Source: an uncultured Planctomycetia bacterium (GTDB lineage Bacteria > Planctomycetota > UBA8108 > UBA1146). From it: DNA of 64,000 nucleotides. Below, piece by piece: positions 1 through 64,000 of this stretch. The stretch's first letter is position 1; every line of letters begins with the position of its first letter. Position numbers and translations under genes: made by a program. The notes under the pieces were generated by a model. That model was not told where the DNA came from and made no database searches. It saw nothing but the letters and a program-made list of their open reading frames with translations. The stretch is taken from the NCBI GenBank assembly GCA_964422295.1, contig CAYRAM010000002.1, positions 24,052 to 88,051 of the forward strand. The letters are read 5' to 3'.

Positions 1-12
1 CCCGCACCTGAA

Positions 13-996
13 GTGCTGTTCACGATCAATACCGAGGATGACGGTGTTGCTCCCCACGAAATCATTTTTGAGAGTCTTAGCAATGGAATGATCACGGATC
101 ACTTCTGGGACTTTGGAGACGGTCTAACGAGTACGGAATCATCGGGTACCCATGTCTACATCGAACCGGGACAGTACTTTGTGAGTCTTACGGTCACAGG
201 TCCTGGGGGCACAAGCTTCCAGCAAGCGACGCTGCCAGTTTCCGTGACCTCGCCCGACAACTACATGAAGTTTGCTGATATCTCAGTCTTCGGCGGTCAG
301 CCTGTATTCCACCCCGTTCTCGGAACCCACACCGATCCTCTTCAGGGCTACCAGATCGGTGTCGAATTCGATGGAACATTTCTGCAGATGAATGAAGTCT
401 CTATTGCGGGAACGCAAGCAGCTCAACTTTCCCCGGAGTTCATCATTTCCAATATTTTTGATACAGGGGCCGATTCCAGTCTCTACCTGGCAGTTATCTT
501 CGATACATTGCCGCCCTTTGACGGAAGGACTGTTAGTCCTGGAGTGAATCACACCCTGTGTACTCTGAATTATGATGTCGCGATGGGGTTACCATTGGGG
601 AGTTCGACAGAGTTGCGGTTTGCAAACGGTATCGGTTTTCCTCCCATCAACACCATCTACGCCATCGAGGGCGGGCTGGCTCTGGAACCCTATTTCATCC
701 AAGGGACCATCCTCGTATCTGAACAGCCCCAGTTCCTCTTCATCCGTGGCGATTCCACATATGATCAGAGCGTCAACATCGCAGATGCGATATTCCAACT
801 CGATTATCTCTTCACAGGTGGCCCACACTCCGTTTGCCCCGATGCAGCGGATTCCAACGACGATGGGGTGCTCAATATCGGGGATGCGGTATATACCCTC
901 TCGTACCTCTTCGCCGGCGGGGAAACCATTCCATACCCCTATCCCGGTTATGGCCTAGATCCCACAGAGGACTCTCTCGGTCCCTGTTTGCCGTGA
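13..996 (+). CDS. Secreted protein, 5'-truncated by the window edge. It has a PKD-like domain (WDFGDG...GxYxVxLxV) and a C-terminal dockerin-like twin Ca-binding repeat.
   Basis: The ORF runs from the window start, so the N-terminus is missing. A PKD signature 'HFWDFGDGLTSTESSGTHVYIEPGQYFVSLTVTG' is present. The C-terminus 'FIRGDSTYDQSVNIADAIFQLDYLF...DAADSNDDGVLNIGDAVYTLSYLFAGG' has two D-x-N-x-D-G/x-V-N loops, each followed by L..LF, which is typical of dockerin type I. Confidence 0.6.
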   Translation: MLFTINTEDDGVAPHEIIFESLSNGMITDHFWDFGDGLTSTESSGTHVYIEPGQYFVSLTVTGPGGTSFQQATLPVSVTSPDNYMKFADISVFGGQPVFHPVLGTHTDPLQGYQIGVEFDGTFLQMNEVSIAGTQAAQLSPEFIISNIFDTGADSSLYLAVIFDTLPPFDGRTVSPGVNHTLCTLNYDVAMGLPLGSSTELRFANGIGFPPINTIYAIEGGLALEPYFIQGTILVSEQPQFLFIRGDSTYDQSVNIADAIFQLDYLFTGGPHSVCPDAADSNDDGVLNIGDAVYTLSYLFAGGETIPYPYPGYGLDPTEDSLGPCLP

Positions 997-1163
997 CATG
1001 CGCAGGATTCCAAGGATCTCCTGACTCAAACGTACCTGAGCATACGTCTTCCCGAAATTGCCGATTGCATCCCCTTCTCTTCTGAATGGTGGATTCGCTT
1101 CACTCCGGTGTTTCTAATGTGTTCGATGTCAACAACCTGAACCGAGCACCATGGGAGGAACGG

Positions 1164-2723
1164 ATGAAGACCGTCAGAAGTTATACCGGTGAAAAGTGGC
1201 ACGCTGCAGAAGGTGGCAAGGGAGTCGAACTTCGGGATCCATCCACGGAGGAGCCTCTCGCCCACGTGTCTGCCGACGGTTTGAATATGGGGGACTTGGT
1301 TCAACACGCCAGAAATCAAGGCGGGGCTGCACTGCGAGAGTTGTCCCATGAGAGTCGTGGTGAATTGCTGGTGGGAATGTCTAAGGCGATACACGGGATC
1401 CGTGATGAGCTTCTTGAACTCTCCATGAAATCGTGTGGCACCACTCGCAAGGACTCCAAGTTTGACGTCGACGGGGCATCGGGGACTCTCTACCACTATG
1501 GTGCATTGGGCCAGGAATTGGGTTCGGGTGTTTTCCTTGAGGACGGGGATGGCGAGCAACTTGGCAGATCTTCCGTTTTTTGGGGGCGTCATGCGCGCGT
1601 ACCCCGAAATGGAGTTGCGATTCATATCAACGCATTCAATTTCCCTGCCTGGGGTTTTGCAGAAAAAGCTGCCGCTGCGATTCTTGCGGGAATGCCAGTG
1701 GTCACCAAGCCCGCCTCCAGCACGTGTCTCGTTACCGAGCGCTGCATCGAGGCGATCGTCGAAGCGGGGGTTCTTCCAGACGGAGTGTTGAGTCTGATTT
1801 GCGGTTCGGTAGGCGATCTGTTTGAACATCTGAATGAGCAGGATGTGGTTGCATTCACGGGATCCGCAGGCACGGCCCTGCGCATTCGCTCCCATGCCAA
1901 TCTGCTCGCGAAATCGATTCCGGTGAATGTGGAAGCGGACAGTCTGAATGCCGCTTTTCTTGCCGATGACATTGAACCCGGCTCGGAGACCTGGAATCTG
2001 ATGATTCGAGAAGTGGCCAGGGAAGTGACACAAAAGAGTGGTCAGAAGTGTACTGCGGTCAGAAGGATTTTTGTTCCGAACAGTCTCAGGGATGCATTTG
2101 TGGACGAGTTCATTGAAGAACTTGGTAACAGGGTAACCGGCACTCCTTACGCTGATTCAGTCAATATGGGCCCCTTGGCTACTGAAGATCAATTGGAGTC
2201 AGTACTCGAGGGGATCTCCCGATTGCGTGAAGTTGCGGATGTGATTCACGGGACCGGAGAGCGTTGTGATGGAGTCGGTGCAAAAGAAGGACAGGGATAT
2301 TTTGTCTCTCCGACTTTGCTGGAGGCTCGCGATGAGGGGGGTGATGAGATCATTCACGATCTCGAAGTGTTTGGCCCGGTTTCCACCCTGTGTCGCTACG
2401 ATGGGACTTCTGCCTCTGCTGCTTGTTTGAATAGCAGGGGAGCGGGAACCCTGGTGACTTCCATTTACAGCGACTCTGATGAATGGGTCCATGACTTCCT
2501 GCGGCGGGGGGGGTCATACAGTGGACGATTCTACCTCGCTTCCGAGCGAATGGCTCCCCAGGCTCCTGGATCAGGCCTGGCTCTACCCTCTTCTCTTCAT
2601 GGAGGACCTGGCAGGGCAGGGGGGGGAGAAGAATTGGGTGGATTGAGGGCGCTGGATCTCTATTCCCAGCGGATCGCACTTCAAGGAGCAAAGAGAACCG
2701 TTGAGACTTTTGTGCGCTCCTGA
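1164..2723 (+). CDS. Aldehyde dehydrogenase family protein of the PaaN/BoxD-like ring-cleavage semialdehyde dehydrogenase clade.
   Basis: The catalytic-Cys motif 'SGQKCTAVRRIFVP' is present, with 'AFTGS' and 'PFG'-type ALDH elements. The C-terminal 'HGGPGRAGGGEELGGLRAL' tail is characteristic of the PaaN/BoxD subgroup. The start was moved to the ATG at 1164, which is preceded by GGGAGG. Confidence 0.75.
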   Translation: MKTVRSYTGEKWHAAEGGKGVELRDPSTEEPLAHVSADGLNMGDLVQHARNQGGAALRELSHESRGELLVGMSKAIHGIRDELLELSMKSCGTTRKDSKFDVDGASGTLYHYGALGQELGSGVFLEDGDGEQLGRSSVFWGRHARVPRNGVAIHINAFNFPAWGFAEKAAAAILAGMPVVTKPASSTCLVTERCIEAIVEAGVLPDGVLSLICGSVGDLFEHLNEQDVVAFTGSAGTALRIRSHANLLAKSIPVNVEADSLNAAFLADDIEPGSETWNLMIREVAREVTQKSGQKCTAVRRIFVPNSLRDAFVDEFIEELGNRVTGTPYADSVNMGPLATEDQLESVLEGISRLREVADVIHGTGERCDGVGAKEGQGYFVSPTLLEARDEGGDEIIHDLEVFGPVSTLCRYDGTSASAACLNSRGAGTLVTSIYSDSDEWVHDFLRRGGSYSGRFYLASERMAPQAPGSGLALPSSLHGGPGRAGGGEELGGLRALDLYSQRIALQGAKRTVETFVRS

Positions 2724-2789
2724 CACTGACCGCTGGCATCGATGACTTTACGTCCATAAGTTGATCGGTCAATTGGGAATCGTAACAAG

Positions 2790-2833
2790 AAACGCCCGCA
2801 GGAATCATCCGATCCTGCGGGCGTTTCTGTTTC
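2790..2833. terminator. Bidirectional Rho-independent terminator between the convergent aldehyde dehydrogenase and EF-G genes.
   Basis: Perfect inverted repeat aaacgcccgcagga...tcctgcgggcgttt, followed by a T-run (ctgtttc). Confidence 0.5.
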
Positions 2834-2848
2834 AGTATCAGAAGAGAG

Positions 2849-4933
2849 TTACTTCTTCTGTTCCTGCTCTTTTTTGTATTCGCTGATCAACTCATCTTGA
2901 ATGTCCCGTGGTGCTGGAGAGTAACGGGCGAACTCCATGGTGAACTCAGCCTTGCCTTGGGTGGCGGAGCGAAGAACCGTGGAATAGCCGAACATCTCTG
3001 CGAGTGGAACATCCGCCTCGATGCGAACAAAACCGTCATCATCGAAAGTATCAGTCAGAATTCCGCGGCGCTGATTGAGGGTTCCGATCATGTCCCCCTG
3101 GAATTCACTGGGACCTTCCAGTGAAACCTTCATCAAGGGTTCCAAGACCTCAGGTTTACCCTTCATGTAGTACTCACGGAAACACCCCTTGGCGGCAGCC
3201 TGGAAGGCCATGTCGGAGGAGTCCACAGCATGGTAGTTGCCGTCATTCAAAGTAACGGAAAGACCATCGACGGGAGCACCGATCAATTGACCTTTGACGA
3301 TACTGGCTTTGAATCCTTTTTCGACGGAAGGGATGTACTCGCGGGGCACGTTACCTCCGGTGACCTTGCTATCAAACTCGAACTTTCCTTCTTCGTTCGG
3401 TCCAATCGCTCCAATGATCCGACCGAATTGCCCCGATCCACCCGTCTGTTTCTTGTGAGTAAAGTCGAACTCGGTGAGTTTGGTGATGCGCTCACGGTAA
3501 GCGACCTGCGGGGCTCCCACCTCAACCTCAGCTTTGAACTCACGCTTCATCCGCTCGACGTAGACTTCGAGGTGAAGTTCTCCCATTCCTGAGATAATGG
3601 TCTCACTGCTGACCGCATCGAAGCGGACGCGGAAGGTCGGATCCTCCTTGGTAAATCGTTGTAGTGCCTTCGACATATTGTCGGAGGCCTTCCGGTCGAC
3701 CGGATTGATCGCCAGGTGAATCACAGGCTCTGGCACGTGCATTGAATCGAGTACCAGATCCGTGTCGTTCGAGCGGAAGGTATCACCCGAAGCACAGTCG
3801 ATTCCGAACAATGCGACGATGTCTCCTGAACCTGCTTCATCGATATCATCCATGTTGTCAGCATGCATGCGGACGATTCGGCCGACTTTGACCTTCTTGT
3901 CCGTTCGGGCGTTATAGACGAATTCGCCCTTCACCAGTTTTCCCTGGTACACGCGAATATAGGTTAGCTGACCGTATGCCCCATCCTCCAGTTTGAACGC
4001 ATAGCTGAGCAGAGGATCTTCGGGGTGATTGGTAACCTCGTGACGTTCTTCTTCATTGCTGGGATTGATGGCGTAGTTCTTGATATCCACCGGGCTGGGA
4101 AGGAATGCGTTTACCGCATCCATGAGGGGCTGAACACCCTTGTTCTTATACGCAGAACCACAGAACACAGGGCAGAGCTCGAGAGAGATAACGCCACGAC
4201 GTGTCGCCTCTATGATGAGTTCTTCTGTGACATTCTCATCCAGCATCGCTTCGGTCAACTCGTCAGAGAACATCGAGATGGCATCGAGCATCATTTCCCT
4301 GCGCTCTTCCGCCTCGGCGGCCATGTCTTCCGGGATGTCCTCGTAGCGAAGATTTTCTCCATTGTCACCATCGAAGTAGATGGCCTTCATGGTGATCAAA
4401 TCGACGACGCCCTGGTGATCGTTTTCCAATCCTATGGGAAGTTGGAACATCACCGAGTTCAGCCGCAGCTTCTCTCTCAATTGGTCGCAAACTCTCAGTG
4501 GATCAGCTCCGGTTCGATCGCACTTGTTGACAAATGCCAGACGCGGAACGTTGTAGCGACGCATCTGCCGATCCACGGTGATGGACTGACTCTGAACTCC
4601 GGATACGGAACAGAGAACCAGGATCGCTCCATCCAGAACCCTCAAGGCGCGTTCCACTTCGACGGTAAAGTCGACGTGACCCGGGGTGTCGATGATATTG
4701 ATGTGCTTGTCTTTCCACTCAAGGTAAGTGGCAGCAGACTGGATCGTGATTCCACGTTCTCTTTCGAGTTCCATGGAGTCCATGGTGGCTCCGACGCCGT
4801 CTTTGCCACGCACTTCATGAATGGCATGGATGCGATCGGTGTAAAAGAGGATCCTCTCGGTGAGGGTCGTCTTTCCGCTATCAATATGTGCGCTGATGCC
4901 GATATTGCGCATCTGCGTGATGTCTTGGCTCAT
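2849..4933 (-). CDS. fusA: Translation elongation factor G.
   Basis: The N-terminus '[32 protein letters not shown]' has a G1 P-loop (AHIDSGKT), plus 'DTPGHVDF' and 'NKCDR' G-motifs. The full five-domain length is about 695 aa. The start is at the ATG preceded by GGAGAAGGA. Confidence 0.93.
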
Positions 4934-5104
4934 CTTCCTTCTCCTCGGGATCAATCCCGGCGTATGGGTGGGTCTGCAGTGGAAAAGCCACCTGACCCTC
5001 TTGGTAGGCTCCAAGGATATCGTCAGTGGATGGCCCTGTGGACAGATTCTGGAAGGATTCGGCAGGTTTCCCGAATGGCAAATCGGCGCTGGGGGAAGCC
5101 AAAT

Positions 5105-5488
5105 TCAAGGAGAAACGGCTGAATCGGGCGGGATAGGCCAATTTTTCTCGGCGAGGACGTTTTTTCCCGGCTGGCCAGGGGAGTAGCGCTTTGCATCGAG
5201 AAGTTCTTCCGGGAGATCTTCTTCACCCACCAACCAACCCCCAAGAGTGCTTCCATCCTCTGCCCTCATGCGGCAAAACCACTCCCCGGAAGGCTCCACT
5301 GCGACGACAGGCCCGTGGCCACACTGGGCAAGGCAACCGGATTTCACGACCCGTACGCGATGGGAATCTCCCGCTTGATAGATTTTTTCCCGAAGAGCAG
5401 AGCACACATCCATCGATCCCTGTCGAGGACAACTTTTTCCATGCACACAGACGAGAACCACCTGCTCGTATGGCCTGGAATCGGTCAT
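5105..5488 (-). CDS. Thioredoxin-like [2Fe-2S] ferredoxin.
   Basis: The Cys pattern 'VLVCVHGKSC...GCLAQCGHGPVVAV' is typical of NuoE-like or thioredoxin-like 2Fe-2S ferredoxins. It lies 5 bp from the upstream TPR/Trx-like gene, so the two are probably co-transcribed. Confidence 0.5.
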   Translation of the reverse strand: MTDSRPYEQVVLVCVHGKSCPRQGSMDVCSALREKIYQAGDSHRVRVVKSGCLAQCGHGPVVAVEPSGEWFCRMRAEDGSTLGGWLVGEEDLPEELLDAKRYSPGQPGKNVLAEKNWPIPPDSAVSP

Positions 5489-5492
5489 GGGA

Positions 5493-7097
5493 TCAGGAAC
5501 CTTCGGCCAGTAATCTGCGAATCACTGTCCTGTACAGGCCTTTGTCCCAGAACATGGGATCGATCAATTCCCAGCGGACCTTCTTTTCGGAATCGATCAA
5601 GAGCAGCAGAGTTCCACCGTGGGCAACGAGATGCCGATCGAGGACCCCTTTTTCCTGACCTGCCTGGATTCCATAGGTCCAACCCAGATTCTTTGAGGAG
5701 GCGATGCTTTTCATCGCTTCAATTTCCCGCCCTGATCGATCCCCTCTCAGAATGCCGCTGATCCAGACCACTGAGAGGCCCTCCGAAGAGAATTCCTGTT
5801 CCAGTTCCTTGGCAACATCCAGAAATCGGTTTTGGCGATTCTTGCCACGGCTACTGTCACAAAAAATTCGCATCTCCAATTTTGATTCAGCATCTGCAGG
5901 GTTTTTTTGAATCCAGGTCATTCCTTCGAGAGAAGGAGCTTGCTTGTCGTGTAATACATCGATTCGCTGAGCCATCGGAATCGATTGAAATTCGAAATAG
6001 GTCTTCGTGGGCATGGCAAGATCGGTGCCGCCATTGATGCGCTCATAGATTTCGTCGTTGAATTTGAGCAGCGCCTGCAATGCCGCTTCTTTCTCTCCAA
6101 GAGCCAACTGGTAGAACCCCTCATAGAATCTTTGCCGGTCCGCCATCATCGCAAAGTCAGTTTCTTTGCCATCGGGAATGACGTAGGGAGAGCCTTCCTC
6201 CTGTCCAGGCAGAGTGACTTCGGCACCTGCTTGACTCCCGGCGGTCAGGACCGGACCCCACTTGCGCCAGAGTTCTCGGCCTTGCGTCAATTTTCCCAGG
6301 TGTCGACATGCCTTGTGAGTGAAGTAGACCAGGTGTGGCAAGTAGGGGGATCTTGGATGGTTGTTCAGGCAATTGAAGCCGGCTTTCATCATCGCTTCGT
6401 AATCACCGGCCAATTCGAGGGCTTCCACCTCTTTGATGCGCAATTCATCCGCATCGAGGAGACTCGTATCGAGCTCAAGAGCACTGCGGAAGGCCTGTGA
6501 GGCTTCTACCGGCTTGCGGCATTTTAACAATGCATCCCCCAGGACCACTTGTGCACGACTGACTTGATCCGGGGGAAGATCCTCCTTGGCCAGAGCGATC
6601 TGGGCCAACTGGATGACCTCCTGAAGGTAGTAAACCTGTTCAGCCAATCTTTGATCGTTTGTGAATGGTGCGCCCGAGTCTTTGGCAGCTTGGGCCATCA
6701 TCCCGACATGGCGATCCACATTCAGAATCAAAAGGCGTCCCAGATCTATCGCAACCCGGGAGAAGTCCTTTCCTTTTGCGGAGAATCGCATGACGTAATC
6801 CCTGCCCGCATCGATTCCTTCATCGAGGGTGATGAATACGGCTGCCAAATCATCTCTTCGAAGAGTTCTCGGGTCAGGAATCGCTGCCAACTTCTCCCGC
6901 ACAGTCTTTGCAAGTGCCGCTGACTCCTCTGAAGAATCGTCGTTGCTGTCCAATTCAGGGAGCGTTGAGGCCTCCTTTGAAGAGGGGGGAGTCTCCGTTT
7001 GTCCCATCAATAGATCAGAACAGAGTGTGGGAATGAGGAGGCTGATCGCCAGGCTGAAGAAGCGGAATTGGGCACCCGCAATACCGAAGAAGGACAT
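5493..7097 (-). CDS. Secreted TPR-like repeat protein with a C-terminal thioredoxin-fold domain that lacks a canonical CxxC.
   Basis: N-terminal signal peptide 'FFSLAISLLIPTLCS'. The central region is rich in helical repeats. The last ~140 aa resemble the TlpA/redoxin fold ('KVRWELIDPMFWDKG'), but the active site has only a single Cys ('RIFCDSS'). Confidence 0.4.
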   Translation of the reverse strand: MSFFGIAGAQFRFFSLAISLLIPTLCSDLLMGQTETPPSSKEASTLPELDSNDDSSEESAALAKTVREKLAAIPDPRTLRRDDLAAVFITLDEGIDAGRDYVMRFSAKGKDFSRVAIDLGRLLILNVDRHVGMMAQAAKDSGAPFTNDQRLAEQVYYLQEVIQLAQIALAKEDLPPDQVSRAQVVLGDALLKCRKPVEASQAFRSALELDTSLLDADELRIKEVEALELAGDYEAMMKAGFNCLNNHPRSPYLPHLVYFTHKACRHLGKLTQGRELWRKWGPVLTAGSQAGAEVTLPGQEEGSPYVIPDGKETDFAMMADRQRFYEGFYQLALGEKEAALQALLKFNDEIYERINGGTDLAMPTKTYFEFQSIPMAQRIDVLHDKQAPSLEGMTWIQKNPADAESKLEMRIFCDSSRGKNRQNRFLDVAKELEQEFSSEGLSVVWISGILRGDRSGREIEAMKSIASSKNLGWTYGIQAGQEKGVLDRHLVAHGGTLLLLIDSEKKVRWELIDPMFWDKGLYRTVIRRLLAEGS

Positions 7098-7456
7098 GGT
7101 TTCTGATTCCTTTCATGTCCAGGCAGAAATATTTTCCTGGGCTCGTTGCGGGACTTTCTTTGACCGCCAATTGAGATCTCTGCCGTCGTTGGCCCGATCC
7201 CATCGCCATTTGCTGCATAGTACCACAGGGTTGCAGAGAATCGTAAACAGTCAGCCATTTCGCGACGCATGACTCGTTCTCACCATTCGATGGTATTCTT
7301 GGGGGTGAAGCCGTGAGTCCACGGATCCGGCACAGGAGCCGGGGAATTCCGTCGATCCTTCGGGGGGGAAGTGCGTGGTGATCCGAGGAGGAACCTGCGC
7401 CAAGTCCTGATCCCCGAAGACGACAGGAAAACGAGAGTTGATCCCCAGGAGGATGT

Positions 7457-8170
7457 ATGATGATGCAGCCATTGCTGATTTCCCTTTTCGCTCTGGGTTT
7501 GACAACCCAGGACCCGTCAACAGGGGCCGCAGGGGGCGCTGTGGCAGAAGAGATCCCCTACAAAAAAGTGGATCCCGAAAAGACGATCGGCATGAATATG
7601 CCGGGAATCGAAGTGATCGATCTTGAGGGCAAGAGTGTCGATCTCTCCCAGTTCTCAGAGAAGACGATGATCCTCGAATTTACTCTTCCCAGTTGCCGAT
7701 TTGCACAGCGGTTATACATCCAGAAGAGAGTTCAGCCGATGATTCAAAGATTGGCTCGGCAAGAAATCCTCTGGTTCAGTGTCGATTCCTCCTTTTTTGC
7801 GCATCCCGAACGGTGGCAAAACTGGGCGAAAAAGTACACTCTCAAGCACCAATTCATGCTCGACAATGAAGGTCGATTGGCAGAGGCCCTTGGAGTTAGG
7901 GTGAGCCCCACCTACATCATCGTCCACAAGGGAAAGATCATTTACCACGGATCTCTCGATGACGATATCTGGGGACAGGATCTCGATCGAACCGTCCTTC
8001 TCGATCAGGCTCTCAAGGCGGGCCTCGCCGGGGAGACGATTGAAAAGCCGTATGAAAAACCTTACGGGATGGCGATCAGGACCCGTCGGGTAGAAGAGAT
8101 TCGCCGCAAGGAGTTCGAAGAAGCTCGCAAGAAGGCATTGGGAGACTTCGACAAGCCCAAAGGCCAGTAG
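7457..8170 (+). CDS. Secreted redoxin / TlpA-like thioredoxin-fold protein with a non-canonical active site.
   Basis: Signal peptide 'LLISLFALGLTT'. Redoxin-like elements are present ('KTMILEFTLPSC', 'PTYIIVHKGKIIYHG'), with a single Cys in place of CxxC. Confidence 0.45.
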   Translation: MMMQPLLISLFALGLTTQDPSTGAAGGAVAEEIPYKKVDPEKTIGMNMPGIEVIDLEGKSVDLSQFSEKTMILEFTLPSCRFAQRLYIQKRVQPMIQRLARQEILWFSVDSSFFAHPERWQNWAKKYTLKHQFMLDNEGRLAEALGVRVSPTYIIVHKGKIIYHGSLDDDIWGQDLDRTVLLDQALKAGLAGETIEKPYEKPYGMAIRTRRVEEIRRKEFEEARKKALGDFDKPKGQ

Positions 8171-8319
8171 GCTCTCCGGCGGCAATCCAGCAGATCGAAC
8201 TCCCCATTCAATTGGTGTTCCCCTTTCCGGCGTGAGGCAACACGGATACCCTGTCACCACCCTGTTGATCGCCTTCGCAAAAGGCATGTCGCAAGCGCTC
8301 GGGGTGGGGGGATATTTCA

Positions 8320-9417
8320 TTGCTTTATTGGCTGGGAGAGAACTTCCGTGATCTCTGGGGGCCTCTTCGATTGCTCCAATCCCATCTGGTTCTCGCCTCT
8401 CTGGGAGCCGTTTTTTCCGTCATTGCGACCTTCTGGGTACTCCGCTATCGATTCATGCTTCTGCCCCTGGACCGGGGACGGGAGCATGCAACGCAGAGTG
8501 CCGTTTCCAAAGGGAAACCGACAGGAGCAGGGTTGCTTTTCATCCCTGTTCTGTTGGTCGTTTGCCTGCTGGTGGTTCCATGGGATCCCTATCAGGGAGT
8601 GATCTACATCGCGGTATTTCTGGCGATGATTGCGGGATATCTCGATGACCGCAGCGGGATCTCATGGGGAGAATGGAAAAAGGGAATTTTTGATGCGGTG
8701 ATCTGCGGAGTGGTCGCCTGGGCACTGATCCGTGGGCAGACACATATTGAAATCTGGTGGCCACTCTATGCCCCAAAAATGGGACCAGAAGCTGCACTTG
8801 ATGGGACGATGGGTTTACTGGCCCCAACACTCGTTTCCACATCGGTGTACTGGGTGATGGCGACCTTTTTGCTATTTCTCTCCATCAATACGACCAATTG
8901 TTCTGATGGGGTCGATGGATTATCCGGGAGTTTGTTGGCTGTGGCGTTTCTCGCATTGGGTGGAGTCTTGTATGGAGTCGTGGGGCACGTGGGGTCTGCG
9001 CGATACCTGTTGGTGCCCTACAATGAAATGGGCGCAAGTTGGGCCGTCGTTGTCGCCACCTCATTGGGAGCACTGGTTTCCTATCTTTGGTACAACGCTC
9101 ATCCTTCCCAATTGATGATGGGGGATGCCGGCTCACGTCCACTGGGTCTGCTTTTGGGAATCTTTTCCCTGGCAACAGGAAACCCGCTCCTGTTTTTTGT
9201 CGTTGGGTTCCTGATCATCGCCAATGGTGGAACAGGATTGGTCAAGTTGTTGCTGATTCGCATCTTCAGTTGGAGGGTGATCAAGGTGACCTGTCCTCTG
9301 CACGACCATTTCCTGAAGAATCACAATTGGTCACCGACCCAAGTCCTGGTTCGGATGGTCCTGATGCAGGCGATTCTCACCCCCCTACTGTTGGTGATCT
9401 TCCTCAAGATTCGGTAG
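8320..9417 (+). CDS. mraY: Phospho-N-acetylmuramoyl-pentapeptide transferase.
   Basis: N-terminus 'MLYWLGE' (compare MLVWLAE). The motifs 'NCSDGVDGL', 'MMGDAGSRPLG' and the MraY-specific His-rich loop 'PLHDHF' are present. It is about 365 aa with multiple TM segments. TTG start, preceded by GGGGTGGGGGG. Confidence 0.8.
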   Translation: MLYWLGENFRDLWGPLRLLQSHLVLASLGAVFSVIATFWVLRYRFMLLPLDRGREHATQSAVSKGKPTGAGLLFIPVLLVVCLLVVPWDPYQGVIYIAVFLAMIAGYLDDRSGISWGEWKKGIFDAVICGVVAWALIRGQTHIEIWWPLYAPKMGPEAALDGTMGLLAPTLVSTSVYWVMATFLLFLSINTTNCSDGVDGLSGSLLAVAFLALGGVLYGVVGHVGSARYLLVPYNEMGASWAVVVATSLGALVSYLWYNAHPSQLMMGDAGSRPLGLLLGIFSLATGNPLLFFVVGFLIIANGGTGLVKLLLIRIFSWRVIKVTCPLHDHFLKNHNWSPTQVLVRMVLMQAILTPLLLVIFLKIR

Positions 9418-9537
9418 GGATCTCCCTGAAAAGGCGAAGCGGGATGTCCAACGGTGTCCTTGGAAGAGTCGCAGACAGGTCCTGTCGTTTCAGAGGAGTT
9501 GTTGGAATCGGAAAGCAGAGGAGATACGAAAGCAAAA

Positions 9538-9573
9538 AAAAGCCCCGAAGGCTGCACGCCTTCGGGGCTTTTT
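9538..9573. terminator. Bidirectional Rho-independent terminator between the convergent mraY and secreted-protein genes.
   Basis: aaaagccccgaaggc...gccttcggggcttttt, a GC-rich stem with A and T tracts on both sides. Confidence 0.55.
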
Positions 9574-9592
9574 CCAAATCCAACCAGACTGA

Positions 9593-10297
9593 TTAGTAGT
9601 CGACCTGACGGAAGTTTCCACCATTCATGGCGGAAAGGTTCACGTAGAAGGACTGTTCACCAGAGTAGAACGCGCTGGTGAAGTAAATCGTGTGGATCGG
9701 CAGATTCTCAAAGTTCGCAGCAGTGATCGAATCGAGGCACATGTCGGCGTAACCGCCACCGCCTTCACCACCGCAGTAAGGCTCGCGAGCTCCACAAATG
9801 ATCACCTGCTTGTGTGATCCGGAAGACTGCTGAGCGAGACCCATTGCGACGAGGGCTGCATCGAGCAGGCAGTGGTTCTCAATCGGAGTCAGTCCTCCGA
9901 GCCATGCCTGGGCAGAAGCCTTGTTACCGGCGTTTGCACTGCAGCAATCCGGTCTCCAGATGTATGTCTGGGAGTTGTAAGCGACCACGGAAAAATCGAC
10001 CGCTGCCGAGAGTTGGTTCAGTGTTCCACTGACCTCTTGGCGAATGTTGTCGAAAATATCCGTTTCACCACAGAAGCCGTAAGCAGGAACGACGAAGACA
10101 AAGGTGTCACCCTCGAATTCTCCACCGTAAAAGTTGATGCTCTCAGGGGAGTCTTCTTCGTCGTCGTCATCTCCGGCTCCTCCTGATGGGAGGTCGAGAG
10201 GTTTGCGCAAACCATCTGCGGCATCAGAGATGGGGTAACCACCGATGATGAATCCCGCGAGTAGCAAGAAGAGAAGAGTTACAGAGCGAAGCGTCAT
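9593..10297 (-). CDS. Hypothetical secreted Cys-rich protein.
   Basis: Signal peptide 'VTLLFLLLAGFIIGG', an acidic stretch 'GAGDDDDEEDSPE', and several Cys residues. No family was recognised. Confidence 0.45.
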   Translation of the reverse strand: MTLRSVTLLFLLLAGFIIGGYPISDAADGLRKPLDLPSGGAGDDDDEEDSPESINFYGGEFEGDTFVFVVPAYGFCGETDIFDNIRQEVSGTLNQLSAAVDFSVVAYNSQTYIWRPDCCSANAGNKASAQAWLGGLTPIENHCLLDAALVAMGLAQQSSGSHKQVIICGAREPYCGGEGGGGYADMCLDSITAANFENLPIHTIYFTSAFYSGEQSFYVNLSAMNGGNFRQVDY

Positions 10298-10779
10298 CAG
10301 GGACCTTCTTTCTAAAATCTATCCGACTCAATGAGCACAAACCTCGGGGTTTCCCGTGGGTCGGCCATTGGCCAAACTTCATCGATCTTCCAACATTCTC
10401 AGGTTGACTCAGGTGGATGAGAAGCCCGGGGCTCAAGAGAACACCCGATCCGCAGCCTCATTCCCCATTCCCCAAGTACGAAAGGTACCCCGGACAACCG
10501 GAGACAGTAATCCAGAATACGGGATGAGACGCACTTTGGCCAGTATCGATTTTTGACCCCAGGAAGCCTGAAACCTCGAAATTCGTCTTTTTTGCCCGCT
10601 TGCCTGGGTCCTGGTATCGGATATCTTCTGATGATTGCTGGCTATTTTGCCGATCTTGGGGCCTGAACAGGTCCAGGAAGAGAGTTCCCGTCGAGGAAAG
10701 CCCAATCGTCAGGATGCGCCAGGCAAATCCTCTGGGACCGATTTTGACCACCATTTTCCATGGACAAAGGGGCCATTGA

Positions 10780-12105
10780 ATGAGCAGTCTGAGTGGATTT
10801 ACTGCAATATTGAGATCCTTGGTTTTTGCTTTGCTGTTTTGTGGTGGGGCAACCGGGATCAGTTTTGCTGAAGAGAGCCCTGTGGCCACCGCTACCTGGG
10901 AAGTGCGTGAGGTCAAAGGCGATGATGAGTCCCTTTACCAGATCACCATTTACCAAGTGGATTCCCCGGGGGGCACCCGCTGGATCTGGAGAGCGGTCGA
11001 TGAGGAGAATGGTACCTACCCGGGTGGTTTCCCCATCGGATCTCTGCGATTGGCGAAGCGTGGCAAACCGAGGCCGGAACTCTTCGACCCCCTCTCTCCG
11101 GGTGTGACCCAGGCGCTGATCGCAATCCATGCAGCGGTCGAGGCCCAGGCCGGAGAAGGGTGGGCGGATGGAAATGCGGTCGGGATTCGTCGCAATCTGC
11201 CGGTGATCCGAACCGATGTTGCCGCAGAGTCCGGCTTCATTCTCAAGGGCAGCCTGAGTGTCGAGGAAGTGGAAATTCGGGGGGGCAAGAAACCTCTCAA
11301 ATTGACTTCGCTCGAAGAGGAACTCCGTTACGACGAGAAGGGGGGGCTGACCGAAGCTCATTGGTCTGCTCGCATGACTCGTGGTGGTGAAAAGTCACCG
11401 GGACGCGAGCTCCACCTGGTTCGCAAGGCCGTTGCCCTTCTTGAGGAAGAAGAGGGTGTAGAGGTTCAGAGGGGTTTCGAATTTCTCAAGCCGGTGGTGT
11501 CTGTGCTGCGGAGAGGGATGTCGCTGAAGGCCGTCGAATTGGCGGAAGAGATGTTCAAAAAGCAGCGCAAGGAGTTTGAAAAGGGTCCACTGGGTGACGT
11601 CGTCAAGGATGTCGATGTGTTGCTCAAAGAAATCCGCGAGCTTGCAGCGCAACCGCTCAATCCCGATGAACGTGCCAAGAATCTCCTCGGCAAACCTGCT
11701 CCCGATTTCACTCTCGAAGATCTGGATGGGGAAGAGATCAATCTTTCAGATTATCTGGGCAAGACGGTTCTGGTTGCCTTTTGGGGCTACTCGTGAGGGA
11801 TCTGTCGTGCGGAGTCTCCGCACCTCAGCAAGATTCAGAAGGAGTATCGCAATCAGGGTGTCGTCGTTCTGGCAATAAATGCCGACAATGATGGGCGTTC
11901 AAGGATCCGAGAATACGTCGAGGAAGAGGGTCTCCAACAGAAAATGCTTCTGCAGGGGGACGGTGTTGGGTTTCAGCAGTATCATATTAAACGGATGCCC
12001 ACGGTCTATTTTGTCGATCGAAAGGGGATTCTGGTTTCAAGAAGTCCCGGATTTCAGGACTTTTCCGAGCTTGAGAAATCTCTGAAAAGTACTTTGCGAA
12101 GGTGA
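10780..12105 (+). CDS. Selenocysteine-containing TlpA/ResA-like thiol:disulfide oxidoreductase (U-G-I-C active site) with a large N-terminal secreted domain. The TGA at 11794-11796 is read as Sec.
   Basis: ORF 10780..11796 ends '...APDFTLEDLDGEEINLSDYLGKTVLVAFWGYS' followed by TGA. Reading on in the same frame gives 'GICRAESPHLSKIQKEYRNQGVVVLAINADNDGRSRIREYVEEEGLQQKMLLQGDGVGFQQYHIKRMPTVYFVDRKGILV...' up to a TGA at 12103-12105. This aligns with the TlpA consensus '[37 protein letters not shown]', with the TGA exactly at the first Cys. There is a signal peptide at the N-terminus. Confidence 0.7.
11807..11823 (+). promoter_or_regulatory. Candidate bacterial SECIS hairpin 10 nt downstream of the in-frame UGA.
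   Basis: gugcgg-AGUCU-ccgcac: a 6-bp GC-rich stem with a 5-nt loop containing GU. It begins 10 nt after UGA 11794-11796, which matches the spacing of bacterial SECIS elements. Confidence 0.45.
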
Positions 12106-12141
12106 GGCTTATCTGGTGCCAATTTCATCGTCTCGATGGAA

Positions 12142-12250
12142 GCCGAGAGGCCGAGAAGCCGAGAGGCCGAGAAGACGATGGAAGACGGATGGGAGACCGA
12201 AGTAGGTTTCTGGTGCACCATGCCGCATTGCAAACATGCCGCATCGCAAA
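12142..12250. repeat. Two short tandem direct-repeat blocks in the leader of the dockerin-protein gene.
   Basis: (gccgagag/gccgagaa)x4 lies at 12142-12173. Two adjacent 16-mers, catgccgcattgcaaa and catgccgcatcgcaaa, lie at 12219-12250, ending about 27 bp before the ATG at 12278. Confidence 0.5.
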
Positions 12251-12277
12251 GATGTAACAAATAGGGAGAGAGATCCC

Positions 12278-13387
12278 ATGACTATGTTTCGCTATAGTTT
12301 GATTTTGGTCTTTTTGCTGTGTCCAGGAGTTCATGTCTTCGGTCAGGGCACCTGTGATATCACTTATTTTCTGACCGTCTCCGAATCGGATGACCTTCTG
12401 AGAACAGTGGCAGCATCTTCGATGACGGTCGAAGAGACGGTTTCACTGTCGATTCCCGGTGCTTTTGAACTGGACGAAGTCAGAGGATTGGCGATCGACC
12501 CGGTATCGGGGCTGTACTACATGCTGGGAATCGGAACTTTGCCGCCGAATCCGCCTGCGACAGTTCCGATCCTGTTCTACTACGATCCCGTAGGCCTCTT
12601 TACCAATCCGGTCGGATCCACCCTGCTCGATTTCAATGACATCGCCTTTTTGCCCAGTGGAGAGATTCGTGCTATCACCAATGTTCTGTCCAATTCAGAA
12701 GTCAATTATTGTGACCTCAATCTGTTGACCGGTGGTCCCACTGATCTGTGTCAATTTCCCAACGGCGATTGTGGTGAGTCGATCGCCATCAGTGGGGCGG
12801 GCCAGTTGTTCCGTGGTACGGGAGGTTGTGCCTTTGGTGCCCGTTTGCAGATTCCGGATCCCACTGGAGCGGTCGCTTGTGATCTGGACACCACAAACAT
12901 CGATCAAGTACTGATCGATGAGCCGGTCAGAACGATCACTTGGTGGGAACAGGAACAAGGATTTGTATGGGTCATGGGAGACGCCAACAATTCCATCTAC
13001 TTCCTCGAACTCGATGGCACGGCCACATTGCTCGGAACTGCGGATCATTCGATCAACGGACTTGCGATCATTACCATCCAGGGGCCGTGTCCACCGGCGG
13101 ATGACATCTTTATCCGCGGTGATTGCAATCTCGACCTCGGCGTCAATGTCGCAGATGCGGTGTTCCTCCTCTCAAATCTCTTTGTTCCCCAATCACCACC
13201 CCTCGGTTGCCGCGATGCGGGAGATGCCAACGATGATGGAGGAGTCAACGTTGCCGATGCGGTATTCCTCTTGTCGAGCCTCTTCGTCCCTAATTCCGCT
13301 CCCGTGCCCTTCCCCAACATCACGGATGGTTGTGGTGAAGATCCGACCACCGATGGACTGGATTGCCAGACCACCGGCTGCCCCTGA
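12278..13387 (+). CDS. Secreted protein with a C-terminal dockerin-like module.
   Basis: The start was moved to the ATG at 12278 (GGGAGAG RBS). Signal peptide 'MTMFRYSLILVFLLCPGVHVFGQ'. The C-terminus 'IFIRGDCNLDLGVNVADAVFLLSNLF...DAGDANDDGGVNVADAVFLLSSLFVP...PFPNITDGCGEDPTTDGLDCQTTGCP' contains twin Ca-loop repeats. Confidence 0.6.
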   Translation: MTMFRYSLILVFLLCPGVHVFGQGTCDITYFLTVSESDDLLRTVAASSMTVEETVSLSIPGAFELDEVRGLAIDPVSGLYYMLGIGTLPPNPPATVPILFYYDPVGLFTNPVGSTLLDFNDIAFLPSGEIRAITNVLSNSEVNYCDLNLLTGGPTDLCQFPNGDCGESIAISGAGQLFRGTGGCAFGARLQIPDPTGAVACDLDTTNIDQVLIDEPVRTITWWEQEQGFVWVMGDANNSIYFLELDGTATLLGTADHSINGLAIITIQGPCPPADDIFIRGDCNLDLGVNVADAVFLLSNLFVPQSPPLGCRDAGDANDDGGVNVADAVFLLSSLFVPNSAPVPFPNITDGCGEDPTTDGLDCQTTGCP

Positions 13388-13504
13388 CCGATTGCACCCG
13401 ATCCGCCCCCTCCTTTTCGAGGAGGCGGATCGGGTGTGAGATCCTCCCTCTTCTGATACCATTTTTCACGGGTTGCTCGCAGGGAGAACCCAGTGAGGAA
13501 TGCC

Positions 13505-16500
13505 ATGTCGACATCCGATGAATCCCAAAATCACGGATTTGAATTTCCAGAGCCGGTGAGTGCTCCCGATTTTCCACAAATAGAGGCGGAAGTGCGTCGG
13601 TATTGGGATGAGCATTCGATCTATCAACAATCTCTGAAGTTGCGGGCGGGCGCGGAGAAGTATGTCTTCTTTGAAGGACCTCCTACGGCAAATGGGATGC
13701 CCCATCCGGGTCACGCATTGACCCGTGCGATGAAGGATCTGTTCCCCAGATATCAAACGATGCGGGGGCGTTTTTGCGAGCGCAAAGCGGGGTGGGACAC
13801 CCATGGATTGCCGGTCGAAATTGAAGTCTGCAAAGAGATGGGCATCCATTCCAAGGATGAGATTGAAGAGTACGGCATCGAGCCCTTCGTCAGACGGTGC
13901 CAAAAATCGGTTTTCCGATACGTGCAGGAATGGGAATCGATGACCCGGAACATTGGCTTTTGGGTCGATCTTGAAGATCCCTATGCGACTTACCACAAAT
14001 CATATGTGGAGAGTGTCTGGTGGGCGCTGAAGCGGCTGTTTGATGCGGGCCTGCTCTACCAGGGAGAGAAGATTGTCTGGTGGTGGGCACAAGGTGGGAC
14101 CGGCCTCTCTGCAGGGGAGGTGGGAGAAGGCTATCGCCAGGTGGATGACCCCAGTGTTTTCATAAAGTTGCCGGTCATCGACGATGCCGGACAGTCTACC
14201 GATGAATCTTTCGTTGCTTGGACGACGACACCATGGACCTTGCCCTCCAATCAATTTCTCGCCGTTCATCCGGAGGTGAAGTACTCACGATTACGAGATC
14301 AGGAATCCGGAGAAGTCCTGATCATCGCGAAGGATTTGGTGGAGTCCCTTTCGGCCAAATGGAAGGTGGAGTTTGAGGAGTTGGGGGAGGTCCCCGGTGT
14401 CGAACTGGTCGGTCGAAGATACCGACCACCCTTTGATGGGTTCTACAGCCAATACGGAGAAGTTTCCGCTGAATTGCAATCCGGTGGAACGGAACCGATT
14501 CTCTGGCGTGTCGTCGCTGCGGATTTTGTGACCACCGACAGTGGTACAGGAATCGTGCACCAGGCACCTGCATTTGGAGAAATCGATCACGATGTCCTGC
14601 TGTCAGAGAGGGCCCGATTCTCTGACAAGGGGGCGGTCCCTCTGTTGTGCGCCGTGGAACCCAATGGCTCCTTCAATGAGGCTGCGGGTTCCAGTTACAC
14701 CGACCGCTGGGTCAAGGACTGCGACAAGGAGATCACCCGGGAGTTGAAAGAGAAGGGATTGTTGGTTCATCAGGAGATGTACCGTCACGATTATCCCTAT
14801 TGTCCGAGGGCTCCCAAAGATGCCCTGATTCAGTACCCGCGTCATTCCTGGTTTATCCGGACGACGGAATTCGTCGATGACATGCTGGCAAACAACAGGG
14901 AAATCACTTGGTTACCAGAGCACATTCGTGATGGTCGTTTCGGCAAATATCTGGAATCGAATGTCGACTGGACCCTCTCAAGAGAGAGATTCTGGGGGAC
15001 TCCATTGCCGATCTGGGTTTGCCAGGAATCGGGTCAAATGGAGGCGATCGAGAGTTTCGATGAGCTGATGGGCAAGCCCGGAGTCTCGGGTCAGGAAGAA
15101 TTTGAGAAGGCCCGTGAAGCGGATCCCGATCTGGATGAGAACCTGAAAGTCCATCGACCATACATCGATGAGGTGACCTACGATTCACCCTTTGCAGATG
15201 GAGCTCGCATGCAGCGGGTTCAGGATGTGATCGACTGCTGGTTTGATGCGGGTTGCATGCCATTTGCCCAATGGGGATTCCCCCATCAAGGGACCGACAG
15301 ATTCGAAGCACAGTTTCCGGCGGATTTCATCAGTGAGGCGATCGATCAAACCAGAGGCTGGTTCTACGCCCTCCTTTCCATCTCGACGATTCTCTTTGGT
15401 CCGAAGGGAGCTGCCAGGGGTGACGATCGCGTATCTGAAGACTCGTTCAAGAATTGGCCGCTACCCTTCAAAACTTGCGTCGTTCTCGGGCATCTTCTCG
15501 GCGAGGACGGCGCCAAGATGTCAAAGTCCCTCAAAAATTACAAAACTCCTGAATACATCTTCGAAAATGAAGGTGCCGATGCCATGCGCTGGCTCTTTTA
15601 TGCAGGACAGGCTCCGTGGACCAGCCTGCGTTTTCAGGAACAAGCGATCACAGAAGGTCAAAGAGAGTTCCTCTTGAGACTGTGGAATGTGTACTCCTTT
15701 TTTTCCATCTACGCGCGGATCGATGGTTGGGTACCGAGTGGCGACCTGACCGCTGAGCCGGGAGAAGATTTGGAACTCTCAGATCTCGATCGTTGGGTTC
15801 TCGCCGAACTCAACTCGACCATCGGAAAGGTACGCATTGCTCTCGATGCCCACGATAACTTGACTGCCGCCACCGCGCTCAACGCATTTGTCGATGGGTT
15901 GTCCAATTGGTATGTCCGAAGAGGAAGAGATCGCTATTGGAGTTCGGGTATGAACAGCGACAAGGATGCTGCCCAAGCGACCCTCTACCATTGTCTCGTC
16001 ACCACCAGTTTGCTGGCCGCTCCCTTTGTTCCTTTTGTTACTGAACATTTGTATGGCGCATTGGTTCGATCTCGGGGAACCGAGTGGCCGCAATCGGTGC
16101 ACCTGTGTGATTACCCGCAGGTCAATGAACGATTCCACGATGAAGATCTTTGCCAGAGGATGGCGTTGATTCGCGAAATCGCTTCATTGGGACGTGCTTG
16201 TCGATCGCGTGAAAAGTTGCGTGTACGTCAACCGCTGCCTGCGGTGCGAATTGTCCTCGCTGATCCTGCATGGGCGCCCGCACTGGAGAAGGATGCGGAT
16301 CTGATCGCTGAAGAGTTGAATGTAAAGAGCGTCGAGTTTGTGCAAGACGCTTCGGAATACGTCTCCTATGAAGTGAAGCCGAATTTCAAGGCGATCGGTC
16401 CCCGATTCGGGGGCGCTGCACGCCACATCGCCGCTGCGCTGGCTTCTCACTCAGAGCCCGCTGCGATCGTGGAAGCCGCCAATTCGGGAGAAACGGTGGC

Positions 16501-16900
16501 GTTGACCATCGAAGGTGATCAGACGATCCATTTGGAAGCGTCGGATCTGGATATTCGCATTCACCAAAAAGAGGGCTGGAGCGCAGCGGAAGCCAAAGGA
16601 GTGGTCGTCGTCTTGTCGACGGAGATATCCCCACAACTCCATCGGGAGGGGCTGGTCAGGGAAGTGACGAGCCATGTTCAGGGAATCCGCAGGGAATTGG
16701 ATCTTTCATACGTCCAGAGAATTCGCTTATCTGTGGAGACAGTGGGGGAGTTGGCTCAAGCGGTGGAGGAGCATTCCAATCACCTGAAATCAGAGACCCT
16801 CGCAGAAGAGTTGGTTCTTCATGGAGAGAGTACCGGCGAGGTCAGAGAGTTTGAAATCGAGGGTTGCTCCGTGAAAATTGGCGTTGAACCCATCTCGTGA
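13505..16900 (+). CDS. ileS: Isoleucyl-tRNA synthetase of the type 2 (long, eukaryote-like) form.
   Basis: HIGH-class motif 'PTANGMPHPGHALTRAMKD' and KMSKS motif 'KMSKSLKNY'. It is about 1130 aa with editing-domain-like regions. The ATG at 13505 is preceded by GAGGAA. Confidence 0.93.
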   Translation: MSTSDESQNHGFEFPEPVSAPDFPQIEAEVRRYWDEHSIYQQSLKLRAGAEKYVFFEGPPTANGMPHPGHALTRAMKDLFPRYQTMRGRFCERKAGWDTHGLPVEIEVCKEMGIHSKDEIEEYGIEPFVRRCQKSVFRYVQEWESMTRNIGFWVDLEDPYATYHKSYVESVWWALKRLFDAGLLYQGEKIVWWWAQGGTGLSAGEVGEGYRQVDDPSVFIKLPVIDDAGQSTDESFVAWTTTPWTLPSNQFLAVHPEVKYSRLRDQESGEVLIIAKDLVESLSAKWKVEFEELGEVPGVELVGRRYRPPFDGFYSQYGEVSAELQSGGTEPILWRVVAADFVTTDSGTGIVHQAPAFGEIDHDVLLSERARFSDKGAVPLLCAVEPNGSFNEAAGSSYTDRWVKDCDKEITRELKEKGLLVHQEMYRHDYPYCPRAPKDALIQYPRHSWFIRTTEFVDDMLANNREITWLPEHIRDGRFGKYLESNVDWTLSRERFWGTPLPIWVCQESGQMEAIESFDELMGKPGVSGQEEFEKAREADPDLDENLKVHRPYIDEVTYDSPFADGARMQRVQDVIDCWFDAGCMPFAQWGFPHQGTDRFEAQFPADFISEAIDQTRGWFYALLSISTILFGPKGAARGDDRVSEDSFKNWPLPFKTCVVLGHLLGEDGAKMSKSLKNYKTPEYIFENEGADAMRWLFYAGQAPWTSLRFQEQAITEGQREFLLRLWNVYSFFSIYARIDGWVPSGDLTAEPGEDLELSDLDRWVLAELNSTIGKVRIALDAHDNLTAATALNAFVDGLSNWYVRRGRDRYWSSGMNSDKDAAQATLYHCLVTTSLLAAPFVPFVTEHLYGALVRSRGTEWPQSVHLCDYPQVNERFHDEDLCQRMALIREIASLGRACRSREKLRVRQPLPAVRIVLADPAWAPALEKDADLIAEELNVKSVEFVQDASEYVSYEVKPNFKAIGPRFGGAARHIAAALASHSEPAAIVEAANSGETVALTIEGDQTIHLEASDLDIRIHQKEGWSAAEAKGVVVVLSTEISPQLHREGLVREVTSHVQGIRRELDLSYVQRIRLSVETVGELAQAVEEHSNHLKSETLAEELVLHGESTGEVREFEIEGCSVKIGVEPIS

Positions 16901-16978
16901 CTGGGTCTGTAAACTTCAATAACGATCGGACTTGACTGCGGGGACAGGGACAAGCAGCAAACACGGAAGGAGAGAATC

Positions 16979-17563
16979 GTGGAGTGGTTTTCCAGCTTTG
17001 ATACTGCGTGTGAGTCTGCCCAGGAGGATTTGCGTCCTGTCCTTGTAATTTTGGAGGCGCCTGGCTGACTGGGGTGTAAAAGACTGGATGCCGTGACGTA
17101 TCCAGACCCTGAATTTCAAAAGGCAACTGCGGCGCTGGTCGCACCGATGCGCATCAATGTCACCGAAAGACACCCGGATTTCAGTGCTGTGGCAACGATG
17201 ACAAAAATACCCTACTCCCCCCGGATTCGTTTCTTCAGCAGCGATGGCAAGAGATTGCTTCGTGAGTGGACGGGCTGGTTGCCCACCAGCGAGTTTATTT
17301 CAGAAATGCACATTGCCCGTGCAATTGACCAACATGAACGCAAGGATCCGCTCGCTGCAGTGCAGGAATTTGGCATGGCATTGTCTGTCGCACCTGAAGG
17401 CCCCGCAGTAGCAGAGATTCTCTACCGCAGGGGAATGGCTTCATTCCTCGGAAACAAATTTGACATGGAGTTGCTGCGCAACGACTGGACCGCGGTCGTT
17501 GAAAACCACCCCGGAACACGCTGGGCTCTCTACGCCTCCGTCATCGAAGACGTGGATCGATAA
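16979..17563 (+). CDS. Selenocysteine-containing thioredoxin-like protein of the Thioredoxin_7 / DUF255-like family with a U-L-G-C active site. The TGA at 17066-17068 is read as Sec.
   Basis: A GTG at 16979 is preceded by GGAAGGAGAG and gives 'VEWFSSFDTACESAQEDLRPVLVILEAPG', then TGA. Reading on in the same frame gives 'LGCKRLDAVTYPDPEFQKATAALVAPMRINVTE...' (the same frame as the annotated ORF 17093..17563). It aligns residue-for-residue with the paralog at 36301-37308, which reads '...AKTEGKDIMINFTGSDWCSWCKKLDSEVFSKPGFDES...', with Sec in place of the first Cys. Confidence 0.6.
17084..17105 (+). promoter_or_regulatory. Candidate SECIS hairpin 15 nt downstream of UGA 17066.
   Basis: cuggaugc-CGUGAC-guauccag: an 8-bp stem including one G-U pair, with a 6-nt loop that contains GU. 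Confidence 0.35.
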
Positions 17564-17578
17564 CTTTCGACACCATCC

Positions 17579-20500
17579 TCAGAGACAATCGGGGAGATCT
17601 TCCTGGCACTCCAAATTGTCATCGGTGGGATCTTCTCCGCAATTGAAGGGGCCGGGATCAGGTGGTGGGGATTGTCCCATGAACAGATATCCCAGCAGAT
17701 TGATTCCGTCGGATAGATCCAGGGTTCCGTCGTCGTTGTAGTCACAGGCATCGAAGCATGCCGGTGGCTGCCCACCACCGAATTGGTAACCGAGGAGGAA
17801 CAAGACATCGCCCAGGTCCACCTGACCATCCTCGTTGCAAAGGCCCCTTTTGAATTGGGGTGCATCGGGAGGGGGTGGGGGGGCCTGAATGATTGCTCCG
17901 AGGATGGGGAATGGAGATGCCGCTTGGCTCTCCATGAAAACTTCCGCTGCGACCGGAGCGACATCGGCGACGAAACCGAAGTTGTACATCCACCCCCAGC
18001 GAAGGGGATTCGCCACCGATCCAGAATTCTCATCCCAAGTTTGCCAACGCAAGCCTGTGGCTGTTTGCTGAAACTCCCATGGTGTGTCTGAATAGAAGGG
18101 GGATCGAGTCAAAGGCGCATGAAAGATGGGGGAAGTAATCTCAACTCCTGGATCGAGGGGAATCTCGAATGCTCCGATGGCTGCACCAAAGTTGAGATTG
18201 TAGAGGGCATATTCATACTGCCAGGTTCCATTTCCCAAGTCGGTGACCTTTGAAGCGAGGTACAGATGGCCATCTCCGATGCCCGGCGGTGAAACAGTGA
18301 CGACTTGTGCGCCTGGCCAGGCATCCTGAACCGGAGAATTGACCGCTTCCGCAGTCATGTCGATGTTCCAGGTGCCGCCGGGAGAGCCGCTGATGGAGAC
18401 CGGTTCCCAGGCATGATTGGTGAAGGGATCGACATCCGCCGGTTGGATGACGTAGACCTCTGCCAACAATTGGGATCCGGGGTTTTGTTGCGGATCCAGA
18501 TCCGCATCTTCGACACTGAGGCGCTCCTCGATGGCATTCCATGGACCCGTATCCTGGGAGATGTAAGAGCCTTCCCAGGTAAATGAACCGGTCCAAGGTT
18601 CGATCTCTGATCGGGGACCCATATTGATCTGCGCAGCATTGCCAGAGGCACCGTAGGTGTCGGAACACCCGATCCCTGTCTCCTGATTGGTGGGACTGGG
18701 TTGACAGCCGAATCCGCAAGCGTCCGCCTGTGCAGAACTCCAGCCATGCTTCGCCCACGATCCGCCGATCTGAATGATCCTGTCGTCGTCCACACGGAAC
18801 ATATTGAAGATCATCATCGGATGACGGGGGTCTGGATTGGCATACCAGTGCAAGGGATCGGTACCACCGTTGCAGATCACCGACTCCATTCCAAAACTGG
18901 CGATGGACCCCTCCCTGGCGACTTGCACAACATTGTTGGCATTGCCGATGATCAAATCCTGACCGGATGCGGGGGTCGAAGTGGTATCAAAGAATCTGAG
19001 ACATGCGAGTTCCACTTCTCCGACCTGGCCGGCAACTTCATCGGAGATACGCAAGATCCACGTTCCGATTTGCAATGGGCCGGTGAAGGCATAGAGATTG
19101 CCACTGGAGGGTATCCAGTAACCGCCGTCGTCAAAAATTTGCCCTGGAGCAGATCCACTCATCCACCAAGTCAGATTCAATCCCGATCCCGCGGCATTTT
19201 GCGGCATGTTGTGGAGGACTTGAGTGGCACCGTTGGGTGCGGACAGTTCGACGATGAGTTGACTGGCATCCGGATGGGAGGTTTGCAGTTGCAATTGCAC
19301 ATCCAGAACACTCTGTGCCGGATCTCCGGAAACAAGGAGGGGGATCTCCAGCGGTTCTCCGGCATCCGGAATGCTGATGCTTGAAGGAGTTGCACAACTT
19401 TCGACCGTAATGGGGCCGAGCACCGCAGTGGACAAGCACTGGGCATAGCCGGTCTGTCCGCTGAAGAGGGGGGTCACACAAACTTCGATCGTCCCCGGAT
19501 TGGCTGCGGTGGGCATCGTCTCCGAGACGATATCGCCGGGGAAGAAGGGCCCGGAGACAGTGGTTTCGGAACCGGGCGCAGAGAAGGTCAAAGCGTCGCA
19601 CTCTCCCGAAAGTTCAGCGGTGACTTCCACCTCCCAAGAGCCCGGCACGGAGGTCGCGCTGATGGTGGAGATCACATCAGGTTCATACTCGAGCAAGAGA
19701 TCACCGGAGCCGAAGTCGTTGCCGCCCCAACCTCCGATTCGGAAGTGCAGAACTTCTCCCTCGAGGACGGAGAGATCCTCGATCCTGGAATTGTAGGAAG
19801 GCATTCCGTTCCCCTGAAGGGTGCAGTTGGACTCGTCCCCGCTGCAGGCACGCTGGCTCAAGTCATCACACTCTCCACTGTAGACGACCATATCCGTATC
19901 AAAGTCGACGATTTCACAAGTCTTCAGCGAAATGAAACCGGCCCCGGGACTGACCCAGCGGAACCAGACATCCGCGACCATTTGGCCGAGGGCATTGCAG
20001 CCGGTAATCGAAGAGTAAGGCTCTGGACTGGTGGTGGCACCGGTGGTGGACAACCGATTGAGTCCGAGGACTGCGCTGCGGGCGTCGAGACATTCATCAT
20101 GGTCGATGCCGGGAGGTGGAGGTGGAGGAGGTGGTGAGATGCTGACCTCAAAGGTGCCGCCTCCCAAATCTTGATCTCCCCAGCCACCGATGCGGATCAA
20201 CAGGGTTTCACCGACGACGACGGGGATGTCGACCAAAACTGTATTCCAAGAATTGGTGGTTCCCTGAACAAGGCAGGAGGGCGAATCACCATGGCAGGCG
20301 ATGGGGGTGAGATTGCCACAAGAACCGGAGTAAACGATGACGTCGGTATCAAAATTGACGGTGTCGCAGGTGGTGAGGGTCATCAGTCCTGTTTCGGGGA
20401 CAACCAGGGAGAACCACACGTCGAAGTAGGCTCCGCCCAAAAAGGTGCCGGGGCAAGTGTCTACCGGGATCGGATCTGTGCCTGTGGTCGCCTGGGTGGT

Positions 20501-20647
20501 GTCCACGGCTTGTACACCGGGAACGATACTGATCGCACCGGAGCATTCATCATTGATCGCCTGGGAGAAAAGCGTTGTTGGAACAGTCACTGCGACGACG
20601 CAACTGGTCAGAAGCAGGATCCAATAGAGGGACATCAATGGTTTCAC
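17579..20647 (-). CDS. Large secreted multidomain protein with a duplicated N-terminal Cys-containing domain, a proprotein-convertase-type P-domain and a C-terminal dockerin-like module.
   Basis: Signal peptide 'MKPLMSLYWILLLTSCVVA'. Two repeats of about 110 aa are present ('NDECSGAI...DVWFSL...LTTCD' and 'HDECLDAR...DVWFRW...LKTCE'). A poly-Pro run 'PPPPPPPPG' follows. The P-domain-like segment reads 'SISIPDAGEPLEIPLLVSGD...LQLQTSHPDASQLIVELSAPNGATQVL'. The C-terminus 'CNEDGQVDLGDVLFLLGYQF...CDYNDDGTLDLSDGINLLGYLF...PFNCGEDPTDDNLEC' matches the dockerin-like module. Confidence 0.65.
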   Translation of the reverse strand: MKPLMSLYWILLLTSCVVAVTVPTTLFSQAINDECSGAISIVPGVQAVDTTQATTGTDPIPVDTCPGTFLGGAYFDVWFSLVVPETGLMTLTTCDTVNFDTDVIVYSGSCGNLTPIACHGDSPSCLVQGTTNSWNTVLVDIPVVVGETLLIRIGGWGDQDLGGGTFEVSISPPPPPPPPGIDHDECLDARSAVLGLNRLSTTGATTSPEPYSSITGCNALGQMVADVWFRWVSPGAGFISLKTCEIVDFDTDMVVYSGECDDLSQRACSGDESNCTLQGNGMPSYNSRIEDLSVLEGEVLHFRIGGWGGNDFGSGDLLLEYEPDVISTISATSVPGSWEVEVTAELSGECDALTFSAPGSETTVSGPFFPGDIVSETMPTAANPGTIEVCVTPLFSGQTGYAQCLSTAVLGPITVESCATPSSISIPDAGEPLEIPLLVSGDPAQSVLDVQLQLQTSHPDASQLIVELSAPNGATQVLHNMPQNAAGSGLNLTWWMSGSAPGQIFDDGGYWIPSSGNLYAFTGPLQIGTWILRISDEVAGQVGEVELACLRFFDTTSTPASGQDLIIGNANNVVQVAREGSIASFGMESVICNGGTDPLHWYANPDPRHPMMIFNMFRVDDDRIIQIGGSWAKHGWSSAQADACGFGCQPSPTNQETGIGCSDTYGASGNAAQINMGPRSEIEPWTGSFTWEGSYISQDTGPWNAIEERLSVEDADLDPQQNPGSQLLAEVYVIQPADVDPFTNHAWEPVSISGSPGGTWNIDMTAEAVNSPVQDAWPGAQVVTVSPPGIGDGHLYLASKVTDLGNGTWQYEYALYNLNFGAAIGAFEIPLDPGVEITSPIFHAPLTRSPFYSDTPWEFQQTATGLRWQTWDENSGSVANPLRWGWMYNFGFVADVAPVAAEVFMESQAASPFPILGAIIQAPPPPPDAPQFKRGLCNEDGQVDLGDVLFLLGYQFGGGQPPACFDACDYNDDGTLDLSDGINLLGYLFMGQSPPPDPGPFNCGEDPTDDNLECQEDLPDCL

Positions 20648-20759
20648 AAGTCCTCCTCAAGTTCTTGATTCAGGTATTGTTCGACACGCACCAAGCCGGA
20701 TGCCATTCTACCCTCTCGTTGCCCCTACTTCGACTAGCGCAATTCTCCGAGGGAAATCG

Positions 20760-21926
20760 ATGAAGCCAGACAGTTTGACGATACTTGGTGCAGGGATCAT
20801 CGGCCTGTCGGCGGCGAGGGAAGCCCGTTTGCGTGGACTGGAGGTGAAAGTCTTCGATTCGCGCCCGTCAGGATCCGGGTGCAGTTATGCGGCGACCGGT
20901 GTACTGAAGGCTCCCGAGCATCGGAGATCTCCCTACCTGGATCTGCGTCATCGCAGTTGGGAAGAGTGGCCTGGTTTTGCAGAATCGCTGAAACAGGAGA
21001 GTGGCGGCATCGATGTCGGCTTCAGGAATTGTGGAGGGCTCGATCTACGGGATCAGACGACCCGGGATCCCCACCGCGCTGTCGATCAACTCTACGGTTC
21101 CGGTGGTGCAGTGAGGATCTTGGATTCGGATGAGCTGACAACTCTGCTTCCCGCGATGAAGAGAATTCCTCAGGCGGGAGTCTTCATCGAACATCAATCG
21201 GTGGTAGAGCCCTCCAGTTTGATGGCAGCAATGGAAAAGTCTTGCACCACTCTCGGCGTGGAGATTCACACCGATCAGGGAGAGATCGCTTTGCAGTCGC
21301 TGGGGGATGGACTGCGAGTCATCCGCAAAGACGGGGTGGAATTGGCAAAGGTGTGTGATCGTCACCCCGTAGTGTTGTCGGCGGGGTGGGAGACCTCCGT
21401 CCTCGTCGATCCCTTGCGAGAGAGTCCATTGCCCCTGGAGCCCGTGCGGGGGGAAGCGATTTCACTGAATGTTCCTGCTCCTCCCCACATCGTCACCTTC
21501 GATGCACAGTTGAGGAATGTCCCTGACCCGGCGGGGAACCGTAGCCGTTTCTCTTGGATCCCGGGTCCTCAAGGGGATTCCTGGTTCGGTAACAGTGTGG
21601 GTGAGATGGGTGAAGGCCGTGAGCCGTGTCCCCAACCTACAGCGACCGGTCGTGCACGCTTGGTGGAGGCGGCGGAGTCCTTTTTTGGAGACGGAATCGC
21701 CGACAAGATCACCGGTCACTGGGCAGGGCTTCGGCCCAAATCTCTTCGTCACGGCGGCCCCCTCCTGGGTCCCCTCGATGGGGATCGACGGGTGTGGATC
21801 GCCACGGGTCACTACCGCACAGGTTTGCTGATCGGCCCGTTGACCGCCCGCTGGCTGGTTGAGGATTTGCTGGGTGAGGGTGAAATCCCGGAGGCGTTTT
21901 CGATTCCGCAGGCAAAGCGGGATTGA
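20760..21926 (+). CDS. FAD-dependent oxidoreductase of the DAO family, glycine oxidase ThiO-like.
   Basis: An N-terminal Rossmann dinucleotide motif 'ILGAGIIGLSAAREA' is present, along with a C-terminal DAO-family motif 'GLRP...IATGHYRTGLLIGP'. Confidence 0.7.
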   Translation: MKPDSLTILGAGIIGLSAAREARLRGLEVKVFDSRPSGSGCSYAATGVLKAPEHRRSPYLDLRHRSWEEWPGFAESLKQESGGIDVGFRNCGGLDLRDQTTRDPHRAVDQLYGSGGAVRILDSDELTTLLPAMKRIPQAGVFIEHQSVVEPSSLMAAMEKSCTTLGVEIHTDQGEIALQSLGDGLRVIRKDGVELAKVCDRHPVVLSAGWETSVLVDPLRESPLPLEPVRGEAISLNVPAPPHIVTFDAQLRNVPDPAGNRSRFSWIPGPQGDSWFGNSVGEMGEGREPCPQPTATGRARLVEAAESFFGDGIADKITGHWAGLRPKSLRHGGPLLGPLDGDRRVWIATGHYRTGLLIGPLTARWLVEDLLGEGEIPEAFSIPQAKRD

Positions 21927-21937
21927 TCAGGAGGGGG

Positions 21938-23119
21938 TCAGGAGTCGGACCTCTTCAATTCCTTCAACACGCAGGCTTCAATCTTCTGTCCCCTGCGCAG
22001 AAGAGCGAGGATCCACTCGCCCGCCTCGCCGGAAAATCTGCGTCGTAAGCGGGCAGGGTCCTCCTTGACTCCGCGGGTCTTGATACTGGCCGGTGCGCAT
22101 CCCTGCTGTCGGAACCATTCAACGATCTTCTTTTCATGCCAGCCCATCTGGGCGACAACTGAAAAACTTCTGAACCACGGGCTGGTACGCTGCTCATCCC
22201 CCGCCAGCCAACCGAGTCCCGGATACCACTCCCCTGCAGAGATTTCCGATTGCAGGTGTCCGATGAGGCCGGAGCGCTCGATTGCGGGGCGAGGTTCATG
22301 CAGAAATGCAGGTTGCTTCAACGAACTCTGTTCAAGAGGTTGTAACTCACCACTGATCGTCAAATCGAGATCGACGATGGTTGCCGAACGACGCGAGCCG
22401 GTGGCCAAATCCCCACACCACAAAGTTGCCTCCACGAGGTCAGATCCATCCTGGATCCATTCGACTTCTCCATGAGGAAGTTTTTCTGCATCGATGCCGG
22501 GGCCGCACTTCAATGCCATCGATTTGTGTCGGTCGATCAACTCTTCGATGACTTGGGGACCCGGGATCATGTCTTCATAGGAGTGGAGCCTGTTAGATCC
22601 CTGTCGTCGGGAAGGATCGAGATGCAGTGGATAGGGGGGGAGAGGGAGGGATTCAGCTGTTGCGACCAATGGGTGGATCTGCCCATGCTGAAGATGGCAT
22701 TGAGCGAGATTGAAGCGGGCCAACATCACTCTCAGCGGGTTGCGATCGACATAGATCAGGGGGCCCCCTTCTGCGAGAGCTGCGGCGTCGCTGCCAATTC
22801 CGCAACAGAGATCGATGATGGGGTCGTCGCCGACCTGTCGCCGCAACTTTGCAGCTTTATATTCGGCGACCGTGGATCTTGTTGCTTGTTCTGCCCCCTC
22901 CCGGTCCATGAGCCAGGAGTTCGCATTCTTGAGTCTTCTCTTCGACTTCCTCCTTGCATCCATCACCTCAAGAACGACAGAAACTTCCTCAAGTGTCCCA
23001 GCCTTGCGCAATCGTGATATGGCGGAGACGTCCCCGGGGGGGATGTCCTGGGCCAGCTCCAGAAGCGGAGACAGGTTGCCGCGGATGAGTTTTCTCCAAG
23101 CTTCATTCATGGCAAGCAT
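21938..23119 (-). CDS. Class I SAM-dependent methyltransferase (THUMP-like / RNA methyltransferase-like).
   Basis: SAM motif I 'IIDLCCGIGSDAAALA' and a downstream acidic motif II 'IYVDRNP'. Confidence 0.5.
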   Translation of the reverse strand: MLAMNEAWRKLIRGNLSPLLELAQDIPPGDVSAISRLRKAGTLEEVSVVLEVMDARRKSKRRLKNANSWLMDREGAEQATRSTVAEYKAAKLRRQVGDDPIIDLCCGIGSDAAALAEGGPLIYVDRNPLRVMLARFNLAQCHLQHGQIHPLVATAESLPLPPYPLHLDPSRRQGSNRLHSYEDMIPGPQVIEELIDRHKSMALKCGPGIDAEKLPHGEVEWIQDGSDLVEATLWCGDLATGSRRSATIVDLDLTISGELQPLEQSSLKQPAFLHEPRPAIERSGLIGHLQSEISAGEWYPGLGWLAGDEQRTSPWFRSFSVVAQMGWHEKKIVEWFRQQGCAPASIKTRGVKEDPARLRRRFSGEAGEWILALLRRGQKIEACVLKELKRSDS

Positions 23120-23166
23120 CCTAGAGAAGGACTCATCAATTGAAACAATTTGGTGTCAATTCACTT

Positions 23167-23182
23167 TGTTTGGCTTGCCAAA
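23167..23182. promoter_or_regulatory. Palindromic operator-like site GTTTGGCTTGCCAAAC (copy 1) in the divergent region upstream of the porin-like gene.
   Basis: Perfect 7-2-7 inverted repeat. It is the same motif as at 24540 and 30914. Confidence 0.4.
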
Positions 23183-23277
23183 CAACAGGGGTCAGATTTA
23201 CGCTCTCCCCATCGGCGTCATCCGAGGGTCGCCGGTTTCATTATTTTCAGGACAGGCAGCGAGAGGATCAGCGTTCG

Positions 23278-24417
23278 ATGACGATGCAAAACCTACTGAG
23301 TGGACTTGTTTGCGCACTGATGATCGTGGGAGCTTTCCAAAGTGTCGAAGCGCAGGCAGATCGGAATGACGGCCGCCCTGCTGCCGAAGATGATCGGGAT
23401 ATCCGGGTGGGTGGATACCTCGATCTTGAGTTGTTCATGAATGGAGATCGATTCGATTTCAAGCAGCATCGGTTGGTCCCCATGCTGGATGCCAACATCA
23501 GCGAGAATGTCAGTTTCTCGGCAGAAATCGAGTTTGAGTACGGGGGAGCGAGTGCAGCCCGTGGAGACGGGGAAACCAAGGTGGAGTATGCCTTCGCAGA
23601 TATTGACTTCGATGGCTGGACCCTGAGATCGGGAGCCATCCTGATTCCTCTGGGTTCGACCAATCTCTATCACGATTCTCCGATGCGGCAATTGACCCAG
23701 CGCCCATTTGTTGCAAGAACCATCGTTCCATCGACTCTGACCAGCGCAGGGATGGGGGGAGTCTGGGGAGCCAGTGATGGAACCTGGAATGCGGAAGTTT
23801 ATCTGGTCAACGGGTTTCAGGGGGAGGATGGAGCGGGGGGTTATCTGTTTGATGCCTCCAGTGGAATCCGTGGGGGAAGGCCGAGCCTGAAAACAAATCT
23901 TGGGGATCGTGCTGCGAGTTTTGTTGGCAGATTTGCCTATAGCCCCGCGTTGGGCACCGAAGTCGGTTTCTCGATGTGGAATGGCCCCTGGGATGAAGCA
24001 GGGGATCTGGATTTGGGTATCCAAGTCATCGACATCTCCACAGATCTTGGAACTTGGGCGGACTCCCTGGGGTCGACGATCCTCAATTTTGAAATGGGGC
24101 AGGTTTCCATCGATCGGGATGCTGCGGCGATCGCAGGAGGAGTTCCTGAAACACTGGGCGCCACCTCCCTGGAGATCTCAAAAAGGATGTTCCCTGATTT
24201 TGTCACTCGACTCTGGGGCGAAGATTCCTCCTGCGCATTGACGATACGTTGGGAAGAGGAGGACTTGTCTGGACCGGTCAAGAATCGCATGACTTATGGC
24301 TTCAACATGAGGCCCACCGACGAAACCGTGCTCAAATTCGATTACGAACAGGAATCTGTCGACGGCTCTGAAGATCCGGACGCCACCTTTATCGTCTCCG
24401 CTGCGACCTACTTCTAG
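23278..24417 (+). CDS. Putative outer-membrane beta-barrel porin-like protein.
   Basis: Signal peptide 'LLSGLVCALMIVGAFQSVEA'. The composition alternates hydrophobic and polar residues and is Gly, Asp and Asn rich. It has a C-terminal aromatic end '...SAATYF', typical of an OMP beta-barrel terminal Phe. Confidence 0.45.
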   Translation: MTMQNLLSGLVCALMIVGAFQSVEAQADRNDGRPAAEDDRDIRVGGYLDLELFMNGDRFDFKQHRLVPMLDANISENVSFSAEIEFEYGGASAARGDGETKVEYAFADIDFDGWTLRSGAILIPLGSTNLYHDSPMRQLTQRPFVARTIVPSTLTSAGMGGVWGASDGTWNAEVYLVNGFQGEDGAGGYLFDASSGIRGGRPSLKTNLGDRAASFVGRFAYSPALGTEVGFSMWNGPWDEAGDLDLGIQVIDISTDLGTWADSLGSTILNFEMGQVSIDRDAAAIAGGVPETLGATSLEISKRMFPDFVTRLWGEDSSCALTIRWEEEDLSGPVKNRMTYGFNMRPTDETVLKFDYEQESVDGSEDPDATFIVSAATYF

Positions 24418-24539
24418 GCGGGTTCGACGGCACCTGTAAAGGCATTCAAGGGGCGAATTGACCTCGAATCGCGGTGCTTCAGCCAATTTCAGGGGGGCTG
24501 GAGTAAGAATTCGATCAAAAGCATGGAGTCAAGTCGTTT

Positions 24540-24555
24540 GTTTGGGTTGCCAAAC
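24540..24555. promoter_or_regulatory. Palindromic operator-like site GTTTGGGTTGCCAAAC (copy 2) upstream of the FMN_bind-ApbE / feoB operon.
   Basis: 15 of 16 positions match copy 1. It lies about 80 bp upstream of the ORF at 24633. Confidence 0.4.
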
Positions 24556-24632
24556 GGTACCAATTCGGTTCTATTTGCCTCGGGTTCGCCGATCGGCGCC
24601 CCAAGGATTCATCCCCCCGTGAAAGTTGCTTC

Positions 24633-26270
24633 ATGCGGACCGCATCACACCGTGTCAATTCGACTCACGAACCGTTGTACCCGTGCCGGCTACTTCGGGC
24701 AGGGTCGCAATTGCTATGGGTGAGCATCGTGCTCTTTGCGACTCTGGGGGACACCCGTGCGATGGAATCGATGGTCCCTTCTGAATCGGAACGGAAACCC
24801 GGTGAACTGATTCTCCCCGAGAAGACGTCAGGGAAATTCGATCGAGAAATCCTGCAAGAATTGTGGCCAGGAGAAATCCTCGTCGAAAAGTGTATTGTTC
24901 CAATTGAAGGAGAATTGAAGAGGGCGATCGTTCAGAGATGCAGAGTCAAGACGACGGATCACCTCAGTACGATCTTCAGAATTCGCGATGCCAAGAGTCA
25001 GGAATTGGGACACGTGGTGATTCTTGATGAGATTGGCAAATATCGGCCAATCACCTTTTTTGTTGCCCTCGATGCAAGAGATCATGTCCTCGATCTTCAG
25101 GTATTGGTGTACCGGGAACATATTGGCAAGGAGATTGAGTCTGCACGATTCACACGCCAATTCAGGGATAAACGATCTTCCAGCATCCTGAAATTGCATC
25201 GGGATATCCGCAATTTGTCAGGGGCAACATTGTCGGCTCGCGCTGCAGTTCGAGCGGTGAGAAGAGCCTTGGCCACCGTGGAAGAGGCCGTGCGTGCAGA
25301 CGATGGGCTCCTCTGGCAACGCCATTCGGGACCTGTTCTCACTTACGGAGACCTCGGGGGAGGGGAGCCCTTCTCTGCCTCCGGGATGGAGCCATCGCCT
25401 CCCGCCGAGCAGGAAATCGGCAAGACCTCCGGCAGTACCGTGTCTTTCCGAAACGGTGAAGAGAAATTGATCCAGAGGGCGCGGCCGGCGATGGGAACGA
25501 TCCTGAAAATCGACGTTTTTGGAGATCACGCCCTCGCGGCAGTCGATGCCGCTTTTGCTGAAGTGGAACGCATCGAATCCCTTCACAGCCGTTGGCGACG
25601 CGACAGTGATGTTTGCAAGGTTGAGGCCGCTTCCACCGGGCAAGCCGTCAAAGTTTCTGCTGAGACGATCGAAGTGGTCGAGAGAGCGTTACAAATGTCA
25701 CGGGAGAGTGGCGGCGCTTTCGACCTGACTCTGAAAAAAGACGGATACAAATCGGTCAAGATCGATGCGCACGAGCAAACGATTACTCTGTTGAAGCCTG
25801 AGTTGATCCTCGACCTTGGCGGCATTGGCAAAGGCTATGCCCTCGATAGAGCGGCTGCCATTCTTGAATCTTATGGTTGCTCCAGTGCGCTCCTCGACTT
25901 TGGTGGACAGTTGCTCGCATTGGATCCTCCTCCGGGTGAAGAGGCGTGGCCAGTGGGTATCTTCGACCCACGTGATGGCAGGACGGTCTTGCATCAGTTG
26001 CCTCTGGTGAGGTCATCCCTCGCCACCACGGCGAACTATGAACGAGGAGACCACCTCGTCCATCTCCTCGACAGAGAATCAAGCCACCGTGTTCTGACCA
26101 CGTCAGTCATCTCTGAGAGTGCTACTCAAGCGGACTTGCTCAGTACCACGGTTGCTCTTCTCGATCAGGATCGGGCTCAGATGGTTCTCAACAGTCAGCC
26201 CGGTGCTTCTGCGGTTCTCCTGATTGAAGGAGAGGATGAGCCCAGGTTCATGGGTCGCTCCAAGCGCTGA
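24633..26270 (+). CDS. Membrane-anchored fusion of an FMN-binding domain (flavinylation target) with an ApbE-type FAD:protein FMN transferase.
   Basis: N-terminal TM 'LLWVSIVLFATLG'. The FMN_bind domain carries the flavinylation motif 'DIRNLSGATLSARA'. The C-terminal half has ApbE signatures ('ILDLGGIGKGYALDRAA', 'ALLDFGGQLLAL', 'TSVISESATQADLLSTT'). Confidence 0.7.
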   Translation: MRTASHRVNSTHEPLYPCRLLRAGSQLLWVSIVLFATLGDTRAMESMVPSESERKPGELILPEKTSGKFDREILQELWPGEILVEKCIVPIEGELKRAIVQRCRVKTTDHLSTIFRIRDAKSQELGHVVILDEIGKYRPITFFVALDARDHVLDLQVLVYREHIGKEIESARFTRQFRDKRSSSILKLHRDIRNLSGATLSARAAVRAVRRALATVEEAVRADDGLLWQRHSGPVLTYGDLGGGEPFSASGMEPSPPAEQEIGKTSGSTVSFRNGEEKLIQRARPAMGTILKIDVFGDHALAAVDAAFAEVERIESLHSRWRRDSDVCKVEAASTGQAVKVSAETIEVVERALQMSRESGGAFDLTLKKDGYKSVKIDAHEQTITLLKPELILDLGGIGKGYALDRAAAILESYGCSSALLDFGGQLLALDPPPGEEAWPVGIFDPRDGRTVLHQLPLVRSSLATTANYERGDHLVHLLDRESSHRVLTTSVISESATQADLLSTTVALLDQDRAQMVLNSQPGASAVLLIEGEDEPRFMGRSKR

Positions 26271-26304
26271 TATCAAGGGGACCATCAAACAGGAGGTGGA
26301 GTCG

Positions 26305-28245
26305 ATGAACAGGGAACAGGGCAGAGATACGCTCCGTATCTCCATCGCCGGAAATCCCAATGTCGGCAAATCGACCCTCTTCAATGCCCTCGTTTCGGGG
26401 CGGGCACGAGTTTCCAACTATCCCGGAATCACCGCCGAAGCATTAATCGGCAGAGGGACGTGGGGCGACGTCCAGGTTGAGGTCACCGATCTCCCCGGTT
26501 GTTACGGCATGCAACTCGATCTACCTGAGTCACGGCTCTGTAAAGAACACTTGTCTTCACCGCAAAGACCAGACCTCATCGTCAATTTGATCGATGCGGT
26601 CAGTTTGCGTCGCAACTTGAACATGCTTGCAGAGTGTCTTCAGGAAAATAGTTCTCACATCGTCATGGTGACCCGCACCGATGAGGCCCGACTGAGGGGG
26701 ATCGAGATCGACTTCGACCGCTTCAGCGAGTTGGTCGGCGTGCCGGTGATCGAGTTGGCTCACAGGAGTTCTCACAAGCAAGAACCATTGAAGGAGATAC
26801 TGCTCGAAGCAGCAAACTCTGCTCCTGCAAGGATCGAAGTGGGTGACCCCTCTGAGTGGGGTGACGATGTTGCTGCTGCAGTCACTCGACCCGTCAATCC
26901 CGAAGAAGCCCGCAAGAGGAGAAAGAGGGAGGATCGACTCGATGGTCTTTTGCTGCATCCGATTTGGGGATTGGGATCTTTTCTTCTCATCATGGGATTG
27001 CTTTTTGCCAGCGTATTTTGGTTGGCACAATTTCCCATGGAGTGGCTCGATACTTTCTTTGCGTCAGTCTCGTCGTGGGTGGGATCCAGTATGCCCGAGG
27101 GCGAGGTCAGGGATTTGGTCACGGAGGGAATCATCGGCGGAGTTTCGGGAACGCTGATTTTTCTGCCGCAAGTCTTGCTGCTCTTCTTTCTGATCAGTCT
27201 GCTCGAAGAAACCGGATATTTGGCCAGGGCGGCACTCGTTGCAGACCGCTGGCTGAGACCCTTTGGTTTGCCAGGTCACTCCTTCGTTCCATTGCTCTCC
27301 AGTCATGCCTGTGCCATCCCTGGCATCCTCTGTACCCGGCTCATCCCCGATCGCCGGGACCGATTGGCTGCGATTCTGGTGGCGCCATTCCTCTCATGTT
27401 CAGCGCGGTTGCCGGTATACCAACTCCTGGTGGGATTGCTCTTTCCCGGAAATCCACTCGTCGCAGGAATGGCGTTTGTGGGCTGTTATCTCCTGGGCGC
27501 ATTGGCCGCCATCATGACCGCGTTTCTGGTCCGTCAGTTTTTGCTTCCAGGACGCAGCCCCAATCTCATTCTTGAGCTTCCTCCCTTCCAGAGGCCATCG
27601 ATGTTGGGCTCCCTCCATACCGCTGGGCACCGGGGCTGGCTCTTCATCAAAAATGCGGGAAGCGTCATCCTGTTGATGTGCATCATATTGTGGTGGTTGG
27701 GGAGTTACCCAAAGGTGGGAGAGAGTCCCCAGGTGGTCGATTTACGTGCGCAAGCGGCGGCGACCGCCACAGCAGAGGACGCACTTGCGGTAGGGATGGA
27801 AGCGGATGCTCTTGCCGCAAAAGAGAGTACTTCCGCTTCATACCTGGGACAGATCGGAAAAACAGTGGAGCCGATCTTTGCACCGATCGGTGCCGATTGG
27901 CAATTGTCGATCTCGGTGATGGCGAGTTTTGCGGCTCGGGAAGTGTTCGTATCAGCCACAAGCGTTATTCTCGGCACAGGCGAGGAAGGTGATGCGCAAA
28001 CATTGATGGAGAAGATCGAAAATTCAACAAGAGACGATGGTGCACCCCTTCTGACTCCTTCAGCGGCAGCGGGACTGCTGGTGTTCTTTGTGCTCGCGAT
28101 GCAGTGTCTGCCGACCCTCGCAGTGACCCGCAAGGAGGCGGGTGGATGGAAGTGGGCATTACTGCAATTCTTGTGGATGAGTGTCCTTGCTTGGAGCTTG
28201 GCAGCATTGACCCGGGGTATTCTCAAGTTTTCAGGAGTGGAATAA
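26305..28245 (+). CDS. feoB: Ferrous iron transport protein B.
   Basis: G-domain 'ISIAGNPNVGKSTLFNALVSG', 'DLPGCY' and 'NLID' motifs, followed by the polytopic membrane domain. The ATG at 26305 is preceded by AGGAGGTGGA. Confidence 0.9.
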   Translation: MNREQGRDTLRISIAGNPNVGKSTLFNALVSGRARVSNYPGITAEALIGRGTWGDVQVEVTDLPGCYGMQLDLPESRLCKEHLSSPQRPDLIVNLIDAVSLRRNLNMLAECLQENSSHIVMVTRTDEARLRGIEIDFDRFSELVGVPVIELAHRSSHKQEPLKEILLEAANSAPARIEVGDPSEWGDDVAAAVTRPVNPEEARKRRKREDRLDGLLLHPIWGLGSFLLIMGLLFASVFWLAQFPMEWLDTFFASVSSWVGSSMPEGEVRDLVTEGIIGGVSGTLIFLPQVLLLFFLISLLEETGYLARAALVADRWLRPFGLPGHSFVPLLSSHACAIPGILCTRLIPDRRDRLAAILVAPFLSCSARLPVYQLLVGLLFPGNPLVAGMAFVGCYLLGALAAIMTAFLVRQFLLPGRSPNLILELPPFQRPSMLGSLHTAGHRGWLFIKNAGSVILLMCIILWWLGSYPKVGESPQVVDLRAQAAATATAEDALAVGMEADALAAKESTSASYLGQIGKTVEPIFAPIGADWQLSISVMASFAAREVFVSATSVILGTGEEGDAQTLMEKIENSTRDDGAPLLTPSAAAGLLVFFVLAMQCLPTLAVTRKEAGGWKWALLQFLWMSVLAWSLAALTRGILKFSGVE

Positions 28246-28250
28246 TCACA

Positions 28251-28367
28251 GTGACCTTCGATGATCCGCAGTTCATATTTGTGACGCTATTGGCCATTGT
28301 TGCAGTGGTAGTTCTCTTATGGAGACGGGGTGGTGGTTCATCCGACGATTGCGGTTCCTGCTCTTAA
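28251..28367 (+). CDS. FeoB-associated Cys-rich small membrane protein (tentative).
   Basis: About 38 aa immediately after feoB: one TM 'FIFVTLLAIVAVVVLLW' followed by 'RRGGGSSDDCGSCS'. GTG start with a modest RBS. Confidence 0.35.
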   Translation: MTFDDPQFIFVTLLAIVAVVVLLWRRGGGSSDDCGSCS

Positions 28368-28464
28368 TGAAACGTGATTCCTCGCGGTCGTATGGTATCG
28401 TATCCGTGGTCAGGTTGCCCCGAGGGGCCTGATCTCAGCAAGTTGATATTGAGAAAGGAATCCC

Positions 28465-29619
28465 ATGCTTCCAATTAGGTTAGTGAATCTCGCCTTTGCC
28501 CTGTTGTTACTGGGCACTGCGGCGTTGATTGCAGCGCCTCCTGATTCTGCAGACAAAATCGATCAGAAGCAGGAAGAGGAGGCAAAAAAGGCTTTTGATT
28601 CCATCTACGAAAAGATGAATGAAGCACAAGATGCTTACTACAAGCCCTTCATCGATGCCCGGGAGAAGGGATTGAGCCCGGAGGAAATGGACAAAATCGA
28701 ACTCGATCCGGAACTTGAGCCGGTCAAAATCGTGGGTCCGGAACTGTTGCGTGGAATCGAGAAATTTGCCGGGACTGAGGCCGCACTCCAGGCTTGTGAC
28801 CGGCTGATGGGGATGGCAGGCAGAAGCGATACCCAGGGGTGGATGGTCGAAAAGGTAGTCGCTGTTCTCAAAGCCCATTATCTCAAGAATCCAAACTTGT
28901 TGAATGTGGTACGCTTCGCCCATTACGGCAGTGACGCTCCGGTGATGAAGGAGTTCCTCGGTACAGTGGTGAGTGAGTCCCCCCATAGGGAGGTACAGGC
29001 CGCAAGCTGCTACTCGCTGGCAAAGATGCTGGGCAAGAAAGAGGAAACCCGGGGTGAAGGTTTGGCGATGCTGAAAAAGGTGCAAACCGACTTTGGGGAT
29101 GTCCCATACAGGGGGGATCGTGTCTATGCGGACAAGGTCAAGGGCGACCTCTTCGAAATGGAAAATCTGCAAATCGGATGCGTGGCACCGGAAATCATCG
29201 GCAAAGAGATCTCAGGAAGTTTAATGCAGCTTTCTGCCTTCAGGGGCAAAGTGGTGCTACTCGATTTCTGGGGAGACTGGTGAGGACCTTGCAGGGCGAT
29301 GTACCCACACGAGCGGTCGCTCGTAGAAAAATACTCAGCAGATACATTTGCCATCGTCGGCATTAATTCCGACTCCACGATTGAAAAAGCCAGGGAAGTG
29401 GTCAAAGAGAACAAACTCAACTGGCTCAACTTCTACGATGGAGGCACCGATGGTCCCATTGCGACGCGGTGGAATGTCAGTGGTTGGCCAACGATCTACC
29501 TCATCGATGCCAAAGGAGTGATTCGATTCAAGGATGTTCGTGGCAAGAAGTTGGATGCGGCCATCGAGGTGCTGTTGAATGAAACGAAAGCTGAAAAAGC
29601 AGTAGAGGCTGGCAAGTAG
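28465..29619 (+). CDS. Selenocysteine-containing TlpA-like thiol:disulfide oxidoreductase with a U-G-P-C active site. The TGA at 29281-29283 is read as Sec.
   Basis: ORF 28465..29283 ends '...GKVVLLDFWGDW', then TGA. Reading on in the same frame gives 'GPCRAMYPHERSLVEKYSADTFAIVGINSDSTIEKAREVVKENKLNWLNFYDGG...GWPTIYLIDAKGVI' (ORF 29299..29619 is in the same frame). This reproduces the TlpA consensus 'FWASWCGPCR', with Sec at the first Cys. Signal peptide at the N-terminus. Confidence 0.7.
29309..29324 (+). promoter_or_regulatory. Candidate SECIS apical hairpin with a GGUC loop, 25 nt downstream of UGA 29281.
   Basis: acgagc-GGUC-gcucgu: a 6-bp stem with the loop GGUC, the same apical-loop sequence as the E. 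coli fdhF SECIS. A lower helix is possible with the 5' flank. Confidence 0.35.
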
Positions 29620-29647
29620 TTTTCGCATCTTCGAATCGCGATCAGGT

Positions 29648-30334
29648 TTATCCTGGAGATTCTTCTTTCGAAGAATCTCCAGGATTTTTTTCGTCGGTTC
29701 CAAAACCCATTGGGCACCCACCTGAGGAGGATTTCTCATCTGAGTTCTTTTTAGGAAACAGGGGAGCTTGGGGTGGAGGGTCAGCTTCGCCTTTTCCACG
29801 CCTGCGAAGTGGTGCCCACCACAGTTCATCGAGACAAGCCAAAGAACCGAGTGAGAGTGTCAGCAGCAGGAGTGATCCACCGAGAATTTGGGAAAAGAGA
29901 GCCAGGGTACTCCCCGAGGCGATCATCAAAGGCGAAAAGAGAAGCCCTGCCAGGCTGCCATATCCCGTAAACGCGAGGGTGACCTTGATGGAGGTCGACC
30001 AGGGAGTCAGTTCAAAGAGATGGAGGATGACGAAGAGGAGCATCGCCAAAGAAAAGATGTGATCGTGGATGAATGCGAGCAATTCACGGGGTGTCTTCTC
30101 TGACATCATTTCTTCCGCATCGAGATCGTTCTCATTGCCGAGAACCCATTCACGGGCATTTTCAGGTGTAAATCCTCCCGCACTGCTGGAGTATTGGAGA
30201 GTTGCCACAAAGCACCCTCCAATGACCGATAGCAGAAAGAGTGTCAGCAGCCAGCGAGTGGAGGTGTTTGCTCGGGCGAGAGTGAAACCGGCCTGTTTGT
30301 AGAACTGGGTCAAGTCAGCGCTCCCCATCCTCAC
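29648..30334 (-). CDS. Hypothetical polytopic membrane protein.
   Basis: About 5 predicted TM helices. No family was recognised. The 3' end overlaps the terminator hairpin. Confidence 0.4.
   Translation of the reverse strand: MRMGSADLTQFYKQAGFTLARANTSTRWLLTLFLLSVIGGCFVATLQYSSSAGGFTPENAREWVLGNENDLDAEEMMSEKTPRELLAFIHDHIFSLAMLLFVILHLFELTPWSTSIKVTLAFTGYGSLAGLLFSPLMIASGSTLALFSQILGGSLLLLTLSLGSLACLDELWWAPLRRRGKGEADPPPQAPLFPKKNSDEKSSSGGCPMGFGTDEKNPGDSSKEESPG
29653..29693. terminator. Rho-independent terminator after the selenoprotein gene.
   Basis: cctggagattcttctttcgaagaatctccagg followed by attttttt. Confidence 0.55.
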
Positions 30335-30389
30335 GATGACAGATGACTTTGATTTTGGTCAGGACTGATAGGCTCAATGAGAATGCCGC

Positions 30390-30623
30390 TCAGCAATTCA
30401 GAGGAACAACTCTCAGTGTCGCTGCGATGTCTTCGCTGAGTCCCAGCCGTTGGCCTTTGATCTCAAGGACACAGGTACCGGAGTTGTGACAAACACGCAG
30501 TTCACAATCGTCACACAATCCCATCGATTCAAGGAGAGGGCGTTGATCGTGGGGAATCGATTCGGCGATGAGTCTACCGCTTTCACCCTGCTGCATATCG
30601 AAGAGTGAACGCATGCGGGACAT
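30390..30623 (-). CDS. feoA: FeoA-family small protein.
   Basis: An SH3-like FeoA pattern 'LFDMQQGESGRLIAESIPHDQRPLLESMGLCDDCELRVCHNSGTCVLEIKGQRLGLSEDIAATLRVV'. The start was taken at the internal ATG (MSRMRSL). Confidence 0.55.
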   Translation of the reverse strand: MSRMRSLFDMQQGESGRLIAESIPHDQRPLLESMGLCDDCELRVCHNSGTCVLEIKGQRLGLSEDIAATLRVVPLNC

Positions 30624-30913
30624 CGTCTCGTTGGCTGCGGCTTCAAGGTTTGAGGCCCCGGAAGCGGGTGTGGGCTGGGAATGAGGGTAATAAGGTGATT
30701 CTTGATCGGCCTTCATGACTCTCCAGCAAAGGTGACTTCAGGTACTACCAACAGTGTCCGCCTCGACACAGAAACACCCATCGCTGCCGAAAGGTATCTT
30801 CCCTGATCGGATAGGAGACTTGTTATCGAAGGGGAGCGGCATTAACCTGCCCTCCGGTTTACAAAGTCGCCCAAGAGAGTAGTTGTACCGGTTGTTTAAG
30901 GAACCGTCAACCT

Positions 30914-30929
30914 GTTTGGGTAGCCAAAC
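30914..30929. promoter_or_regulatory. Palindromic operator-like site GTTTGGGTAGCCAAAC (copy 3) in the divergent feoA / DtxR-family promoter region.
   Basis: 14 of 16 positions match copy 1. It sits just upstream of the predicted regulator start, consistent with autoregulation. Confidence 0.4.
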
Positions 30930-30942
30930 GAATGGGGTCTCA

Positions 30943-31503
30943 TTGATTGATTGGCGTGAGTTTGACCAGAATCCGGTGAGCCACTCCGCTGCCCACCACC
31001 TGACTTCGATTCAGCAGTTGCTGGATGAGCAGGGGTACGCGCGCGTCTCAGATGTTGCCCGCAAACTGGGGATCACCCGGGGGAGTGTCTCGGTGACCCT
31101 GAAAGGTCTGAGGCAACGGGGTCTCGTGATCGAGGATCAGCACAAACATCTGGGACTCTCGGATGAGGGGCTGAGAATTGCCCGTGGGATTCACACAAAG
31201 AGGATCCTCTTCAAGGCATTTCTCCAGGACTCCTTGGGTCTGCCTGCTGAGTTGGCAGAGTTGGACGCTTGCAAGGTGGAACATCTGGTGAGCGATGTGA
31301 CTGCGGAGGCTTTGGCAATCTATATGGAGCGTAATGGAATCGGCGAGGGTGCTTCCAAAGACCGCAAGGAACAAGTAAAGGCATTGGAAGTCAGTATCAA
31401 AGATGGTCGCATCGATGCTTTCCCTGGTGAAGATGTTGAGGCATTTTCAGAACAGTTGCAAAGCAGGAGTGATGCGGGAAGCAAGGGGCAAACAGATGAG
31501 TAG
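30943..31503 (+). CDS. DtxR/MntR-family metal-dependent transcriptional regulator.
   Basis: 'HHLTSIQQLLDEQGYARVSDVARKLGITRGSVSVTLKGLRQRGLV' matches the DtxR winged-HTH, followed by a dimerisation/metal-binding region. The start is uncertain (TTG 30943 or GTG 30976). The ORF track starts at 30883, but that would place the palindrome inside the ORF. Confidence 0.7.
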   Translation: MIDWREFDQNPVSHSAAHHLTSIQQLLDEQGYARVSDVARKLGITRGSVSVTLKGLRQRGLVIEDQHKHLGLSDEGLRIARGIHTKRILFKAFLQDSLGLPAELAELDACKVEHLVSDVTAEALAIYMERNGIGEGASKDRKEQVKALEVSIKDGRIDAFPGEDVEAFSEQLQSRSDAGSKGQTDE

Positions 31504-31945
31504 TTATTCCCGTGAAGACGCTTTGCGTCGTTTGAATGAGTTGTTGGCCGAAGAGTTGGAAGCATCGATCCGTTACTTGCATTTGAGTACACTCGTGCAG
31601 GGCATCGACCGACTGGTGATTCAAAAAGTTCTTCAAGAGAATCACGAGGAGACGATTGAGCATGCGCAACAGGTTTCAGAAAAGATCATTCAGGTCGGTG
31701 GAGTACCACAACCGAAAATCAATCTGGAGTTGACCGGGAACAAGTGCACCGGGATCGAAGCTCTTCAGATCGCACTGCTCTTTGAGCAGGCTGCCTTGGA
31801 CGCTTACGGAGAATTTCTTGAAGTAGTCGAGGGCAGCGGGGATGTGATCCTCGAAGAATTCGCTCGTCAACAAGTGGCAATCGAATCGGAGCATGTCTCA
31901 GAATTGCAAATGCTCATAGGAGATACCACCGTTGGCAGCAAGTGA
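31496..31945 (+). CDS. Ferritin-like diiron-carboxylate protein (bacterioferritin/Dps-like).
   Basis: Ferroxidase-type motifs 'EELEASIRYLH', 'ENHEETIEHAQ' and 'ESEHVSEL'. It is about 149 aa. Its ATG overlaps the regulator stop, so it forms an operon with the DtxR-family gene. Confidence 0.6.
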   Translation: MSSYSREDALRRLNELLAEELEASIRYLHLSTLVQGIDRLVIQKVLQENHEETIEHAQQVSEKIIQVGGVPQPKINLELTGNKCTGIEALQIALLFEQAALDAYGEFLEVVEGSGDVILEEFARQQVAIESEHVSELQMLIGDTTVGSK

Positions 31946-32420
31946 TCGTCCAGGTGGACTGACGGCACTGACAGTGCTCAATGGCTTCTTTGCTCTCAAT
32001 GTCGGCGGGACGACGATCCAGCGCTTCATCACCTCCTATGAGCTTATGAATGTCGCCGAATCAGGTGTTCAGGGGAGCCCCTGGCGCAGGAGATATCTTC
32101 AATCCCTCCTGGATGAAGGTCTCAGTGCATGGGAGCTGCAAGTTATCGCACTCATAGGTTTGGCTGCCACATTGCTCTTGCTGGTTTCGATTTGGGGATT
32201 GCTGAAACGCAGTAACCTGATTGGGAGGTGGCTTGGCACCCTGGGAGCAGTATCTCTCGCAATCTTTTACCTGCTCAACATCAATTGGCTTCCCGAGACG
32301 ATTTTACGGGGAAGCGGTTTGTCGATCGCACGCCAACTCTTTTATCCTGTTTTTCTGATCTTCATGCTCCATGTGATCTTCCGCAGGGACTTTCTGTTTC
32401 AACCGGGGAGGTCCGGATGA
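31932..32420 (+). CDS. Hypothetical small membrane protein (start uncertain).
   Basis: Hydrophobic segments are present. Its stop overlaps the ATG of the downstream permease (ATGA). A TTG start overlaps the ferritin-like gene. An alternative start is the ATG at 32046. Confidence 0.3.
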   Translation: MAASDRPGGLTALTVLNGFFALNVGGTTIQRFITSYELMNVAESGVQGSPWRRRYLQSLLDEGLSAWELQVIALIGLAATLLLLVSIWGLLKRSNLIGRWLGTLGAVSLAIFYLLNINWLPETILRGSGLSIARQLFYPVFLIFMLHVIFRRDFLFQPGRSG

Positions 32421-33325
32421 GTCAGGCAAGGCACATCCTGCTACACGCCAAGAAGTTGATCGTCCATTCCCTGCGAACCGGGTCCGGGGTGGCTTTCATT
32501 TTTCTGACGATTCTTATTGGTCTCTCTTTGGCCAATTTGTCGATTGCCCCCGTGGAATTGGAATTGACCACCGCCGATGCGTTCAGGGAAAATGCCAGCC
32601 AGGCGATCGGTATCGCTCTCGCCACCGCTACTCTGCGTTTGGGAGCAGACGATCAGGATTTTCTATCGCGTATGGAGACAGGGGATTTGATCGATCTGGG
32701 GATGTGGGCACGATTCCTCGTGATCGAAAATCCGATGTTACTGTCAATCACAGTTCTTTTATTGGGACTGGCCTTGCCGATTCTGTTGCCACTGGGATCC
32801 TTTACTGCCATCTCCAGCGATGTCCAACACAGGACAGTACGCTATCTTCTTCCCAGAACCACGCGCTATTCCTTATTGCTGGGGCGCTGGTTGGGAACCC
32901 TGATTTTGTCGTGGGTGTTGATTTTTCTGCTCTTGTCATCGGTCGTCTTTTATCTGTCGATCATGATCACGACAGAATCCACTGAATCGATGATTCCATG
33001 GGCGGCCCGGTGCCTGCTGGCGCTCTGTTGCCTATCGATGCCTTACGTGTCATTGGGGATCCTGTGTTCGGCGACATTCAGGGTACCGATGGTTGCGCTG
33101 CTGGCCGCAGTGGGAGTCACTGTGGGGGTTCCACTCCTCGCTCTCAGTCTGCAAGAGGCGTGGGAACCTTTGGGAAAGATTCTCTACATTCTTCCATGGG
33201 GATATTCCCATGAGTTGCTCTCACCGGATGCAGGCAAAGTCAGTCGCGCTGTTCTCTATTCATTGGGACACAGTGCCCTCTTCATGACTCTGGCGGCGTG
33301 GAAATTCAGGAGGGCGGATCTATGA
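32417..33325 (+). CDS. ABC-2 type transporter permease.
   Basis: Six hydrophobic helices. The ATG at 32417 is preceded by GGGAGG. It is translationally coupled to the ATPase (ATGA overlap). Confidence 0.6.
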   Translation: MSQARHILLHAKKLIVHSLRTGSGVAFIFLTILIGLSLANLSIAPVELELTTADAFRENASQAIGIALATATLRLGADDQDFLSRMETGDLIDLGMWARFLVIENPMLLSITVLLLGLALPILLPLGSFTAISSDVQHRTVRYLLPRTTRYSLLLGRWLGTLILSWVLIFLLLSSVVFYLSIMITTESTESMIPWAARCLLALCCLSMPYVSLGILCSATFRVPMVALLAAVGVTVGVPLLALSLQEAWEPLGKILYILPWGYSHELLSPDAGKVSRAVLYSLGHSALFMTLAAWKFRRADL

Positions 33326-34284
33326 ACAGCCCACCTGAAGCAGCAATTGAAAATGCGATCCGCATCGAGGGATTGAGTCACAACTTTGGAATCAAGCAGG
33401 CTCTGCGAAACATCGATTGGCAACTTCCCGGTAAGGGAGTCGTTGGCTTGGTTGGGCCCAATGGAGCGGGAAAGACGACGCTGTTCTCGCTCATCGCAGG
33501 ATTTCTGACACTCCAAAAGGGCAAGATATCTGTGCTTGGTCAATCGAGTCCGGTGTCTCCTGCACTCATGGGTCGGGTGGGGGTGATGCCCCAGGATGCC
33601 ATCTTTGCGAGAGACATCTCGATACTGGATCAATTGCTGTTCCTGTTGCGTCTCGAAGGGATTCACGGAAAAGAGGCGGAATCCAGGGCACGAACGGTGA
33701 TGCAGCAGGTGGGTCTTGAAACAGAACTTCACCGTGGTGCGGCGGTACTCTCCCACGGGATGGGAAAGAGATTGGGTGTTGCCCAATCGATCCTTGGCAG
33801 TCCTGAAGTGGTTCTTCTCGATGAACCCACTGCAGGGCTTGATCCTGCCAATGCGCGACAGATCAGAGGATTGATACGGGAGTTGGGCAGTCGGTCGTTG
33901 GTCATCGTTTCATCGCACAATTTGCTGGAGTTGCAGGATCTCATCGACGAGGTGGGGGTCATCGTCAACGGAGAGTTGGTTGCCAGTGGAACGGTGGAGG
34001 AGGTCACTCGTAGAGAACGGCGATTCGAGCTGATCCTTGACACGGAAGTGACTCCGGAATTGGTTGTGGAATTGAAGAAACTGTCACAGGTGAGCAGCGT
34101 CGAATTCGATGGGTATCAACTGACGGTCGATCTCGATGCTGAGAGTGAGGAGGGGATCAATGGTGCTCTATCCCAGTTATATCTCTTCCTCGTTGAGCAC
34201 GGGGTTCCACCCCATGAATTGCGCGAAGGTGCGAGCTTGGAGCAGGCGTACCTGAGACTCACCGGCGAGGATCAATCGCCCTGA
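33322..34284 (+). CDS. ABC transporter ATP-binding protein.
   Basis: Walker A 'GPNGAGKTT', signature 'LSHGMGKRLGVAQ', Walker B 'VVLLDEPTAGLD' and H-loop 'SSHNL'. Confidence 0.85.
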   Translation: MNSPPEAAIENAIRIEGLSHNFGIKQALRNIDWQLPGKGVVGLVGPNGAGKTTLFSLIAGFLTLQKGKISVLGQSSPVSPALMGRVGVMPQDAIFARDISILDQLLFLLRLEGIHGKEAESRARTVMQQVGLETELHRGAAVLSHGMGKRLGVAQSILGSPEVVLLDEPTAGLDPANARQIRGLIRELGSRSLVIVSSHNLLELQDLIDEVGVIVNGELVASGTVEEVTRRERRFELILDTEVTPELVVELKKLSQVSSVEFDGYQLTVDLDAESEEGINGALSQLYLFLVEHGVPPHELREGASLEQAYLRLTGEDQSP

Positions 34285-36197
34285 GATCCCTGCGGCGAGT
34301 TGTTGGGGATTCCCCCGGTGGACCTGACAGTCGCAATCCTCGTGCGCATCTCGATGACTTCAGCACTGGGTGGAGCTGAGTCGAGCAACCGATCGATATC
34401 GTCGAGCAATCCGGGGTTCAAACCGATCCACGGGATTAATGCTTCGAGATGTCTTGCCGCCGCAAAGTGATTGCCTGCCTGAATCGATGCGGTGGCCTGT
34501 TTCTGACCCAGCAACCCACGCAAGGTTACCAACGGTGTCAAGAGTCCCCAACGTTCTCTGGAGGTGTCCAGCCACTCAGAAAGGGTGCGTGGACCATCCT
34601 GCTTCTCGATCAGTTGGCCAAATCTCAGCAGCAGGTCATGACTTGGTTGCGCTGATTCCGTCAATGCGATACTCCACCACTCTTTGGCGGCATCCAAATC
34701 TCCCGAGACCGCACACATGTAGCCCAATCTCTCCTCCAGACGGGTCCCTTTTGGTTCGAAGAGTGCCCAGCCTCCCCGATGGATGCCGAGTTGTGGTTTG
34801 AGGGCAGCGATGGCGTTGACGGAAGCACGTCTGATTTCTTCGGGTACCGGCGGTTTCCCGGGCAATAGCACCTGATCGAGGTTGACGGCGGCTTGATCCA
34901 TCCAGTGGGATGATTGCTGCAGATCCCAACGGGATTTTCCGGCTGAAATCGTCAGCCCGATGCAGAAGATGGCGATGACGAAGACTCCTGCTCCTGCGCG
35001 TGTCCAATTCCCTCCCCGTCGCAGTGAATATTGTTGCAGTGAGACTTCCCGATCGCGAAGCAACTGAGTCGCTTTCCAAGCAAGAAAGGTCACCATCAAG
35101 GCGATCCCCGTTGCCATCAACAGCGGGATCTGCTCGTAGACGCCACGCCAACTGAACCAGGTGAGAGTGAATACCGCTGCGATGAGCAACTCTCCGATCC
35201 AGGAGAGTTGTGACCGACGACGAATCCTGGTTGATGCCGGGTTGAATGCGGTGACAAGGCTCTGTTTGTTGACACCGAGGGAAAGCACTCCATTCGGACA
35301 AACATCCACGCAGTCGAGGCACTTCATGCATCCCGGGTCGACCACCTGTTGATGAACCTTGATCTCCCGGGAAATTTGCACATTGGAGGTGCAGTTCGCA
35401 GTGCATAGACCACAGGATTCACATTTGGACATGTCGGCGACGATCCCCATGAGGGAGACTCGATCAGCGATATTGAAGAACGCACCGTAGGGGCATCCGT
35501 AAGTGCAAAATCCCTTGGAGCCGAGGAGATACACCACGAAAAATCCGCAGATCAGAAGAAAGGGAATCGCCACGATGACGGTTGGGAAGGTCGCCCAAAA
35601 TTCTTCGACGATGAGGTGGTTGGTGAATCCCGGCCACGCTTTGGCGGGAGCAAACCAATTCGTCAGTCCAGGCACCACGGATTCCACCCAGGGGAAGACT
35701 ATCCGTTTGAAGGTGGGCCACAGAAACATGTAGAACGCAAGGATGAAGGGGACTGCGGCGAGCAGCCTGCTGCGGAAGGGTCGTGGCGTGATTCCCGCCT
35801 TTTTCATCAGCCAACCGCAAAGATCCTGCAAAGCCACCATATGGCAGGCCCAACCGCAGAACCAGCGACCGAAAATGGCGGTCGCCAAAATGGCAACAAT
35901 GAAAAAGACGAAGCCGGCATTCACCTGTCCGTTTTCGAGGGTGTACATACTTTCGGATGGCTCGACAGGGGAGAGGGTTCTGCCCGTGATCCACCAGTGC
36001 AACAGGTGCCCTGCGATGAGGACATGGACGAGACCGAGAGCCAAGGCCCGACGGCGTCCAGAGCGCCCCGGATATCGTTCGCCTGTACGGCGATCTTCTT
36101 CACAACCGGGTTTTGGCTTGGATCGCTTCGGCACCGATGTTCTCCCTCTTCTGAATTCATCATACCGAATTGACCCGATATCGAGAATGGTGATCAC
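34272..36197 (-). CDS. Membrane-bound polyferredoxin (CcoG/NapH/RdxA-like 4Fe-4S protein) with a C-terminal helical-repeat domain.
   Basis: Cys clusters 'FCGWACHMVAL', 'CTYGCPYGAFFNI', 'CESCGLCTANC' and 'CMKCLDCVDVCPNG', with several TM helices. Confidence 0.6.
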   Translation of the reverse strand: MITILDIGSIRYDEFRRGRTSVPKRSKPKPGCEEDRRTGERYPGRSGRRRALALGLVHVLIAGHLLHWWITGRTLSPVEPSESMYTLENGQVNAGFVFFIVAILATAIFGRWFCGWACHMVALQDLCGWLMKKAGITPRPFRSRLLAAVPFILAFYMFLWPTFKRIVFPWVESVVPGLTNWFAPAKAWPGFTNHLIVEEFWATFPTVIVAIPFLLICGFFVVYLLGSKGFCTYGCPYGAFFNIADRVSLMGIVADMSKCESCGLCTANCTSNVQISREIKVHQQVVDPGCMKCLDCVDVCPNGVLSLGVNKQSLVTAFNPASTRIRRRSQLSWIGELLIAAVFTLTWFSWRGVYEQIPLLMATGIALMVTFLAWKATQLLRDREVSLQQYSLRRGGNWTRAGAGVFVIAIFCIGLTISAGKSRWDLQQSSHWMDQAAVNLDQVLLPGKPPVPEEIRRASVNAIAALKPQLGIHRGGWALFEPKGTRLEERLGYMCAVSGDLDAAKEWWSIALTESAQPSHDLLLRFGQLIEKQDGPRTLSEWLDTSRERWGLLTPLVTLRGLLGQKQATASIQAGNHFAAARHLEALIPWIGLNPGLLDDIDRLLDSAPPSAEVIEMRTRIATVRSTGGIPNNSPQGSQGD

Positions 36198-36300
36198 ATC
36201 GATTCATGCCCAGTCGTAGTTTTCCTTGCAGACCGCAATAAAAACGGAGGGTGGACCATACAGATCCACCCTCCGTTTTTGAAGTTCAAGATTTCAATGA

Positions 36301-37308
36301 TTAGTGATCAGGAACGCCATCTCCGTCGTGATCATGATTTCCTTCGGAGTGGTCCAGATTGATGATCGCTTGCTCGATCATCTTTTTGCCTTGGGGGTTT
36401 TCGGCAACGAGGGGATCAGCGAGCATGCGCTCAAGAAACTTGCGAGCCTCAGGCTTGCGATCCTGCTCAGTGAGCCACTGTTGACAGAACCAGAGGGCAT
36501 TTAGCGTATCGGGCCCGGAAATCCCCGGATTTTCGCTCAGAAATGCTACCAGCGTCGGATAATTGGGTTCGCTGGTGTTCAGCAATTCTCTCAGGCGCAT
36601 GCTCGCCTTGTGAGATGCGACCAATTTTTTCAACTCCTCGTTCTCTGACTTTTCCGCCATCTCCAGGTACTTGGAGTAACCGGGGTAGCCGAGAAGTTCA
36701 TTTTTGGTCATGACCCCAAAGACATCGCTGAGCATGGTCGAAGCTTCTTCATCTTTGGAGGAGAGGAGCTTTTTCAGTTTTTCACCATCGGTGCGCAACT
36801 CGGTGAGATTCTTGAGGTAAGCTTCCGGACCTCCTGGAAGGTAGCCGGTTCTCCCGTAGGGGCGCATCTCTGCATCGGCGAGAATGATGGTGGGGTAGCC
36901 GCTGACACTCATTTCATCGCGGTGCTTGTCATTCAATTCCGGGGAAACCACTTTGGCTTTCAGTTCTTCCGCCTGGGGGAAATCCAGAAACAGGTAGATG
37001 AACTGCTTTCCTGCAGACTCATCAAATCCGGGTTTGGAAAAGACCTCACTGTCGAGTTTCTTGCACCAACTGCACCAGTCACTGCCGGTGAAATTGATCA
37101 TGATGTCTTTTCCTTCAGTCTTGGCCTTCTTCATGGCTGCGGAAATATCCGTCTCCCACGTGAGGCCTGGATGCTCAGCAGTGTCAGTCTGCTCCTCACC
37201 GGAGGATTCTTCCTTTTTTCCAGCGGGTTCCTCTTGTGCGGGAATGTATGGTGCAGCGAAGAGTGTCAAAACAAATAATATCAGGGCCCCGATCAGCGGC
37301 GACTTCAT
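36301..37308 (-). CDS. Secreted thioredoxin-like protein of the Thioredoxin_7 / DUF255-like family with a CxxC.
   Basis: Signal peptide 'LIGALILFVLTLFAAP' and active site 'INFTGSDWCSWCKKLDSEVF'. It is a paralog of the Sec protein at 16979. Confidence 0.7.
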   Translation of the reverse strand: MKSPLIGALILFVLTLFAAPYIPAQEEPAGKKEESSGEEQTDTAEHPGLTWETDISAAMKKAKTEGKDIMINFTGSDWCSWCKKLDSEVFSKPGFDESAGKQFIYLFLDFPQAEELKAKVVSPELNDKHRDEMSVSGYPTIILADAEMRPYGRTGYLPGGPEAYLKNLTELRTDGEKLKKLLSSKDEEASTMLSDVFGVMTKNELLGYPGYSKYLEMAEKSENEELKKLVASHKASMRLRELLNTSEPNYPTLVAFLSENPGISGPDTLNALWFCQQWLTEQDRKPEARKFLERMLADPLVAENPQGKKMIEQAIINLDHSEGNHDHDGDGVPDH

Positions 37309-37520
37309 GGGTTCTCCTTCTTGGACTTGATCCTTCAGGACAGGGAAGATCTCCGCGACAGGAGATCAAAAAATGTCTGATCGACGCTCTCGCCAGTACA
37401 GACCATGATTGAAACCTTGAGACTATCCGATGGGCCGACCTGCAGGAAGGACGTTTGGATCCTCCAGTGGGGTGAAATCACTGCTTTATTAAAATTACCG
37501 GAGGATCAAATATTTGCGAT

Positions 37521-39134
37521 TCAAGCCAAAGGGCGACAGATGACGCAGGCGTTGATCCCGCCCACACCCATCGAAAGTTTACCTGCGAGTCCCTCTGGTA
37601 AGGGGACGGCCGTTTTACCGGTGAAGTTCCGATGGACCTCGGAAATCTGTGGATTGATTTCCGTACCTTCCAGGGAGGTGGGAGCGATCTGACCCGATTC
37701 ACCTGCCAGCATCTGGGCGGTCAATTCCCAGCCGCCACAAACTCCCATTCCGTGTCCAAAGGTACCCTTGCGGGCAGTCATCAGGATGTGATCGGGGAAG
37801 AGTTTGCGGGCGTTTTCCACTTCCAGGTAATCACCCGGTGTGGCTGTGCAATGGAGATCCCATGTCGAAATCGAATCCGGTTCTGCGCAAGCAGCTTTGA
37901 GGGCGGAATGAATCGAGGCGGTCGGTCCCTCCTCACTGGGAGTGATGATGTGGTCCGCATCCGAAGTCAATCCAACGCCGACCGGCTCCATCCCCAGGGG
38001 TTGATAACCGCGAGCCTGCATCTTCTCCATGTCACCGATGATCCACACACAGGAACCCCCACTGATATGGGTTCCTCGTAAACCGGTCAAAGGTTTGGAA
38101 ACCTCGCCGTCATTGGAGAGGACGCGGGCTGCGTTGAACGCACCGACGACCATCGGGTGGGGAGGCGGATCCGATGCTCCGATCACCACCGCTTCTGCTT
38201 CACCCCGGTAAATGGCATCCATCCCCAATTTCAGGGCGACCCCAAAGGTGGAACAGGCGGCGACAGGTGAAAAACAGGGTCCGGTGATCTTGCCCATCAT
38301 GGTGATCTGTGTGGCGACTGAACTGTGGATGTTCCACAAGAGATTCGGCGAAACGGCGTTCCAAGGTTCTACAGGTGCTCCCCAATCCTTGCGCAATTGG
38401 GCAGCCTTTTTCATCTTCCCGCGGATCACCGCAGCTTTGTTGCTCTCGACTTCACCGGTGATGCTCTCGCCCTCGATCTGGCGACTCTCTTCGAGGTATT
38501 CTGCGAGTCGGGTCGATTTTCCCGCCCAGTAGCGATTCCAAACCCTGCGCACCTCATCCCGCGCTTCGGGAGCGACCTTGTCGGGATCTTCCGGCATCCC
38601 TGCCAGAGTATCGGGGCTTGCATCTCCGGCGTTGAAGGCGGCACGGGCGGGGCAGTTTTCGGCACTGGCCCAAAACTCATCCCATTGAGACTGGGCGCGA
38701 TCGGCGGTGATCGCCACATCGGAGATCGTCGTCAAATCTCCCAGACCTGTGCCGACATAGACGTGCGCAGAATTCCCCAACTCCTGAAGCGTGTTTTCGA
38801 TACCCGGATTTTGGTCGAGTGCCTGGATGAAACTGCCGACAGCCATCAGCGTGGGATTTCCCATCTTGCTTTGCAATTGGCCGAAGCGATTGGGAGGGAA
38901 TCGATCGTCGATCCAGGAGTGGTAATCCTCAAAGTCGAATTCAGGTTCACCGACAAGGAAGTTGTTGGGCCCGAAGCCATCAAATTGCTGGAGCCATGAC
39001 CCGCCGGAGTAGAGCTTCTCCCGAAAGGTGTCGACTGTGGCGCAGCCCGGTGCGATCACTCCCCAGCCAAAGATACCGACTCGGGGCCGTGAATTCTTTT
39101 CGGCTTCAGTATTGTGCGAATCAGTCATGCTCAT
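37521..39134 (-). CDS. Beta-ketoacyl synthase family protein (FabF/FabB-like) with a ~130-aa insertion before the active-site Cys.
   Basis: Active-site 'GPCFSPVAACSTFGVALKLG', His motifs 'DHIITP' and 'TFGHGMGVCGG', and a C-terminal 'GGINACVI'. The N-terminal Gly-rich 'RVGIFGWGVIAPG' is present. The inserted segment 'WDEFWASAENCPARAAF...KDWGAPVEPWN' is not seen in canonical KAS. Confidence 0.65.
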   Translation of the reverse strand: MSMTDSHNTEAEKNSRPRVGIFGWGVIAPGCATVDTFREKLYSGGSWLQQFDGFGPNNFLVGEPEFDFEDYHSWIDDRFPPNRFGQLQSKMGNPTLMAVGSFIQALDQNPGIENTLQELGNSAHVYVGTGLGDLTTISDVAITADRAQSQWDEFWASAENCPARAAFNAGDASPDTLAGMPEDPDKVAPEARDEVRRVWNRYWAGKSTRLAEYLEESRQIEGESITGEVESNKAAVIRGKMKKAAQLRKDWGAPVEPWNAVSPNLLWNIHSSVATQITMMGKITGPCFSPVAACSTFGVALKLGMDAIYRGEAEAVVIGASDPPPHPMVVGAFNAARVLSNDGEVSKPLTGLRGTHISGGSCVWIIGDMEKMQARGYQPLGMEPVGVGLTSDADHIITPSEEGPTASIHSALKAACAEPDSISTWDLHCTATPGDYLEVENARKLFPDHILMTARKGTFGHGMGVCGGWELTAQMLAGESGQIAPTSLEGTEINPQISEVHRNFTGKTAVPLPEGLAGKLSMGVGGINACVICRPLA

Positions 39135-39315
39135 CTCCTAGACAGGAATCGCCGGTTTCGGGATCTTCCCTGACAATCTCCATGTTCCCGCCTTCAGGGA
39201 GATTTTTCTAGCGAATATCGACGGGTGAAGACCCACCGCAGCCCCGCAGTCGGGGGTTGCGGCGCTTTCGATCCCCCGGGATGATTCGCCATCAGAGGAG
39301 GATTTAAGGTTCGCC

Positions 39316-40380
39316 ATGTCCAGCAAGTCCAATCCACATACGTCGATGAGGTTGCCAAAGATCTGGTATTCGCTCCTCTGGCTGCATCTGTGCGGGTGCA
39401 TTGCGGGGTGTCAGGGATTTGGCCCTCAAGGTCGCGAGTTTTCCCAGGAATTGATGGAAGAACGCCTGAAGCACGGCCCGCTGCAGGCGGTGGCGAGTCC
39501 CCCTGAGTACATCCTTCTCGACGGTTATCCTCCGAAGTACAGGGATGCCATCGCGGAAGGGATTGATGCGGCACGCAGTTTCTTGGGGGAGTACGGGCCT
39601 GTGCGAGTCTATATCTTGGGTCAAACCGACGATGGGCCCGGCACCGAGATCGGCACCGAGACTGGTACCGAGGAAGGGCGTCAACTGTTTTTGGAAAGGT
39701 ATTGCCAGCCGCGCCGTCTCTCTGCACCTGATGGATACTCTGAAGATTGCGCGGGAGGACCGGGGCAACGACTGTTGGACGTGGCCAGTTCCGGCGGACA
39801 GGAAGCGTACCAATCACTCGTCATTCATACCGACCCACCGTATTCGGAATTGGTATTCATCAATGCTCACGATTGGGGAGCGACGGACATGCCGCTCAGG
39901 GGAATCCACGAATACTATCATGCATTTCAGTGTTCCCACCGCGAGGCCCCGGGTTGGTTGATGGAAGGGGGCGCAGTTTTTCACGAAGTCTGGATCGGCG
40001 CACAACATGGTTGGGTCGACTCCACACAAGCGATGCGCCGGTCCCTCAACAATGCACTGGAAGCGGTTGCCTTGGGAAAAGAGTTGTCGGACATGGAATA
40101 CACTCGTGATGTCCCCGCCGACATGGAGCCGTTTCACAGGCAAGTGGCCTATGACATGGGTTGTTGGGCGGTTGCATTCATGATCGGAAATTCAGAAGAG
40201 CGCAGTGTGGCCCAATTCAGGGACCAATTTTATCCACTGCTTCAAAAGTCGGGTTGGCGCAGCGCGGTTGCCGAGTATTGCGGGAGAGAGTCCCTGGCAA
40301 AGTTCTATCGTGACTTTGAGGTGTTCTTGCAACGACCGACTGCCGATCATATGGATCTCTATCGTAGCCTGCGCCCCTGA
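39316..40380 (+). CDS. Putative lipoprotein with an HExxH zinc-metallopeptidase-like motif.
   Basis: Lipobox-like 'LHLCGCIAGCQG' and an 'IHEYYHAFQ' HExxH motif. No further family assignment. Confidence 0.4.
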   Translation: MSSKSNPHTSMRLPKIWYSLLWLHLCGCIAGCQGFGPQGREFSQELMEERLKHGPLQAVASPPEYILLDGYPPKYRDAIAEGIDAARSFLGEYGPVRVYILGQTDDGPGTEIGTETGTEEGRQLFLERYCQPRRLSAPDGYSEDCAGGPGQRLLDVASSGGQEAYQSLVIHTDPPYSELVFINAHDWGATDMPLRGIHEYYHAFQCSHREAPGWLMEGGAVFHEVWIGAQHGWVDSTQAMRRSLNNALEAVALGKELSDMEYTRDVPADMEPFHRQVAYDMGCWAVAFMIGNSEERSVAQFRDQFYPLLQKSGWRSAVAEYCGRESLAKFYRDFEVFLQRPTADHMDLYRSLRP

Positions 40381-40450
40381 ATATAGTCCCTGAATCGCGG
40401 CACTGAATTCTTGCTTCCTTGAATTCCTGCGTCCGATCGAGACGGACTCT

Positions 40451-41023
40451 TTAAATTCCCAGAAACCAGCGGTGAAGTCGGAGATCGGATGTCAACTCGG
40501 GGTGAAAGCAGCAAGCAACACATCGATCCTGCTGCACGGCGACAGCTTCTCCATCTCTTTGTGCGAGAATGTTGACGCCGGTGCCGATTCGGGTGAAGCG
40601 GGGTGCGCGGATGAAGACTCCTTCACCGGTTCCTGGGCCCGGTCCCGCCTGCCATTCCACCTCACCGATAAATGAGTGGATCTGGCGACCGTAGGCATTG
40701 CGGTCGACATCCACATCGATCAGGTCGAAGCGCGGAGGCAATTGACCCGGGTATTTCCCCATCAATATCGCCCCGGCACAGGTTCCCATCAGCGCAAGAG
40801 TCCCGTCCTTGACACGACTTGGAATCTGCTGGTCGAGATCTTGGGCTTTCAACAAGTGGTGCAGTGTGGTGCTTTCGCCACCAGGGATTACCAGGTGGCT
40901 GACTCCTTCGAGGTGCGCAGGTTTGCGCACTTCAACAGGATCTGCCCCTGCCGCATGCAAAGATTTGAGATGGGGTTCGACGGAACCCTGAAGTGCGAGG
41001 ACACCTGCGTAGACCTTGGACAA
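40451..41023 (-). CDS. pdxT: Pyridoxal 5'-phosphate synthase glutaminase subunit.
   Basis: 'VLALQGSVEPH', 'LVIPGGESTT' and catalytic 'GTCAGAI'. It is about 190 aa. TTG start adjacent to the pdxS stop. Confidence 0.9.
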   Translation of the reverse strand: MSKVYAGVLALQGSVEPHLKSLHAAGADPVEVRKPAHLEGVSHLVIPGGESTTLHHLLKAQDLDQQIPSRVKDGTLALMGTCAGAILMGKYPGQLPPRFDLIDVDVDRNAYGRQIHSFIGEVEWQAGPGPGTGEGVFIRAPRFTRIGTGVNILAQRDGEAVAVQQDRCVACCFHPELTSDLRLHRWFLGI

Positions 41024-41026
41024 TGA

Positions 41027-41944
41027 TTACCAACCCCGATCCTGAAGCCGCTCCTCTTGCGGAAGTTTGGTCGCGTCGATGCCCGGCATCGCCTCACCGA
41101 GATCCCTTGAGGCATCGGCGATCTCCGACGCGTCCTCAAAATGGGCTGTCGCATGAACGATGGCCTTGGCGGTACGCAGGGGATCGGTCGACTTGAAGAT
41201 TCCCGAACCGACGAAGACCGCTTCCGCACCCAGACGCATGGCGAGAGCAGCATCCGCAGGAGTGGCAATCCCCCCGGCGGCAAAGTTCGGAACCGGCAAT
41301 CGTCCCTCGGAGGCAACCTGGCGAATCAGGGAATATGGCGCTCCATGATCCGTGGCGAGGGTCATCCATTCTTCTTCCGGGGCAGTGGTCAGTTGGCGGA
41401 TTTGAGTGTGAATCGCCCTCAGGTGACGTACCGCTTCGGTAATATCTCCGGTTCCTGCCTCACCCTTGGTGCGCAGCATCGCGGCACCTTCGCCGATGCG
41501 ACGCAGTGCTTCCCCGAGGTTCGTTGCACCGCAGACGAAAGGAACCTTGAAGCGATTTTTGTCGATGTGATGGGCATGATCCGCAGGGGTCAGGACTTCC
41601 GATTCGTCGATGAAGTCGACTTCCAGCGCTTGCAAAATTTCTGCTTCGACGAAGTGGCCGATCCTGGCCTTGGCCATCACTGGAATCGAGCAGATCTTCT
41701 GGATCTCCTCGACCTTCTCCACGGGTGACATGCGGGCGACACCGCCATCACGGCGGATGTCGGAGGGAACCCGTTCCAATGCCATGACTGCCACCGCTCC
41801 CGCCTCTTGGGCCACATGGGCCTCTTCTACAGAGGTAACGTCCATGATGACCCCTCCGCGGAGCATTTCTGCCAAGCCGATTCGGGTTCTGTGGTCGTCT
41901 GAGAGGCCCTCTCCGCGCAGGGGAGGCTGGTATCGGTCATTCAT
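41027..41944 (-). CDS. pdxS: Pyridoxal 5'-phosphate synthase lyase subunit.
   Basis: '[14 protein letters not shown]', '[32 protein letters not shown]', 'RTKGEAGTG' and '[31 protein letters not shown]'. The start is at the ATG preceded by GGAAGGA. Confidence 0.95.
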
Positions 41945-42537
41945 GCGTTTGAATCCTTCCAGGCGGATGAACGGGGAGAAGGAACGATGCCCCCCGTGCA
42001 GCGGCCAGCGGTGTTGAGTTTGCACCCGGATTCTGAGCGATGCGAGCAGATCGAAGCGACTCTACGGGTTTCCCGGGGCGATTCTGGTGGTTATTCTGGG
42101 GGGCGACCTGCGGGAAATTCGGGGATATGAATCGCGGGGATACCTCTGGGCCCATTTCTACGTGGTCCCGGTGGGTGGGGGAATTAAGTGTGAGTGGATC
42201 GGCCGTTGCCAGGAACCACCTGTGGTGATTCCACAAGGGACCGATCATTTCCAGCGGGGTATTCAAGCGTCTGATGGGAGTCAATTCCTGACCGACCAGC
42301 CCTGAGTGTACATTTTGAATCACTGGCGGTTTCACGGCCCGTTCGGTTCCGATGTACAGGGGAACCGGATTCGGGGCTCGAAGAGACAGCCATCGAGGGA
42401 GAACCGAACACTGTGTTTGCGGCGACATTGCGAACCAGGGTTAGGCGTGAACGAACATTGGATGGATCGATGAACATCGTTGTGGAAACGACTCTGGCAA
42501 GGAGTCCCGTTTCCTGCCCGGAAAAGAGCCAAGCTAT

Positions 42538-43869
42538 ATGACTTCAACAAAACTGTGGCTGATGATATTTCTTCTGCTGTGTCCGGGATGGGTCCATGGC
42601 CAATTGTTTGAGCGCCCTGTCGTACTCGAAGGAGTGAGTGCGATCTCTCCGGGTTCAACACAGGAGAATTTGACCATCACCATCCGGGGCGGTCGAATCA
42701 CCGAGATCTCTCAAACCGCAGACGTTCCGCTGATGGCCAAGAAAATCCCTGCCCAGGGCCTCTTCGCCACCGCCGGTCTCGTCGATCACGCATCAAACCT
42801 GACTCTTCCCGTCGGCGGAGCAGGTGCAGCGGAACAGTGGAGTTGGGATGGTTTTGACCGCTATTCGAGGGATGCCATCGAAGCCGTGCTCGCTGCGGGA
42901 GTGACGCGGGTTCACCTGGTCCCGGCGAGGGGCGAGGGAATCAGTGGCAGATCCTGCTGGGTATCGCTGAAAAATTCCCAAGGTGGGGGACACGGTGTTC
43001 TCATCGAAGAGGAAACAGCGCTGTGCGTCAATCTTGCAGCCGGGACTCCCGCCAACAGAATCCGATCCTACGCCAAAATCGTCGCCGCGTTTCGCGGTGC
43101 CCGCGATCGCAGGGACGCACTCGACAGTTACGAATCAGACCTGGAGGAATACCTCGAGGAACTCAAGAAATGGATTGAGGAGAATGACTCCGCAGAGGGT
43201 GACGAAGAAAAGGATGAAGAAAAGATGGACGGCGATGACGGGGACAAGGAGAAGTCGGATGATTCCGATAAAGCCCCTGAAAAGCCACGCCGACCCGATC
43301 TGGATGCCACCTCGGATATCCTGCTGCGCGCCGTCAATCACGAATTGCCGGTATTGATCACCGCCAGAAAGTCTGCGGATCTGATCAATGCCTGTGAACT
43401 GATCCGCGACTACGAACTGGATGCCATCATCCACGGTGCCGATGAGGCTGAGTTGGTGATCGATCAACTCAAAGAGTTGGAGGACGTTTCTTTCATCATC
43501 GATGAACCAGCCATGCCATTGGAGTCCTCGGGGTCGGGAGTCTTCACTTCCAGGCCTCGTCGCCCGTCCAGTCTGACGAAAGTTCTCGATGACCATGATT
43601 TTGATTGGGTCATCGGCAGTGGTGGATCGGGATCGGGATTATGGAGGATGACCCGCAAGATGACCGGGGGTGAGGCTCTCGCCAGTGCCCAGTCCACCAA
43701 CCTGCGTGGACTCAAGAGCCGAAGGGATTGGCTCAGGCCCGGCCAAAGGCACATCGTTTTGTGGAGTACCAATCCGGCAACGGATGCCTCAGCACGTCCA
43801 GTAAAAGTCCTCATCGACGGGGACGTGGTGTGGGAAGAAACCTCAGCAGCGAGAGGGGGACGTTTCTGA
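42538..43869 (+). CDS. Secreted amidohydrolase-superfamily paralog 1 of 8 (metal-binding HxH replaced by 'DHA').
   Basis: Signal peptide 'LWLMIFLLLCPGWVHG'. The N-terminal beta-sandwich 'ITIRGGRITEI', the HxH-region 'ATAGLVDHASN' and a C-terminal 'VKVLIDGDVVWEE' are present. An acidic KE-rich insert 'EENDSAEGDEEKDEEKMDGDDGDKEKSDDSDK' is in the middle. Confidence 0.6.
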   Translation: MTSTKLWLMIFLLLCPGWVHGQLFERPVVLEGVSAISPGSTQENLTITIRGGRITEISQTADVPLMAKKIPAQGLFATAGLVDHASNLTLPVGGAGAAEQWSWDGFDRYSRDAIEAVLAAGVTRVHLVPARGEGISGRSCWVSLKNSQGGGHGVLIEEETALCVNLAAGTPANRIRSYAKIVAAFRGARDRRDALDSYESDLEEYLEELKKWIEENDSAEGDEEKDEEKMDGDDGDKEKSDDSDKAPEKPRRPDLDATSDILLRAVNHELPVLITARKSADLINACELIRDYELDAIIHGADEAELVIDQLKELEDVSFIIDEPAMPLESSGSGVFTSRPRRPSSLTKVLDDHDFDWVIGSGGSGSGLWRMTRKMTGGEALASAQSTNLRGLKSRRDWLRPGQRHIVLWSTNPATDASARPVKVLIDGDVVWEETSAARGGRF

Positions 43870-45086
43870 TGCAGATCAAAACGATCCGACGTCACTGTTT
43901 CACACTACCGCAGCGTACTCAGGCGTCATTGCTGTTGATCACTTTGGCAGTTTTGTGGGTGATCGGTCAGCCTTTCGCTTTCGCCGGCAAACCGATGACG
44001 GTCATCACCGGGGCCGCCGTTCTGCTGCCGGATGGAACCGTCGAAGATAACTGGGCAGTATCGGTGGGCCCGGATGGCACCATCAGCGCCTTGCTTCCGG
44101 CCGAATCTTTCGATGACGATGTCGAGGAATGGATCACCTATCAGGCACCGGCTGGATCGGTATTGACACCGGGATTGCATGATTTGATGGGAGCGCTCGG
44201 GACAAGAGGGAAGCCTGGATCCCTGCGGGCAGGGAAGCTGCTCATCGATCCTGAATTGGATGCGGGTCACAGCTTTGACAGCAGTGATCCCTGGCTCGAT
44301 GAAGCTGCCAAACACGGGGTCCTCTACACCACACTGGCGGCTCAGCCACTGGGAGTGGTGAACGGAAAAAGCGCAACCTTCCTTTGCCAGACTTCTGGCG
44401 CAGCAAAGAGGCTCTCCGATGGAAAGACGATGCTGGCATTGGGAGATTCGGTTCTCTCGAATGATCGGATGCCCACCAGCAGAACTTCACTGCTGTCGAT
44501 TTGGCGCGAATGGATCGCTAGTCAGCCCTCGATTCTGAATTCCCCCGGAATCCTTTACGTCGCGGAGGGGATGGATCTCCGCCAAGCGCTGGGTCTGACG
44601 TGGTCAAAGGCGGCGATTCCGGTGTTTATTCACACCGGTGGCGATGCGCGTTCACCCCTGGAGCTATTGGGCAGGCTTGGCAAACAGTCCGGTCCTGTCC
44701 ACATGGTCGTGGGCCCCTTTCTCGAAGGGGGAGATCGGGCGCATCTGATGATGGCGGTGAGCGCTTCCCGGCAAGGAGTGGAATTGAGTTTTGCTGGAGG
44801 TCTTCCGGCGGGCCCCACGGATCACCTGCGTGGAAGTGCCGCGCTGGCGGTTGCAGCGGGAATGGATTCTACCGCAGCACGGAGAGCACTCTTCAGCAAT
44901 CCTGCCCACGTATCAGGAGCCTCTGATACCGGTGTGATTGCCGCAGGAAACAGGGCTGACATGGTGCTCTTCTCCGGAGATCCTCTCGACCCGGCCTCCG
45001 AGGTCATACACGTGTGGCGCGGGGGGCAGGGGATGCGAGTGGCCCTTCCCGGTGAAGTCGAAGAAATGGAGACGATCAGAAGATGA
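43869..45086 (+). CDS. Secreted amidohydrolase-superfamily paralog 2 ('LHD' in place of HxH).
   Basis: ATG 43869 overlaps the upstream TGA (TGATG). Signal peptide 'LLLITLAVLWVIGQPFAFA'. 'LTPGLHDLMGAL' and a C-terminal 'ADMVLFSGDPLDPASEVIHVWRGG' are present. Confidence 0.6.
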   Translation: MQIKTIRRHCFTLPQRTQASLLLITLAVLWVIGQPFAFAGKPMTVITGAAVLLPDGTVEDNWAVSVGPDGTISALLPAESFDDDVEEWITYQAPAGSVLTPGLHDLMGALGTRGKPGSLRAGKLLIDPELDAGHSFDSSDPWLDEAAKHGVLYTTLAAQPLGVVNGKSATFLCQTSGAAKRLSDGKTMLALGDSVLSNDRMPTSRTSLLSIWREWIASQPSILNSPGILYVAEGMDLRQALGLTWSKAAIPVFIHTGGDARSPLELLGRLGKQSGPVHMVVGPFLEGGDRAHLMMAVSASRQGVELSFAGGLPAGPTDHLRGSAALAVAAGMDSTAARRALFSNPAHVSGASDTGVIAAGNRADMVLFSGDPLDPASEVIHVWRGGQGMRVALPGEVEEMETIRR

Positions 45087-46621
45087 ACAATGCGCAACTG
45101 AACAGATATACACAGGTGATCCTGGCACTCGTTGTCATTTTGGGAGTGGCCCACGGGTCCGTCCACGGGAATGCCCAGGATTCCACTGATCCGGTCAACT
45201 CCTATGCAGTCAAGGCTGCCAAGGCTCATCTGGGTAATGGTCAAGTCGTCGAAAATGCCCTGATTGTCGTGCGCGATGGGCGTATCGAAAGCGTCACCGC
45301 CGGTGGAAGTGCTCCCGATGGGCTGACATTGATAGAAGTGACGGAAGTTACACCGGGACTGATCGATGCCAACGCCAAGATCGATGTCATGGATGCACTT
45401 CTTTATCCCACGGAGGACCCGCGGCTGACGATTCTCAGAGCGCTGGGGATGGCAGATCAATACCACGGCGGCGACGTTTGCCCCTGCGGTACGGTGTGTC
45501 CTGCGGTGACTTTGCACCGCCACGATGAAAGTTGCCTCTTCTGCGGTTATCCAGAGCATGATCCCCACTCCCATGCACACGATGAGGAGGAGGAGGAAGA
45601 AGAACTCCTGGAACTTGAGAAGCAGGCGATGGCCGCAGGAGTTCCTGCAGAGAGCGGACTGGTTACCGATCAGTCCAGTGAAGTGGTTCCCCAATTTGAA
45701 ATCATGGATGGCATCGATCACGGTTCCAAAGACTTCGATCGTTTGCTGAAGGAAGGTGTGACGACCGTCTACATCAGCCCCGATGGATCCGCCGTGATCG
45801 GATCACGGGGTGCGACGATGAAAACCGGTGGCCCGGTGCTGGACAGGTACATGGGAATCGGCTCGGTGAAAACCGTTGTTGGAAGTGACTCCTATCGCTA
45901 CGGAACGCGTAATCGCAGTCCCTTCCGTGGCTTTGTCACGATTTACACTCGCCGTCCCGATTCCAGAATGGGCGTGGGCTGGGTCTTCCGCAGGGCATTT
46001 TATGATGCCCTCCTGAGAGCCCGCGGTTTGGAGCCGATCGGGGCGGACAAGACCTCGGCGGAAGCATCGAAAGTCTTGCAGGGAGTCCTCGCCGGTGAAA
46101 TTCCGATGCGAATTCAGGCCCGTACCGGCAGCGACATCGAGACGGCTTACCGTTTCGCCAAGGAGTTCGGTGTTTCCTTCACCCTGGAAGACCCGGTTGA
46201 AGCGTGGAAGCGTGTCGATCTCCTCAAGGAAGCGGGGACACCCGTGGTCTTCGGGCCGATTTTCGACCAGCCCAGCGGGATTACCGCCGGGTCCGGAGAG
46301 ATGCGGAATCGTCGTTTGCATACGGTTCGAGATCTTTCCAATGCCGGAATCCCAATGGCGTTGAGTGCCCAGGACCTGCGTGGTGAAGAAGGTCTGGCCC
46401 GGCAGGCGATGCTGGCGATTCGTTATGGAGTGGATCCGCAAGAAGCGCTGCGCATGGTGACCCAATATCCCGCTCAGTTATTGGGAATAGAAGATGAAGT
46501 GGGAACTTTGGAATCGGGCCGCAGAGCGGACCTGGTTTTCTGGAATGGTTCCCCATTCTCGGCATTGACCAGGATCGAAAAGGTCATGCTGGACGGCGTA
46601 ATTTCATACGAAAGAAACTGA
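45083..46621 (+). CDS. Secreted amidohydrolase-superfamily paralog 3 ('IDA').
   Basis: ATGA overlap with paralog 2. Signal peptide 'VILALVVILGVAHGSVHG'. 'VTPGLIDANAKID', a poly-Glu insert 'HDEEEEEEELLELEK' and a C-terminal 'ADLVFWNGSPFSALTRIEKVMLDGVI' are present. Confidence 0.6.
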   Translation: MNNAQLNRYTQVILALVVILGVAHGSVHGNAQDSTDPVNSYAVKAAKAHLGNGQVVENALIVVRDGRIESVTAGGSAPDGLTLIEVTEVTPGLIDANAKIDVMDALLYPTEDPRLTILRALGMADQYHGGDVCPCGTVCPAVTLHRHDESCLFCGYPEHDPHSHAHDEEEEEEELLELEKQAMAAGVPAESGLVTDQSSEVVPQFEIMDGIDHGSKDFDRLLKEGVTTVYISPDGSAVIGSRGATMKTGGPVLDRYMGIGSVKTVVGSDSYRYGTRNRSPFRGFVTIYTRRPDSRMGVGWVFRRAFYDALLRARGLEPIGADKTSAEASKVLQGVLAGEIPMRIQARTGSDIETAYRFAKEFGVSFTLEDPVEAWKRVDLLKEAGTPVVFGPIFDQPSGITAGSGEMRNRRLHTVRDLSNAGIPMALSAQDLRGEEGLARQAMLAIRYGVDPQEALRMVTQYPAQLLGIEDEVGTLESGRRADLVFWNGSPFSALTRIEKVMLDGVISYERN

Positions 46622-46670
46622 TGATTTTCCCGCCATCGAAGTGGCGGGTGCATTGAAACCGAGGTATTCG

Positions 46671-48212
46671 ATGTCGACCTTGATGAACAAACTTCTGGCC
46701 CTGGTGACTGCACTGCTATTGATATGCCAGCATGGCACACTGGAGGCACAATCCTCTCCCAAGGTCGCCTTGACCGGGGGCAAAATTTTGACCGTCTCCG
46801 GGGCTCCTGTCGTCGACGGCACCATCCTGATCGAAAACGGGATCATTCAGGCTGTCGGCGATGGATCGATGGCGATTCCCTACGATGCCATGGAAGTGGA
46901 TTGCAGCGGGATGATCCTTGCACCCGGGTTGGTCGATGCCCACAACCCGGCAGGGCTGGATATCCCCAATGAAAATCTGTCGGTAGCACCCTTTGTCGAC
47001 GTCTATGACGCCATCGATCCCTCCCGCTTCTTCTTTGAAAATTCCCTGCGCAATGGCGTTTCTACGGTTCATGTCATGCAAGGCAACAACTGTGTTGTCG
47101 GGGGAGTCAGTCGGGTCGTTCACCCCATCGGACTGTCTCCAGACGAGATGACCCGTTTGCCAGGGATTGCTCTCAAGATGTCGGTATCCCCCAAGGGAGG
47201 ATACGACCGTCTGAGACAGCGCGCAGAGCTTCGGGAAGTCTTCAGCGAGTTTGATCGTTGGCATCAGGATCTTGCCGAAACCCGTTACGGCCAGGAAGCG
47301 GAAAACAGTGATGAGCTGGATCCTCTGCCACCTGCGGAAGCCCGTGAAAAGGGCAAGTCGTTGATTCGGGAAGAGGACCTGGATGACCGCCATCGCCATC
47401 TGGCTTACCTCAGTGATGGAAAACTCGGTGCCTGGCTGCACTGTGGTTCAGCGACGGATGTGGCTCCCGCCCTCGAGATGATCGAGCAGAGGGGGTGGAC
47501 AGGCAGGGCTGTCCTTGTCCTGTCGGGAGATGCCCCCCTCGCCGCCGACGAAATCGCGGCGGCAAAGGTTCCCGTCGTATTGGACAGCAACCTGATCCAC
47601 CGGGAGCGGGATGCCATCAGTGGAGAAGTTGAGGAGACCTTCATTCCTGAGGTGATGCGCAGAAAGCGGATTCGATTTGCTCTTCAGAGTGGACGCAGCA
47701 ATGTCATTCCTGAAAATCTTCTGACCTACCAGGCTGCTCGCCTCGTCCGCAACGGCATGTCCCAGGAGCGGGCGCTTCGGGTGATCACTCTCGGTGCCGC
47801 AGAGATCTGTGGAGTGGCTGATCAATACGGCTCCATCGACCAGGGCAAAGTCGCAAATATCGTCATGTGGACCGGCAATCCTCTCGAGATGACCTCTTGG
47901 GTTCAGAAGGTCTGGATCGAAGGAATCCTCGCCTACGACCGGGAGAAGGACGCACGGCTGGAGAGACTTTTCCCCGATGCCCCTGAAATAGAGGCTGTCG
48001 GTGAGCCCCTTGCAGAGGATGAAACTGCCGCCGAGACACCTGCGGAGGCACCTGAAGGAGATGGGGAAGAGGGAGAAGCGGCCGAGGATGGGTCCAAGTC
48101 CGATGGAGAAGATGGAGCAGAGCCCCTGAAAAAGGATCGCAAGAGTGGTGAGGATTCTCCGAAGCCGACCCCAGCTCCCGAACCGGACTCCGGAAACAAG
48201 GGAGGCCTCTAG
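46671..48212 (+). CDS. Secreted amidohydrolase-superfamily paralog 4 ('DAHN', one His retained).
   Basis: ATG 46671 is preceded by GAGGT. Signal peptide 'LLALVTALLLICQHG'. 'LAPGLVDAHNPAG' and a C-terminal 'ANIVMWTGNPLEMTSWVQKVWIEGIL', followed by an acidic tail 'EDETAAETPAEAPEGDGEEGEAAEDGSKSDGEDG'. Confidence 0.6.
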   Translation: MSTLMNKLLALVTALLLICQHGTLEAQSSPKVALTGGKILTVSGAPVVDGTILIENGIIQAVGDGSMAIPYDAMEVDCSGMILAPGLVDAHNPAGLDIPNENLSVAPFVDVYDAIDPSRFFFENSLRNGVSTVHVMQGNNCVVGGVSRVVHPIGLSPDEMTRLPGIALKMSVSPKGGYDRLRQRAELREVFSEFDRWHQDLAETRYGQEAENSDELDPLPPAEAREKGKSLIREEDLDDRHRHLAYLSDGKLGAWLHCGSATDVAPALEMIEQRGWTGRAVLVLSGDAPLAADEIAAAKVPVVLDSNLIHRERDAISGEVEETFIPEVMRRKRIRFALQSGRSNVIPENLLTYQAARLVRNGMSQERALRVITLGAAEICGVADQYGSIDQGKVANIVMWTGNPLEMTSWVQKVWIEGILAYDREKDARLERLFPDAPEIEAVGEPLAEDETAAETPAEAPEGDGEEGEAAEDGSKSDGEDGAEPLKKDRKSGEDSPKPTPAPEPDSGNKGGL

Positions 48213-48213
48213 G

Positions 48214-50943
48214 ATGCTGACAGGCAAGTGGACCCGGCTGACCGGGTACCTTCTTTTCTTCGCATGGGTGTCCCTGTTTCCTGCGGGGGAGTTGCTGGCT
48301 GGCGGTGACTTCGTTCTGCGGGCGGGTCATCTGCACACGGGGCAGCAAGGGATCGTCGATGGAGCCATCGTCGTTCGCGACGGCAAGGTTGTTGCGAGTG
48401 GGCCTTGGCAAGAGGTGTCATCCCAATTGCCGGGAGATCTGCCGGTGATGCACTGGCCCGATGCCTATGTCACCCCGGGAATCGTCGCCGCGTCCAGTGC
48501 TGTCGTGGGACCTCACCGGGGTCAAGAGTCGATTTCGGCGGAGTATCGTGCGGTGGATGGATACGACACTTATGGCGATCACCGCCCGCTGCTCGAAACC
48601 GGGGTCACCACCATTCATGTCAATCCCGGTGAGCATCGCTTGATGTCGGGCCAAGGTGGTGTCGTCAAATTGGTCGGCGCTCCGTCAGAGCGGGTTTTGT
48701 CCAGGTCCTCCGATCTGTCGATCTCCCTGAGGGATCAGGTGGACAGTCCCGATCCCCTGCTGGAGATCCCCTTCCCGGCTTCCAGTGACGTTCAGATAGA
48801 ACCACCCACTGCGCAGAGGCCCGGAAGTAGAATCGATCGTCTTCTCGCATTGAAAGAGGCGCTCGACGAGGCCAAGGAGGATCGTTGGGCCCATGGCCAC
48901 TTGGCGGATCATTGGCAGTCCGGAGTTCCCTTGCGGATCTCCGCCGACGCCACTCCCGACATTCAGGGGATTTTGCAGATGCTGGAAACGGAAGATCGCA
49001 ACGGATATCTGGTGACCGATGCCGTCATCCAGGGAATGGAAGACCGGCTTGCCGCCGCAGGGGTCCCCGTCGTTTTGCGAATGAGTGGTCCCCAGGGAGA
49101 TGTTCCCAATGGGGGAGTCCTCAAGCCCCATGGCTTTCCAAAGTTGAATGGAAATCCTCCATGGGCATTGGCCCCCCCCGGGGATGACCTCTCGAGCATG
49201 GGGTGGGCGATCACCGAAGCGGCTGCCCACATGGAATCCCCCGAATCGGTGATCCCGTGGGTGACCCACAATGCAGCAACCATCCTCGGAGTCGCCGATC
49301 GGGTCGGCCATCTGGAGGTGGGGGCCGATGCGGATGTCGTCGTCTGGAATGATGCTCCGTGGGAGATTCATGCCCGACCCCTCGAAGTTTTCATCGACGG
49401 TTTGCGGGCGTGGCAGCCGGATGAAGGAAGTGCGACGGTGATCAGTGCGGACACCATCTGGATCTCACCACAGGAGCAGATCACCGGTGGTCAAGTACTG
49501 CTGGAGGATGGCAAGATCACCGCTGTCGGCCACATGGTTCCGCATCCACCCCATTGTCAAATTATCGATGCCGGCCCGGGCAGTTTTATGACTCCCGGAT
49601 TCATCGACTGCTACGGACATCTGGGATTGGACGGGGAAACGGCTTCGATGGGTACCGGTGATCGACTCCATCGTCTGCTTGGAGTGACCGGTCCCCGGGA
49701 GCACAGCGTCGCACTCGCAGGAGTCACCAGCCAACTTATGGCACCGCGTCGATTGCAGAGGGGGGCCGGGATCGGTGTTCTGGCGAAGACCTCCGGCTCC
49801 AGTCGTGCACAACGGATCGCCGATGATTATTCGATTCTCCTGCTGGAGATCTCCGATTCGGGCTTCAGTGCTACCAAACGGCTTTTCGATCAGGGTGCTA
49901 AGTACCTAGAGACGTGGCAAAAGTACGAGAAAGATCTTGCCGAGTGGAAGAAGAAGAAGGCCGCAGGGGAAAAGATCGAAAAGAGCAAAGAGGAGGAGGT
50001 CGAGGAGGTTCCCGAAGAGAAAGAGGATGATCCTTTGACCGGAATCTGGGAGATGACCGTCAGTGGAGGTCCGATTCCAGAACCTGAGACGGCAACGATT
50101 TCGATCACGCTGAACGGATCAGAGTGGGAAGGCAGGGTCATCGAACCCGTACCCCCGGTCCAGATCAGGATTGTCGGTACCCTCGAAGGGACGACTCTCG
50201 TGGGAACCATCGAAGTTCCCGACGGTGACCTGCCCGATACCCCAAAGATCGAGGCTGAACTTTCAGGAGAAGATTCACTCACGGGAAAGATTTCGATCCT
50301 GACCTTTTCTGCCGATCTCACGGGAGTGCGAACGAGCAAGGAAGCGAAGACTTTCAAAGTCACCCGTCGCAAGAAGCAGGCGGACGACGGCAGACCGATG
50401 CCTCCGCGGGTGAGGGACACCCTGGAACCGATCCGCACGGTTCTGGAGAAGAAGACCCCCGTACTCGTGGCAGTTCGGGGATTCAACTCTTTGCCTGCGG
50501 TCATCGACTATTTCACGGAGAAAAAAATCCCGTTTGCGGTCCAACTCGATGAAAACATGAGATTCCACAGGGACCTGCTGATTGAGAAAAAAGTCCCGGT
50601 CCTGCTTCCTGAGGAGATGAGTTTCGAGGCCGCGGATAACTCCTATATGCCTTCGACGTTCCTGGGCAGGGCGGGGGTCACAGTGGGCTTCAGAAGTTCT
50701 GCAGGAGATGGTGCCCGACGCTTGCCATTCCGTGTCTGGAATGAGGTTGCCAATGGCATGGCTCCTGATGCAGCACTCACCGCGCTGACGACGGGCGCAG
50801 CCCATGTCGTGGGAGCGCATGATCGAATCGGCCAAATCCGCGAGGGATTGGCTGCGGATCTCCTGATTTGGAAGGGGCACCCCTTCGAAGCGGGAAGTCA
50901 TCTCGAAAGGGTCTTTGTCAACGGAGAGGAGGTCCACCGATGA
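48214..50943 (+). CDS. Secreted tandem double-module amidohydrolase-superfamily paralog 5 (909 aa).
   Basis: The ATG at 48214 is 2 nt after the upstream TAG. RBS AAGGGAGG. Signal peptide 'LLFFAWVSLFPAG'. Module 1 has 'VTPGIVAASSAV', module 2 has 'MTPGFIDCYGHLGLDG', and the C-terminus reads 'ADLLIWKGHPFEAGSHLERVFVNGEEV'. Confidence 0.6.
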   Translation: MLTGKWTRLTGYLLFFAWVSLFPAGELLAGGDFVLRAGHLHTGQQGIVDGAIVVRDGKVVASGPWQEVSSQLPGDLPVMHWPDAYVTPGIVAASSAVVGPHRGQESISAEYRAVDGYDTYGDHRPLLETGVTTIHVNPGEHRLMSGQGGVVKLVGAPSERVLSRSSDLSISLRDQVDSPDPLLEIPFPASSDVQIEPPTAQRPGSRIDRLLALKEALDEAKEDRWAHGHLADHWQSGVPLRISADATPDIQGILQMLETEDRNGYLVTDAVIQGMEDRLAAAGVPVVLRMSGPQGDVPNGGVLKPHGFPKLNGNPPWALAPPGDDLSSMGWAITEAAAHMESPESVIPWVTHNAATILGVADRVGHLEVGADADVVVWNDAPWEIHARPLEVFIDGLRAWQPDEGSATVISADTIWISPQEQITGGQVLLEDGKITAVGHMVPHPPHCQIIDAGPGSFMTPGFIDCYGHLGLDGETASMGTGDRLHRLLGVTGPREHSVALAGVTSQLMAPRRLQRGAGIGVLAKTSGSSRAQRIADDYSILLLEISDSGFSATKRLFDQGAKYLETWQKYEKDLAEWKKKKAAGEKIEKSKEEEVEEVPEEKEDDPLTGIWEMTVSGGPIPEPETATISITLNGSEWEGRVIEPVPPVQIRIVGTLEGTTLVGTIEVPDGDLPDTPKIEAELSGEDSLTGKISILTFSADLTGVRTSKEAKTFKVTRRKKQADDGRPMPPRVRDTLEPIRTVLEKKTPVLVAVRGFNSLPAVIDYFTEKKIPFAVQLDENMRFHRDLLIEKKVPVLLPEEMSFEAADNSYMPSTFLGRAGVTVGFRSSAGDGARRLPFRVWNEVANGMAPDAALTALTTGAAHVVGAHDRIGQIREGLAADLLIWKGHPFEAGSHLERVFVNGEEVHR

Positions 50944-52181
50944 GGATCTCTACAGTCATGAATTGCCTGATCCTGTTGCTCTTTATCTTCGGTGTTCCAG
51001 CCGGCTTGGTCCACGGGGATACCTTGGCCTTCAAAGTCGGCAAGGTGGTGACCTTCGATGACGACGAGCGGGTGATCAACAATGCCACCGTCATCGTCAA
51101 GGATGGCAAGATCGCAGAGCTGGGCAAAACCAAGGACATCCAAATCCCGGCGGGTGCACGAGTGATCGAGCACCCGGACTTGTGGCTGGTTCCCGGATTT
51201 GTCGAGTGCCACAACCACACCGGTGGCGGCTCCCCCGATCTGCACGATTACGTTTATCTGACCAATCCCGGCTTGCGAACCCTTGAATCGATCGTTCCCG
51301 ACAACCCGGAGATGATTCGCGCCCGCGCCGGAGGAGTGACCACCGTGCTGACGATCCCGGGAAGCGGCAACAACATGTCCGGCTTCGGAACGATTTTGAA
51401 GACGGCGGGTGGTTCGGTGGAGGAGTCGGTGCTCAAGGCGCCCGGCTCGTTGAAGATCGCCCAGGCAGGGAACCCGGAGCGTTACTTTTACGGTGTCGGT
51501 CGATCCTTCATGAACTTCAATACTCGGCAGACTCTTCGTAAAGCCAAAGACTACCATTTGGCCAGAACCGAGTGGGAGGAGGGCAGGCTCGCCGTGGAGC
51601 CCGCCTTCAATCTGAACTGGGAAGAATTCCGTCCCCTCTTCCGTCGGGAGACTGTGGCTTCGGTTCACACCCAGATTTATCAGGTATTGATGACCACCGT
51701 CAAAATGGTGGCGGGTGAGTTCAACATCCGAACGGTGCTGGATCACTCGACCTTTGACGCATGGAAAGTGGCCCCGCTGGTCAATGCGGATGAGTCGATC
51801 TACACCATCAATGGCCCTCGACAGTTGCACTATGACCGCACACAGAGAAGGCTGATGGGAAATGCTGCTCGCTGGTGGCAAGGTGGAGTCCGTAAACTGG
51901 GGATCAACACCGACTCGCCAGTGGTTCCCCAGGAAGAACTCGCTTATCAGGCGAGCATGGCTTGTTACTACGGTTGGAAGCCTTACGAAGCTCTGAAAGG
52001 CATCACCCGAATCCCTGCAGAAGCACTGATGCTGGAACATCGTCTCGGAAGTATTTCTGTCGGTCTGGATGCCGATTTCTGCCTGTGGACCGGGGATCCC
52101 ATCGATCCGAGATCTTCCTGTGAGGTGACTGTCATCGATGGTGAAGTCACCTACGAGGCCAGTGAGAAGAGGGTCTTCTAA
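50940..52181 (+). CDS. Secreted amidohydrolase-superfamily paralog 6, the only one with an intact H-x-H metal-binding motif.
   Basis: ATGA overlap. Signal peptide 'LILLLFIFGVPAGLVHG'. 'LVPGFVECHNHTGGG' (H-x-H) and a C-terminal 'ADFCLWTGDPIDPRSSCEVTVIDGEVTY'. Confidence 0.65.
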   Translation: MRISTVMNCLILLLFIFGVPAGLVHGDTLAFKVGKVVTFDDDERVINNATVIVKDGKIAELGKTKDIQIPAGARVIEHPDLWLVPGFVECHNHTGGGSPDLHDYVYLTNPGLRTLESIVPDNPEMIRARAGGVTTVLTIPGSGNNMSGFGTILKTAGGSVEESVLKAPGSLKIAQAGNPERYFYGVGRSFMNFNTRQTLRKAKDYHLARTEWEEGRLAVEPAFNLNWEEFRPLFRRETVASVHTQIYQVLMTTVKMVAGEFNIRTVLDHSTFDAWKVAPLVNADESIYTINGPRQLHYDRTQRRLMGNAARWWQGGVRKLGINTDSPVVPQEELAYQASMACYYGWKPYEALKGITRIPAEALMLEHRLGSISVGLDADFCLWTGDPIDPRSSCEVTVIDGEVTYEASEKRVF

Positions 52182-53476
52182 TGAAATTCAGCAGATTCGC
52201 CCTGGTTCTTCCCCTCCTGTGCCTGATCAGCATTGAAGCGTTTGCCAGTGATCGTGTAACCGTGATCAAGGCGGGTTCGGTGATCACAGGGACCGGTGAA
52301 ACGATCAGTCCCGGAGAAGTCGTCATCGAAGATGGCAAAATCACGCTGGTCGGATCCCAATTGGAGATTCCTGATAACGCCAGGATCATCGACGCCCGCA
52401 ATCAAACATTGATGCCTGGGTTGGTCCTTGCACAAACCAGCCAAGGCTTGCTCGGCGGCAGGGTCAGTGGGGTCGGTTGTGATCAAACCGTACTTACACG
52501 GTGGGTCGAATCGGAAATGGATTGGGAAGCATTTCTCGAAGCAGGCGTGGTGGCTGCAGCGTTCGTTCCTGCTGGAACCGGTTTTCATGGACAGGCAATC
52601 GTTGTTCATACCGGTCCCGAAGGGGGAGATCGAATCCTTCGCGAGTCCGTTTACTTGCCCTTGGCGGTGACCGGTTCAACATCCTTGCATCGGACGGTCC
52701 AACAGGCTTTCGATGGGGCCAGGGGTGAGATCGAGAAGGTCAAGAAAGCGCGCGAAAAATGGGATAAGGAGCAGGAGGAGGCCAAGAAAAAAGCGAAAGA
52801 GGAAAAGGAGTCAGAAGAGGATGCCGCTGCGGACTCCAAGGAAAAAGAGAAAGAGGAACCAAAGGAGTTCAAGGCCCCGGAAATCCGACCTTCCCTGAAA
52901 CCGCTGGTAGCGATTTTGGAAGAGAAATCCACCGCCATGCCGATGGTGGTGTCCATCAGTTCTCCCGGGGCGATGTTGCATGTCGATGCTGCCCTGGAAA
53001 GTGTCAAAGAATTGGAAGACCGGGACCCCCAAGCCATCTTTGTCCTTCCCGGCAGCAGAAACGGTGCGTTTCACGTAGTTGTCGATCAGTTGATCGAGCG
53101 CAAAGCGACGGTGTTGATCCCACCCGGAATGAGTGCATTGCCCGATACTTATTTCCGTTACCATGTTCCGGCGGCACTCTCGAGGGGGGGCTGTGACGTG
53201 ATCACCCTTCCGCGATCGGATAATCCCGGCGGCATGAGAGAACTCCCCGGTTTTCTTGCGGAACAGGTTCGTTATGGCATGTCGGCGGAAGACGCCATCG
53301 CCTCACTGACTTCCAAGCCGGCCAAGTTCCTTGGCCTGGGTGACCGCATGGGAACCATCGAAGAGGGCAAGGATGCCCATTTGATTGTGCTCAATGGATC
53401 GCTTCTTGATCCAGGGGCCCATGTCATGAAAACCATCATCTCCGGTAAAGTTGTCTGGGATCGGGAGGATCGATAA
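52181..53476 (+). CDS. Secreted amidohydrolase-superfamily paralog 7 (no His in the HxH region).
   Basis: TAATG overlap. Signal peptide 'FALVLPLLCLISIEAFA'. 'LMPGLVLAQTSQG', a KE-rich insert 'KAREKWDKEQEEAKKKAKEEKESEEDAAADSKEKEKEEPKE' and a C-terminal 'AHLIVLNGSLLDPGAHVMKTIISGKVVW'. Confidence 0.6.
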   Translation: MKFSRFALVLPLLCLISIEAFASDRVTVIKAGSVITGTGETISPGEVVIEDGKITLVGSQLEIPDNARIIDARNQTLMPGLVLAQTSQGLLGGRVSGVGCDQTVLTRWVESEMDWEAFLEAGVVAAAFVPAGTGFHGQAIVVHTGPEGGDRILRESVYLPLAVTGSTSLHRTVQQAFDGARGEIEKVKKAREKWDKEQEEAKKKAKEEKESEEDAAADSKEKEKEEPKEFKAPEIRPSLKPLVAILEEKSTAMPMVVSISSPGAMLHVDAALESVKELEDRDPQAIFVLPGSRNGAFHVVVDQLIERKATVLIPPGMSALPDTYFRYHVPAALSRGGCDVITLPRSDNPGGMRELPGFLAEQVRYGMSAEDAIASLTSKPAKFLGLGDRMGTIEEGKDAHLIVLNGSLLDPGAHVMKTIISGKVVWDREDR

Positions 53477-54876
53477 TGACACGCCCTATTCGCACCCTTA
53501 CGGCCATGCTCGCGTTCGTCATCGTATTCACGGATTTTCCTGTGATTCCAGGTGGATTCAGTCTCTCCGGAAGTATCTGTGAAGCTCAGGATCCGCCTCG
53601 ACGCCGCAGAGGTCGTCGCAGGCCGACCCCTCCTCCGACTCCTGCTCCCGAACCTGAGAAGAAGGAAGTCATCGCTTCCGATTCGGAAGATGAATACCTC
53701 GTCATCAAGGGAGCAACCATTCACACGGTGACTGGTGGAACTCATAGGAATGGAACCCTGATCAGCAAAAACGGCAAGATCTATCAAATCGTTGCCGGTC
53801 CCGTTGATGCTCCAGAGGGGGCAGAGATCATCGAAGCGGCGGGCCATCACATTTATCCCGGACTCGTGGCTTTCCGATCATCCGGTCTCGTCGGATCGGG
53901 AGAGGCTGAGAAGAGCCAGGATCCTTTTGGCCTCAACACCACCATGGGTTTGGCAGCAGGGATCACTTCTACATGGAACGGATCCCGAGTTACCAAATTG
54001 GTTCATGGTAGCCTCGAAGATCTGACGATCCGCCCAAAGTCCTTCAGCAGGATCAATTACAGTTATCGTAATTCGCGCGGGCGCAAGGATCTGCGGCAGG
54101 CGTTTGACCGGGTGCTGGAACATCTGCGTGCTCTGGAGCGCCATGAGGAGGAGAAGAAGGAGAACCCCGAGGCAAAGCCGCCGGAGGACAAATGGATCAA
54201 GGGGGTCTTTGCCGTCGTCCGCAGTTTGCTGACAGGGGAGAGTAAGGCTTTGGTGCGAACGAGATCGATCGCAGAGATTCGAGAGTATTCTTCCCTGGCC
54301 CGGAAATACGGCTTTGACATCGTTTTTGAAGGTGCCGAAGAGGGGTGGATCGATCCCGGAGCCCTCTCCCGATGCGGGGCAAGTGCCATTATTTCACCGC
54401 GTTCCCGTGTGAATGCCGACGATGAACTGAATCGGGAGAGTGGATCGAGCATCGAGAATGGAAAGATTCTACACGATGCCGGTGTTCCTCTTGTGATCAT
54501 CCCTGGCAGTACCGGAATTGCCCTTTGGGGTCTCGCCGGCAGGGATCTGTCCCACCTTCCCCTCGAGGCCGCTTTCGCCGTCCGTGGAGGGTTGCCGGAA
54601 CAGGTCGCCATCGAGGCGATCACCATCGAGCCGGCGAGGCTGCTCGGAGTTGCCGATCGGGTGGGTTCTCTCGAAGTGGGAAAAGATTCCGACTTTATCA
54701 TCACCGATGGGGATCTGCTCGATTACATGACCTTGGTTCGGTGGGCGATCGTCAATGGCAAGATTCAATACGACAAGGAAAAAGAAGGCATTCTGGACCA
54801 CATTAGACCGGGTGGTGATCAAGACGCTCCTGCGCCCGATGACCATTGGCCTCGGCGCTTGGGTGATCCCCTCTAG
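53476..54876 (+). CDS. Secreted amidohydrolase-superfamily paralog 8 (no His in the HxH region).
   Basis: TAATG overlap. RBS GGGAGGA. Signal peptide 'LTAMLAFVIVFTDF', followed by a basic/Pro-rich 'PPRRRRGRRRPTPPPTPAPEPE'. 'IYPGLVAFRSSGL' and a C-terminal 'SDFIITDGDLLDYMTLVRWAIVNGKIQY'. Confidence 0.6.
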   Translation: MTRPIRTLTAMLAFVIVFTDFPVIPGGFSLSGSICEAQDPPRRRRGRRRPTPPPTPAPEPEKKEVIASDSEDEYLVIKGATIHTVTGGTHRNGTLISKNGKIYQIVAGPVDAPEGAEIIEAAGHHIYPGLVAFRSSGLVGSGEAEKSQDPFGLNTTMGLAAGITSTWNGSRVTKLVHGSLEDLTIRPKSFSRINYSYRNSRGRKDLRQAFDRVLEHLRALERHEEEKKENPEAKPPEDKWIKGVFAVVRSLLTGESKALVRTRSIAEIREYSSLARKYGFDIVFEGAEEGWIDPGALSRCGASAIISPRSRVNADDELNRESGSSIENGKILHDAGVPLVIIPGSTGIALWGLAGRDLSHLPLEAAFAVRGGLPEQVAIEAITIEPARLLGVADRVGSLEVGKDSDFIITDGDLLDYMTLVRWAIVNGKIQYDKEKEGILDHIRPGGDQDAPAPDDHWPRRLGDPL

Positions 54877-55010
54877 GAGGCGATCTCCCTTTCCTGACAT
54901 AAGTTCTTTGACCCTTCTTCCGGGATTGACACTTTTGGAGGAAAGGCAAGAATTGAACTCACAGATGTACCCCTGCTACCTTGCCATCCTCTGTGAGAAA
55001 TGGTCCCTGA

Positions 55011-57056
55011 ATGCACTCCCCAAATCCCCGGATACTCCGGTTTTTTGCCCTGATTCTGTGCCTATGGGCTTGGAATCCGTATGGCGAGGTTTGCGGCCAG
55101 TGTGTTGAAGAAGACCTTCCTGTTTTCGGGATCAATCCTGGTGATCGGGTGGGCCGTTCGGTTGCGGTCAGCGGCGGAAGGATCTTCGTTGGAGCGATAG
55201 GGGATGATGGGGGTGGATTCCTCAGTGGAAGCGTCAGGTCCTTTGTGCGCTCAACATCAGGGTATCAACTGGAACACAATTTCAATGGCCAATCAGGAGC
55301 AGAATACGGAACTTCCATCGCCGCTGATGGAAATTGGCTGGCGATCGGAGCTGCGGGCCAGGGCTATATCGAGATGTGGAAAAGGGATCGATTCGGATGG
55401 AACCATCACTCCACAATTATCGATTGGAATGGTCACGACGGCGACGGATTTGCCAGCAGCCTTGACTTTAATGATGACCTGCTCGCTGTAGGGAGCCCCA
55501 CGTACATGACAGACATCGGTGAAGCAGGATGTGTGACGATCTGGCGCAGAAACGCCATGGGATTTTGGCTCCTGGAGGAGCGGCTCCTGGTGGATGATCG
55601 AATCGAAGGAGATGACTTTGGAACTTCGGTATCGCTCGACCCCAACGAGGGACTGCTGGTGGGAGCACCGGGGAGAGATGCCAATGGAATCGACAGCGGA
55701 ATCGCAATCCTCTACAACGGGGGACCCGATGGCTGGTCAGAGTCCTCCCGATTTGGTTCCACCGTCGTCAATCCCGGAGACCGATTTGGCACATCGGTGA
55801 GTTTGCGTTCAAATCATGCTCTCATCGGAAGTCCGTACTCCAATTTTGCAGGCCCACTTGCGGGCAAAGTCATTTCCTATCGCAAAGCCGGCTCCATTTG
55901 GATTCTGCTTCCCTATTTGACCCCTGAGCCGGGATCAACCGGCACCGGATTCGGAGCGACCTTGGCGATCGACGGTAATCTGTTGGTCGTGGGAGCACCG
56001 ATGGATACCGGGAATGAAGCGATGCCATCGGGGAGTATAAATATCTACCGATACAATCAGGACTGGATATTGGAAAGCACCCACCAAGGCAATCTCGGTT
56101 CATTTTTGGGGACTGCATTGGCTCTTCACAAAGGAGTTGTTGTTGCAGGAGCACCGATGGACTCCACAGCAGCCGCACTTGGGGGTGGCGTCAAGTACGT
56201 CGTTTCGGGGGACAATGACTGTGACGGCGATGGGGAAAAAGATACCTGTGAGATCTTCAGTGGTGGTGAGCAGGATTGTGATCTCGATGGGATACCGGAT
56301 CAATGCGCGATAAGCCAAGGGCTTGTTGCCGATTGCGATAATGATCTCATCCCTGACAGTTGCTCAACACTTTCCGGGGGTGTTTCTGACTGTGATGCGG
56401 ATGGGGTCCCTGATTCTTGCTCGACAGTTCTGGGGCTGGTCTCGGATTGCAACGAGGATCAAATCCCCGATGTATGCCAGGAAGACTGCAATCAAAATGG
56501 TGATCCGGATGTTTGTGAAGTAATGCACGAAATTGCGGATTGTGATCAAAATGGTTTGGTTGATGAATGTGAAATCGCGGATGGCGGTCTCTCGGATTGT
56601 GATGGAAACGGACTTCCCGACATTTGTGAAGAAGACTGCGATGAAGACGGTTTACCCGACATTTGTGCGGTACTCTCGGGAATCGTAGAGGACTGCAATG
56701 ATAATGAGATTCCGGATGAGTGTGATCTATTGGATCCGCTTCTGAACTCAAACGGGAATGAACTTGTCGATGAGTGTGAGCCCCAATTTATTCGGGGAGA
56801 TGCGGATGGAGATCCGGGTGTCAGATTGGCTGATGCGATTCTGTTGCTCTCGCGGGTCTTTGGGGAAGTCTCCATTCCCGATTGTGACGAAGCCGCAGAT
56901 GCGAATGGAGATGGGGCTTTGGATATCTCCGATGGACTGTATCTGTTGTTTTATGAGTTTGCGGCTGGGGAGGCTCCTCCCGCGCCCTTTCCCGACTGCG
57001 GGATAGCACCTCCGGAGGCGCAACTCCCCTGCACGGAGCATCCGTCCTGCCCTTGA
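55011..57056 (+). CDS. Secreted protein with FG-GAP-like beta-propeller repeats, about 10 tandem TSP3-like Ca-binding 'DCDxDGIPDxC' repeats and a C-terminal dockerin-like module.
   Basis: Signal peptide 'FFALILCLWAWNP'. FG-GAP-like units 'FGTSVSLDPNEGLLVGAPGRDANGIDSGIAILY' and 'FGATLAIDGNLLVVGAPMD'. A repeat array from about 56205 to 56760 reads 'DCDGDGEKDTCE...DCDLDGIPDQCA...DCDNDLIPDSCS...DCDADGVPDSCS...'. The C-terminus reads 'FIRGDADGDPGVRLADAILLLSRVF...ADANGDGALDISDGLYLLFYEF...PFPDCGIAPPEAQLPC'. Confidence 0.65.
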   Translation: MHSPNPRILRFFALILCLWAWNPYGEVCGQCVEEDLPVFGINPGDRVGRSVAVSGGRIFVGAIGDDGGGFLSGSVRSFVRSTSGYQLEHNFNGQSGAEYGTSIAADGNWLAIGAAGQGYIEMWKRDRFGWNHHSTIIDWNGHDGDGFASSLDFNDDLLAVGSPTYMTDIGEAGCVTIWRRNAMGFWLLEERLLVDDRIEGDDFGTSVSLDPNEGLLVGAPGRDANGIDSGIAILYNGGPDGWSESSRFGSTVVNPGDRFGTSVSLRSNHALIGSPYSNFAGPLAGKVISYRKAGSIWILLPYLTPEPGSTGTGFGATLAIDGNLLVVGAPMDTGNEAMPSGSINIYRYNQDWILESTHQGNLGSFLGTALALHKGVVVAGAPMDSTAAALGGGVKYVVSGDNDCDGDGEKDTCEIFSGGEQDCDLDGIPDQCAISQGLVADCDNDLIPDSCSTLSGGVSDCDADGVPDSCSTVLGLVSDCNEDQIPDVCQEDCNQNGDPDVCEVMHEIADCDQNGLVDECEIADGGLSDCDGNGLPDICEEDCDEDGLPDICAVLSGIVEDCNDNEIPDECDLLDPLLNSNGNELVDECEPQFIRGDADGDPGVRLADAILLLSRVFGEVSIPDCDEAADANGDGALDISDGLYLLFYEFAAGEAPPAPFPDCGIAPPEAQLPCTEHPSCP

Positions 57057-57066
57057 AGCAGATCGT

Positions 57067-60000
57067 CTAACGGGAGATGGTCATCGAAGAGACGGTCCCC
57101 GAGTTCACATGGGCAATGCGTAGATCAATGTCATCCACCGATATACCCCAGCCTTCACATACTGCGGTGCAGTAGGTCTCCAATTGGGATTGATACCGAT
57201 CCAGCAATTCAGAAGCATCGCTGGCAGAGATGTCTGTTTTGAAATCCACGATTTCTGCAGATGTTACCCGATCGCCGGATCTCCTGAGGATCAACCGGTC
57301 TATGACTCCGTGAAATTCCCTGCCCGCAATCCGTGACAGGATTGGTACTTCTACCTCCAGAAGAAGATCGTCTGAATCTTCATAACCGAGCCTCTGGCGG
57401 GACTCATGTAAATCGAACAAGTTCCGGAACTGATCACAGTCCCTTGCGTGAATCAGGTCTGAGATGACCGCAGAATACAGTTGCACATCTCTGGGAAACT
57501 CGGCTTTCAGGATGCTCTCCGCCTGTTTCTTGTCGATCATGTCCCAATGACAATTTTCAAGAAGCGTGTGAATGAGTTCACCCTTGCGAAGTGCCAATCG
57601 TCTCTCCTCTGTGAGGTGAGAGGCTCTTTTGGAAGCGATGGCGGGACTGTCGACAGGCGAATCCGATGCCAGTTTTCTCTCAACGGCAACCGACCTTTTG
57701 ATCACTGATCCCGACTCGTCTGAATAGTCCCCGGGGGATCCACACTGATAGAGCGTTTGCCCAGGGACCCTTTCAACATCAGGGCCAAGCTGTGATACGA
57801 GAAGGGAAGCGTAGGATGCGTCGGGATATTCGCCACTTTCTCCCGGAGGAGGAAGCAACATCGTCAAAGTATGTTTTGCGCGAGTCATAGCGACGTAAAG
57901 CAGGCACAAGGTCTCACTGAGTCGCTGATTTCGAGATTGTTGGTGCATTTGCGGGTAAGGATCACCCACCAAGTTGAGTTGTTTCTCACCGACATACCTC
58001 GACAAGTGAAGAGGCTGGTGATTTTCCTCCAGGCTAAGGAGATCTGGAGTGGGGGAAAACCAGCGGAAAGCGAGTTCGGGCAAGATCACCGCATCAAATT
58101 CCAGGCCCTTCGCCTGGTGAATCGTCATCACCTGGACTGGAGATCCTCCGGGGCGGGGGACTGACCGCTGTCGCAAACCCTGGATCAGATCTGCCAAGCG
58201 AAGTCCATGGAAGCCGATGGTTCGCAGCTGTTCCATCAGTTGGCCAATTCTCACCTGGTCTTCCATGGCACAGAGAGAAGAGAGGGAGTCGCAGATTGGA
58301 CCAAATACTTCGGTAACCCCTTTGGTGAACACTTGCTTGCGCAAGTCTGAAATCACTTCCTCCCACGGTTGATCCCCATTCCAACCGAGGATCTGAGGCA
58401 GAGGGGATCTTTCTACGGCCAACTTCATTGTCGCGTCTCCAGGATGTTCGATCGCCTCAAGCAAGGCCAATAGCCTGCCGACAGCAGGTGAATCGGTGAG
58501 CGGATTGCCGCGCTCTTCACTGGCTTCGATCCCCCGTGATTTCAGGGCGTCCACCAAGTGGGAGATCTGTTGGTTCTTGCGCACGAGGATGGCGATACTG
58601 CCTTTTGGAGACAGTCGTTGCAGTCTCTCCACTTCCTCCAGCGTGTCCAAATATGGCCACACCTTCGATGATTTGTCGGCGTACTCCTGGGCGATCCGCA
58701 GAGTCACATGTCCTTCGGGTTTCGGTTCGATGGGGGCTGCAACCTTGTGTTTGTCAAAGAGGGAGGCCCAATTGTCGACGGAAGACTGGTCTCCGGGTTT
58801 CGGTGCCAATGCAGACATGTTGCTGAAGGTCTGATTGACGGTGCTGATAACCGGATCCGATGATCTCCAAGATTCGTCGAAACGGATCTCTGAATCGGGG
58901 AGCAATTTTTCTGCGAAGAGATCCATGACCTCTGCACGTCCTCCTCGCCAGCCATAAATTGCCTGTTTGCTGTCTCCCACACAGAATAGGGTTCGGCCAT
59001 CCGAGCTGTCCGCTGCCAATTCATCAATCAGGGGAGCGAGGACAGCAAACTGAATGAATGAAGTGTCTTGGAACTCATCGAGAAGCATATGACGGACCGA
59101 TGCATCCATACGATCATCGATCAATCCGGGTTGACCAAAGATTCGTGCGTTGAGCAGTGCGACGGGGACATCTCCATAATTGAGTCCACCCTGCTCTTTG
59201 AGTCCCTGGCTTCTGAACTGATCGTACTGTTCAAGGAGATTGCCAGTTGCAGCATTTTGTGCACGGATTAGGGTGCAGTACTCGCTGCGGATTTGATCGA
59301 GAAAAACACCGATCAATTGGCAGAGATCATCGGGGATTTCCCGGCGGTTGAAACTCAGGTCACCACTAAGGACTTTTGCCACCAGCCCTGTTTTGCAGAC
59401 CTCCAGCTTCTTTGGCAGATCCTCACCCCAGGCTAGACGCAGTTTGAGTAATGAATCTTCCCATGTTTTGAGAGGGCCGCCTGTTTTCTTCTCGGGGCAT
59501 CGATACTCTTCGAGTTCAGCTAATACTCGGTCCAGAGTGTTCTTTCCCGGACCCTGGAAAATGGACGGCAACTCCCATGCAGAGAGTGGATACTCACGCC
59601 ACTTGTCATGAAATTGGTTGACCCAACGTTCCAGGTCTGCAGCCACCTGACTGCCCAGGCTGCCCTTGTTGAGGCGGTGCATCAATTGGCGGGCACCCTG
59701 ACTGCCCTGAACCCCAAGAATCTTTTGAATTGCCCCAGAACGGACTTTGGCAAGGATTTCCTCGTCCAGAATTTTCCATCCAGGTGCGAGATCGCATTCG
59801 TAGGTAAACCCCGTCGCAATTTTTGAAAAGAATGCATCGAGGGTTGATACCTGAGACTTGTGCAACTGTGATAACAAATTTGAAAGTGCAGGCAGTACCC
59901 ACTGATCTCGCGCTTCTTCGGGGGAGACTGATTGCAACGAGTCTGCAAGGTCGGTGAATCCTTCCGATTGAAGAGCAGCTGTCAAGTCAAGCAGTCCCTT

Positions 60001-60195
60001 GGTTTCCAGTGCGGCGAGAAGTCGTTCTAGGATTCGCTCCATGATTTCACCGGCAGCGGAGCGAGTGAATGTGACCGCCAAGATGGAATCAGGAGATTCT
60101 CCACAGAGAATCAAACCGATGTAGCGGGTGGTCAAAGCGTAGGTTTTTCCAGAACCGGCACTGGCGCGGATCAGACGGTGATAGGGGAAGGTCAC
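57067..60195 (-). CDS. addA: AddA-like ATP-dependent helicase/nuclease (UvrD-family helicase with a C-terminal PD-(D/E)xK nuclease).
   Basis: Walker A 'ASAGSGKTYALT' and UvrD motifs ('TFTRSAAGEI', 'LLDEFQDTS', 'TIHQAKGLEFD'). The C-terminal nuclease motif is 'EIVDFKTD'. The GTG start at 60195 overlaps the upstream TGA (GTGA). Confidence 0.75.
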   Translation of the reverse strand: MTFPYHRLIRASAGSGKTYALTTRYIGLILCGESPDSILAVTFTRSAAGEIMERILERLLAALETKGLLDLTAALQSEGFTDLADSLQSVSPEEARDQWVLPALSNLLSQLHKSQVSTLDAFFSKIATGFTYECDLAPGWKILDEEILAKVRSGAIQKILGVQGSQGARQLMHRLNKGSLGSQVAADLERWVNQFHDKWREYPLSAWELPSIFQGPGKNTLDRVLAELEEYRCPEKKTGGPLKTWEDSLLKLRLAWGEDLPKKLEVCKTGLVAKVLSGDLSFNRREIPDDLCQLIGVFLDQIRSEYCTLIRAQNAATGNLLEQYDQFRSQGLKEQGGLNYGDVPVALLNARIFGQPGLIDDRMDASVRHMLLDEFQDTSFIQFAVLAPLIDELAADSSDGRTLFCVGDSKQAIYGWRGGRAEVMDLFAEKLLPDSEIRFDESWRSSDPVISTVNQTFSNMSALAPKPGDQSSVDNWASLFDKHKVAAPIEPKPEGHVTLRIAQEYADKSSKVWPYLDTLEEVERLQRLSPKGSIAILVRKNQQISHLVDALKSRGIEASEERGNPLTDSPAVGRLLALLEAIEHPGDATMKLAVERSPLPQILGWNGDQPWEEVISDLRKQVFTKGVTEVFGPICDSLSSLCAMEDQVRIGQLMEQLRTIGFHGLRLADLIQGLRQRSVPRPGGSPVQVMTIHQAKGLEFDAVILPELAFRWFSPTPDLLSLEENHQPLHLSRYVGEKQLNLVGDPYPQMHQQSRNQRLSETLCLLYVAMTRAKHTLTMLLPPPGESGEYPDASYASLLVSQLGPDVERVPGQTLYQCGSPGDYSDESGSVIKRSVAVERKLASDSPVDSPAIASKRASHLTEERRLALRKGELIHTLLENCHWDMIDKKQAESILKAEFPRDVQLYSAVISDLIHARDCDQFRNLFDLHESRQRLGYEDSDDLLLEVEVPILSRIAGREFHGVIDRLILRRSGDRVTSAEIVDFKTDISASDASELLDRYQSQLETYCTAVCEGWGISVDDIDLRIAHVNSGTVSSMTISR

Positions 60196-63002
60196 GATTC
60201 CGATCCTTCCCCGGTGGAATCTTCCACCATCGCAGAAAGGCTTGATTCTGCATCGATGACGACTCCCGCAAACGCACGATTCCATGGCGCAGGAAGTCTC
60301 TGAATCAACCAATCCTCCGGATCGAGCATTTCTGAAGCGATCTCATGGGCCAATTCGAGGGCGTCCTCGTAATCCTCGTCGGTCCATTGGGCGATCTGAA
60401 CAGAATGGGCAGAAGTCTTGCCCGGCAAGAGAAAGAAACCGACTTCTGCATCCGCAGGGATCGATTTGCCATCGATCAGCAGTGTGGGTGCAAAGTGACG
60501 ATAAATTGGCAATTGCAGGTTTTTCCACTCCTGATGTTTGCCCGCTTTTCTGCCGTGGTCCACTTCCGGAGATGGGCCCTGATCACTGGTTTTGTAATCG
60601 AGGATTCGCCATCTGTTTTCAGTTTCATTGTAGTCGATGCGATCGATGCGTCCCGACACTCCCAAAGTTCCATCAGGGACTTTCAGTTTGCATGACTGGG
60701 GATCCAATCGCATTTCGGTGGCCATGATGCGCCAACCTTGATGCATCAATTTCGACTGTTCCACCGCCCAGATCTCCAGGCGGGCACGAGCCTGTTCGAT
60801 TTGCACGAGCACCGCTGCCCGAGGGTGTTGGGCCAGTTTTCTATTGCGGTATTGCAAAAGCAATTCATCGATGGCCGCGAGGATTTGATCCGATTCTTCG
60901 AGGATTCGGTATTGAGAAGATTTGCCATATTTTTCGAGGACCCAGTGGACCATGTTTCCGAAGGCAAGCGGATTCAACTGTCGATCCCGGTCGTGGCATT
61001 CGGAATATCCGAGTTCCCTCTCCAATTGGAAAAGAACAGGATCTGTGATCCAGCGAGCAAACCCTGTCACGGAGACGTGGGCGGGGGCGGGAGTGTCGAT
61101 GCGTACCGGAGGTCCGAGATCCGCCGGTTCACCCTCGGGCGCGTTGATCGGTTCCTCGAGGCGAATCCGTTTTTCAGGATCGAGAAAGTGTTGCAATCGT
61201 TGGATCCCCGAATCTCCACGAAGGAGCAGTCGAGAAGGAAGTAGTGGATTCCCTTGTGAATCTCTGGCAGCAATCGCGAGAACAGTCTGTCGGTGGCCAT
61301 CGAAGAGAGTGTGAAGCAGATGGGTGTCCCTGGCGACACGCTCCTCATAACCGGGAATCTTCAATTCCCTGCGCAATGACTCAGGAAGGAGAGGATCGGA
61401 CAGGTGAGATCCGGAGACCTTTCCTTCACTGATGCCCGTCAAGACGAGGTGGGAGGAAGCATCCATCGCCAACTCGAGCCAGCCGAGGCCCTCGATCGAA
61501 TCGGGTTCCGCGTTGTCAGGGAGTGGTGTTTCAGAAGTCAGGTCACACACGAGGCTGGAAAGGCCTTCAGCGGAGACGTTTACCGAAGAGCCGAAGCCAC
61601 ATTCCCGCAATTTGTCCAAAGTGGTCATCACGATTTCTGCTTCCCCATCGGGTAGATCTGGAAGCCCATCGTCGTCACTTCCGACGAGATTGATCATGAC
61701 TTCAAGAAATTGATCGACCCTTTGCTGAAGCTGATCCTCGCCACTCTGGAGGGGCAACAGTTGTTGGAGCAGATGCTTGAGTGCCGGTGGAGCATCGGAG
61801 TCCTCAGCAAGAATCGGTTGCCGATTTGTGCTCCAACGATCGAAATCGCTGAGGACGTCGATATCATTTCCATCCTGATCCTGCCTCTGTGGCAATCGCC
61901 GGAGGATGTCCGGGTGCCTCGCCAATGCCGCAAAGGCGGCAAATGAACCGCTCGAGATCGCCTCCCGGATTCCTTCCAGTAGCCTCCCGCTGGAGGTCTG
62001 GGAGTGCAGTTTTCCTGTGGCGATATGGAGACCCATTCCCCTGCGGCGCAGAGATTCTGATAGGGGTGGAACAAGATCTTCATCGAGGATACCGAGGGTG
62101 ACATCCGAGACCTTTTCAATCGATGATTGTTTCGAAATATGGTCGAGGATTGCCAGGGACAAATCTCTGGGCTGATCTGCAATGATGAGAGGGACCGTAT
62201 CCGGGACGGCGACGCTTTCCCACAGTTCGGGGATCGGCTGTCCCCATTCGTCATACCGATCTGCAATTGACGAATCTGCATCGATCCAAGTTTGACAGCG
62301 GCAATTTTCATCGAGCCACTCGCGGATGTTGGAAGGCAGTTCAGAAATACCGACGAGTATCACCTGCCGTCCGGGAAGGCGCGGGAGAGCATCGACAAAT
62401 CCGCTCGGCTGAACTCCCCAATCTCGCAACAGATCCAACCTGCGATTCTCAAGATCTTCAAGAGCTCGCAAGCGCATCGCTGCGGCAGTGTCCCTGGGAG
62501 CAATCAAATGGGCTGCAGCACCGGGGTTCGATCCTTCCTGCTTCAGGTGGCGGATGGTGCGGGCATACAATTGACTCATTTTGAGAAGGCCTGCAATACC
62601 CCCGTTGGTCTCATCATCCATCCCCAATTGTTGCTTCTCTGCAGATGTGGCACCTTGAAGTGCCAGAAGCCAGGAGAGTCTCTCCTCGGCCTGAGTAACG
62701 AGAGGCAACTTTCCCTGGGCGAGCACCGTTTCCAATTGTCCTGGAGTGATGATTTCAGGGGGCAGAACGCCCGCATTGCGGGTGTGACTTTGTTCGGACA
62801 GTTGTCTGATGAGAAGCCGACATGCCCTGCTTCCCGGAAGAACCACCAGGTATTCCCGGAGGTCGAGGGGGCCATCTGCGGAGTTTTGGGCTGCAAGGTC
62901 CAGCAATCGGTCCGAGGTCGCTCTCAGAACCGGCTGTGATTTTCCCAGAAATACACGCTGAAATTTGCTCAATCGACCTGCTTTCTTCCCTCTCCTACGC
63001 AA
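60192..63002 (-). CDS. addB: AddB-like double-strand-break repair protein (inactive helicase scaffold with a C-terminal PD-(D/E)xK nuclease).
   Basis: It lies upstream of addA and is translationally coupled to it. It is about 936 aa and has no canonical Walker A. The C-terminal RecB-family nuclease motif is 'RWRILDYKTS'. Confidence 0.6.
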   Translation of the reverse strand: MRRRGKKAGRLSKFQRVFLGKSQPVLRATSDRLLDLAAQNSADGPLDLREYLVVLPGSRACRLLIRQLSEQSHTRNAGVLPPEIITPGQLETVLAQGKLPLVTQAEERLSWLLALQGATSAEKQQLGMDDETNGGIAGLLKMSQLYARTIRHLKQEGSNPGAAAHLIAPRDTAAAMRLRALEDLENRRLDLLRDWGVQPSGFVDALPRLPGRQVILVGISELPSNIREWLDENCRCQTWIDADSSIADRYDEWGQPIPELWESVAVPDTVPLIIADQPRDLSLAILDHISKQSSIEKVSDVTLGILDEDLVPPLSESLRRRGMGLHIATGKLHSQTSSGRLLEGIREAISSGSFAAFAALARHPDILRRLPQRQDQDGNDIDVLSDFDRWSTNRQPILAEDSDAPPALKHLLQQLLPLQSGEDQLQQRVDQFLEVMINLVGSDDDGLPDLPDGEAEIVMTTLDKLRECGFGSSVNVSAEGLSSLVCDLTSETPLPDNAEPDSIEGLGWLELAMDASSHLVLTGISEGKVSGSHLSDPLLPESLRRELKIPGYEERVARDTHLLHTLFDGHRQTVLAIAARDSQGNPLLPSRLLLRGDSGIQRLQHFLDPEKRIRLEEPINAPEGEPADLGPPVRIDTPAPAHVSVTGFARWITDPVLFQLERELGYSECHDRDRQLNPLAFGNMVHWVLEKYGKSSQYRILEESDQILAAIDELLLQYRNRKLAQHPRAAVLVQIEQARARLEIWAVEQSKLMHQGWRIMATEMRLDPQSCKLKVPDGTLGVSGRIDRIDYNETENRWRILDYKTSDQGPSPEVDHGRKAGKHQEWKNLQLPIYRHFAPTLLIDGKSIPADAEVGFFLLPGKTSAHSVQIAQWTDEDYEDALELAHEIASEMLDPEDWLIQRLPAPWNRAFAGVVIDAESSLSAMVEDSTGEGSES

Positions 63003-63106
63003 AGTACTCCCGGAACTGACAAGATCTGAACTTGAGGCCTGAAAACTTCCCCGTCAAGGGCGTCTCTTTCATGGCCTGAGACCCTTCCCAAGGTTAAATT
63101 CCACCT

Positions 63107-63990
63107 ATGGCTTCCCGAACCGACCCCTCCTACGGATTCGTTATCGACAATCGCCGTTGCATCGGCTGCCATGCGTGTACGGTAGCGTGCAAGACGGAGC
63201 ACTCTGATCCTGTGGGCATCAACAAGACTTGGGTCCAATACCTGGAAAAAGGGGTCCATCCCAAGGCTGAACGCGCTTTCCACGTGCTCAGGTGCAATCA
63301 TTGTGCCGAGGCCCCCTGCGTGGAGATTTGTCCAACGTCATCGTTGTCAGTGCGCAAGGATGCCATCGTCGATTTTGATTCTTCCCGTTGCATCGGCTGT
63401 AAGGCTTGCATGCAGGCATGTCCCTACGATGCCATCGATATTCATCCGGAAACAGGCACTGCAACCAAGTGTAACTATTGCAGTCACAGGGTCGATGCCG
63501 GTCGTGAACCTGCGTGTGCTGTAGTGTGTCCAACGGGGGCCATCGTAACGGGTGACATGGCTGATCCGGGGAGCAGGATCTCTCGCCTCGTTGCAGGAGA
63601 GCCGACGATGGTTCGGAAACCAGAAAAAGGAACGCGGCCGAAGATCCATTACATCGAAGGCCATGTGGAAGCGCTCGATCCACTCGCCAGTCATCGACCA
63701 GTCACCACACTTTGGGGCCAGCGGAAGCCGGATGGAACAGATGACAGCGCGGGAGCAGTGGAGGTCCCGCGCGGGGCACCGACGAGATCCTATGACATCC
63801 ATCAGCGCCATGCGCTCAGTTGGGGCTGGAAGGTCAGTGCGTACTTGTGGACCAAATCCATCGCCGCAGGAGTATTGATGGTCCCTGCTCTGCTTTTGCC
63901 CTTTGAACGGCGGAGCCTTGTCGATGGTGCGATGAACCTCGCCTGGCCTCTGGCACTGATTTTCATGGCGATCACAGGGGTACTTCTGGT
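63107..63990 (+). CDS. Four-cluster 4Fe-4S ferredoxin-type electron-transfer subunit (DmsB/PsrB/NrfC-like), 3'-truncated by the window edge and entering a membrane domain.
   Basis: Hand-translated from the ATG at 63107 with no stop before the window end. Cys clusters are 'CIGCHACTVACK', 'CNHCAEAPCVEICPT', 'CIGCKACMQACPYDAI' and 'CNYCSHR...CAVVCPTGAI', followed by hydrophobic helices 'IAAGVLMVPALLLPF...LALIFMAITGVLLVADL'. It is absent from the ORF track because it has no stop inside the window. Confidence 0.6.
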
Positions 63991-64000
63991 GGCGGATCTC

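Follow-up and report, generated by a model that had tools for sequence, protein, structure and literature searches.

A predicted selenoprotein with a U-G-I-C active site and a LolA-like N-terminal domain in a marine planctomycete

The Prx-like/TlpA-like UxxC selenoproteins are a well-documented class, to which, going by published descriptions, the gene studied here belongs (positions 10780-12105 of the window, that is, of the whole 64-kb stretch of DNA that was analysed). Like them, it has a thioredoxin fold of the PF00578/PF08534 type, a predicted selenocysteine (Sec) standing first in a UxxC motif in place of the nucleophilic Cys, an origin in marine bacterial metagenomes, a putative bacterial SECIS directly downstream and homologs with Cys. 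Unlike the described members, it carries an N-terminal extension of roughly 300 residues, composed of a LolA-like beta domain and a helical linker, so that the TlpA/Prx-like class would gain a new domain architecture. A further difference concerns the GOS group 'Prx-like 1', which counts 225 members with Sec and 2,740 with Cys, whereas the family described here would almost always be in the Sec form (20/22 clusters).

With ResA, TlpA and CcmG (DsbE), the protein shares the FW..xCxxC..P motif context and an N-terminal signal or anchor that suggests an extracytoplasmic location, but it would have Sec where these enzymes have Cys. Its scores stay below the corresponding NCBIfam cut-offs (90.9 against 170 for ResA NF002854, 56.4 against 230 for TlpA NF047696 and 39.6 against 123 for DsbE TIGR00385); the protein is predicted to work like these enzymes, yet it is a member of none of these named families. 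The curated selenoprotein family NF041054 ('ResA-like WAxxUGC motif-containing protein') resembles it in the ResA-like fold, the active-site Sec and the larger size of the protein. The motif of that family is WAxxUGC, whereas FWGYS-U-G-[IAS]-C, of the UxxC type, is found here, and the protein is not a member; it scored 48.8 against a cut-off of 300 for NF041054 (WAxxUGC_long) and 19 against 100 for another selenoprotein model, NF053656 (TUGYCR).

At the RNA level, the minimal SECIS of E. coli fdhF is reportedly a 17-nt upper stem-loop located 11 nt after the UGA, and the G-U of its apical loop is said to contact SelB. The putative element found here is also a 17-nt hairpin (7+3+7, 10 nt past the UGA) inside the coding sequence, with a loop beginning with G-U; it differs from that of fdhF by its 3-nt loop (5 nt if an A-U pair opens) and by a perfect 7-bp stem with no bulged U.

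An in-frame TGA within a TlpA/ResA-like domain

The annotated ORF (10780-11796) starts with the ATG at position 10780 and closes with ...LVAFWGYS, followed by the TGA at 11794-11796. Past this TGA the same frame is open (GICRAESPHL...) over 102 sense codons up to a TGA at 12103-12105 (+ strand), the likely true terminator, which is replaced by TAG or TAA in most orthologs. Read through, the complete selenoprotein CDS (10780..12105, + strand) would comprise 441 residues including one Sec, then a stop, as indicated by the translation, the Pfam matches and the 38 loci described below. The first-pass annotation had already reported the ORF, the TGA, the open frame and a hairpin behind it, and its coordinates and sequence statements were borne out when the window was re-read.

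All the protein features lie on the + strand. Reading of the sequence pointed to a probable signal peptide (MSSLSGFTAILRSLVFALLFCGGATGISFA, 10780..10869), and the structure model places a hydrophobic helix at the N-terminus (residues 5-20) and, after it, a linker of low confidence; this peptide would probably make the protein exported or periplasmic. Then come a beta-rich domain with a predicted LolA/LolB-like open half-barrel fold (about residues 35-221, 10882..11442), a linker of four helices (about residues 223-302, 11446..11685), as seen in the modelled secondary structure (pLDDT 74-89), and the TlpA/ResA-like thioredoxin-fold domain that contains the U-G-I-C motif (11689..12102), delimited by the Pfam matches and by alignment with ResA (4nmu).

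When the read-through protein was compared with Pfam, AhpC-TSA was matched with E=1.2e-23 over profile positions 2-122 of 124, and this match spans the TGA: the upstream piece alone covers profile positions 2-33 and the downstream piece alone positions 40-122. Redoxin was matched as well (E=2.2e-20). Both matches fall within residues 304-433 and are above the gathering scores (83.9 bits against 26 for AhpC-TSA, 73.4 against 26.6 for Redoxin). The alignment with ResA 4nmu extends over the full-length domain (E=8e-21) and sets U-G-I-C opposite C-K-P-C, with U on the first Cys; the CxxC-type motif is thus found at its canonical place, after the FW..x strand. That the TGA falls on the nucleophilic Cys of the TlpA/ResA CxxC, as first proposed from the window, agrees with both the ResA alignment and the Cys homologs. 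The accompanying warning that a naive annotation would truncate the protein before its catalytic motif was also justified, since 19/19 close public ortholog proteins stop at ...FWGYS. Judged from the sequence, it is almost certain that an exported thiol-disulfide oxidoreductase of a marine planctomycete has selenocysteine at its active site, encoded by the TGA at 11794-11796.

The putative SECIS hairpin

The candidate SECIS upper stem-loop, found by folding and by a constraint scan, occupies positions 11807..11823 (+ strand; GUGCGGA / GUC / UCCGCAC). It starts 10 nt past the UGA and its apical loop starts 17 nt past it (11797-11813 lying between). The first-pass annotation had drawn a 6-bp GC stem with an AGUCU loop at 11807-11823; the position, the 10-nt offset and the fold all stood, and the hairpin is more aptly drawn as a 7-bp stem closed by a 3-nt GUC loop that begins with G-U. 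The published consensus for bacterial SECIS elements (the bSECISearch model, from Fig. 2 of PMC13188914) has an apical loop of 3-9 nt on an upper stem of 4-16 bp, a G at loop position 1 or 2, usually followed by G or U, a spacer of 16-37 nt from the UGA to the apical loop, and a minimum free energy <= -7.5 kcal/mol. The hairpin lies within 4/4 of these constraints, with a free energy of -9.9 kcal/mol for its 17 nt; the claim that its spacing and its loop G/U fit a bacterial SECIS therefore holds for both the 17-nt distance and the GUC loop. Among the 2449 TGA triplets of the window, 4.0% are followed by a hairpin within these constraints and only 1.7% by one as stable as -9.9 kcal/mol. For the 76-nt region around the hairpin, the free energy relative to shuffled sequence was unremarkable (z=-1.1), so that no argument can be drawn from the stability of the region as a whole, only from the local hairpin and where it lies.

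We then looked at how this hairpin varies. Its 17 nucleotides are identical in 13 distinct sequences, except for a G-C to G-U change in a single sequence and the loop change U to G. Of the upper-stem pairs, 6/7 never vary and the other one shows the G-C to G-U change, so that pairing is kept. The apical loop is GUC in the window and in the close orthologs and GGC in the distant loci L033-L037, both of which fit the G[G/U] consensus. With a stem that is invariant, no compensatory double change was found among the 13 distinct sequences, and support for the structure comes from the freezing of synonymous sites. Across 20 distinct sequences, 45 amino-acid-invariant codon columns are at least 4-fold degenerate, and only 6 of them use a single codon. 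All 6 fall in the stretch from -1 to +11 relative to the UGA, whereas the other conserved codons vary freely, and the run of 5 frozen codons at the hairpin gave a permutation P of 2e-4.

A possible lower extension of the hairpin (11802..11828, + strand), in which CUG 11802-11804 would face CAG 11826-11828 over a 2x2 internal loop, appeared in minimum free energy folds; its outermost pair is broken in 5/13 sequences and one further pair in L009. The lower-stem extensions UGAG/CUCA and CUG/CAG were both set aside, their conservation being inconsistent. Searching the whole window against Rfam gave nothing at the gathering threshold and no matching family, and around the hairpin a single chance miRNA match (E=4.4).

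In the mechanism we propose, the gene would encode an exported 441-residue selenoprotein made of a signal peptide, the LolA-like beta domain, the helical linker and the TlpA/ResA-like fold, with a Sec-Gly-Ile-Cys active site in which the UGA at 11794-11796 would be decoded as Sec. The hairpin at 11807-11823, within the CDS over the codons for Arg-Ala-Glu-Ser-Pro-His, would act as a bacterial SECIS: following the standard model, SelB with GTP and Sec-tRNA(Sec) would bind the G-U apical loop 17 nt past the UGA, and Sec would be brought to the A site of the ribosome, where release factor 2 would be its competitor. Once mature, the enzyme would most likely be an extracytoplasmic thiol-disulfide reductase or isomerase, with Sec as the nucleophile in place of the N-terminal Cys of CxxC; the Cys three positions further on would resolve the selenenyl-sulfide intermediate. 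Here we infer Sec insertion and SelB dependence as well as export, substrate and the direction of electron flow. What is known of how Sec is decoded would be left unchanged by this gene.

Conservation of the TGA and competing explanations

The comparative set consists of 38 readable loci, 33 of them orthologous and 5 much more distant (L033-L037); the close orthologs are 48-86% identical. The internal stop is TGA in 33/33 ortholog loci and in 5/5 distant loci, whereas the terminal stop differs among loci (TAG, TAA or TGA). The frame 3' of the internal TGA is open in every locus for 101-109 codons, and the flanks of the TGA are kept as FWG[YH][ST] and G-x-C-R-A-E (38 loci, 13 distinct SECIS-region sequences). 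We measured dN/dS values of 0.05-0.15 over the 100 codons downstream of the TGA (dS 0.7 to >2), and of 0.05-0.25 over codons +1 to +49. Conservation of the downstream frame in orthologs had been set in advance as a test on which the selenoprotein reading could fail, and the outcome is decisively in its favour, with the frame open in all loci and under purifying selection. A chance origin of this TGA/frame signature is untenable, given its conservation in 38 loci.

An HMM search returned 22 clusters (50% identity) that match the N-terminal domain through the profile end. Of these, 20 end at the TGA codon and the remaining two, P0126 (FWSSS-C-RSC-RAEAP) and P0171 (CWSIA-C-KEC-RAEAP), are full-length with Cys. 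Following the criteria used for selenoprotein genes by Zhang and Gladyshev and in later surveys, we found a TGA kept in homologs, a Sec/Cys pair, purifying selection beyond the TGA and a SECIS-type hairpin at suitable spacing with constraint on its synonymous sites, which covers all the computational criteria in use for bacterial selenoprotein genes. Taken together, these comparisons support the first-pass interpretation of the gene as a probable selenoprotein gene.

The same data weigh on the other ways to account for the TGA. If UGA were read through independently of a SECIS, by a near-cognate tRNA for Trp, Cys or Arg or by some other form of recoding, a standard residue would be inserted and the hairpin would do no more than delay the ribosome or act as a competitor of the release factor. 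We consider this improbable: it would be in line with the Sec machinery not being found in the window and the fetched flanks, and with a stem that has no covariation tying it specifically to SelB binding, but a codon at the catalytic Cys position, with Cys in homologs, is the signature of Sec and not of leaky termination. Moreover, the loop varies only between GU and GG, at the SelB-contact positions of the consensus, and a lineage needing Cys could simply encode it, like P0126 and P0171, yet 20/22 clusters keep UGA. Even less credible is the synthesis of two polypeptides, a 338-residue product ending at the UGA and a re-initiated C-terminal piece of 102 residues, that would assemble as a split thioredoxin fold. 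Public gene callers do often make the tail a small separate ORF (as with L035 1754-2059 and L036 2593-2919), but the window offers no in-frame ATG, GTG or TTG before codon +50, although purifying selection already acts on codons +1 to +49; besides, the G-x-C-R-A-E right after the UGA forms the most conserved residues of the protein, and two separate chains would deprive the active site of its nucleophile.

That the gene is a pseudogene or genuinely truncated, or that the TGA stems from faulty sequencing or assembly, would agree with every public annotation, all of which end the gene at the TGA. This is refuted by the comparative data, and we give it next to no weight: 38 loci, assembled independently and with saturated synonymous divergence, all carry this TGA, and in none of them is the downstream frame disrupted (dN/dS near 0.1). 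Genome-wide reassignment of UGA to sense, as in genetic codes 4 or 25, has nothing in its favour but the in-frame TGA itself and is just as negligible. TGA is the commonest ordinary stop in the window, where it ends 22/37 long ORFs, that of the IleRS gene included, and UGA is therefore not reassigned; the gene's own terminator is a TGA, swapped for TAG or TAA in orthologs, and only two TGAs in the long ORFs of the 64 kb interrupt a recognisable protein domain. Considered as a whole, 10780-12105 is very probably best explained as one gene that would encode a selenoprotein, with its UGA decoded via a SECIS.

Genomic context and wider implications

Pfam scans of about 45 ORFs of the 64-kb window turned up no SelA, SelB or SelD, the fetched flanks likewise had no selA, selB or selD, and ARAGORN called no tRNA at all, tRNA-Sec included, in the window or in 15 loci. 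The sole EF-Tu-like GTPase of the window is an EF-G paralog with EFG_III, EFG_IV and EFG_C domains.

By adjacency, the gene has two conserved neighbours. The divergent one (9593..10297, - strand) codes for a 234-aa secreted protein, possibly VWA-like. A gene for 230-240 aa is found at this position in close and distant loci; the L037 copy gave a weak VWA_3 match and the copy of the window no Pfam match. The downstream one (12236..13387, + strand) codes for a 383-aa protein with dockerin-like repeats (DANDDGGVNVADAVFLLS); a gene for 368-387 aa lies 3' of the selenoprotein gene in every locus that extends far enough, the distant L034, L036 and L037 among them, and its L037 copy showed a faint Dockerin_1 match. 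From this adjacency only, we infer a functional link of both neighbours to the selenoprotein gene. No cytochrome c maturation or Cu-site assembly gene adjoins it in the window or in the ortholog loci.

It is conceivable, though on balance doubtful, that we are dealing with an uncatalogued, almost-always-Sec family that has its own architecture, belongs to a three-gene extracytoplasmic module (with the VWA-like and dockerin-repeat proteins) in marine Planctomycetota and relatives, and keeps its SECIS frozen across very deep divergence. In such a family, the same 17 nucleotides would encode the active-site R-A-E-[SA]-P-H, so that protein and RNA constraints would be locked together, and the LolA-like half-barrel, of a hydrophobic-ligand-binding type, might bring a substrate that is lipidated or hydrophobic to the Sec site.

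The selenoprotein reading would also correct a systematic annotation error: all 19 close orthologs were deposited truncated, at roughly 340-390 residues, and so were about 20 clusters of more distant members. These entries are labelled 'redoxin domain-containing' or 'hypothetical' and are without the catalytic motif, the tail being sometimes a separate small ORF.

A TGA at 5493-5495 (- strand), between a 534-aa and a 127-aa ORF, was inspected as a recoding site and rejected, because the in-frame peptide downstream does not look like coding sequence and, in orthologs, a distinct gene is called only a few bases off. A second Sec-type gene (28465-29619, UGA 29281-29283) bears the same signature as the gene at 10780-12105, so that the organism would have more than one such site; this points to selenocysteine use in this marine planctomycete lineage, with at least two predicted Sec-type genes within 18 kb. 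The ultra-conserved putative SECIS (GUGCGGAG[U/G]CUCCGCAC) could serve as a search probe.

A UGA codon within a thioredoxin-fold domain

The main gene (10780-12105, + strand) starts with an ATG at 10780 and runs for 338 codons to ...GKTVLVAFWGYS, followed by a TGA (11794-11796). As the first-pass annotation had claimed, the same frame goes on beyond this codon, reading GICRAESPHLSKIQKEYRNQGVVVLAINADNDG...MPTVYFVDRKGILV... for 102 sense codons up to a second TGA (12103-12105). When the read-through translation, with U written as C, was compared with Pfam, it matched AhpC-TSA (E=1.2e-23, profile positions 2-122 of 124) and Redoxin (E=2.2e-20). Taken separately, the upstream ORF covered only positions 2-33 of AhpC-TSA and the downstream piece positions 40-122; since the profile coverage splits at the TGA, the two pieces form one domain. 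When solved structures were searched, the last 148 residues aligned over their full length with ResA (4nmu, E=8e-21), and the TGA faced the first Cys of the ResA C-K-P-C motif, which is the nucleophilic position of a TlpA-like CxxC that had been proposed for it.

A protein search retrieved 19 orthologs with 48-100% identity, which come from metagenome-assembled genomes of marine Planctomycetota. All are 331-370 residues long and terminate exactly at ...FWGYS, so that the truncation before the catalytic motif foreseen for a naive annotation is found in 19/19 records. At the DNA level we collected 32 loci from genome and metagenome collections (33 with the window), and the codon after FWGYS was TGA in every one. 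Past it the frame stayed open for 101-102 codons, and the real terminator differed between loci (TAG, TAA or TGA). The dN/dS ratio was 0.05-0.15 over the 100 codons past the UGA, at a synonymous divergence of 0.7 to >2, and 0.05-0.25 over codons +1 to +49, all of which precede the first in-frame start codon in the window. Because the frame is open and under purifying selection, including codons before any start, the tail is translated by ribosomes crossing the UGA. The Sec prediction, which had been staked beforehand on conservation of the downstream frame in orthologs, thus held.

A profile built from the N-terminal ORFs was also run against a set of 1.84 billion representative proteins, in which 22 clusters (50% identity) matched the N-terminal domain up to the profile end. 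Twenty terminated at the same residue (…FWGYT, FWGFT, FWGYA, FWALL, FWSLM and others); the other two, the database proteins P0126 and P0171, are full-length (460 and 475 residues) and carry Cys at the UGA position, in the contexts FWSSS-C-RSC-RAEAP and CWSIA-C-KEC-RAEAP, respectively. DNA was fetched for five distant truncated members (loci L033-L037), each of which carries TGA at this codon; the frame past it is open for 101-109 codons in L034-L037, the four loci with long enough contigs, and for 42 codons in L033, up to the contig end.

The hairpin downstream of the UGA

A hairpin, GUGCGGA-GUC-UCCGCAC, lies at 11807-11823, 10 nt past the UGA. The first-pass annotation had its position, its offset and the G-U of its loop right, but the stem is better read as 7 bp with a GUC loop than as 6 bp with AGUCU. 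The bacterial SECIS model (PMC13188914, Fig. 2) specifies a stem of 4-16 bp capped by an apical loop of 3-9 nt, a G as the first or second loop nucleotide with, as a rule, G or U after it, a UGA-to-loop distance of 16-37 nt and a free energy no higher than -7.5 kcal/mol. The hairpin falls within all four constraints (loop of 3 nt, G-U-C; stem of 7 bp; spacing of 17 nt; -9.9 kcal/mol); when the 2449 TGA triplets of the window were scanned in the same way, 4.0% passed, and 1.7% did so at the stability of this hairpin.

The stem is invariant in 13 distinct sequences, apart from a relative (L030) in which a His-to-Tyr replacement turns one G-C pair into G-U, and no compensatory covariation was found in it among these 13. 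Synonymous sites show that the hairpin is under RNA-level constraint. In 20 distinct sequences, 11 of the 73 amino-acid-invariant degenerate codon columns (-60 to +100) use a single codon, and five of these 11 are the consecutive Arg-Ala-Glu-Ser-Pro codons forming the hairpin (permutation probability of the run, 2e-4). If only columns with at least 4-fold degeneracy are considered (45 of the invariant ones), six are frozen, and all six fall within -1 to +11 relative to the UGA. Distant members keep the same 17 nt except that the loop reads GGC in place of GUC (Ser to Ala), an alternation that fits the G(G/U) of the SECIS consensus. In E. coli fdhF, a 17-nt minihelix about 11 nt past the UGA is the smallest SECIS that still functions; the present element is likewise of 17 nt and starts 10 nt past it.

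Alternative readings and class membership

UGA reassignment was excluded: of the 37 long ORFs of the window, 22 end in TGA, and at the terminus of the main gene itself TGA is one of three alternative stops, beside TAG and TAA. A pseudogene or an assembly error was excluded by the 38 independent loci together with purifying selection. If the gene were split and its tail made by re-initiation, 49 conserved codons past the UGA would precede any start codon, and the best-conserved residues come directly after the UGA; this reading is unlikely. Insertion of a standard amino acid at the UGA is very improbable, since it leaves unexplained both the UGA at the catalytic Cys position in 20 of the 22 clusters and the retention of the SelB-contact loop nucleotides. 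The reading of UGA 11794-11796 as Sec, in a predicted selenoprotein, is sound. No tRNA-Sec, selA, selB or selD was found in the 64-kb window (of a 166-kb contig) or in the sequence flanking the ortholog loci. Indirect support comes from another window gene with a matching signature, described below.

Sec-containing Prx-like/TlpA-like UxxC proteins have been catalogued since 2004-2008, for example as 'Prx-like protein, UXXC' in the Sargasso Sea survey (PMC1088965) and as 'Prx-like 1, pfam00578, UxxC, 225 Sec / 2,740 Cys' in GOS (PMC2398784). The main gene has the defining features of this class. Its protein scored below the cut-offs of all NCBIfam models, including ResA, TlpA and DsbE and the curated selenoprotein models WAxxUGC_long and TUGYCR, and its N-terminal architecture matched no Pfam or NCBIfam family. 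It is therefore a member of the known class and, arguably, a new subfamily of it.

Protein anatomy, neighbours and a second gene

Inspection suggests a signal peptide at the N-terminus (MSSLSGFTAILRSLVFALLFCGGATGISFA). In the AlphaFold2 model of residues 1-338 (mean pLDDT 69; residues 99-138 disordered), a beta-rich domain (35-221) is followed by four helices (223-302). This makes a LolA-like open half-barrel the probable fold of the N-terminal domain, a lead of moderate confidence and not a functional assignment. This fold usually holds hydrophobic ligands. For the thioredoxin-fold domain, the nearest resemblance is to the extracytoplasmic disulfide reductases ResA, TlpA and CcmG. If it worked as they do, Sec339 would attack a disulfide of the substrate, and the selenenyl-sulfide would be resolved by Cys342.

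Two syntenic neighbours, a divergent upstream gene (9593-10297, -, about 235 residues, with a weak VWA_3 match in L037) and a downstream gene (12236-13387, +, about 375 residues, with dockerin-like DxNxDGxVNxxD repeats), are kept even in very distant members (L033, L034, L036, L037). Judging from adjacency only, the three genes may form an extracytoplasmic module. No terminator-like hairpin was found between the main gene and the next; just past the main-gene stop, the intergenic segment 12139-12197 carries a short tandem repeat, GAAGCCGAGAGGCCGA (period 16, 2.5 copies, sub-period 8), then GAAGACGGATG (2.5 copies). About 3 kb upstream of the main gene lies a third AhpC-TSA/Redoxin-fold gene of conserved synteny (7457-8170, +), with a single Cys in a P-S-C context, not CxxC/UxxC, and no interrupting stop. 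A conserved gene pair (5105-7097, -; about 535 and 120-130 aa, a few bases apart) is called differently in near-identical contigs (493+62 in L006 15046-16894 vs 510+120 in L007 14995-16894). Its small protein has a weak 2Fe-2S thioredoxin-like match, and inspection revealed no convincing recoding site.

The window contains a second predicted selenoprotein gene of the same class (28465-29619, +). Its ORF (28465-29283) ends ...LDFWGDW-TGA (29281-29283) and runs on as GPCRAMYPHERSLVE... to 29619, giving the active-site reading ...LDFWGDW-U-GPC-RAMYPHERSLVE. The read-through product forms one domain across the TGA, with matches to Thioredoxin_8 and to AhpC-TSA (positions 1-123 of 124). All 18 orthologs end at FWGDW, and Cys homologs read FWGDW-C-GPC-RAMYPHERSLV. 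The hairpin ACGAGC-GGUC-GCUCGU (29309-29324) places its GGUC loop 31 nt past the UGA. The N-terminal 235 residues look helical and have no family match. The gene is flanked by FeoB and FeoA, both for iron uptake, and by an iron-dependent repressor of the DtxR type (26224-28245, +; 30390-30716, -; 30883-31503, +).

Public gene calls of both selenoprotein families all stop at the UGA (database matches P0001-P0019, P0065-P0147, P0213-P0236) under the names 'redoxin domain-containing protein' or 'hypothetical protein', and the tail is sometimes annotated as its own ORF of about 100 residues with an AhpC-TSA match (L035 1754-2059, L036 2593-2919). The main-gene finding is useful for annotation and would be no surprise to a specialist. 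Elsewhere in the window, seven consecutive genes (43728-54876, +) all match Amidohydro_1/Amidohydro_3 (amidohydrolase) and form a tandem paralog array, one member of which is double-length (932 residues).

Follow-up and report, generated by a model that had tools for sequence, protein, structure and literature searches.

The question raised by this locus is whether an in-frame TGA separates two short open reading frames (ORFs) or is read as an amino acid within one gene. In the window, by which we mean the whole 64-kb stretch of DNA analysed, a GTG at 16979 opens 29 codons (translated VEWFSSFDTACESAQEDLRPVLVILEAPG) that run up to a TGA at 17066-68, and past it the same frame continues as LGCKRLDAVTYPDPEF... 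until a TAA at 17564-66. The following features are needed for the argument:

16965-16974, + strand: Shine-Dalgarno-like ribosome-binding site (RBS) GGAAGGAGAG, read from the sequence, 4 nt before GTG 16979
16979-17566, + strand: full candidate selenoprotein coding sequence with GTG start, 194 sense codons (one of them for selenocysteine, Sec) and TAA at 17564-66
17066-17068, + strand: candidate Sec-UGA, residue 30, position 1 of U-L-G-C; TGA in 41 of 41 sequences
17075-17077, + strand: TGT for Cys33, the resolving Cys of UxxC; the Cys is invariant in the orthologs, with TGC and TGT alternating freely

Locus and gene calls

On re-reading the sequence, the RBS, the GTG at 16979, the 29 codons, the TGA and a hairpin at 17084-17105 were all found where the initial annotation had placed them. 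That annotation had also pointed out that, if no recoding took place, the downstream ORF would have to start at GTG 17093 without an RBS. This codon (Val39) is indeed the start used in the program-made ORF list and by the gene callers in most orthologs, no RBS was found ahead of it, and it is the GUG in the hairpin's apical loop, which is invariant. The public call of the window gene itself, however, starts at Met57 (P0001, 138 aa). A scan for promoters and terminators gave no signal beyond shuffle expectation.

In the window, ileS lies 5′ of the gene, and ileS is found upstream at nearly all ortholog loci. Downstream, a convergent gene for a 1022-residue secreted-type protein is present throughout the clade. 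An operon with ileS was considered and rejected: in six loci ileS is about 3.2 kb away, with space for an intervening gene, and the association therefore looks syntenic rather than functional.

Domain content and fold

Two domains were recognized in the joined product:

16985-17236, + strand: Thioredoxin_7/DsbD-gamma-like thioredoxin-fold domain (residues 3-86 according to Pfam, about 1-110 according to the homolog model)
17306-17563, + strand: C-terminal all-helical TPR-like domain, about residues 110-194, defined by family conservation and the P0040 model

For the Pfam search, Cys was substituted for the TGA stop. The joined product matched Thioredoxin_7 (PF13899) with an E-value of 7.5e-12 and 45.6 bits at a gathering threshold of 27, as the initial annotation had expected, and the match (residues 3-86, covering profile positions 2-81 of 83) bridges the TGA. 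The description as Thioredoxin_7/DUF255-like was thus right in its first half, but Thioredox_DsbH/DUF255 (PF03190) reached only 13.5 bits (E 0.069), below the threshold of 27. The ORF from 17093 alone matched no Pfam family and the motif lies upstream of it, in agreement with the earlier statement that this ORF lacks the active site of the family. Among solved structures in the PDB, the best relatives were the C-terminal (gamma) domains of DsbD (E 5.5e-7), with residue 30 aligned to the first Cys of their CVAC active site. The window paralog at 36301-37308 is a Thioredoxin_7 protein too. It had been said to align position by position with the joined sequence; the TGA does fall on the first Cys of its CSWC, but the alignment is weak (19% identity over 52 residues, E 0.003) and contains one gap.

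In the C-terminal domain, the motif PEALYW...W..L...P.S.WA is kept across the family in the homolog alignment, and a precomputed TPR_2 match exists for one ortholog (P0013). The Cys homolog P0040, which shares 28% identity with the target, was modelled with AlphaFold as a stand-in for it, using a 26-sequence alignment (pLDDT 92.8, pTM 0.88). The model consists of a thioredoxin fold, in which CxxC occupies the N-terminus of helix 1, and of five helices after that fold, and a Foldseek search with it returned DsbH, DsbD-gamma and thioredoxins on top. When the post-TGA part of the target was modelled from its single sequence, the result was unusable (pLDDT 49.5). The target opens straight into the domain (M-E-W...); since the domain begins at residue 1, a signal peptide is absent, and judging from the sequence the protein should be cytoplasmic. 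DsbD-gamma and DsbH are not cytoplasmic.

Conservation of the reading frame and of the TGA

Scans of species-representative genomes and metagenome contigs yielded 40 orthologous loci with 62-76% identity, 22 of them in GTDB species-representative genomes and nearly all labelled as marine Planctomycetota MAGs. At each of these loci the frame is unbroken save for one stop, located within ILEAPG*LGCKRL. This stop is TGA in 40 of 40 loci, and TAA, TAG or a Cys codon occurs in none. Protein databases present a different picture of the same gene. A word-index search of 5.8 billion proteins found 21 homologs, all of which are N-terminally truncated at or after the TGA site, and most start with 'MTYPDP', i.e., at the Val39 GTG. 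Every public gene call examined treats the TGA as a stop, and the annotated product in this family is a truncated, domain-less hypothetical protein of about 155 residues; in two loci a separate upstream ORF of 29 or 34 residues is called.

If these calls are taken at face value, the TGA is a true stop, and a 29-residue leader is followed by a separate protein starting at GTG 17093 or ATG 17147. This reading agrees with all public gene calls and with the upstream ORF called in two loci, but we consider it highly improbable in view of how the codons around the TGA evolve. Upstream of the TGA (27 codons), mean pairwise diversity at codon positions 1/2/3 is 0.31/0.17/0.57, and downstream, from codon +13 to +150, it is 0.22/0.14/0.52; the two flanks of the TGA thus share one frame and evolve as coding sequence. 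Codons +1 to +5 (LGCKR), between the TGA and the hairpin, would be left untranslated if translation ended at the TGA, yet their diversity is 0.06/0.00/0.46. The peptide is invariant while synonymous change is free, and these codons are therefore translated. Furthermore, the TGA lies within both the Thioredoxin_7 match and the DsbD-gamma alignment, whereas the downstream ORF has no domain match and lacks strand 1 and the active site. GTG 17093, without an RBS, would have to initiate from within a hairpin loop, and the Cys homologs described below are single full-length proteins. Independence of the two ORFs, named in the initial annotation as the outcome that would overturn it, is contradicted by the TGA in 40 of 40 loci and by coding-type conservation on both sides of it and through LGCKR.

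The N-terminus of the joined protein is equally well defined. Most orthologs have ATG at the start position where the window gene has GTG, and a purine run of the GGAG/GAGG type precedes the ortholog starts at the same spacing as in the window gene. Several orthologs carry an in-frame stop 1-7 codons 5′ of the start, and the N-terminus is therefore fixed.

Judged from a single window, a nonsense mutation in a gene for a Cys-containing thioredoxin-like protein, or a TGA introduced by sequencing or assembly error, would be possible. Given that the same TGA recurs at 40 independent loci, spread over different assemblies and species, as well as in six distant homologs, and that purifying selection acts on both sides of it, a pseudogene or an error is refuted by conservation, and we regard its probability as negligible. 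Based on these results, we conclude that the stretch from GTG 16979 to TAA 17566 is a single gene and that the two short ORFs form one protein of 194 residues.

A hairpin downstream of the TGA

One further element lies shortly after the TGA:

17084-17105, + strand: candidate bacterial SECIS hairpin with an 8-bp stem and a 6-nt apical loop

The hairpin is formed by CUGGAUGC (17084-91), the loop CGUGAC (17092-97) and GUAUCCAG (17098-105). It begins 15 nt past the TGA, and the spacing from the UGA to the apical loop is 23 nt. The 50 nt from the UGA onward fold with −16.2 kcal/mol (z = −2.8), and two of 200 shuffles folded as well. The 18-nt core of the hairpin occurs once in the window, with about 0.01 occurrences expected by chance. 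When 24 sequences were folded jointly with RNAalifold, exactly the 8-bp helix was obtained (consensus −11.4 kcal/mol). A lower stem extension (17071-75/17106-10) can be drawn in the window sequence but is absent from the ortholog RNAalifold consensus and was rejected.

Among 22 distinct sequences, 98.9% of the cells in the stem are paired, a share that drops to 8-44% if the 3′ partners are displaced by 1-3 columns. One compensatory change was found (A-U to G-C, in L006), and six of the eight pairs alternate between G-U and A-U or between G-C and G-U. With so little variation in the hairpin, covariation is weak, and 39 of 500 shuffles score as high as observed. The near-absence of synonymous change is the stronger signal. 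For codons +6 to +12 the normalised synonymous entropy is 0.08, whereas the gene as a whole averages 0.60 (sd 0.13). Of 170 windows of seven codons this one ranks lowest, and each of the six lowest shares positions with the hairpin. On this codon-level comparison, the hairpin is evidently under selection as RNA.

An Rfam scan of 16900-17300 returned only a chance snoRNA match (E 5). We know of no Rfam family for bacterial SECIS elements in general, and the negative result is therefore uninformative. A published model of bacterial SECIS elements (bSECIS) specifies a loop of 3-9 nt, an upper stem of 4-16 bp and a UGA-to-loop distance of 16-37 nt, a G at loop position 1 or 2, after which G or U is usual, and a minimum free energy of at most −7.5 kcal/mol (PMC13188914). 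The window hairpin fits this model on all four counts, with the loop G at position 2 followed by U, so that the SECIS prediction proposed in the initial annotation came out in its favor.

Cys forms and TGA forms in the wider family

More distant relatives were collected by searching 1.84 billion cluster representatives exhaustively with HMMER; the query was the part after the TGA, and 108 proteins were returned. A first class comprises about 26 full-length proteins of 186-221 residues, which match from residue 33-53 on and share the two-domain architecture at 24-28% identity. In about 22 of these 26, U30 is aligned with the first Cys of C-x-G-C. The Cys-bearing relatives that the initial annotation had proposed to look for thus exist among the distant full-length homologs, but not among the 40 orthologous loci, where all carry TGA. 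For the four Cys homologs whose loci were fetched, precomputed matches to Thioredoxin_7, Thioredoxin_2 and DsbH were found. A second class consists of about 60 proteins of approximately 150-165 residues that begin just past the motif, typically with 'MDTVTYP'. Six of these truncated homologs (24-39% identity) were read as DNA, and in each of them the frame contains a TGA with surroundings of the type (P/T)(G/T)-U-x-(G/A)-C, namely HAPG-U-LGC, TPG-U-VAC, FAPG-U-LGC, WDPG-U-YGC, WDPG-U-FGC and FKPT-U-GGC. Counting these, each of the 47 sequences of the TGA form that were read has retained the TGA.

The hairpin core GGAURCCGUGACGUAUCC is present in each of the six distant TGA homologs. All Sec forms read carry this 18-nt core over the peptide M/L-D-x-V-T-Y-P, even at 24% protein identity. 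At the DNA level the hairpin was absent from the four Cys-form genes checked, even where the peptide is identical; in one of them (L044), MDAVTY is encoded by AUGGAUGCUGUCACCUAU and no hairpin is formed. The hairpin therefore tracks the TGA, not the peptide. Gene neighborhoods give few hints of function; among the relatives, a flavin-reductase-family gene adjoins their genes in two loci (L045, L048) and a divergent LysR regulator in two others (L044, L046).

Tentatively, the target could be the founding example of a large, mostly marine, uncatalogued selenoprotein family, with dominant Sec forms and a near-invariant SECIS, and possibly a cytoplasmic Trx-TPR 'seleno-chaperedoxin' analogous to CnoX; we consider this proposal rather less likely than not. 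The dominance of Sec forms refers to about 60 truncated-looking 50%-identity clusters as opposed to about 26 of the Cys form and is extrapolated from the six of six checked.

Genetic code and other TGA-containing genes in the window

A genome-wide reassignment of UGA was ruled out, as 28 of 46 window genes terminate at TGA, the commonest stop in the window, including ileS just upstream. Scanning the window for same-frame ORF pairs split by TGA revealed two further UxxC thioredoxin-fold candidates:

10780-12105: candidate TGA/UxxC gene, TGA at 11794, FWGYS-U-GICRAESPHL, AhpC-TSA match across the TGA (E 1e-23)
28465-29619: candidate TGA/UxxC gene, TGA at 29281, FWGDW-U-GPCRAMYPH, Thioredoxin_8 match (E 8e-17)

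In the former, the TGA and a GUGCGGA-GUC-UCCGCAC hairpin are kept in 12 syntenic loci; in the latter, a hairpin with a GGUC loop is found 27 nt past the TGA.

Among about 44 proteins of the 64-kb window scanned against Pfam and NCBIfam, no SelA, SelB or SelD was detected, and ARAGORN detected neither tRNA-Sec nor any other tRNA in the window and 30 loci. The fetched flanks likewise contained no selA, selB, selD or tRNA-Sec. Some other Planctomycetes possess a complete selA/selB/selD set (PMC4807772), and from this and the three independently conserved Sec-type genes in the window we infer that the host has the Sec machinery.

The machinery missing from the window and the fetched flanks would also fit a read-through of the UGA as another residue (Cys, Trp or Gly) by a near-cognate or suppressor tRNA, with the hairpin as a generic stimulator of read-through or pausing. 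We consider this very unlikely, since the UGA is located exactly at the nucleophilic Cys of CxxC. This Cys is the classic site of Sec. The hairpin, moreover, has bacterial SECIS geometry including the G-U in its loop. If Cys were required, a TGY codon, such as the Cys forms use, would provide it; TGA is nonetheless found in 47 of 47 sequences, and the two other UxxC genes of the window show the same pattern.

In summary, the frame is translated as one, its TGA is conserved at the position of the catalytic Cys and is followed by a conserved hairpin, and the product has a thioredoxin fold. The selenoprotein proposed in the initial annotation is strongly supported by the Thioredoxin_7 match across the TGA, the conserved TGA, the SECIS-type hairpin and the Sec/Cys pairs. 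Very probably, therefore, TGA 17066 is read as selenocysteine and 16979-17566 encodes one cytoplasmic selenoprotein of 194 residues.

Comparison with known systems

Among bacterial selenoproteins, thioredoxin-fold UxxC proteins whose UGA is closely followed by a hairpin form the commonest kind (PMC13188914). For comparison with catalogued families we used the NCBIfam release of June 2026. It includes many models made for selenoproteins, but all matches to the target fell far below their cut-offs. Of the catalogued selenoprotein families, the nearest is VPGUxxT type 2 (NF041383, 'OS_HP5'; listed in PMC13188914), which like the target has Sec after Pro-Gly in a thioredoxin-like domain. The match reached 22.6 bits at a cut-off of 275 (E 7e-5, model positions 6-130). 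The two differ in the motif, VPGUxxT with Thr as opposed to APG-U-x-G-C with a resolving Cys, and in length (287 residues in the model, 194 in the target). The sole Thioredoxin_7 selenoprotein named in two reviews (PMC9312934, PMC13188914) is Trx7/PDZ (NF041199), with CxxU. There, Sec is second in the motif and a PDZ domain is present, whereas the target has UxxC and no PDZ; in the NCBIfam scan, NF041199 did not match the target. TsoB scored 25.6 bits at a cut-off of 805.

The gamma domain of DsbD and PF13899 represent the same thioredoxin-fold subfamily as the target. The target differs from DsbD in being soluble, without signal peptide or membrane domain, in having Sec for the first Cys and in its extra C-terminal helical domain. 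The NCBIfam DsbD model NF001419 was matched with 32.9 bits at a cut-off of 330, covering only positions 465-570 of 574. The Prx-like and TlpA/ResA-like UxxC selenoproteins share with the target the UxxC in a thioredoxin fold and a hairpin just downstream. Nevertheless, the two window genes of this kind (10780-12105 and 28465-29619) belong to the AhpC-TSA/Redoxin subfamily and have other SECIS sequences. Unlike the target, these two TlpA-like proteins carry a signal-like segment at the N-terminus as well as a long N-terminal domain, and they are not cytoplasmic.

With the 'chaperedoxin' CnoX/YbbN, the target shares an N-terminal thioredoxin fold, C-terminal TPR-like helices and a predicted cytoplasmic location. 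Foldseek with the P0040 model found the YbbN/CnoX structures 3qou and 3qdn with E-values of about 2.5e-6 over 210-214 columns, but over the full length they superpose poorly (rmsd 11-12 Å, TMq 0.38-0.39, identity 11-13%). In NCBIfam and PDB sequence searches, no sequence-level relationship to CnoX/YbbN was detected, and we take the likeness to be one of architecture only, not of membership. The family of the target thus appears to be uncatalogued, and it may sit under generic headings such as 'thioredoxin-like' or 'thiol:disulfide interchange' in older metagenome surveys.

Proposed function and implications

The following mechanism would account for these observations. The hairpin at 17084-17105, its apical loop 23 nt past the UGA, would serve as a bacterial SECIS that recruits SelB-GTP-Sec-tRNA(Sec), so that selenocysteine is inserted at residue 30 and translation does not terminate. 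The product would combine a thioredoxin fold, with U30-L-G-C33 at the N-terminus of helix 1, and a helical, TPR-like domain about 85 residues long. It would act as a thiol-disulfide (selenylsulfide) oxidoreductase, in which Sec30 is the nucleophile that attacks and, together with Cys33 as the resolving residue, forms an Se-S bond that is recycled by a reductant. The TPR-like domain probably selects protein partners or substrates, by comparison with the Trx-TPR 'chaperedoxins'. The best reading of the target is accordingly that of a putative cytoplasmic selenylsulfide/disulfide oxidoreductase, for which the identity of the inserted residue, SelB binding, redox chemistry and partners are all deduced from comparison.

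Knowledge of Sec decoding itself is unchanged by this finding. For genome annotation, the 18-nt SECIS, very strongly conserved and superimposed on a peptide motif that is conserved as well, offers a simple DNA signature for family searches, and the codons shared by the two make a natural test case for constraints from SelB binding versus those from the protein. The current truncated calls cut off the catalytic selenocysteine together with the first beta-strand; once the recoding is recognized, dozens of genomes of marine Planctomycetota regain a thioredoxin-fold oxidoreductase. Combined with the other two UxxC genes of the window, this indicates selenium-based redox chemistry in the clade.

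Further candidate selenoproteins in the window

Two more reading frames of the window, besides the predicted U-L-G-C selenoprotein, are interrupted by an in-frame TGA within a thioredoxin-like domain.

10780-12105, + strand: candidate selenoprotein, TlpA/ResA-like, 441 residues; TGA 11794-11796, context FWGYS-U-GICRAESPHL
28465-29619, + strand: candidate selenoprotein, thioredoxin-fold, 384 residues; TGA 29281-29283, context FWGDW-U-GPCRAMYPH

AhpC-TSA/Redoxin matches run across the TGA of the first, and 13 nt 3′ of this codon lies a hairpin (GUGCGGA-GUC-UCCGCAC); both TGA and hairpin are kept in 12 syntenic loci. Judged by sequence, this gene is a candidate for a further selenoprotein. In the second frame, the TGA is spanned by Thioredoxin_8 and AhpC-TSA matches and followed, 27 nt 3′ in the window sequence, by the hairpin ACGAGC-GGUC-GCUCGU, making it a candidate third selenoprotein of the window. 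It is enclosed by an iron-handling cluster (26224-31945).

26224-28245: FeoB
30390-30716, minus strand: FeoA
30883-31503: DtxR-type iron-dependent repressor
31403-31945: ferritin-like protein

Other features of the window

Three large secreted-looking proteins end, at their extreme C-termini, with a similar Cys-rich tail, which may represent a common sorting or anchoring motif.

12236-13387, + strand: tail GCGEDPTTDGLDCQTTGCP
17579-20647, - strand: tail NCGEDPTDDNLECQEDLPDCL
55011-57056, + strand: tail DCGIAPPEAQLPCTEHPSCP

Each of seven consecutive genes at 43728-54876 (+ strand) matches amidohydrolase families (PF01979, PF07969), though in one gene the match is weak and under the Pfam cut-off; together they make up a tandem paralog array.

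Orthologs and distant relatives of the predicted U-L-G-C selenoprotein

In six orthologous loci (L018, L019, L022 and L038-L040), the N-terminal segment contains no ATG, GTG or TTG between the preceding stop and the TGA. ATC occupies the position of the other orthologs' ATG, approx. 87 nt upstream of the TGA, and is separated by 5 nt from the upstream GGAGGAGGG. Translation may, as read from these sequences, initiate at ATC.

Ortholog L014 (QNYK01000079.1; 68% identity) is titled “Bacillota bacterium MAG 7”, a label which is probably wrong; its gene order of ileS, selenoprotein and large protein is that of Planctomycetota MAGs.

Among the distant relatives, a Flavin_Reduct (PF01613) gene directly adjoins a Cys form in one case and a Sec form in another (L045, L048), and two Cys forms (L044, L046) have an adjoining divergent LysR regulator.

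L045, 1577-2065: Flavin_Reduct gene
L048, 17-493: Flavin_Reduct gene
L044, 19-918: divergent LysR regulator
L046, 1-895: divergent LysR regulator

The flavin reductase may be a reductant partner, and the LysR protein may be a redox regulator.

Follow-up and report, generated by a model that had tools for sequence, protein, structure and literature searches.

Genes and palindromes of the locus

The palindrome GTTTGG-N4-CCAAAC occurs in three exact copies in the window, the name given here to the whole stretch of 64 kb that was analysed. The copies are located at 23168-23183 (site A), 24540-24555 (site B), and 30914-30929 (site C), and both GTTTGGNNNGCCAAAC and GTTTGGNNNNCCAAAC matched exactly at all three coordinates. 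The initial annotation had reported three copies in promoter regions. An exact search found three, all of them between genes defined by homology, and the coordinates given earlier were right for the second and third copies, while the first, listed as 23167-23182, really lies one base to the right. The gene boundaries used to decide whether a position is intergenic were taken from tblastn homology to syntenic loci, because stop-free stretches, tried as a proxy for coding sequence, failed; at this GC content the ORFs extend 5′ of the true starts. The mean number of matches in 100 dinucleotide-preserving shuffles of the window was 0, and the 504 kb made up of the window plus 26 related loci contained 52 exact sites when 0.03 were expected. 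A chance origin of the copies is therefore excluded. No additional sites were found in the 64 kb with two mismatches, nor with GTTTKR-N4-YMAAAC plus one mismatch.

The palindrome at site A (GTTTGGCTTGCCAAAC, exact match and conserved) is perfect in a 7-2-7 arrangement and is located between the divergent genes for a THUMP-like methyltransferase and a porin-like protein. The latter gene (23278..24417, plus strand) codes for a Porin_O_P-like outer-membrane channel (Pfam PF07396, E 4.5e-05) and is syntenic in the orthologous loci. Its putative promoter (23175..23202, plus strand) would consist of a -35-like TTGCCA (23175-23180) within the operator, a 16-nt spacer, and a -10-like TTTACG (23197-23202); in the porin orthologues, TTGCCA is followed at an equal spacing by TATAAC, TCTAAC, or GTACAT. 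A half-site-like ATTTGG (23148..23153, plus strand) is found 20 bp, start to start, 5′ of site A, and a TTTGG block is kept at -19 to -15 in 11 site-A alignments. The methyltransferase gene is probably not regulated by the operator, because a conserved -10-like TAGGAT, some 35 bp away from site A, adjoins its ATG.

Site B (GTTTGGGTTGCCAAAC, exact match) is 78 nt 5′ of the start codon of a gene (24633..26270, plus strand) that codes for a fusion of FMN_bind (RnfG-like) and ApbE flavin-transferase (Pfam PF02424, 5e-48, and PF04205); the NCBIfam ApbE and RnfG matches of this protein fall below the cut-off. The putative promoter of the FMN_bind-ApbE/feoB operon (24547..24575, plus strand) would have its -35-like TTGCCA (24547-24552) within the operator, followed by a 17-nt spacer and a -10-like TCTATT (24570-24575), which is found at the same offset in loci L001-L004 and L006-L007. 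The operon continues with the gene for the FeoB ferrous-iron transporter (26224..28245 as the ORF was listed, plus strand; Pfam FeoB_N, Gate, and FeoB_C). The true start of FeoB is probably about 80 nt downstream of the listed ORF start, and the alignments found by tblastn start at residues 23-38. At the end of the operon, a gene (28465..29619, plus strand) codes for a TlpA/ResA-like thioredoxin-fold protein and includes an in-frame TGA (29281-29283) in the motif W-U-G-P-C. The protein is a candidate selenoprotein, and 22 related loci (21 from genomes and the metagenome locus L183) retain both the TGA and a hairpin downstream of it, ACGAGC-GGTC-GCTCGT. A 16-bp hairpin that separates the convergent operons (29650..29685, no strand assigned) is a likely bidirectional terminator.

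Site C (GTTTGGGTAGCCAAAC, exact match) is set 3 bp upstream of the putative feoA -35 and ends 14 nt before the start codon of the regulator gene. The feoA gene (30390..30716, minus strand; Pfam PF04023) is followed by one for a conserved multi-pass membrane protein that had no Pfam match (29648..30334, minus strand). A conserved, putative sigma-70-like promoter directed towards feoA (30882..30910, minus strand) would be composed of a -35 TTGACG (30910-30905), a 17-nt spacer, and a -10 TACAAC (30887-30882). In 21 non-redundant loci, the blocks GTCAAC and AGTnTAGCG keep a constant spacing to the operator, and the -10 reads TAnnnT/C on the minus strand in all clades. The spacer of this promoter includes a half-site-like GTTTAA (30894..30899, plus strand), 20 bp 5′ of site C, and a tGTTtg block is conserved at -21 to -16 relative to the site. 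The clearest promoter at site C is the one directed to feoA; a search for a plus-strand promoter within or downstream of the site showed nothing conserved at the expected -10 offset. On the plus strand, the regulator gene is followed by that of a ferritin-like di-iron protein (31496..31945, plus strand; Pfam PF00210, 1.4e-17), the start of which overlaps the regulator stop; in every orthologous locus, this gene comes after that of the regulator. The operon has a third gene, for a conserved membrane protein without a family match (31932..32420, plus strand). The gene assignments made initially (porin-like, FMN_bind-ApbE, feoB, feoA, DtxR-family regulator, and ferritin-like) were all confirmed by Pfam. 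The promoters were assigned from cross-species conservation alone, and those of Planctomycetota are poorly characterised; a generic, simple sigma-70 scan called none of the promoters proposed here.

The regulator and the metal it may sense

The DtxR-family metalloregulator (30943..31503, plus strand) is a protein of 186 amino acids that was analysed by Pfam, comparison of homologue N-termini, AlphaFold, Foldseek, and ligand alignment. The N-termini of its homologues identify the TTG at 30943 as the true start, and a 206-amino acid ORF that begins at 30883 and spans site C is probably over-extended. The protein is a member of the DtxR/MntR family, as both of its domains scored above the Pfam gathering scores: 29.8 bits versus 26 for Fe_dep_repress (PF01325) and 37.7 bits versus 27 for Fe_dep_repr_C (PF02742). 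The AlphaFold model (pLDDT 85.6) has an N-terminal winged helix-turn-helix of the Fe_dep_repress type, with helices and a beta-wing, and the best Foldseek matches were MntR, IdeR, and DtxR (probability 1.00, rmsd 1.1-1.5 Å over about 113 residues). Residues H18, C110, E113, and H114 align with M10, C102, E105, and H106 of the DtxR primary site, are invariant in 35 homologues, and are predicted to form the metal site. The helical metal-binding/dimerisation domain carries the C/E-x-x-E-H motif as D108-A-C110-K-V-E113-H114, also invariant in 35 homologues. The ancillary metal site is absent, with R87, K91, and E106 at the positions of DtxR H79, E83, and H98. The model also lacks an SH3-like domain, and its C-terminus appears as two helices with no beta-rich domain. 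The score for the NCBIfam DtxR equivalog was 34.4, below the cut-off of 290.

The content of the regulon is related to iron, as it includes FeoA, FeoB, and a ferritin-like protein. We regard Fe2+-dependent repression with autoregulation as the best reading of the locus and as quite probably correct. The sites with their positions and conservation, the fold and ligand set of the regulator, and the co-variation of helix and operator are shown by the analysis, whereas the binding, the sign of the regulation, and the promoter elements are inferred, as is the metal, which is deduced from ligand chemistry and gene content. The same regulator and operator could instead respond to Mn2+, in an MntR-like circuit with Feo importing manganese or both metals. 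The best sequence and NCBIfam matches are the MntR proteins of E. coli and B. subtilis, homologues are annotated as "Mn-dependent DtxR family", the regulator has two domains and no SH3 domain, as MntR does, and some FeoB proteins are said to carry Mn. Nonetheless, this alternative seems unlikely. The MntR ligands D8, E11, H77, E99, E102, and H103 correspond to H18, T21, R87, C110, E113, and H114, so that four of the six are lost, and the Cys/His-rich H-C-E-H set copies the DtxR/IdeR primary site. In addition, the scores for the NCBIfam MntR equivalogs are far below the cut-offs (65.9 versus 153 for PRK11050 and 47.6 versus 138 for PRK03902), the operon partner of the regulator is ferritin-like, and the presumed targets are feoA and feoB.

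The palindrome in related genomes

The same palindrome was found at the same three intergenic positions across 26 species-level Planctomycetota genomes with the syntenic cluster, and all sites are at the same three junctions between homology-defined genes. The regulator gene is preceded by a site in 26 of the 26 close loci (23 exact and 3 with one mismatch). The DNA flanking the operators has diverged and is unalignable between clades, and the porin is merely 33-45% identical. Site A is kept at the same position in L001-L004, L006-L009, and L013-L014, and L017 and L020-L022 have it as their only distal site; site B is shared by L001-L004 and L006-L007. In L010, L017, and L022, which have no porin and ApbE genes, the site is directly upstream of feoB, and where the gene order has changed (L023-L026), it is between the divergent feoA-feoB and the regulator. 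The palindrome tracks the regulator gene through these rearrangements.

More distant regulators were inspected for the pattern GTTT-(palindromic NN)-N4-AAAC, with a score of at least 9 of 10, in the 350 bp 5′ of the regulator gene and in control windows. The pattern was present upstream of 37% of the 54 regulators, compared with 0.5% of the controls. Distant relatives combine an altered recognition helix with a related operator, GTTTTA-N4-TAAAAC, 5′ of their respective genes, and do so in GC-rich genomes as well. The recognition helix SVSVT accompanies GG/CC half-sites and SAS(I/L)T accompanies TA/TA or hybrid half-sites, including loci of 62-63% GC; residue 51 of the regulator aligns with DtxR Gln43. 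In a related regulator clade with the helix SVSISLQPLK, there was no such motif. Since the half-site bases shift with the recognition helix independently of GC content, the regulator is tied to the operator.

The adjacent two-domain DtxR-family regulator is predicted to bind (T)GTTTGG-N4-CCAAAC(A), which is probably its operator. The palindrome had been read at first as a lineage-specific operator of this regulator serving a local iron-uptake cluster and the operon of the regulator itself, a view that its conservation, its tracking of the regulator gene, and the related palindromes of distant relatives support. A proposed likeness of the central GTAGCC/GGCTTGCC to the core of the IdeR/DtxR box did not hold: it falls on the variable central four bases, the least conserved part of the operator, and the two motifs have their axes of symmetry in different places, which makes the likeness meaningless. 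A metagenome-wide scan with the 15-base pattern TGTTTGGNTNGCCAAAC for more regulon members did not extend the regulon. Unrelated contigs accounted for 118 of the 120 matches, most of these 118 within ORFs, and only L085 and L183 represented the same feo/dtxR cluster; the pattern is unspecific beyond the lineage. A recurrent conserved coding match to TGTTTGGNTNGCCAAAC was observed in low-GC marine contigs.

The co-localisation of regulator and site is circumstantial, and the palindrome could be bound by another, unlinked factor, for example one of the Fur family, with the DtxR-family gene being just one more target. This is very improbable. In each of the 26 close genomes, and in numerous more distant genomes with several phyla-level labels, the regulator gene comes with the site, the half-site bases change with the recognition helix irrespective of GC content, and the motif is unlike the Fur-type boxes quoted in PMC545781. 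Although site C is just before the regulator ribosome-binding region and could be transcribed, and sites A and B contain the -35-like TTGCCA, there is hardly any likelihood that the repeat works at the RNA level, as a hairpin of 5′ leaders (6-bp stem, 4-nt loop) with an effect on translation or stability, or that it is a mere shared promoter element. The arms do not co-vary but are invariant, and the hairpin pairing is broken in hybrid sites (GTTTGG...TAAAAC), which favours recognition of half-sites by a protein over an RNA stem. Sites A and B are at the -35, 5′ of the presumed transcription start, Rfam gave no match at E up to 1, and a lone -35 needs no perfect inverted repeat.

Proposed circuit and known systems

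Under Fe2+-dependent repression by the adjacent regulator, the 10 bp between half-sites, centre to centre, fits a model in which the two recognition helices of one dimer would enter consecutive major grooves on the same face of the DNA. Loaded with metal, most likely Fe2+, at H18/C110/E113/H114, the regulator would occupy the three sites and block RNA polymerase. At sites A and B, the operator would cover the -35-like TTGCCA of the porin and FMN_bind-ApbE/feoB/TlpA-like promoters. At site C, it would abut the -35 of the putative promoter of feoA and the membrane-protein gene and, being just 5′ of the regulator ribosome-binding region, it would probably dampen the regulator-ferritin-orf162 operon (autoregulation). 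When iron is scarce, the apo-protein would come off the DNA and the ferrous-iron uptake cluster would be expressed. The ferritin-like gene had been counted among the targets, and it belongs there only because it comes second in the regulator operon; it has no site of its own. Repressing this gene at high iron is physiologically odd. IdeR acts positively at bfrA/bfrB, and in other clades, where the site is 70-260 nt 5′ of the regulator, the action could by analogy be positive.

A single scan of species-representative genomes returned at least 383 relatives of the regulator, the labels of which include Planctomycetota, Phycisphaerae, Calditrichota, KSB1, and Bacteroidota-like MAGs. We suggest, tentatively and with considerable doubt, that there is an uncharacterised DtxR subfamily, the members of which would have one sensor site of the His/Cys/Glu/His type, a C-terminal domain that is helical and, in some clades, Cys-rich, and a family-wide operator TGTTT(G/T)(G/A)-N4-(C/T)(C/A)AAACA. 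Such proteins could take the place of Fur as chief iron sensor in these phyla, and from one operator beside the -35, assisted by a half-site 20 bp away, they could repress uptake (feoA) and activate storage (the regulator-ferritin operon).

Marine Planctomycetota form an abundant group, most of it uncultured, and to our knowledge their metal regulation is essentially unstudied. A full-text literature search found no paper linking DtxR-family regulators, the GTTTGG-N4-CCAAAC motif, and Planctomycetota. The operator-regulator pair could supply a position weight matrix with which to annotate the iron regulons of MAGs, the regulator is a testable iron-sensor candidate for marine Planctomycetota lineages, and the defined set of promoters and operators could serve planctomycete genetic tools. 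An unusual Feo accessory set is also flagged as putatively iron-regulated; it combines a porin, an FMN_bind-ApbE fusion, and a TlpA-like candidate selenoprotein, which suggests that Fe2+ import may be preceded by a reductive step in the periplasm.

The regulator shares its winged-helix and dimerisation fold (rmsd 1.1-1.5 Å) with DtxR of Corynebacterium diphtheriae and IdeR of Mycobacterium and Saccharopolyspora, and the Cys, Glu, and His of the primary metal site are identical, with His in place of Met10. Other likenesses are a palindromic operator that overlaps iron-uptake promoters, as proposed here, and a ferritin gene in the regulon. However, the identity is only about 27%, the ancillary site is missing, and two C-terminal helices replace the SH3-like domain. 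The operators differ too. The 19-bp box TTAGGTTAGCCTAACCTAA was not recognised at the sites, the conserved arms of which are GTTTGG/CCAAAC instead of TTAGG, and their symmetry is even (16-18 bp), whereas that of the IdeR box is odd (19 bp). The MntR proteins of Bacillus subtilis and E. coli, two-domain Mn2+ sensors, are the best sequence and structure matches and belong to the same two-domain size class; they are dimeric repressors of metal importers, as the regulator would be. In contrast to MntR, the regulator has Cys for Glu99, and its predicted targets are feo and ferritin-like genes, not mntH or mntABC. A metal-loaded repressor that occludes promoters is a textbook arrangement, and this is an ordinary type of circuit in a little-studied bacterial group. 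Clusters of feoAB and a PF07396-like porin ("psp") controlled by Fur have been predicted in the delta-proteobacteria Geobacter and Desulfuromonas (Rodionov et al. 2004, PMC545781). The regulon logic is the same in both, with an operator at the ferrous-iron transporter, the phosphate-porin-like channel, and the regulator gene, but the regulator is of the DtxR family here and Fur, with its box WTGAAAATNATTTTCAW, there.

Putative operator sites and gene cluster

A pattern search of the 64-kb window for GTTTGG-N3-GCCAAAC found three plus-strand matches, site A (23168-23183), site B (24540-24555) and site C (30914-30929), and zero matches in all 100 dinucleotide-preserving shuffles of the window. 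The three copies reported in the initial annotation are all present, the first starting one base later than it had stated. Site A is a perfect 7-2-7 palindrome and therefore also matches on the minus strand. No further copies at two mismatches, and no additional sites with the relaxed pattern GTTTKR-N4-YMAAAC at one mismatch, were found in the 64 kb. Therefore, the window has three strong sites unaccompanied by weaker copies.

The gene order was determined using Pfam and NCBIfam. Site A lies next to a THUMP-like methyltransferase gene (21938-23119, minus strand), and a Porin_O_P-like gene (23278-24417) occupies the region between sites A and B. Site B is followed by an FMN_bind+ApbE fusion (24633-26270, plus strand), feoB (26224-28245) and, as the last gene of this operon, a TlpA/ResA-like thioredoxin-fold gene (28465-29619, plus strand). 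A strong hairpin (29650-29685, 16 bp perfect, then a T-run), likely a bidirectional terminator, separates this operon from the convergent feoA operon, which includes a multi-pass membrane protein gene (29648-30334, minus strand) and feoA (30390-30716, minus strand). Beyond site C are, on the plus strand, the DtxR-family regulator gene (30943-31503), a ferritin-like gene whose start overlaps the regulator stop (31496-31945) and a second membrane protein gene (31932-32420). The regulator start was assigned to TTG 30943 because 34 homologues share the N-terminus M(I/x)DW(R/K)EF; site C therefore ends 14 nt 5′ of the start codon, in agreement with its proposed location just before the regulator. 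The homologue N-termini indicate that a 206-aa regulator ORF crossing site C (protein P0001) is over-extended. A 164-aa minus-strand ORF (29335-29829) is probably a shadow of the thioredoxin-fold gene.

Both membrane proteins are multi-pass, conserved and fixed members of the cluster, and neither has a match in Pfam or NCBIfam; the one encoded next to feoA includes a His-rich transmembrane segment, FIHDHIFSLAMLLFVILHLFE. The RnfG-like FMN-binding domain fused to the ApbE flavin transferase is encoded directly upstream of feoB under the same predicted operator. Considered with the porin and the thioredoxin-fold protein, this fusion points, speculatively, to an extracytoplasmic flavin-based reductive step supplying Fe2+ to FeoB. 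The thioredoxin-fold gene consists of 272-aa and 106-aa ORFs that form a single reading frame split by an in-frame TGA (29281-29283), which coincides exactly with the first Cys in the thioredoxin motif (...LLDFWGDW-TGA-GPCRAMYP...). A hairpin (ACGAGC-GGTC-GCTCGT) lies about 27 nt downstream, and both elements are kept in 21 related genome loci and the metagenome locus L183, 22 in all. The product, which has an N-terminal signal-like segment, is a candidate selenocysteine (UGPC) TlpA/ResA-like protein.

Conservation of the palindrome

Scanning species-representative genomes with the regulator alignment returned 80 loci, nearly all from MAGs labelled Planctomycetota, Phycisphaerae, Calditrichota or KSB1. 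In the close set of 26 loci, with regulators 52-76% identical to that of the window, the palindrome was found upstream of the regulator in every case (23 exact, three with one mismatch), and one or two extra copies were located 4-8 kb upstream wherever the contig extends that far. Comparison by tblastn with the window proteins showed that gene order is conserved and that the sites occupy the same junctions. In L010, L017 and L022, which lack the porin and ApbE genes, the distal site is directly 5′ of feoB; in L023-L026, which have feoA-feoB inverted, a single site separates this pair from the regulator. Exact sites numbered 52 in 504 kb versus 0.03 expected, and none of the 52 was within genes as delimited by tblastn. 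The porins of these loci are only 33-45% identical, and operator-anchored alignments showed just a few short conserved blocks besides the palindrome. A conserved palindrome in diverged flanks is a classical phylogenetic footprint. Among the copies, whose twelve arm positions are invariant by selection of the sites, T precedes the site in 95% and A follows in 56%; the four bases at the centre carry the least information.

A site with a score of 9 or more out of 10 occurs in 37% of the 54 distant loci, versus 0.5% of control windows. No such site is seen in a clade with the helix SVSISLQPLK. Regulators with the helix ITRGSVSISL(Q/R/G)PLK (L051, L061, L065, L071-L074, L076, L077, L079) have no GTTT...AAAC palindrome within 350 bp upstream and presumably use a different operator. 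Two groups of metagenome matches are unrelated to the feo cluster. Two intergenic copies whose flanks are identical lie 158 bp from each other in contig L155 (38% GC; 790-806 and 948-964). The recurrent match tttgtGTTTGGCWAACCAAACAggaat, found in contigs of 31-42% GC within a stop-free stretch of about 110-155 codons (L086, L099, L121, L122, L143, L158, L160, L165, L171, L177, L178, L184, L192), is most likely conserved coding sequence.

The regulator and its recognition helix

The regulator falls within the Pfam definition of the DtxR family and lacks the features that define the DtxR/IdeR subfamily as well as those that define the MntR subfamily. Its model (pLDDT 85.6) superposes on DtxR and IdeR with an rmsd of 1.1-1.5 Å over about 113 residues, and also on MntR; the C-terminus forms two helices and no SH3 domain. 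The C102/E105/H106 motif of DtxR is well established. In an ungapped BLASTP alignment with DtxR, the primary site is retained (H18, C110, E113 and H114 for M10, C102, E105 and H106) and the ancillary site is lost (R87, K91 and E106 for H79, E83 and H98). An alignment with Bacillus subtilis MntR agrees with these equivalences, and 35 homologues all share H14, H18, H19, D108, C110, E113 and H114. Mn2+ is a possible sensed metal, as the best sequence matches of the regulator are MntR proteins, but four of the six MntR ligand positions carry other residues here, and its scores fall far short of the NCBIfam MntR equivalog cut-offs. Fe2+ is favored because of the DtxR-type His/Cys/Glu/His ligand set and the gene content. 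Homologues of other clades (P0055, P0072, P0076, P0081, P0082, P0086, P0097, P0101, P0103, P0114, P0115) have a conserved C-terminal C-x-x-C-x3-C-L motif (columns 201-215 of alignment A1), replaced by F-P-x-x-E in the window's clade; the Cys-rich tail possibly acts as a further metal- or redox-sensing module.

All genomes with GG/CC half-sites have the recognition helix ITRGSVSVTLKGL. Relatives with ITRGSAS(I/L)TLK have, 50-80 nt 5′ of their own genes, either GTTTTA-N4-TAAAAC or a hybrid, for example GTTTGG...TAAAAC. This pairing holds in loci of 62-63% GC; base composition is therefore not the explanation. Hybrid sites would not form a hairpin, which indicates that the two halves evolve as half-sites for a protein rather than as an RNA stem; an Rfam search of the region found nothing. 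Residue 51 (Val versus Ile/Leu) aligns with Gln43 of DtxR, a position at which the Q43A variant has been crystallized on DNA (7b25).

Putative promoter geometry, probable mechanism and known systems

At sites A and B the operator's right half, TTGCCA, matches the -35 consensus at five of six positions and is followed 16-17 nt later by a conserved -10-like block (TTTACG and TCTATT in the window; TATAAC, TCTAAC or TCTATT in orthologues). A bound dimer would therefore cover the -35 element. Two sites 55 bp apart precede the porin gene in L008, L009, L013 and L014, the second of which would fall in the early transcribed region. The conserved blocks GTCAAC and AGTnTAGCG at site C form, when read on the minus strand, a putative sigma-70-like promoter toward feoA: TTGACG and TAnnnT/C with 17-18 nt between them (17 nt in the window). 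The operator is 3 bp upstream of this -35 element, at about -39 to -54. The site C alignments revealed no conserved promoter on the plus strand for the regulator operon. A Shine-Dalgarno-like sequence directly follows the operator in the window clade, so transcription must begin within or upstream of site C, which would imply negative autoregulation there. In other clades, where the site is 70-260 nt upstream of the regulator, regulation could go in either direction.

A half-site-like block (TTTGG or GTTTR; 23148-23153 and 30894-30899) starts exactly 20 bp upstream of the start of sites A and C, not of site B, and is conserved at equivalent positions among L001-L026. At site C it falls in the feoA promoter spacer; it might recruit a second dimer. 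A conserved TAGGAT/TACGAT block that precedes the methyltransferase ATG by about 8-12 nt (minus strand; 23119-23135 and orthologous positions) looks like a -10 element for a leaderless or very-short-leader mRNA. A generic promoter scan called none of the elements proposed at sites A, B and C.

Most likely, the Fe2+-loaded dimer would bind the palindrome and occlude three promoters, those of the outer-membrane channel gene, of the FMN_bind-ApbE/feoB/TlpA-like operon, and of feoA together with its membrane protein gene; it would also dampen its own operon. This repression reading is weakest in requiring co-repression of the ferritin-like gene when iron is high; alternatively, the storage operon may be activated in an IdeR-like manner.

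The interpretation put forward in the initial annotation, a lineage-specific operator and a putative iron regulon, is correct in outline. Comparative genomics gives good support to this predicted operator and local iron regulon, which belong to an uncharacterised DtxR subfamily; the result is of use for annotation and opens a way into the metal biology of planctomycetes. The full-text literature covered, much subscription literature and RegPrecise being outside it, has no description of the motif or of DtxR-type regulation in Planctomycetota. The proposed likeness of GTAGCC to the IdeR box did not hold: this sequence falls among the variable central bases, and the two operators have different arms and symmetry axes. 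The proposed mechanism is conventional. The regulon logic parallels that of Geobacter and Desulfuromonas, in which a Fur regulon of feo genes, a PF07396-like porin and the regulator's own gene has been predicted (PMC545781).

Follow-up and report, generated by a model that had tools for sequence, protein, structure and literature searches.

In this work we have analysed a 64,000-nucleotide stretch of a contig from an uncultured Planctomycetia bacterium (the window), and specifically the genes around feoB. A sequence-only reading had placed there, instead of feoA, a self-contained flavinylation module in which an FMN_bind target and its ApbE transferase form one chain. The features are collected in Table 1. 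Pfam, AF2 and Foldseek agree that target and transferase are fused in the protein encoded upstream of feoB. Both domains score above their Pfam gathering scores: FMN_bind (PF04205) covers residues 136-213 with 26.3 bits against 22, and ApbE (PF02424) covers the C-terminal part in two stretches with 164.3 bits against 25.6 (E 5e-48); the NCBIfam models RnfG and ApbE both match as well. The AF2 model (mean pLDDT 84.5) has a hydrophobic N-terminal helix (residues 18-38), two confident domains, FMN_bind (67-240) and ApbE (279-541), and a disordered linker (243-274), the inter-domain geometry being uncertain (pTM 0.60). In Foldseek comparisons with the PDB, the N-terminal domain matched NqrC and RnfG (E 5e-5 to 1e-3) and the C-terminal domain FmnB, Ftp and ApbE (E 9e-21, TM 0.72-0.75). 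The protein had been called membrane-anchored; the hydrophobic helix is present, but cleavage as a signal peptide is just as plausible, short classical signal peptides being common among the homologues.

Table 1. Features of the feoB region, in positions of the window
Feature	Position	Strand	Remarks
Operator-like palindrome GTTTGGCTTGCCAAAC	23168-23183		Upstream of porin gene; one mismatch to the 24540 and 30914 copies
Porin_O_P-like outer-membrane beta-barrel gene	23278-24417	+	Likely start ATG 23278; listed ORF starts at TTG 23140
Operator-like palindrome GTTTGGGTTGCCAAAC	24540-24555		78 nt upstream of fusion ATG
FMN_bind-ApbE fusion gene	24633-26270	+	545 aa; Pfam, NCBIfam RnfG and ApbE, AF2, Foldseek, PDB sequence matches, family alignments
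Thr199 codon, predicted FMN attachment site in LSGATLS	25227-25229	+	Invariance in family alignment
feoB	26305-28245	+	646 aa from ATG 26305; TIGR00437; Pfam FeoB_N, Gate (twice), FeoB_C
Exported thioredoxin-fold protein gene (trx)	28465-29619	+	Last gene of + operon
Aq_1264_TM (PF27139), 4-TM membrane protein gene	29648-30334	-	Downstream of feoA, co-transcribed with feoA here
Terminator-like hairpin	29650-29685	+	16-bp stem, then T7; ends fusion-feoB-trx transcription unit
feoA	30390-30716	-	PF04023, 27.9 bits against gathering score 23
Operator-like palindrome GTTTGGGTAGCCAAAC	30914-30929		feoA/dtxR divergent region, just upstream of likely dtxR start
DtxR/MntR-family metalloregulator gene (dtxR)	30943-31503	+	Likely start TTG 30943; Pfam Fe_dep_repress and Fe_dep_repr_C
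Ferritin-like gene	31496-31945	+	Overlaps dtxR end; PF00210, 64.4 bits
NapH-like polyferredoxin gene (PF12801)	34272-36197		6 kb downstream

The two motifs quoted earlier lie where they are expected, LSGATLSARA at 25215-25244 and LGGIGKGYALD at 25815-25847, and the context of the flavinylated threonine is conserved, with G197, A198, T199 and S201 invariant in 38 of 38 family members; in the AF2 model helix 199-221 begins with T199. The domain resembles NqrC and RnfG of Na+-NQR and RNF in its FMN_bind fold (Foldseek matches 4xhf and 7zc6_G, NCBIfam RnfG), the SGAT threonine motif, a conserved upstream lysine (K180, within QFRDK) and an N-terminal export or anchor helix. It differs from them in that Arg193 stands at position -6 of the D-x-x-[ST]-G-A-[ST] motif, where the canonical Asp is absent, in that no NQR or RNF subunits are encoded near the fusion gene, and in that the transferase, a stand-alone ApbE in those systems, is here joined to its target. 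By sequence, its own motifs GKYRPITF, VLVYRE and RQFxxK define a separate subfamily.

The start of feoB is most likely the ATG at 26305, 35 nt past the fusion stop, and not the overlapping TTG at 26224; the full-length alignment of FeoB to its relatives begins at this Met, and the protein scores 388.6 bits against TIGR00437 (cut-off 315.65). The fusion gene and feoB are co-oriented and feoA is separate on the other strand, as had been read. In the trx gene the U of the motif FWGDW-U-GPC is an in-frame TGA (29281-29283), followed on its 3' side by a hairpin with a GGUC loop (29309-29324); TGA and hairpin are kept in three relatives (L001, L084 and L087), and the product is probably a selenoprotein. 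Among NCBIfam models the regulator, whose homologues are 176-185 aa long, gets its highest scores from MntR (65.8 and 47.2 bits), ahead of DtxR (34.1 bits), neither family reaching its cut-off, and because of this its metal may be Mn. It carries a C-x-x-E-H metal-site motif (DACKVEH), which we take to resemble Cys102/Glu105/His106 of DtxR and not the Glu-x-x-Glu-His of MntR. The ferritin-like gene is syntenic in all close relatives, and the NapH-like gene is syntenic in close relatives as well.

A putative DtxR operator had also been proposed. As a motif it is real: the porin gene, the fusion gene and dtxR are each preceded by a 16-bp palindrome, GTTTGGNNNNCCAAAC, a putative repressor site, and the same sites are kept in relatives. 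The copies at 24540-24555 and 30914-30929 follow the consensus GTTTGGGT[AT]GCCAAAC, and with up to 3 mismatches on both strands 7 matches were observed against 0.53 expected. At least 8 relatives have the operator at an orthologous site, upstream of the porin gene in L001, L084, L087, L095, L099, L101, L104 and L108, in the feoA/dtxR region in L001, L084, L087, L095 and L108, and upstream of the fusion gene in L001 (position 7907). Among the relatives' loci compared, no operator was found at cassette loci without feoB.

The fusion protein is not self-contained, because two partners stay with FMN_bind and ApbE across phyla, gene orders and fusions, the porin-like gene directly upstream and Aq_1264_TM. 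The porin passes the gathering score of PF07396 (23.3 bits, threshold 20.9); its N-terminus looks like a signal peptide and its last residues are ATYF. Homologues lie directly upstream of the fusion gene or beside split genes in L001, L006, L007, L011, L029, L030, L077, L084-L089, L091, L108, L112 and L115. PF27139 is present in all Aq_1264_TM homologues, and AF2 models the protein with four TM helices (mean pLDDT 85.9); it adjoins or is fused with ApbE in many lineages. The FMN_bind subfamily, ApbE, the Porin_O_P-like protein and Aq_1264_TM co-occur across Planctomycetota, anammox bacteria and 'Deltaproteobacteria', in the order porin-fusion-Aq_1264_TM in L085, L086, L088, L030, L007 and L112, as fusion-Aq_1264_TM in the Brocadiaceae L004 and L090, and split in other orders in L011, L091 and L092. 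In L115 and L116 Aq_1264_TM is fused to ApbE with FMN_bind encoded separately, L115 having two Aq_1264_TM paralogues side by side, and in P0247, P0277 and P0332 it is likewise fused to ApbE and not to FMN_bind. Porin, flavoprotein and four-helix membrane protein form a conserved, previously undescribed set.

Adjacency to feoB is confined to one marine Planctomycetota clade, whose fusion proteins are about 50% or more identical, and within it feoB, feoA, dtxR and the ferritin-like gene all accompany the cassette; members at 36-39% identity have the cassette and no feoB. Outside the clade, an iron transporter is lacking within 7-9 kb of most cassette loci, and for this reason iron may not be the ancestral substrate. 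In one deltaproteobacterial MAG the triad is preceded by an FTR1 iron permease fused to cytochrome c domains. Is FeoA then replaced by the flavoprotein? FeoA is retained. In relatives, porin>fusion>Aq_1264_TM stands beside <trx<feoB<feoA, and the loci of this ancestral type (L108, L110 and L114) have an intact cassette beside feoA-feoB-trx and dtxR-ferritin, with the same palindrome in front of the porin gene and again in the feoA/dtxR region. The window's gene order is this layout plus one inversion, which interleaved two neighbouring operons, and feoA is therefore "missing" upstream of feoB. The trx gene is paired with feoB in both arrangements, and the hybrid cassette/feo operons have been retained after the inversion across a clade spanning about 50-100% identity.

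We think it somewhat probable that the window holds a metal-regulated iron-acquisition island of marine Planctomycetota, in which a flavoprotein module and a Feo unit are interleaved and reduction of Fe(III) feeds FeoB. The first unit would be the extracytoplasmic module of outer-membrane porin, FMN_bind-ApbE fusion and Aq_1264_TM, and the second FeoA-FeoB with the exported thioredoxin-fold (seleno)protein. The ApbE domain would use FAD and Mg2+ to place FMN on Thr199, the flexible 30-residue linker probably allowing this in cis, and Aq_1264_TM, as an obligate membrane partner, would most likely supply the covalent FMN with electrons of membrane or cytoplasmic origin. If the local DtxR-type repressor binds the shared operator, iron limitation would derepress the genes under its control; Fe(III) species would arrive via the porin and be reduced by the reduced FMN domain, and FeoB would import the resulting Fe(II). 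Weighing against this reading are Arg193 in place of the canonical Asp, the deletion and the diverged loop of the ApbE domain described below, the MntR scores of the regulator, the scarcity of iron transporters at cassette loci elsewhere, and Aq_1264_TM, for which neither a relative of known function nor a significant PDB match by fold or sequence was found.

Could Aq_1264_TM serve flavin supply instead? It might bring FAD to the periplasmic ApbE, as a small dimeric exporter or as a docking site, the cassette then being a complete "flavinylation kit" whose electrons come from elsewhere, for example from the NapH-like polyferredoxin or the thioredoxin-like selenoprotein. ApbE requires periplasmic FAD, a flavin-provisioning transporter is often encoded in flavinylation clusters (PMC11334425), the direct fusions of Aq_1264_TM are to ApbE, and its 4-TM size with the paralogue pair of L115 suggests a dimer like that of small multidrug transporters. 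His90 and His92 are conserved in 61 of 62 sequences, and these two near-universal histidines are too few for a two-haem wire, a model further weakened because His105 is Arg in 18 of the 62. The synteny of the NapH-like gene in close relatives also fits, although in distant relatives that gene is not near the cassette. We nevertheless regard this reading as unlikely: similarity to known transporter families was looked for in Aq_1264_TM and none was found, and the HxH pair, Lys117 (62/62), Glu170 and Trp172 would fit a redox cofactor or quinol site too. Cytochrome b561 matches, weak and repeated (6/62 members, best E 0.0023), point the opposite way. A still less likely reading takes the cassette as a general periplasmic redox module whose substrate is not iron but Mn(III/IV), Cu(II) or an organic acceptor entering via the porin, the Feo link being a clade-specific co-localisation. 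The scarcity of iron transporters at loci outside the marine clade and the MntR scores of the regulator speak for it, and some FeoB paralogues transport Mn. Against it stand two independent iron-transporter associations (FeoB and FTR1-cytochrome c), the coupling of the regulator to a ferritin-like gene, the DACKVEH motif, which we take as DtxR-like, an operator shared, in either gene arrangement, by cassette and feoA/dtxR region, and the persistence of the hybrid operons.

The remaining alternative concerns the ApbE domain, which had been described as full. Its catalytic residues are kept, but about 25 residues that would join the first half of the fold to the second are absent, and the alignments split into two stretches in both Pfam and PDB comparisons. 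This deletion is common to the window's clade and its 36-39% identical neighbours, and in the closest subclade the HxxDPxTG loop (HIVDPRTG) has diverged to HLVHLLD. Because of the deletion and the lost DPxTG loop, the domain might be a degenerate scaffold, non-catalytic or FAD-hydrolysing, with Thr199 flavinylated, if at all, by a separate ApbE from another part of the genome; Ftp of T. pallidum, a FAD pyrophosphatase according to PDB titles, has the same fold. We consider this the least likely of the readings. In the family alignments every member has H474, D501 is retained in at least 90%, and position 466, Thr here, is Ser in the majority; these are the equivalents of H257, D285 and S241 of V. 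cholerae ApbE (PMC12052999). Across 38-86 sequences the GGIGKGYALD and MGT motifs show little or no variation, and the same holds for the catalytic His and Asp, which argues for purifying selection. The domain is modelled with pLDDT above 90 and superposes on active ApbEs at the TM scores given above, and the aromatic W321 aligns with residue 55 of T. pallidum Ftp (chain 4xdt), a position which presumably tells transferases from the T. pallidum pyrophosphatase. Architecture and context are the same in a sister subclade (L086) that lacks the deletion.

A flavin-based part in iron assimilation, as the sequence-only reading has it, fits the literature on flavinylation-linked iron uptake, while ferric reductase activity and the electron donor are what we infer. 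Meheust et al. (2021, eLife) described clusters in which apbE and an FMN_bind gene accompany the transporter VIT1 and membrane proteins of the MsrQ-like, PepSY-like or NQR/RNF-like types, as well as P19/FTR1 clusters with an FMN_bind gene, and such combinations with a ferrous transporter were proposed to be assimilatory iron reductases (PMC8238504). The locus is like these in bringing together apbE, an extracytoplasmic FMN-binding substrate, a membrane protein and a ferrous-iron transporter, with a thioredoxin-like protein as a parallel or companion redox element. It differs in its membrane partner Aq_1264_TM, which is outside their defining families, in its transporter, FeoB (FTR1-cytochrome c in one distant relative) and not VIT1 or P19, in having FMN_bind and ApbE in one polypeptide, and in the porin as a conserved member. 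In the accessible parts of that paper 'Feo' occurs only in the reference list, and its accessible supplements contain no mention of FeoB, PF02421 or PF07396. The only described case that we found of ApbE fused to its own target, with guaranteed one-to-one cis maturation, is the trypanosomatid fumarate reductase, whose N-terminal ApbE domain serves a target flavinylated on Ser (PMC12052999); that enzyme is eukaryotic and cytosolic or glycosomal, whereas here ApbE is C-terminal, the protein exported and the target a small electron carrier. Reduction of Fe(III) outside the cytoplasm with import of Fe(II) by FeoB is also described for FsrB of Bradyrhizobium, where periplasmic ferric reduction feeds FeoAB (PMC10760861), and for VciB of Vibrio cholerae, a ferric reductase feeding Feo (cited in PMC8238504); both belong to the haem-type or PepSY-type integral membrane reductases, are not known to carry covalent flavin, and share no homology with the proteins of the window. 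DUF4405 and FezC, flavinylation-associated cytochromes (PMC11334425), resemble Aq_1264_TM as uncharacterised membrane proteins recurrently clustered with apbE, with conserved histidines in TM helices and possible dimer-formed haem sites, yet Aq_1264_TM has four TM helices and not six, only two near-universal histidines and no Pfam DUF4405 match in any of its 62 members, and haem binding by it is putative. Taken with these precedents, the locus most likely encodes an iron-regulated periplasmic flavoprotein system that reduces Fe(III) and gives Fe(II) to FeoAB, and it would be a variant within the known flavinylation-linked iron-assimilation systems.

The gene that precedes feoB encodes an FMN_bind target and its ApbE transferase in one chain, as a sequence-only reading of this locus had claimed, and Pfam, NCBIfam, AlphaFold2 and Foldseek all agree on this. 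FMN_bind (PF04205) was matched at residues 136-213 with 26.3 bits (gathering score 22), and ApbE (PF02424) in two stretches with 164.3 bits against 25.6 (E 5e-48). NCBIfam gave RnfG-type matches in the N-terminal half (RnfG models, E 7e-8) and ApbE in the C-terminal half, and the ApbE domain matched ApbE, FmnB and Ftp sequences of the PDB at E 5e-20 to 5e-12. In the AlphaFold2 model, for which 86 homologues were the input (mean pLDDT 84.5), an N-terminal hydrophobic helix (18-38) is followed by two confident domains, 67-240 and 279-541, joined by a disordered linker (243-274), and the pLDDT of the second, the ApbE domain, is mostly above 90. Foldseek aligned this C-terminal domain with the crystal structures of FmnB, Ftp and ApbE at E values down to 9e-21 and TM scores of 0.72-0.75 (FmnB 7esb, E 9e-21, TM 0.74; Ftp 4ifu; V. 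cholerae ApbE 6nxi, TM 0.75), and the N-terminal domain with NqrC (E 5e-5) and RnfG (E 1e-3). The fused architecture is common in the Planctomycetota, with both domains in about 85 of the best 120 matches; a genome-contig search with the fusion alignment gave, among the matches listed, largely stand-alone ApbEs that are no more than 30% identical, and about ten loci were useful. Is the protein anchored in the membrane, as had been proposed? The N-termini of the homologues (38-sequence alignment) resemble signal peptides, and since many of them are short and classical, anchoring is not established for the fusion: its own first residues may form a signal anchor or may be cleaved off as a signal peptide. 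We considered a frameshift in the gene and rejected it, as the reading frame in the window is intact and the apparent deletion is common to dozens of homologues. A 100%-identical JGI protein of 360 aa (P0001) ends in a frameshifted tail at a run of six A, so another assembly of the same organism differs there by one base, owing either to a sequencing error or to a slippage-prone site.

Features of the island and its flanks (window coordinates)
Feature	Position	Strand	Remark
Secreted protein gene	17579-20647	-	1022 aa; proprotein-convertase P-domain, poly-Pro linkers, dockerin-like C-terminal motif
Palindrome, one mismatch	23168-23183		upstream of porin gene
Porin gene	23278-24417	+	Porin_O_P-like
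Palindrome	24540-24555		78 nt upstream of fusion ATG
Fusion gene	24633-26270	+	545 residues
LSGATLSARA	25215-25244	+	FMN_bind domain
A6 run	25733-25738	+	codes LKK
LGGIGKGYALD	25815-25847	+	ApbE domain
feoB, best start (ATG)	26305	+	
trx	28465-29619	+	thioredoxin fold
In-frame TGA of trx	29281-29283	+	
Hairpin 3' of TGA	29309-29324	+	GGUC loop
Aq_1264_TM	29648-30334	-	PF27139, four TM helices
Tail of Aq_1264_TM	29648-29760	-	C-terminal extension
Convergent hairpin	29650-29685		perfect 16-bp inverted repeat + T7
feoA	30390-30716	-	
feoA, regulator and ferritin-like genes	30390-31945		
Palindrome	30914-30929		feoA/dtxR divergent region, just upstream of probable dtxR start
Three genes after the ferritin-like gene	31932-34284	+	162-aa membrane protein, ABC-2-type permease (named from homologues), ABC ATPase
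NapH-like gene	34272-36197	-	polyferredoxin membrane protein (Fer4_5, PF12801)
Second thioredoxin-like gene	36301-37308	-	Thioredoxin_7 + DsbH-like

The two peptides quoted in the sequence-only reading translate exactly. In an alignment of 38 full-length homologues, 22-64% identical to the window fusion, the context of the predicted flavinylated Thr is preserved as S196-G197-A198-T199, with G197, A198, T199 and S201 invariant in all 38, and the SGAT motif is also kept in the split-gene FMN_bind relatives of loci L091, L092, L115 and L116. Elsewhere in the FMN_bind domain GK..PIT (135-141) and the R161-E162 of YRE are invariant, and Y160 is at least 90% conserved. The Asp at -6 of D-x-x-[ST]-G-A-[ST] is not kept: the fusion has Arg193, the position varies across the family, and Asn194 (-5) and Asp191 (-8) are conserved in its place; this Asp has been termed strictly conserved, yet its exchange for Ala had only a minor effect (PMC12052999). 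The ApbE domains of the same 38 homologues share M287-G288-T289, D364, D394, K400-G401 and H474 without exception; H474 is still invariant in an 86-sequence alignment which includes stand-alone ApbEs, and D501 is conserved to at least 90%. In the alignment W321 takes the place of residue 55 of T. pallidum Ftp (chain 4xdt), and an aromatic side chain at this position sets FMN transferases apart from the FAD pyrophosphatase of T. pallidum. By alignment with FmnB and Ftp, H474 corresponds to H257 (the general base), D501 to D285 and T466, a position that is Ser in most family members, to S241 of V. cholerae ApbE, which are its catalytic His, Asp and Ser (residue roles after the review PMC12052999). 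The domain had been described as a full ApbE; its family profile, fold and catalytic residues are those of an ApbE, but the core is incomplete: about 25 residues, the VGPLxxLW segment (FDxT-VGPLxxLW...-G), are absent in the window clade, and both the profile and the PDB alignments break into two stretches. In addition, the canonical loop that follows the catalytic His, HIVDPRTG (HxxDPxTG), has the sequence HLVHLLD here. The conservation of the other ApbE residues argues that the domain is under selection, and Mg2+-dependent FMN transfer, with covalent FMN on Thr199, is predicted.

The gene after the fusion is feoB (TIGR00437, 388.6 bits against 315.65), with the N-terminal G domain, Gate domains and FeoB_C recognized by Pfam and NCBIfam; its start is best placed where full-length alignments to relatives begin. 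As had been noted, feoA is separate, on the other strand and not directly 5' of feoB, and Pfam places it in a group with a DtxR/MntR-family regulator and a ferritin-like gene. Could the flavin module have taken the place of feoA, as the wording "instead of feoA" implied? In the window, porin, fusion, feoB and trx on the plus strand converge on Aq_1264_TM and feoA on the minus strand, and dtxR and ferritin follow on the plus strand. This order is common to close relatives from marine metagenomes, including TARA, whose fusion proteins are 51-68% identical and among which are MAGs named Planctomycetia bacterium TMED53 and Planctomycetota. In loci L108, L110 and L114, porin, fusion and Aq_1264_TM are followed, after a gap, by trx, feoB and feoA on the opposite strand and then by dtxR and ferritin; the Aq_1264_TM of this lineage is 52% identical and the canonical feoA-feoB order is kept. 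Their layout is the ancestral cassette beside a canonical feoA-feoB operon, and one inversion, from Aq_1264_TM to feoB, turns it into the layout of the window. Since this single inversion accounts for the arrangement, the flavin module is no replacement of FeoA; two adjacent operons have swapped partners. The hybrid operons, porin/fusion-feoB-trx and feoA-Aq_1264_TM, are kept across a clade spanning about 50-100% identity. There are no inverted repeats at the inversion breakpoints, as is expected of an old event. The locus is an unusually clean case in which an inversion exchanges the partners of two co-regulated operons and neither is lost. The plus-strand transcription unit ends at the convergent hairpin, which lies inside the last codons of the minus-strand Aq_1264_TM frame, directly 3' of trx, and is probably the terminator of the convergent operons. 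The trx frame itself is interrupted by an in-frame TGA, which takes the place of the first Cys codon in the redox motif (FWGDW-U-GPC). L001, L084 and L087 share this codon and the hairpin 3' of it in their nucleotide sequences, and the product is a probable selenocysteine protein. The trx orthologue of the L108 lineage is a single frame in which CxxC has been lost altogether (FRGDDEPLP). Neither tRNA-Sec nor sel genes were seen in the window, which holds no tRNA of any kind.

The putative DtxR operator was also recovered, as a 16-bp palindrome, GTTTGGGT[AT]GCCAAAC, which occurs at three sites in the window and is conserved in relatives, although its role as an operator is a prediction. No further copies with up to two mismatches exist in the 64 kb, and at up to three mismatches both strands together gave 7 matches against 0.53 expected. 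It stands at orthologous positions in L001, L084, L087, L095, L099, L101 and L104, and the ancestral-type L108 has it 5' of the porin gene and between the divergent feoA and dtxR; cassette loci without feoB lack it. The DtxR-family domains of the local regulator were confirmed by Pfam; in NCBIfam it scored highest with MntR models, though under their cut-offs. The palindrome half-site agrees at 6 of 9 positions with the DtxR/IdeR box, TTAGGTTAG, and the C-x-x-E-H motif of the regulator resembles the primary metal site of DtxR. Weighing the box-like half-site and this motif against the MntR-leaning scores, we consider an iron-responsive repressor likely but not proven. A scan for sigma-70 promoters, with 1 site against 4.8 expected, was uninformative, and Rfam had no match in 22000-33000, hence there is no FMN riboswitch or other RNA element in that interval. 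The three genes 3' of the ferritin-like gene keep their synteny in every close relative and may be part of this metal regulon. The gene for the secreted protein, whose dockerin-like motif is typical of Planctomycetota, is likewise a conserved neighbour of the island among relatives, but seems to have no connection with the flavin module.

The module had further been called self-contained, and here the reading did not hold, since Aq_1264_TM and usually a porin travel with FMN_bind and ApbE across several phyla. The order porin-like gene, fusion, Aq_1264_TM (PF27139) recurs without feoB in L085, L086 and L088, whose fusions are 36-39% identical, and in L007, L030 and L112, and the anammox Brocadiaceae (L004, L090) have the fusion followed by Aq_1264_TM. 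Split genes are found in L011 (ApbE, porin, FMN_bind, Aq_1264_TM), in L092 (FMN_bind, ApbE, Aq_1264_TM) and in a deltaproteobacterial MAG, L091, where the order FMN_bind, ApbE, Aq_1264_TM is followed by one other gene and a porin. In the proteins P0247, P0277 and P0332, Aq_1264_TM is fused to ApbE through one extra TM helix, and at the loci of such fusions FMN_bind, of the subfamily seen in the window, is encoded by a gene of its own. Through reshuffled gene orders and different fusions, in several phyla, the same components stay together; this argues strongly for a joint function of FMN_bind, ApbE and Aq_1264_TM, in most cases along with the porin. Directly 5' of the triad in L091 (2891-5422 of that locus) lies the gene for an 843-aa protein with two cytochrome c domains and an FTR1 iron permease, an unusual architecture which may need the flavin module for iron redox cycling.

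What does Aq_1264_TM do? The family is small, with only 264 clusters (50% identity) at E <=0.001 in a search of 1.84 billion representative proteins. AlphaFold2 modelled it (mean pLDDT 85.9) with TM helices at 24-51, 82-108, 114-139 and 144-181; the charge distribution suggests that both termini are cytoplasmic, and the extra TM helix before ApbE in the fused proteins agrees with this. Of 62 aligned sequences, 61 have His90 and 61 have His92, two residues close to the periplasmic end of TM2. Phe94 and Lys117 occur in all 62, and there is almost no variation at Pro135-Trp136 and Glu170-x-Trp172; His105 is found in 42, and in 18 of the 62, mostly anammox, it is Arg. Weak matches to cytochrome b561 were given by 6 of the 62 members (best E 0.0023), no relatives were detectable by fold or sequence among solved structures, and an assignment to DUF4405 was rejected, as there is no Pfam DUF4405 match. 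A protein that binds haem or quinol and lets electrons enter the system would agree with these data, a role analogous in logic to that of the DUF4405 and FezC cytochromes beside apbE (PMC11334425), and the data allow equally well a small dimeric FAD exporter or a docking protein for ApbE. Adjacent paralogues, an ApbE-fused copy with HxH and a degenerate stand-alone copy without it, lie next to a porin-like gene in L115 (4548-6682 of that locus) and suggest that Aq_1264_TM acts as a dimer. The cytoplasmic C-terminal extension with C-P-[ML]-G-[FHY] occurs only in the feoA/feoB-linked clade, is absent from relatives without feoB, and might be a Feo contact or a metal site.

A bolder reading, which we regard as rather improbable, is that Aq_1264_TM is a new class of membrane redox protein and itself a substrate of ApbE. 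It comes from the periplasmic loop just after TM1, where R-[ST]-G-[FL]-[ST] resembles a flavinylation motif (Gly in 60 of 62 sequences, the final Ser/Thr, Thr56 in the window, in 51) and N-caps a short helix in the same structural context as Thr199 of FMN_bind, and from the direct fusion to ApbE. If true, a minimal two-flavin relay would run from Aq_1264_TM-FMN to FMN_bind-FMN, as between NqrB and NqrC in Na+-NQR, and with the dedicated porin would link the inner membrane electrically to Fe(III) located at the outer membrane or outside it, as a flavin-based counterpart of porin-cytochrome conduits for reductive iron acquisition in marine Planctomycetota. Electrons might also reach the FMN domain from elsewhere: the NapH-like protein, preceded by the second thioredoxin-like gene and lying ten genes from the cassette and 6 kb past the iron island, belongs to a known flavinylation-associated electron-transfer family and is thus an alternative donor. 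The pair is syntenic in close relatives, but in distant ones the NapH-like gene is unlinked to the cassette. Aq_1264_TM is the most valuable lead: as it repeatedly adjoins ApbE or is fused to it, its function is directly testable.

Meheust et al. (PMC8238504) have proposed assimilatory iron reductases linked to flavinylation, and the locus is a variant of these systems, in which apbE and an FMN_bind gene accompany a ferrous-iron transporter; here feoB is directly 3'. None of the membrane proteins that define those systems (MsrQ-like PF01794, PepSY PF03929/PF16357, NapH-like PF12801, DsbD PF02683, NqrB-like) is a conserved partner here, where PF27139 takes this position. The window differs from them also in the FeoB transporter (FTR1 in one relative), in the conserved porin and in the fusion of target with transferase; otherwise, an ApbE fused to its own target has been described only for trypanosomatid fumarate reductase (PMC12052999). 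The text supplements of the eLife paper PMC8238504 have no FeoB, PF02421 or PF07396 entries, and full-text searches of open-access papers turned up none that connects ApbE to FeoB or that deals with Aq_1264 or the cassette. The physiological logic matches that of FsrB with FeoAB (PMC10760861) and of VciB.

Our best-supported model is as follows. Provided that the shared operator is the target of the local DtxR-type repressor, iron limitation would derepress porin, fusion-feoB-trx and probably also feoA-Aq_1264_TM; the exported fusion would place FMN on its own Thr199; its flavin domain would receive electrons via Aq_1264_TM and pass them to Fe(III) species entering via the porin, and FeoAB would import the Fe(II). 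A ferric-reductase role of the fusion is plausible but inferred. Of the original interpretation, the fusion, motif, operator and iron context stand; self-containment and the replacement of feoA do not.

A natural bacterial fusion of ApbE with its target is useful as a self-labelling flavin tag, and PF27139 is a new candidate family of membrane partners for flavinylation biology. With the proposed reductase, reductive iron uptake in Gram-negative-type cells would gain a route that relies on flavin. Much of the ocean is iron-limited, and oxic seawater contains little Fe(II), the sole form that FeoB imports. The use of Feo by abundant marine Planctomycetota would be explained if FeoAB were coupled to a dedicated periplasmic flavin reductase under iron control.
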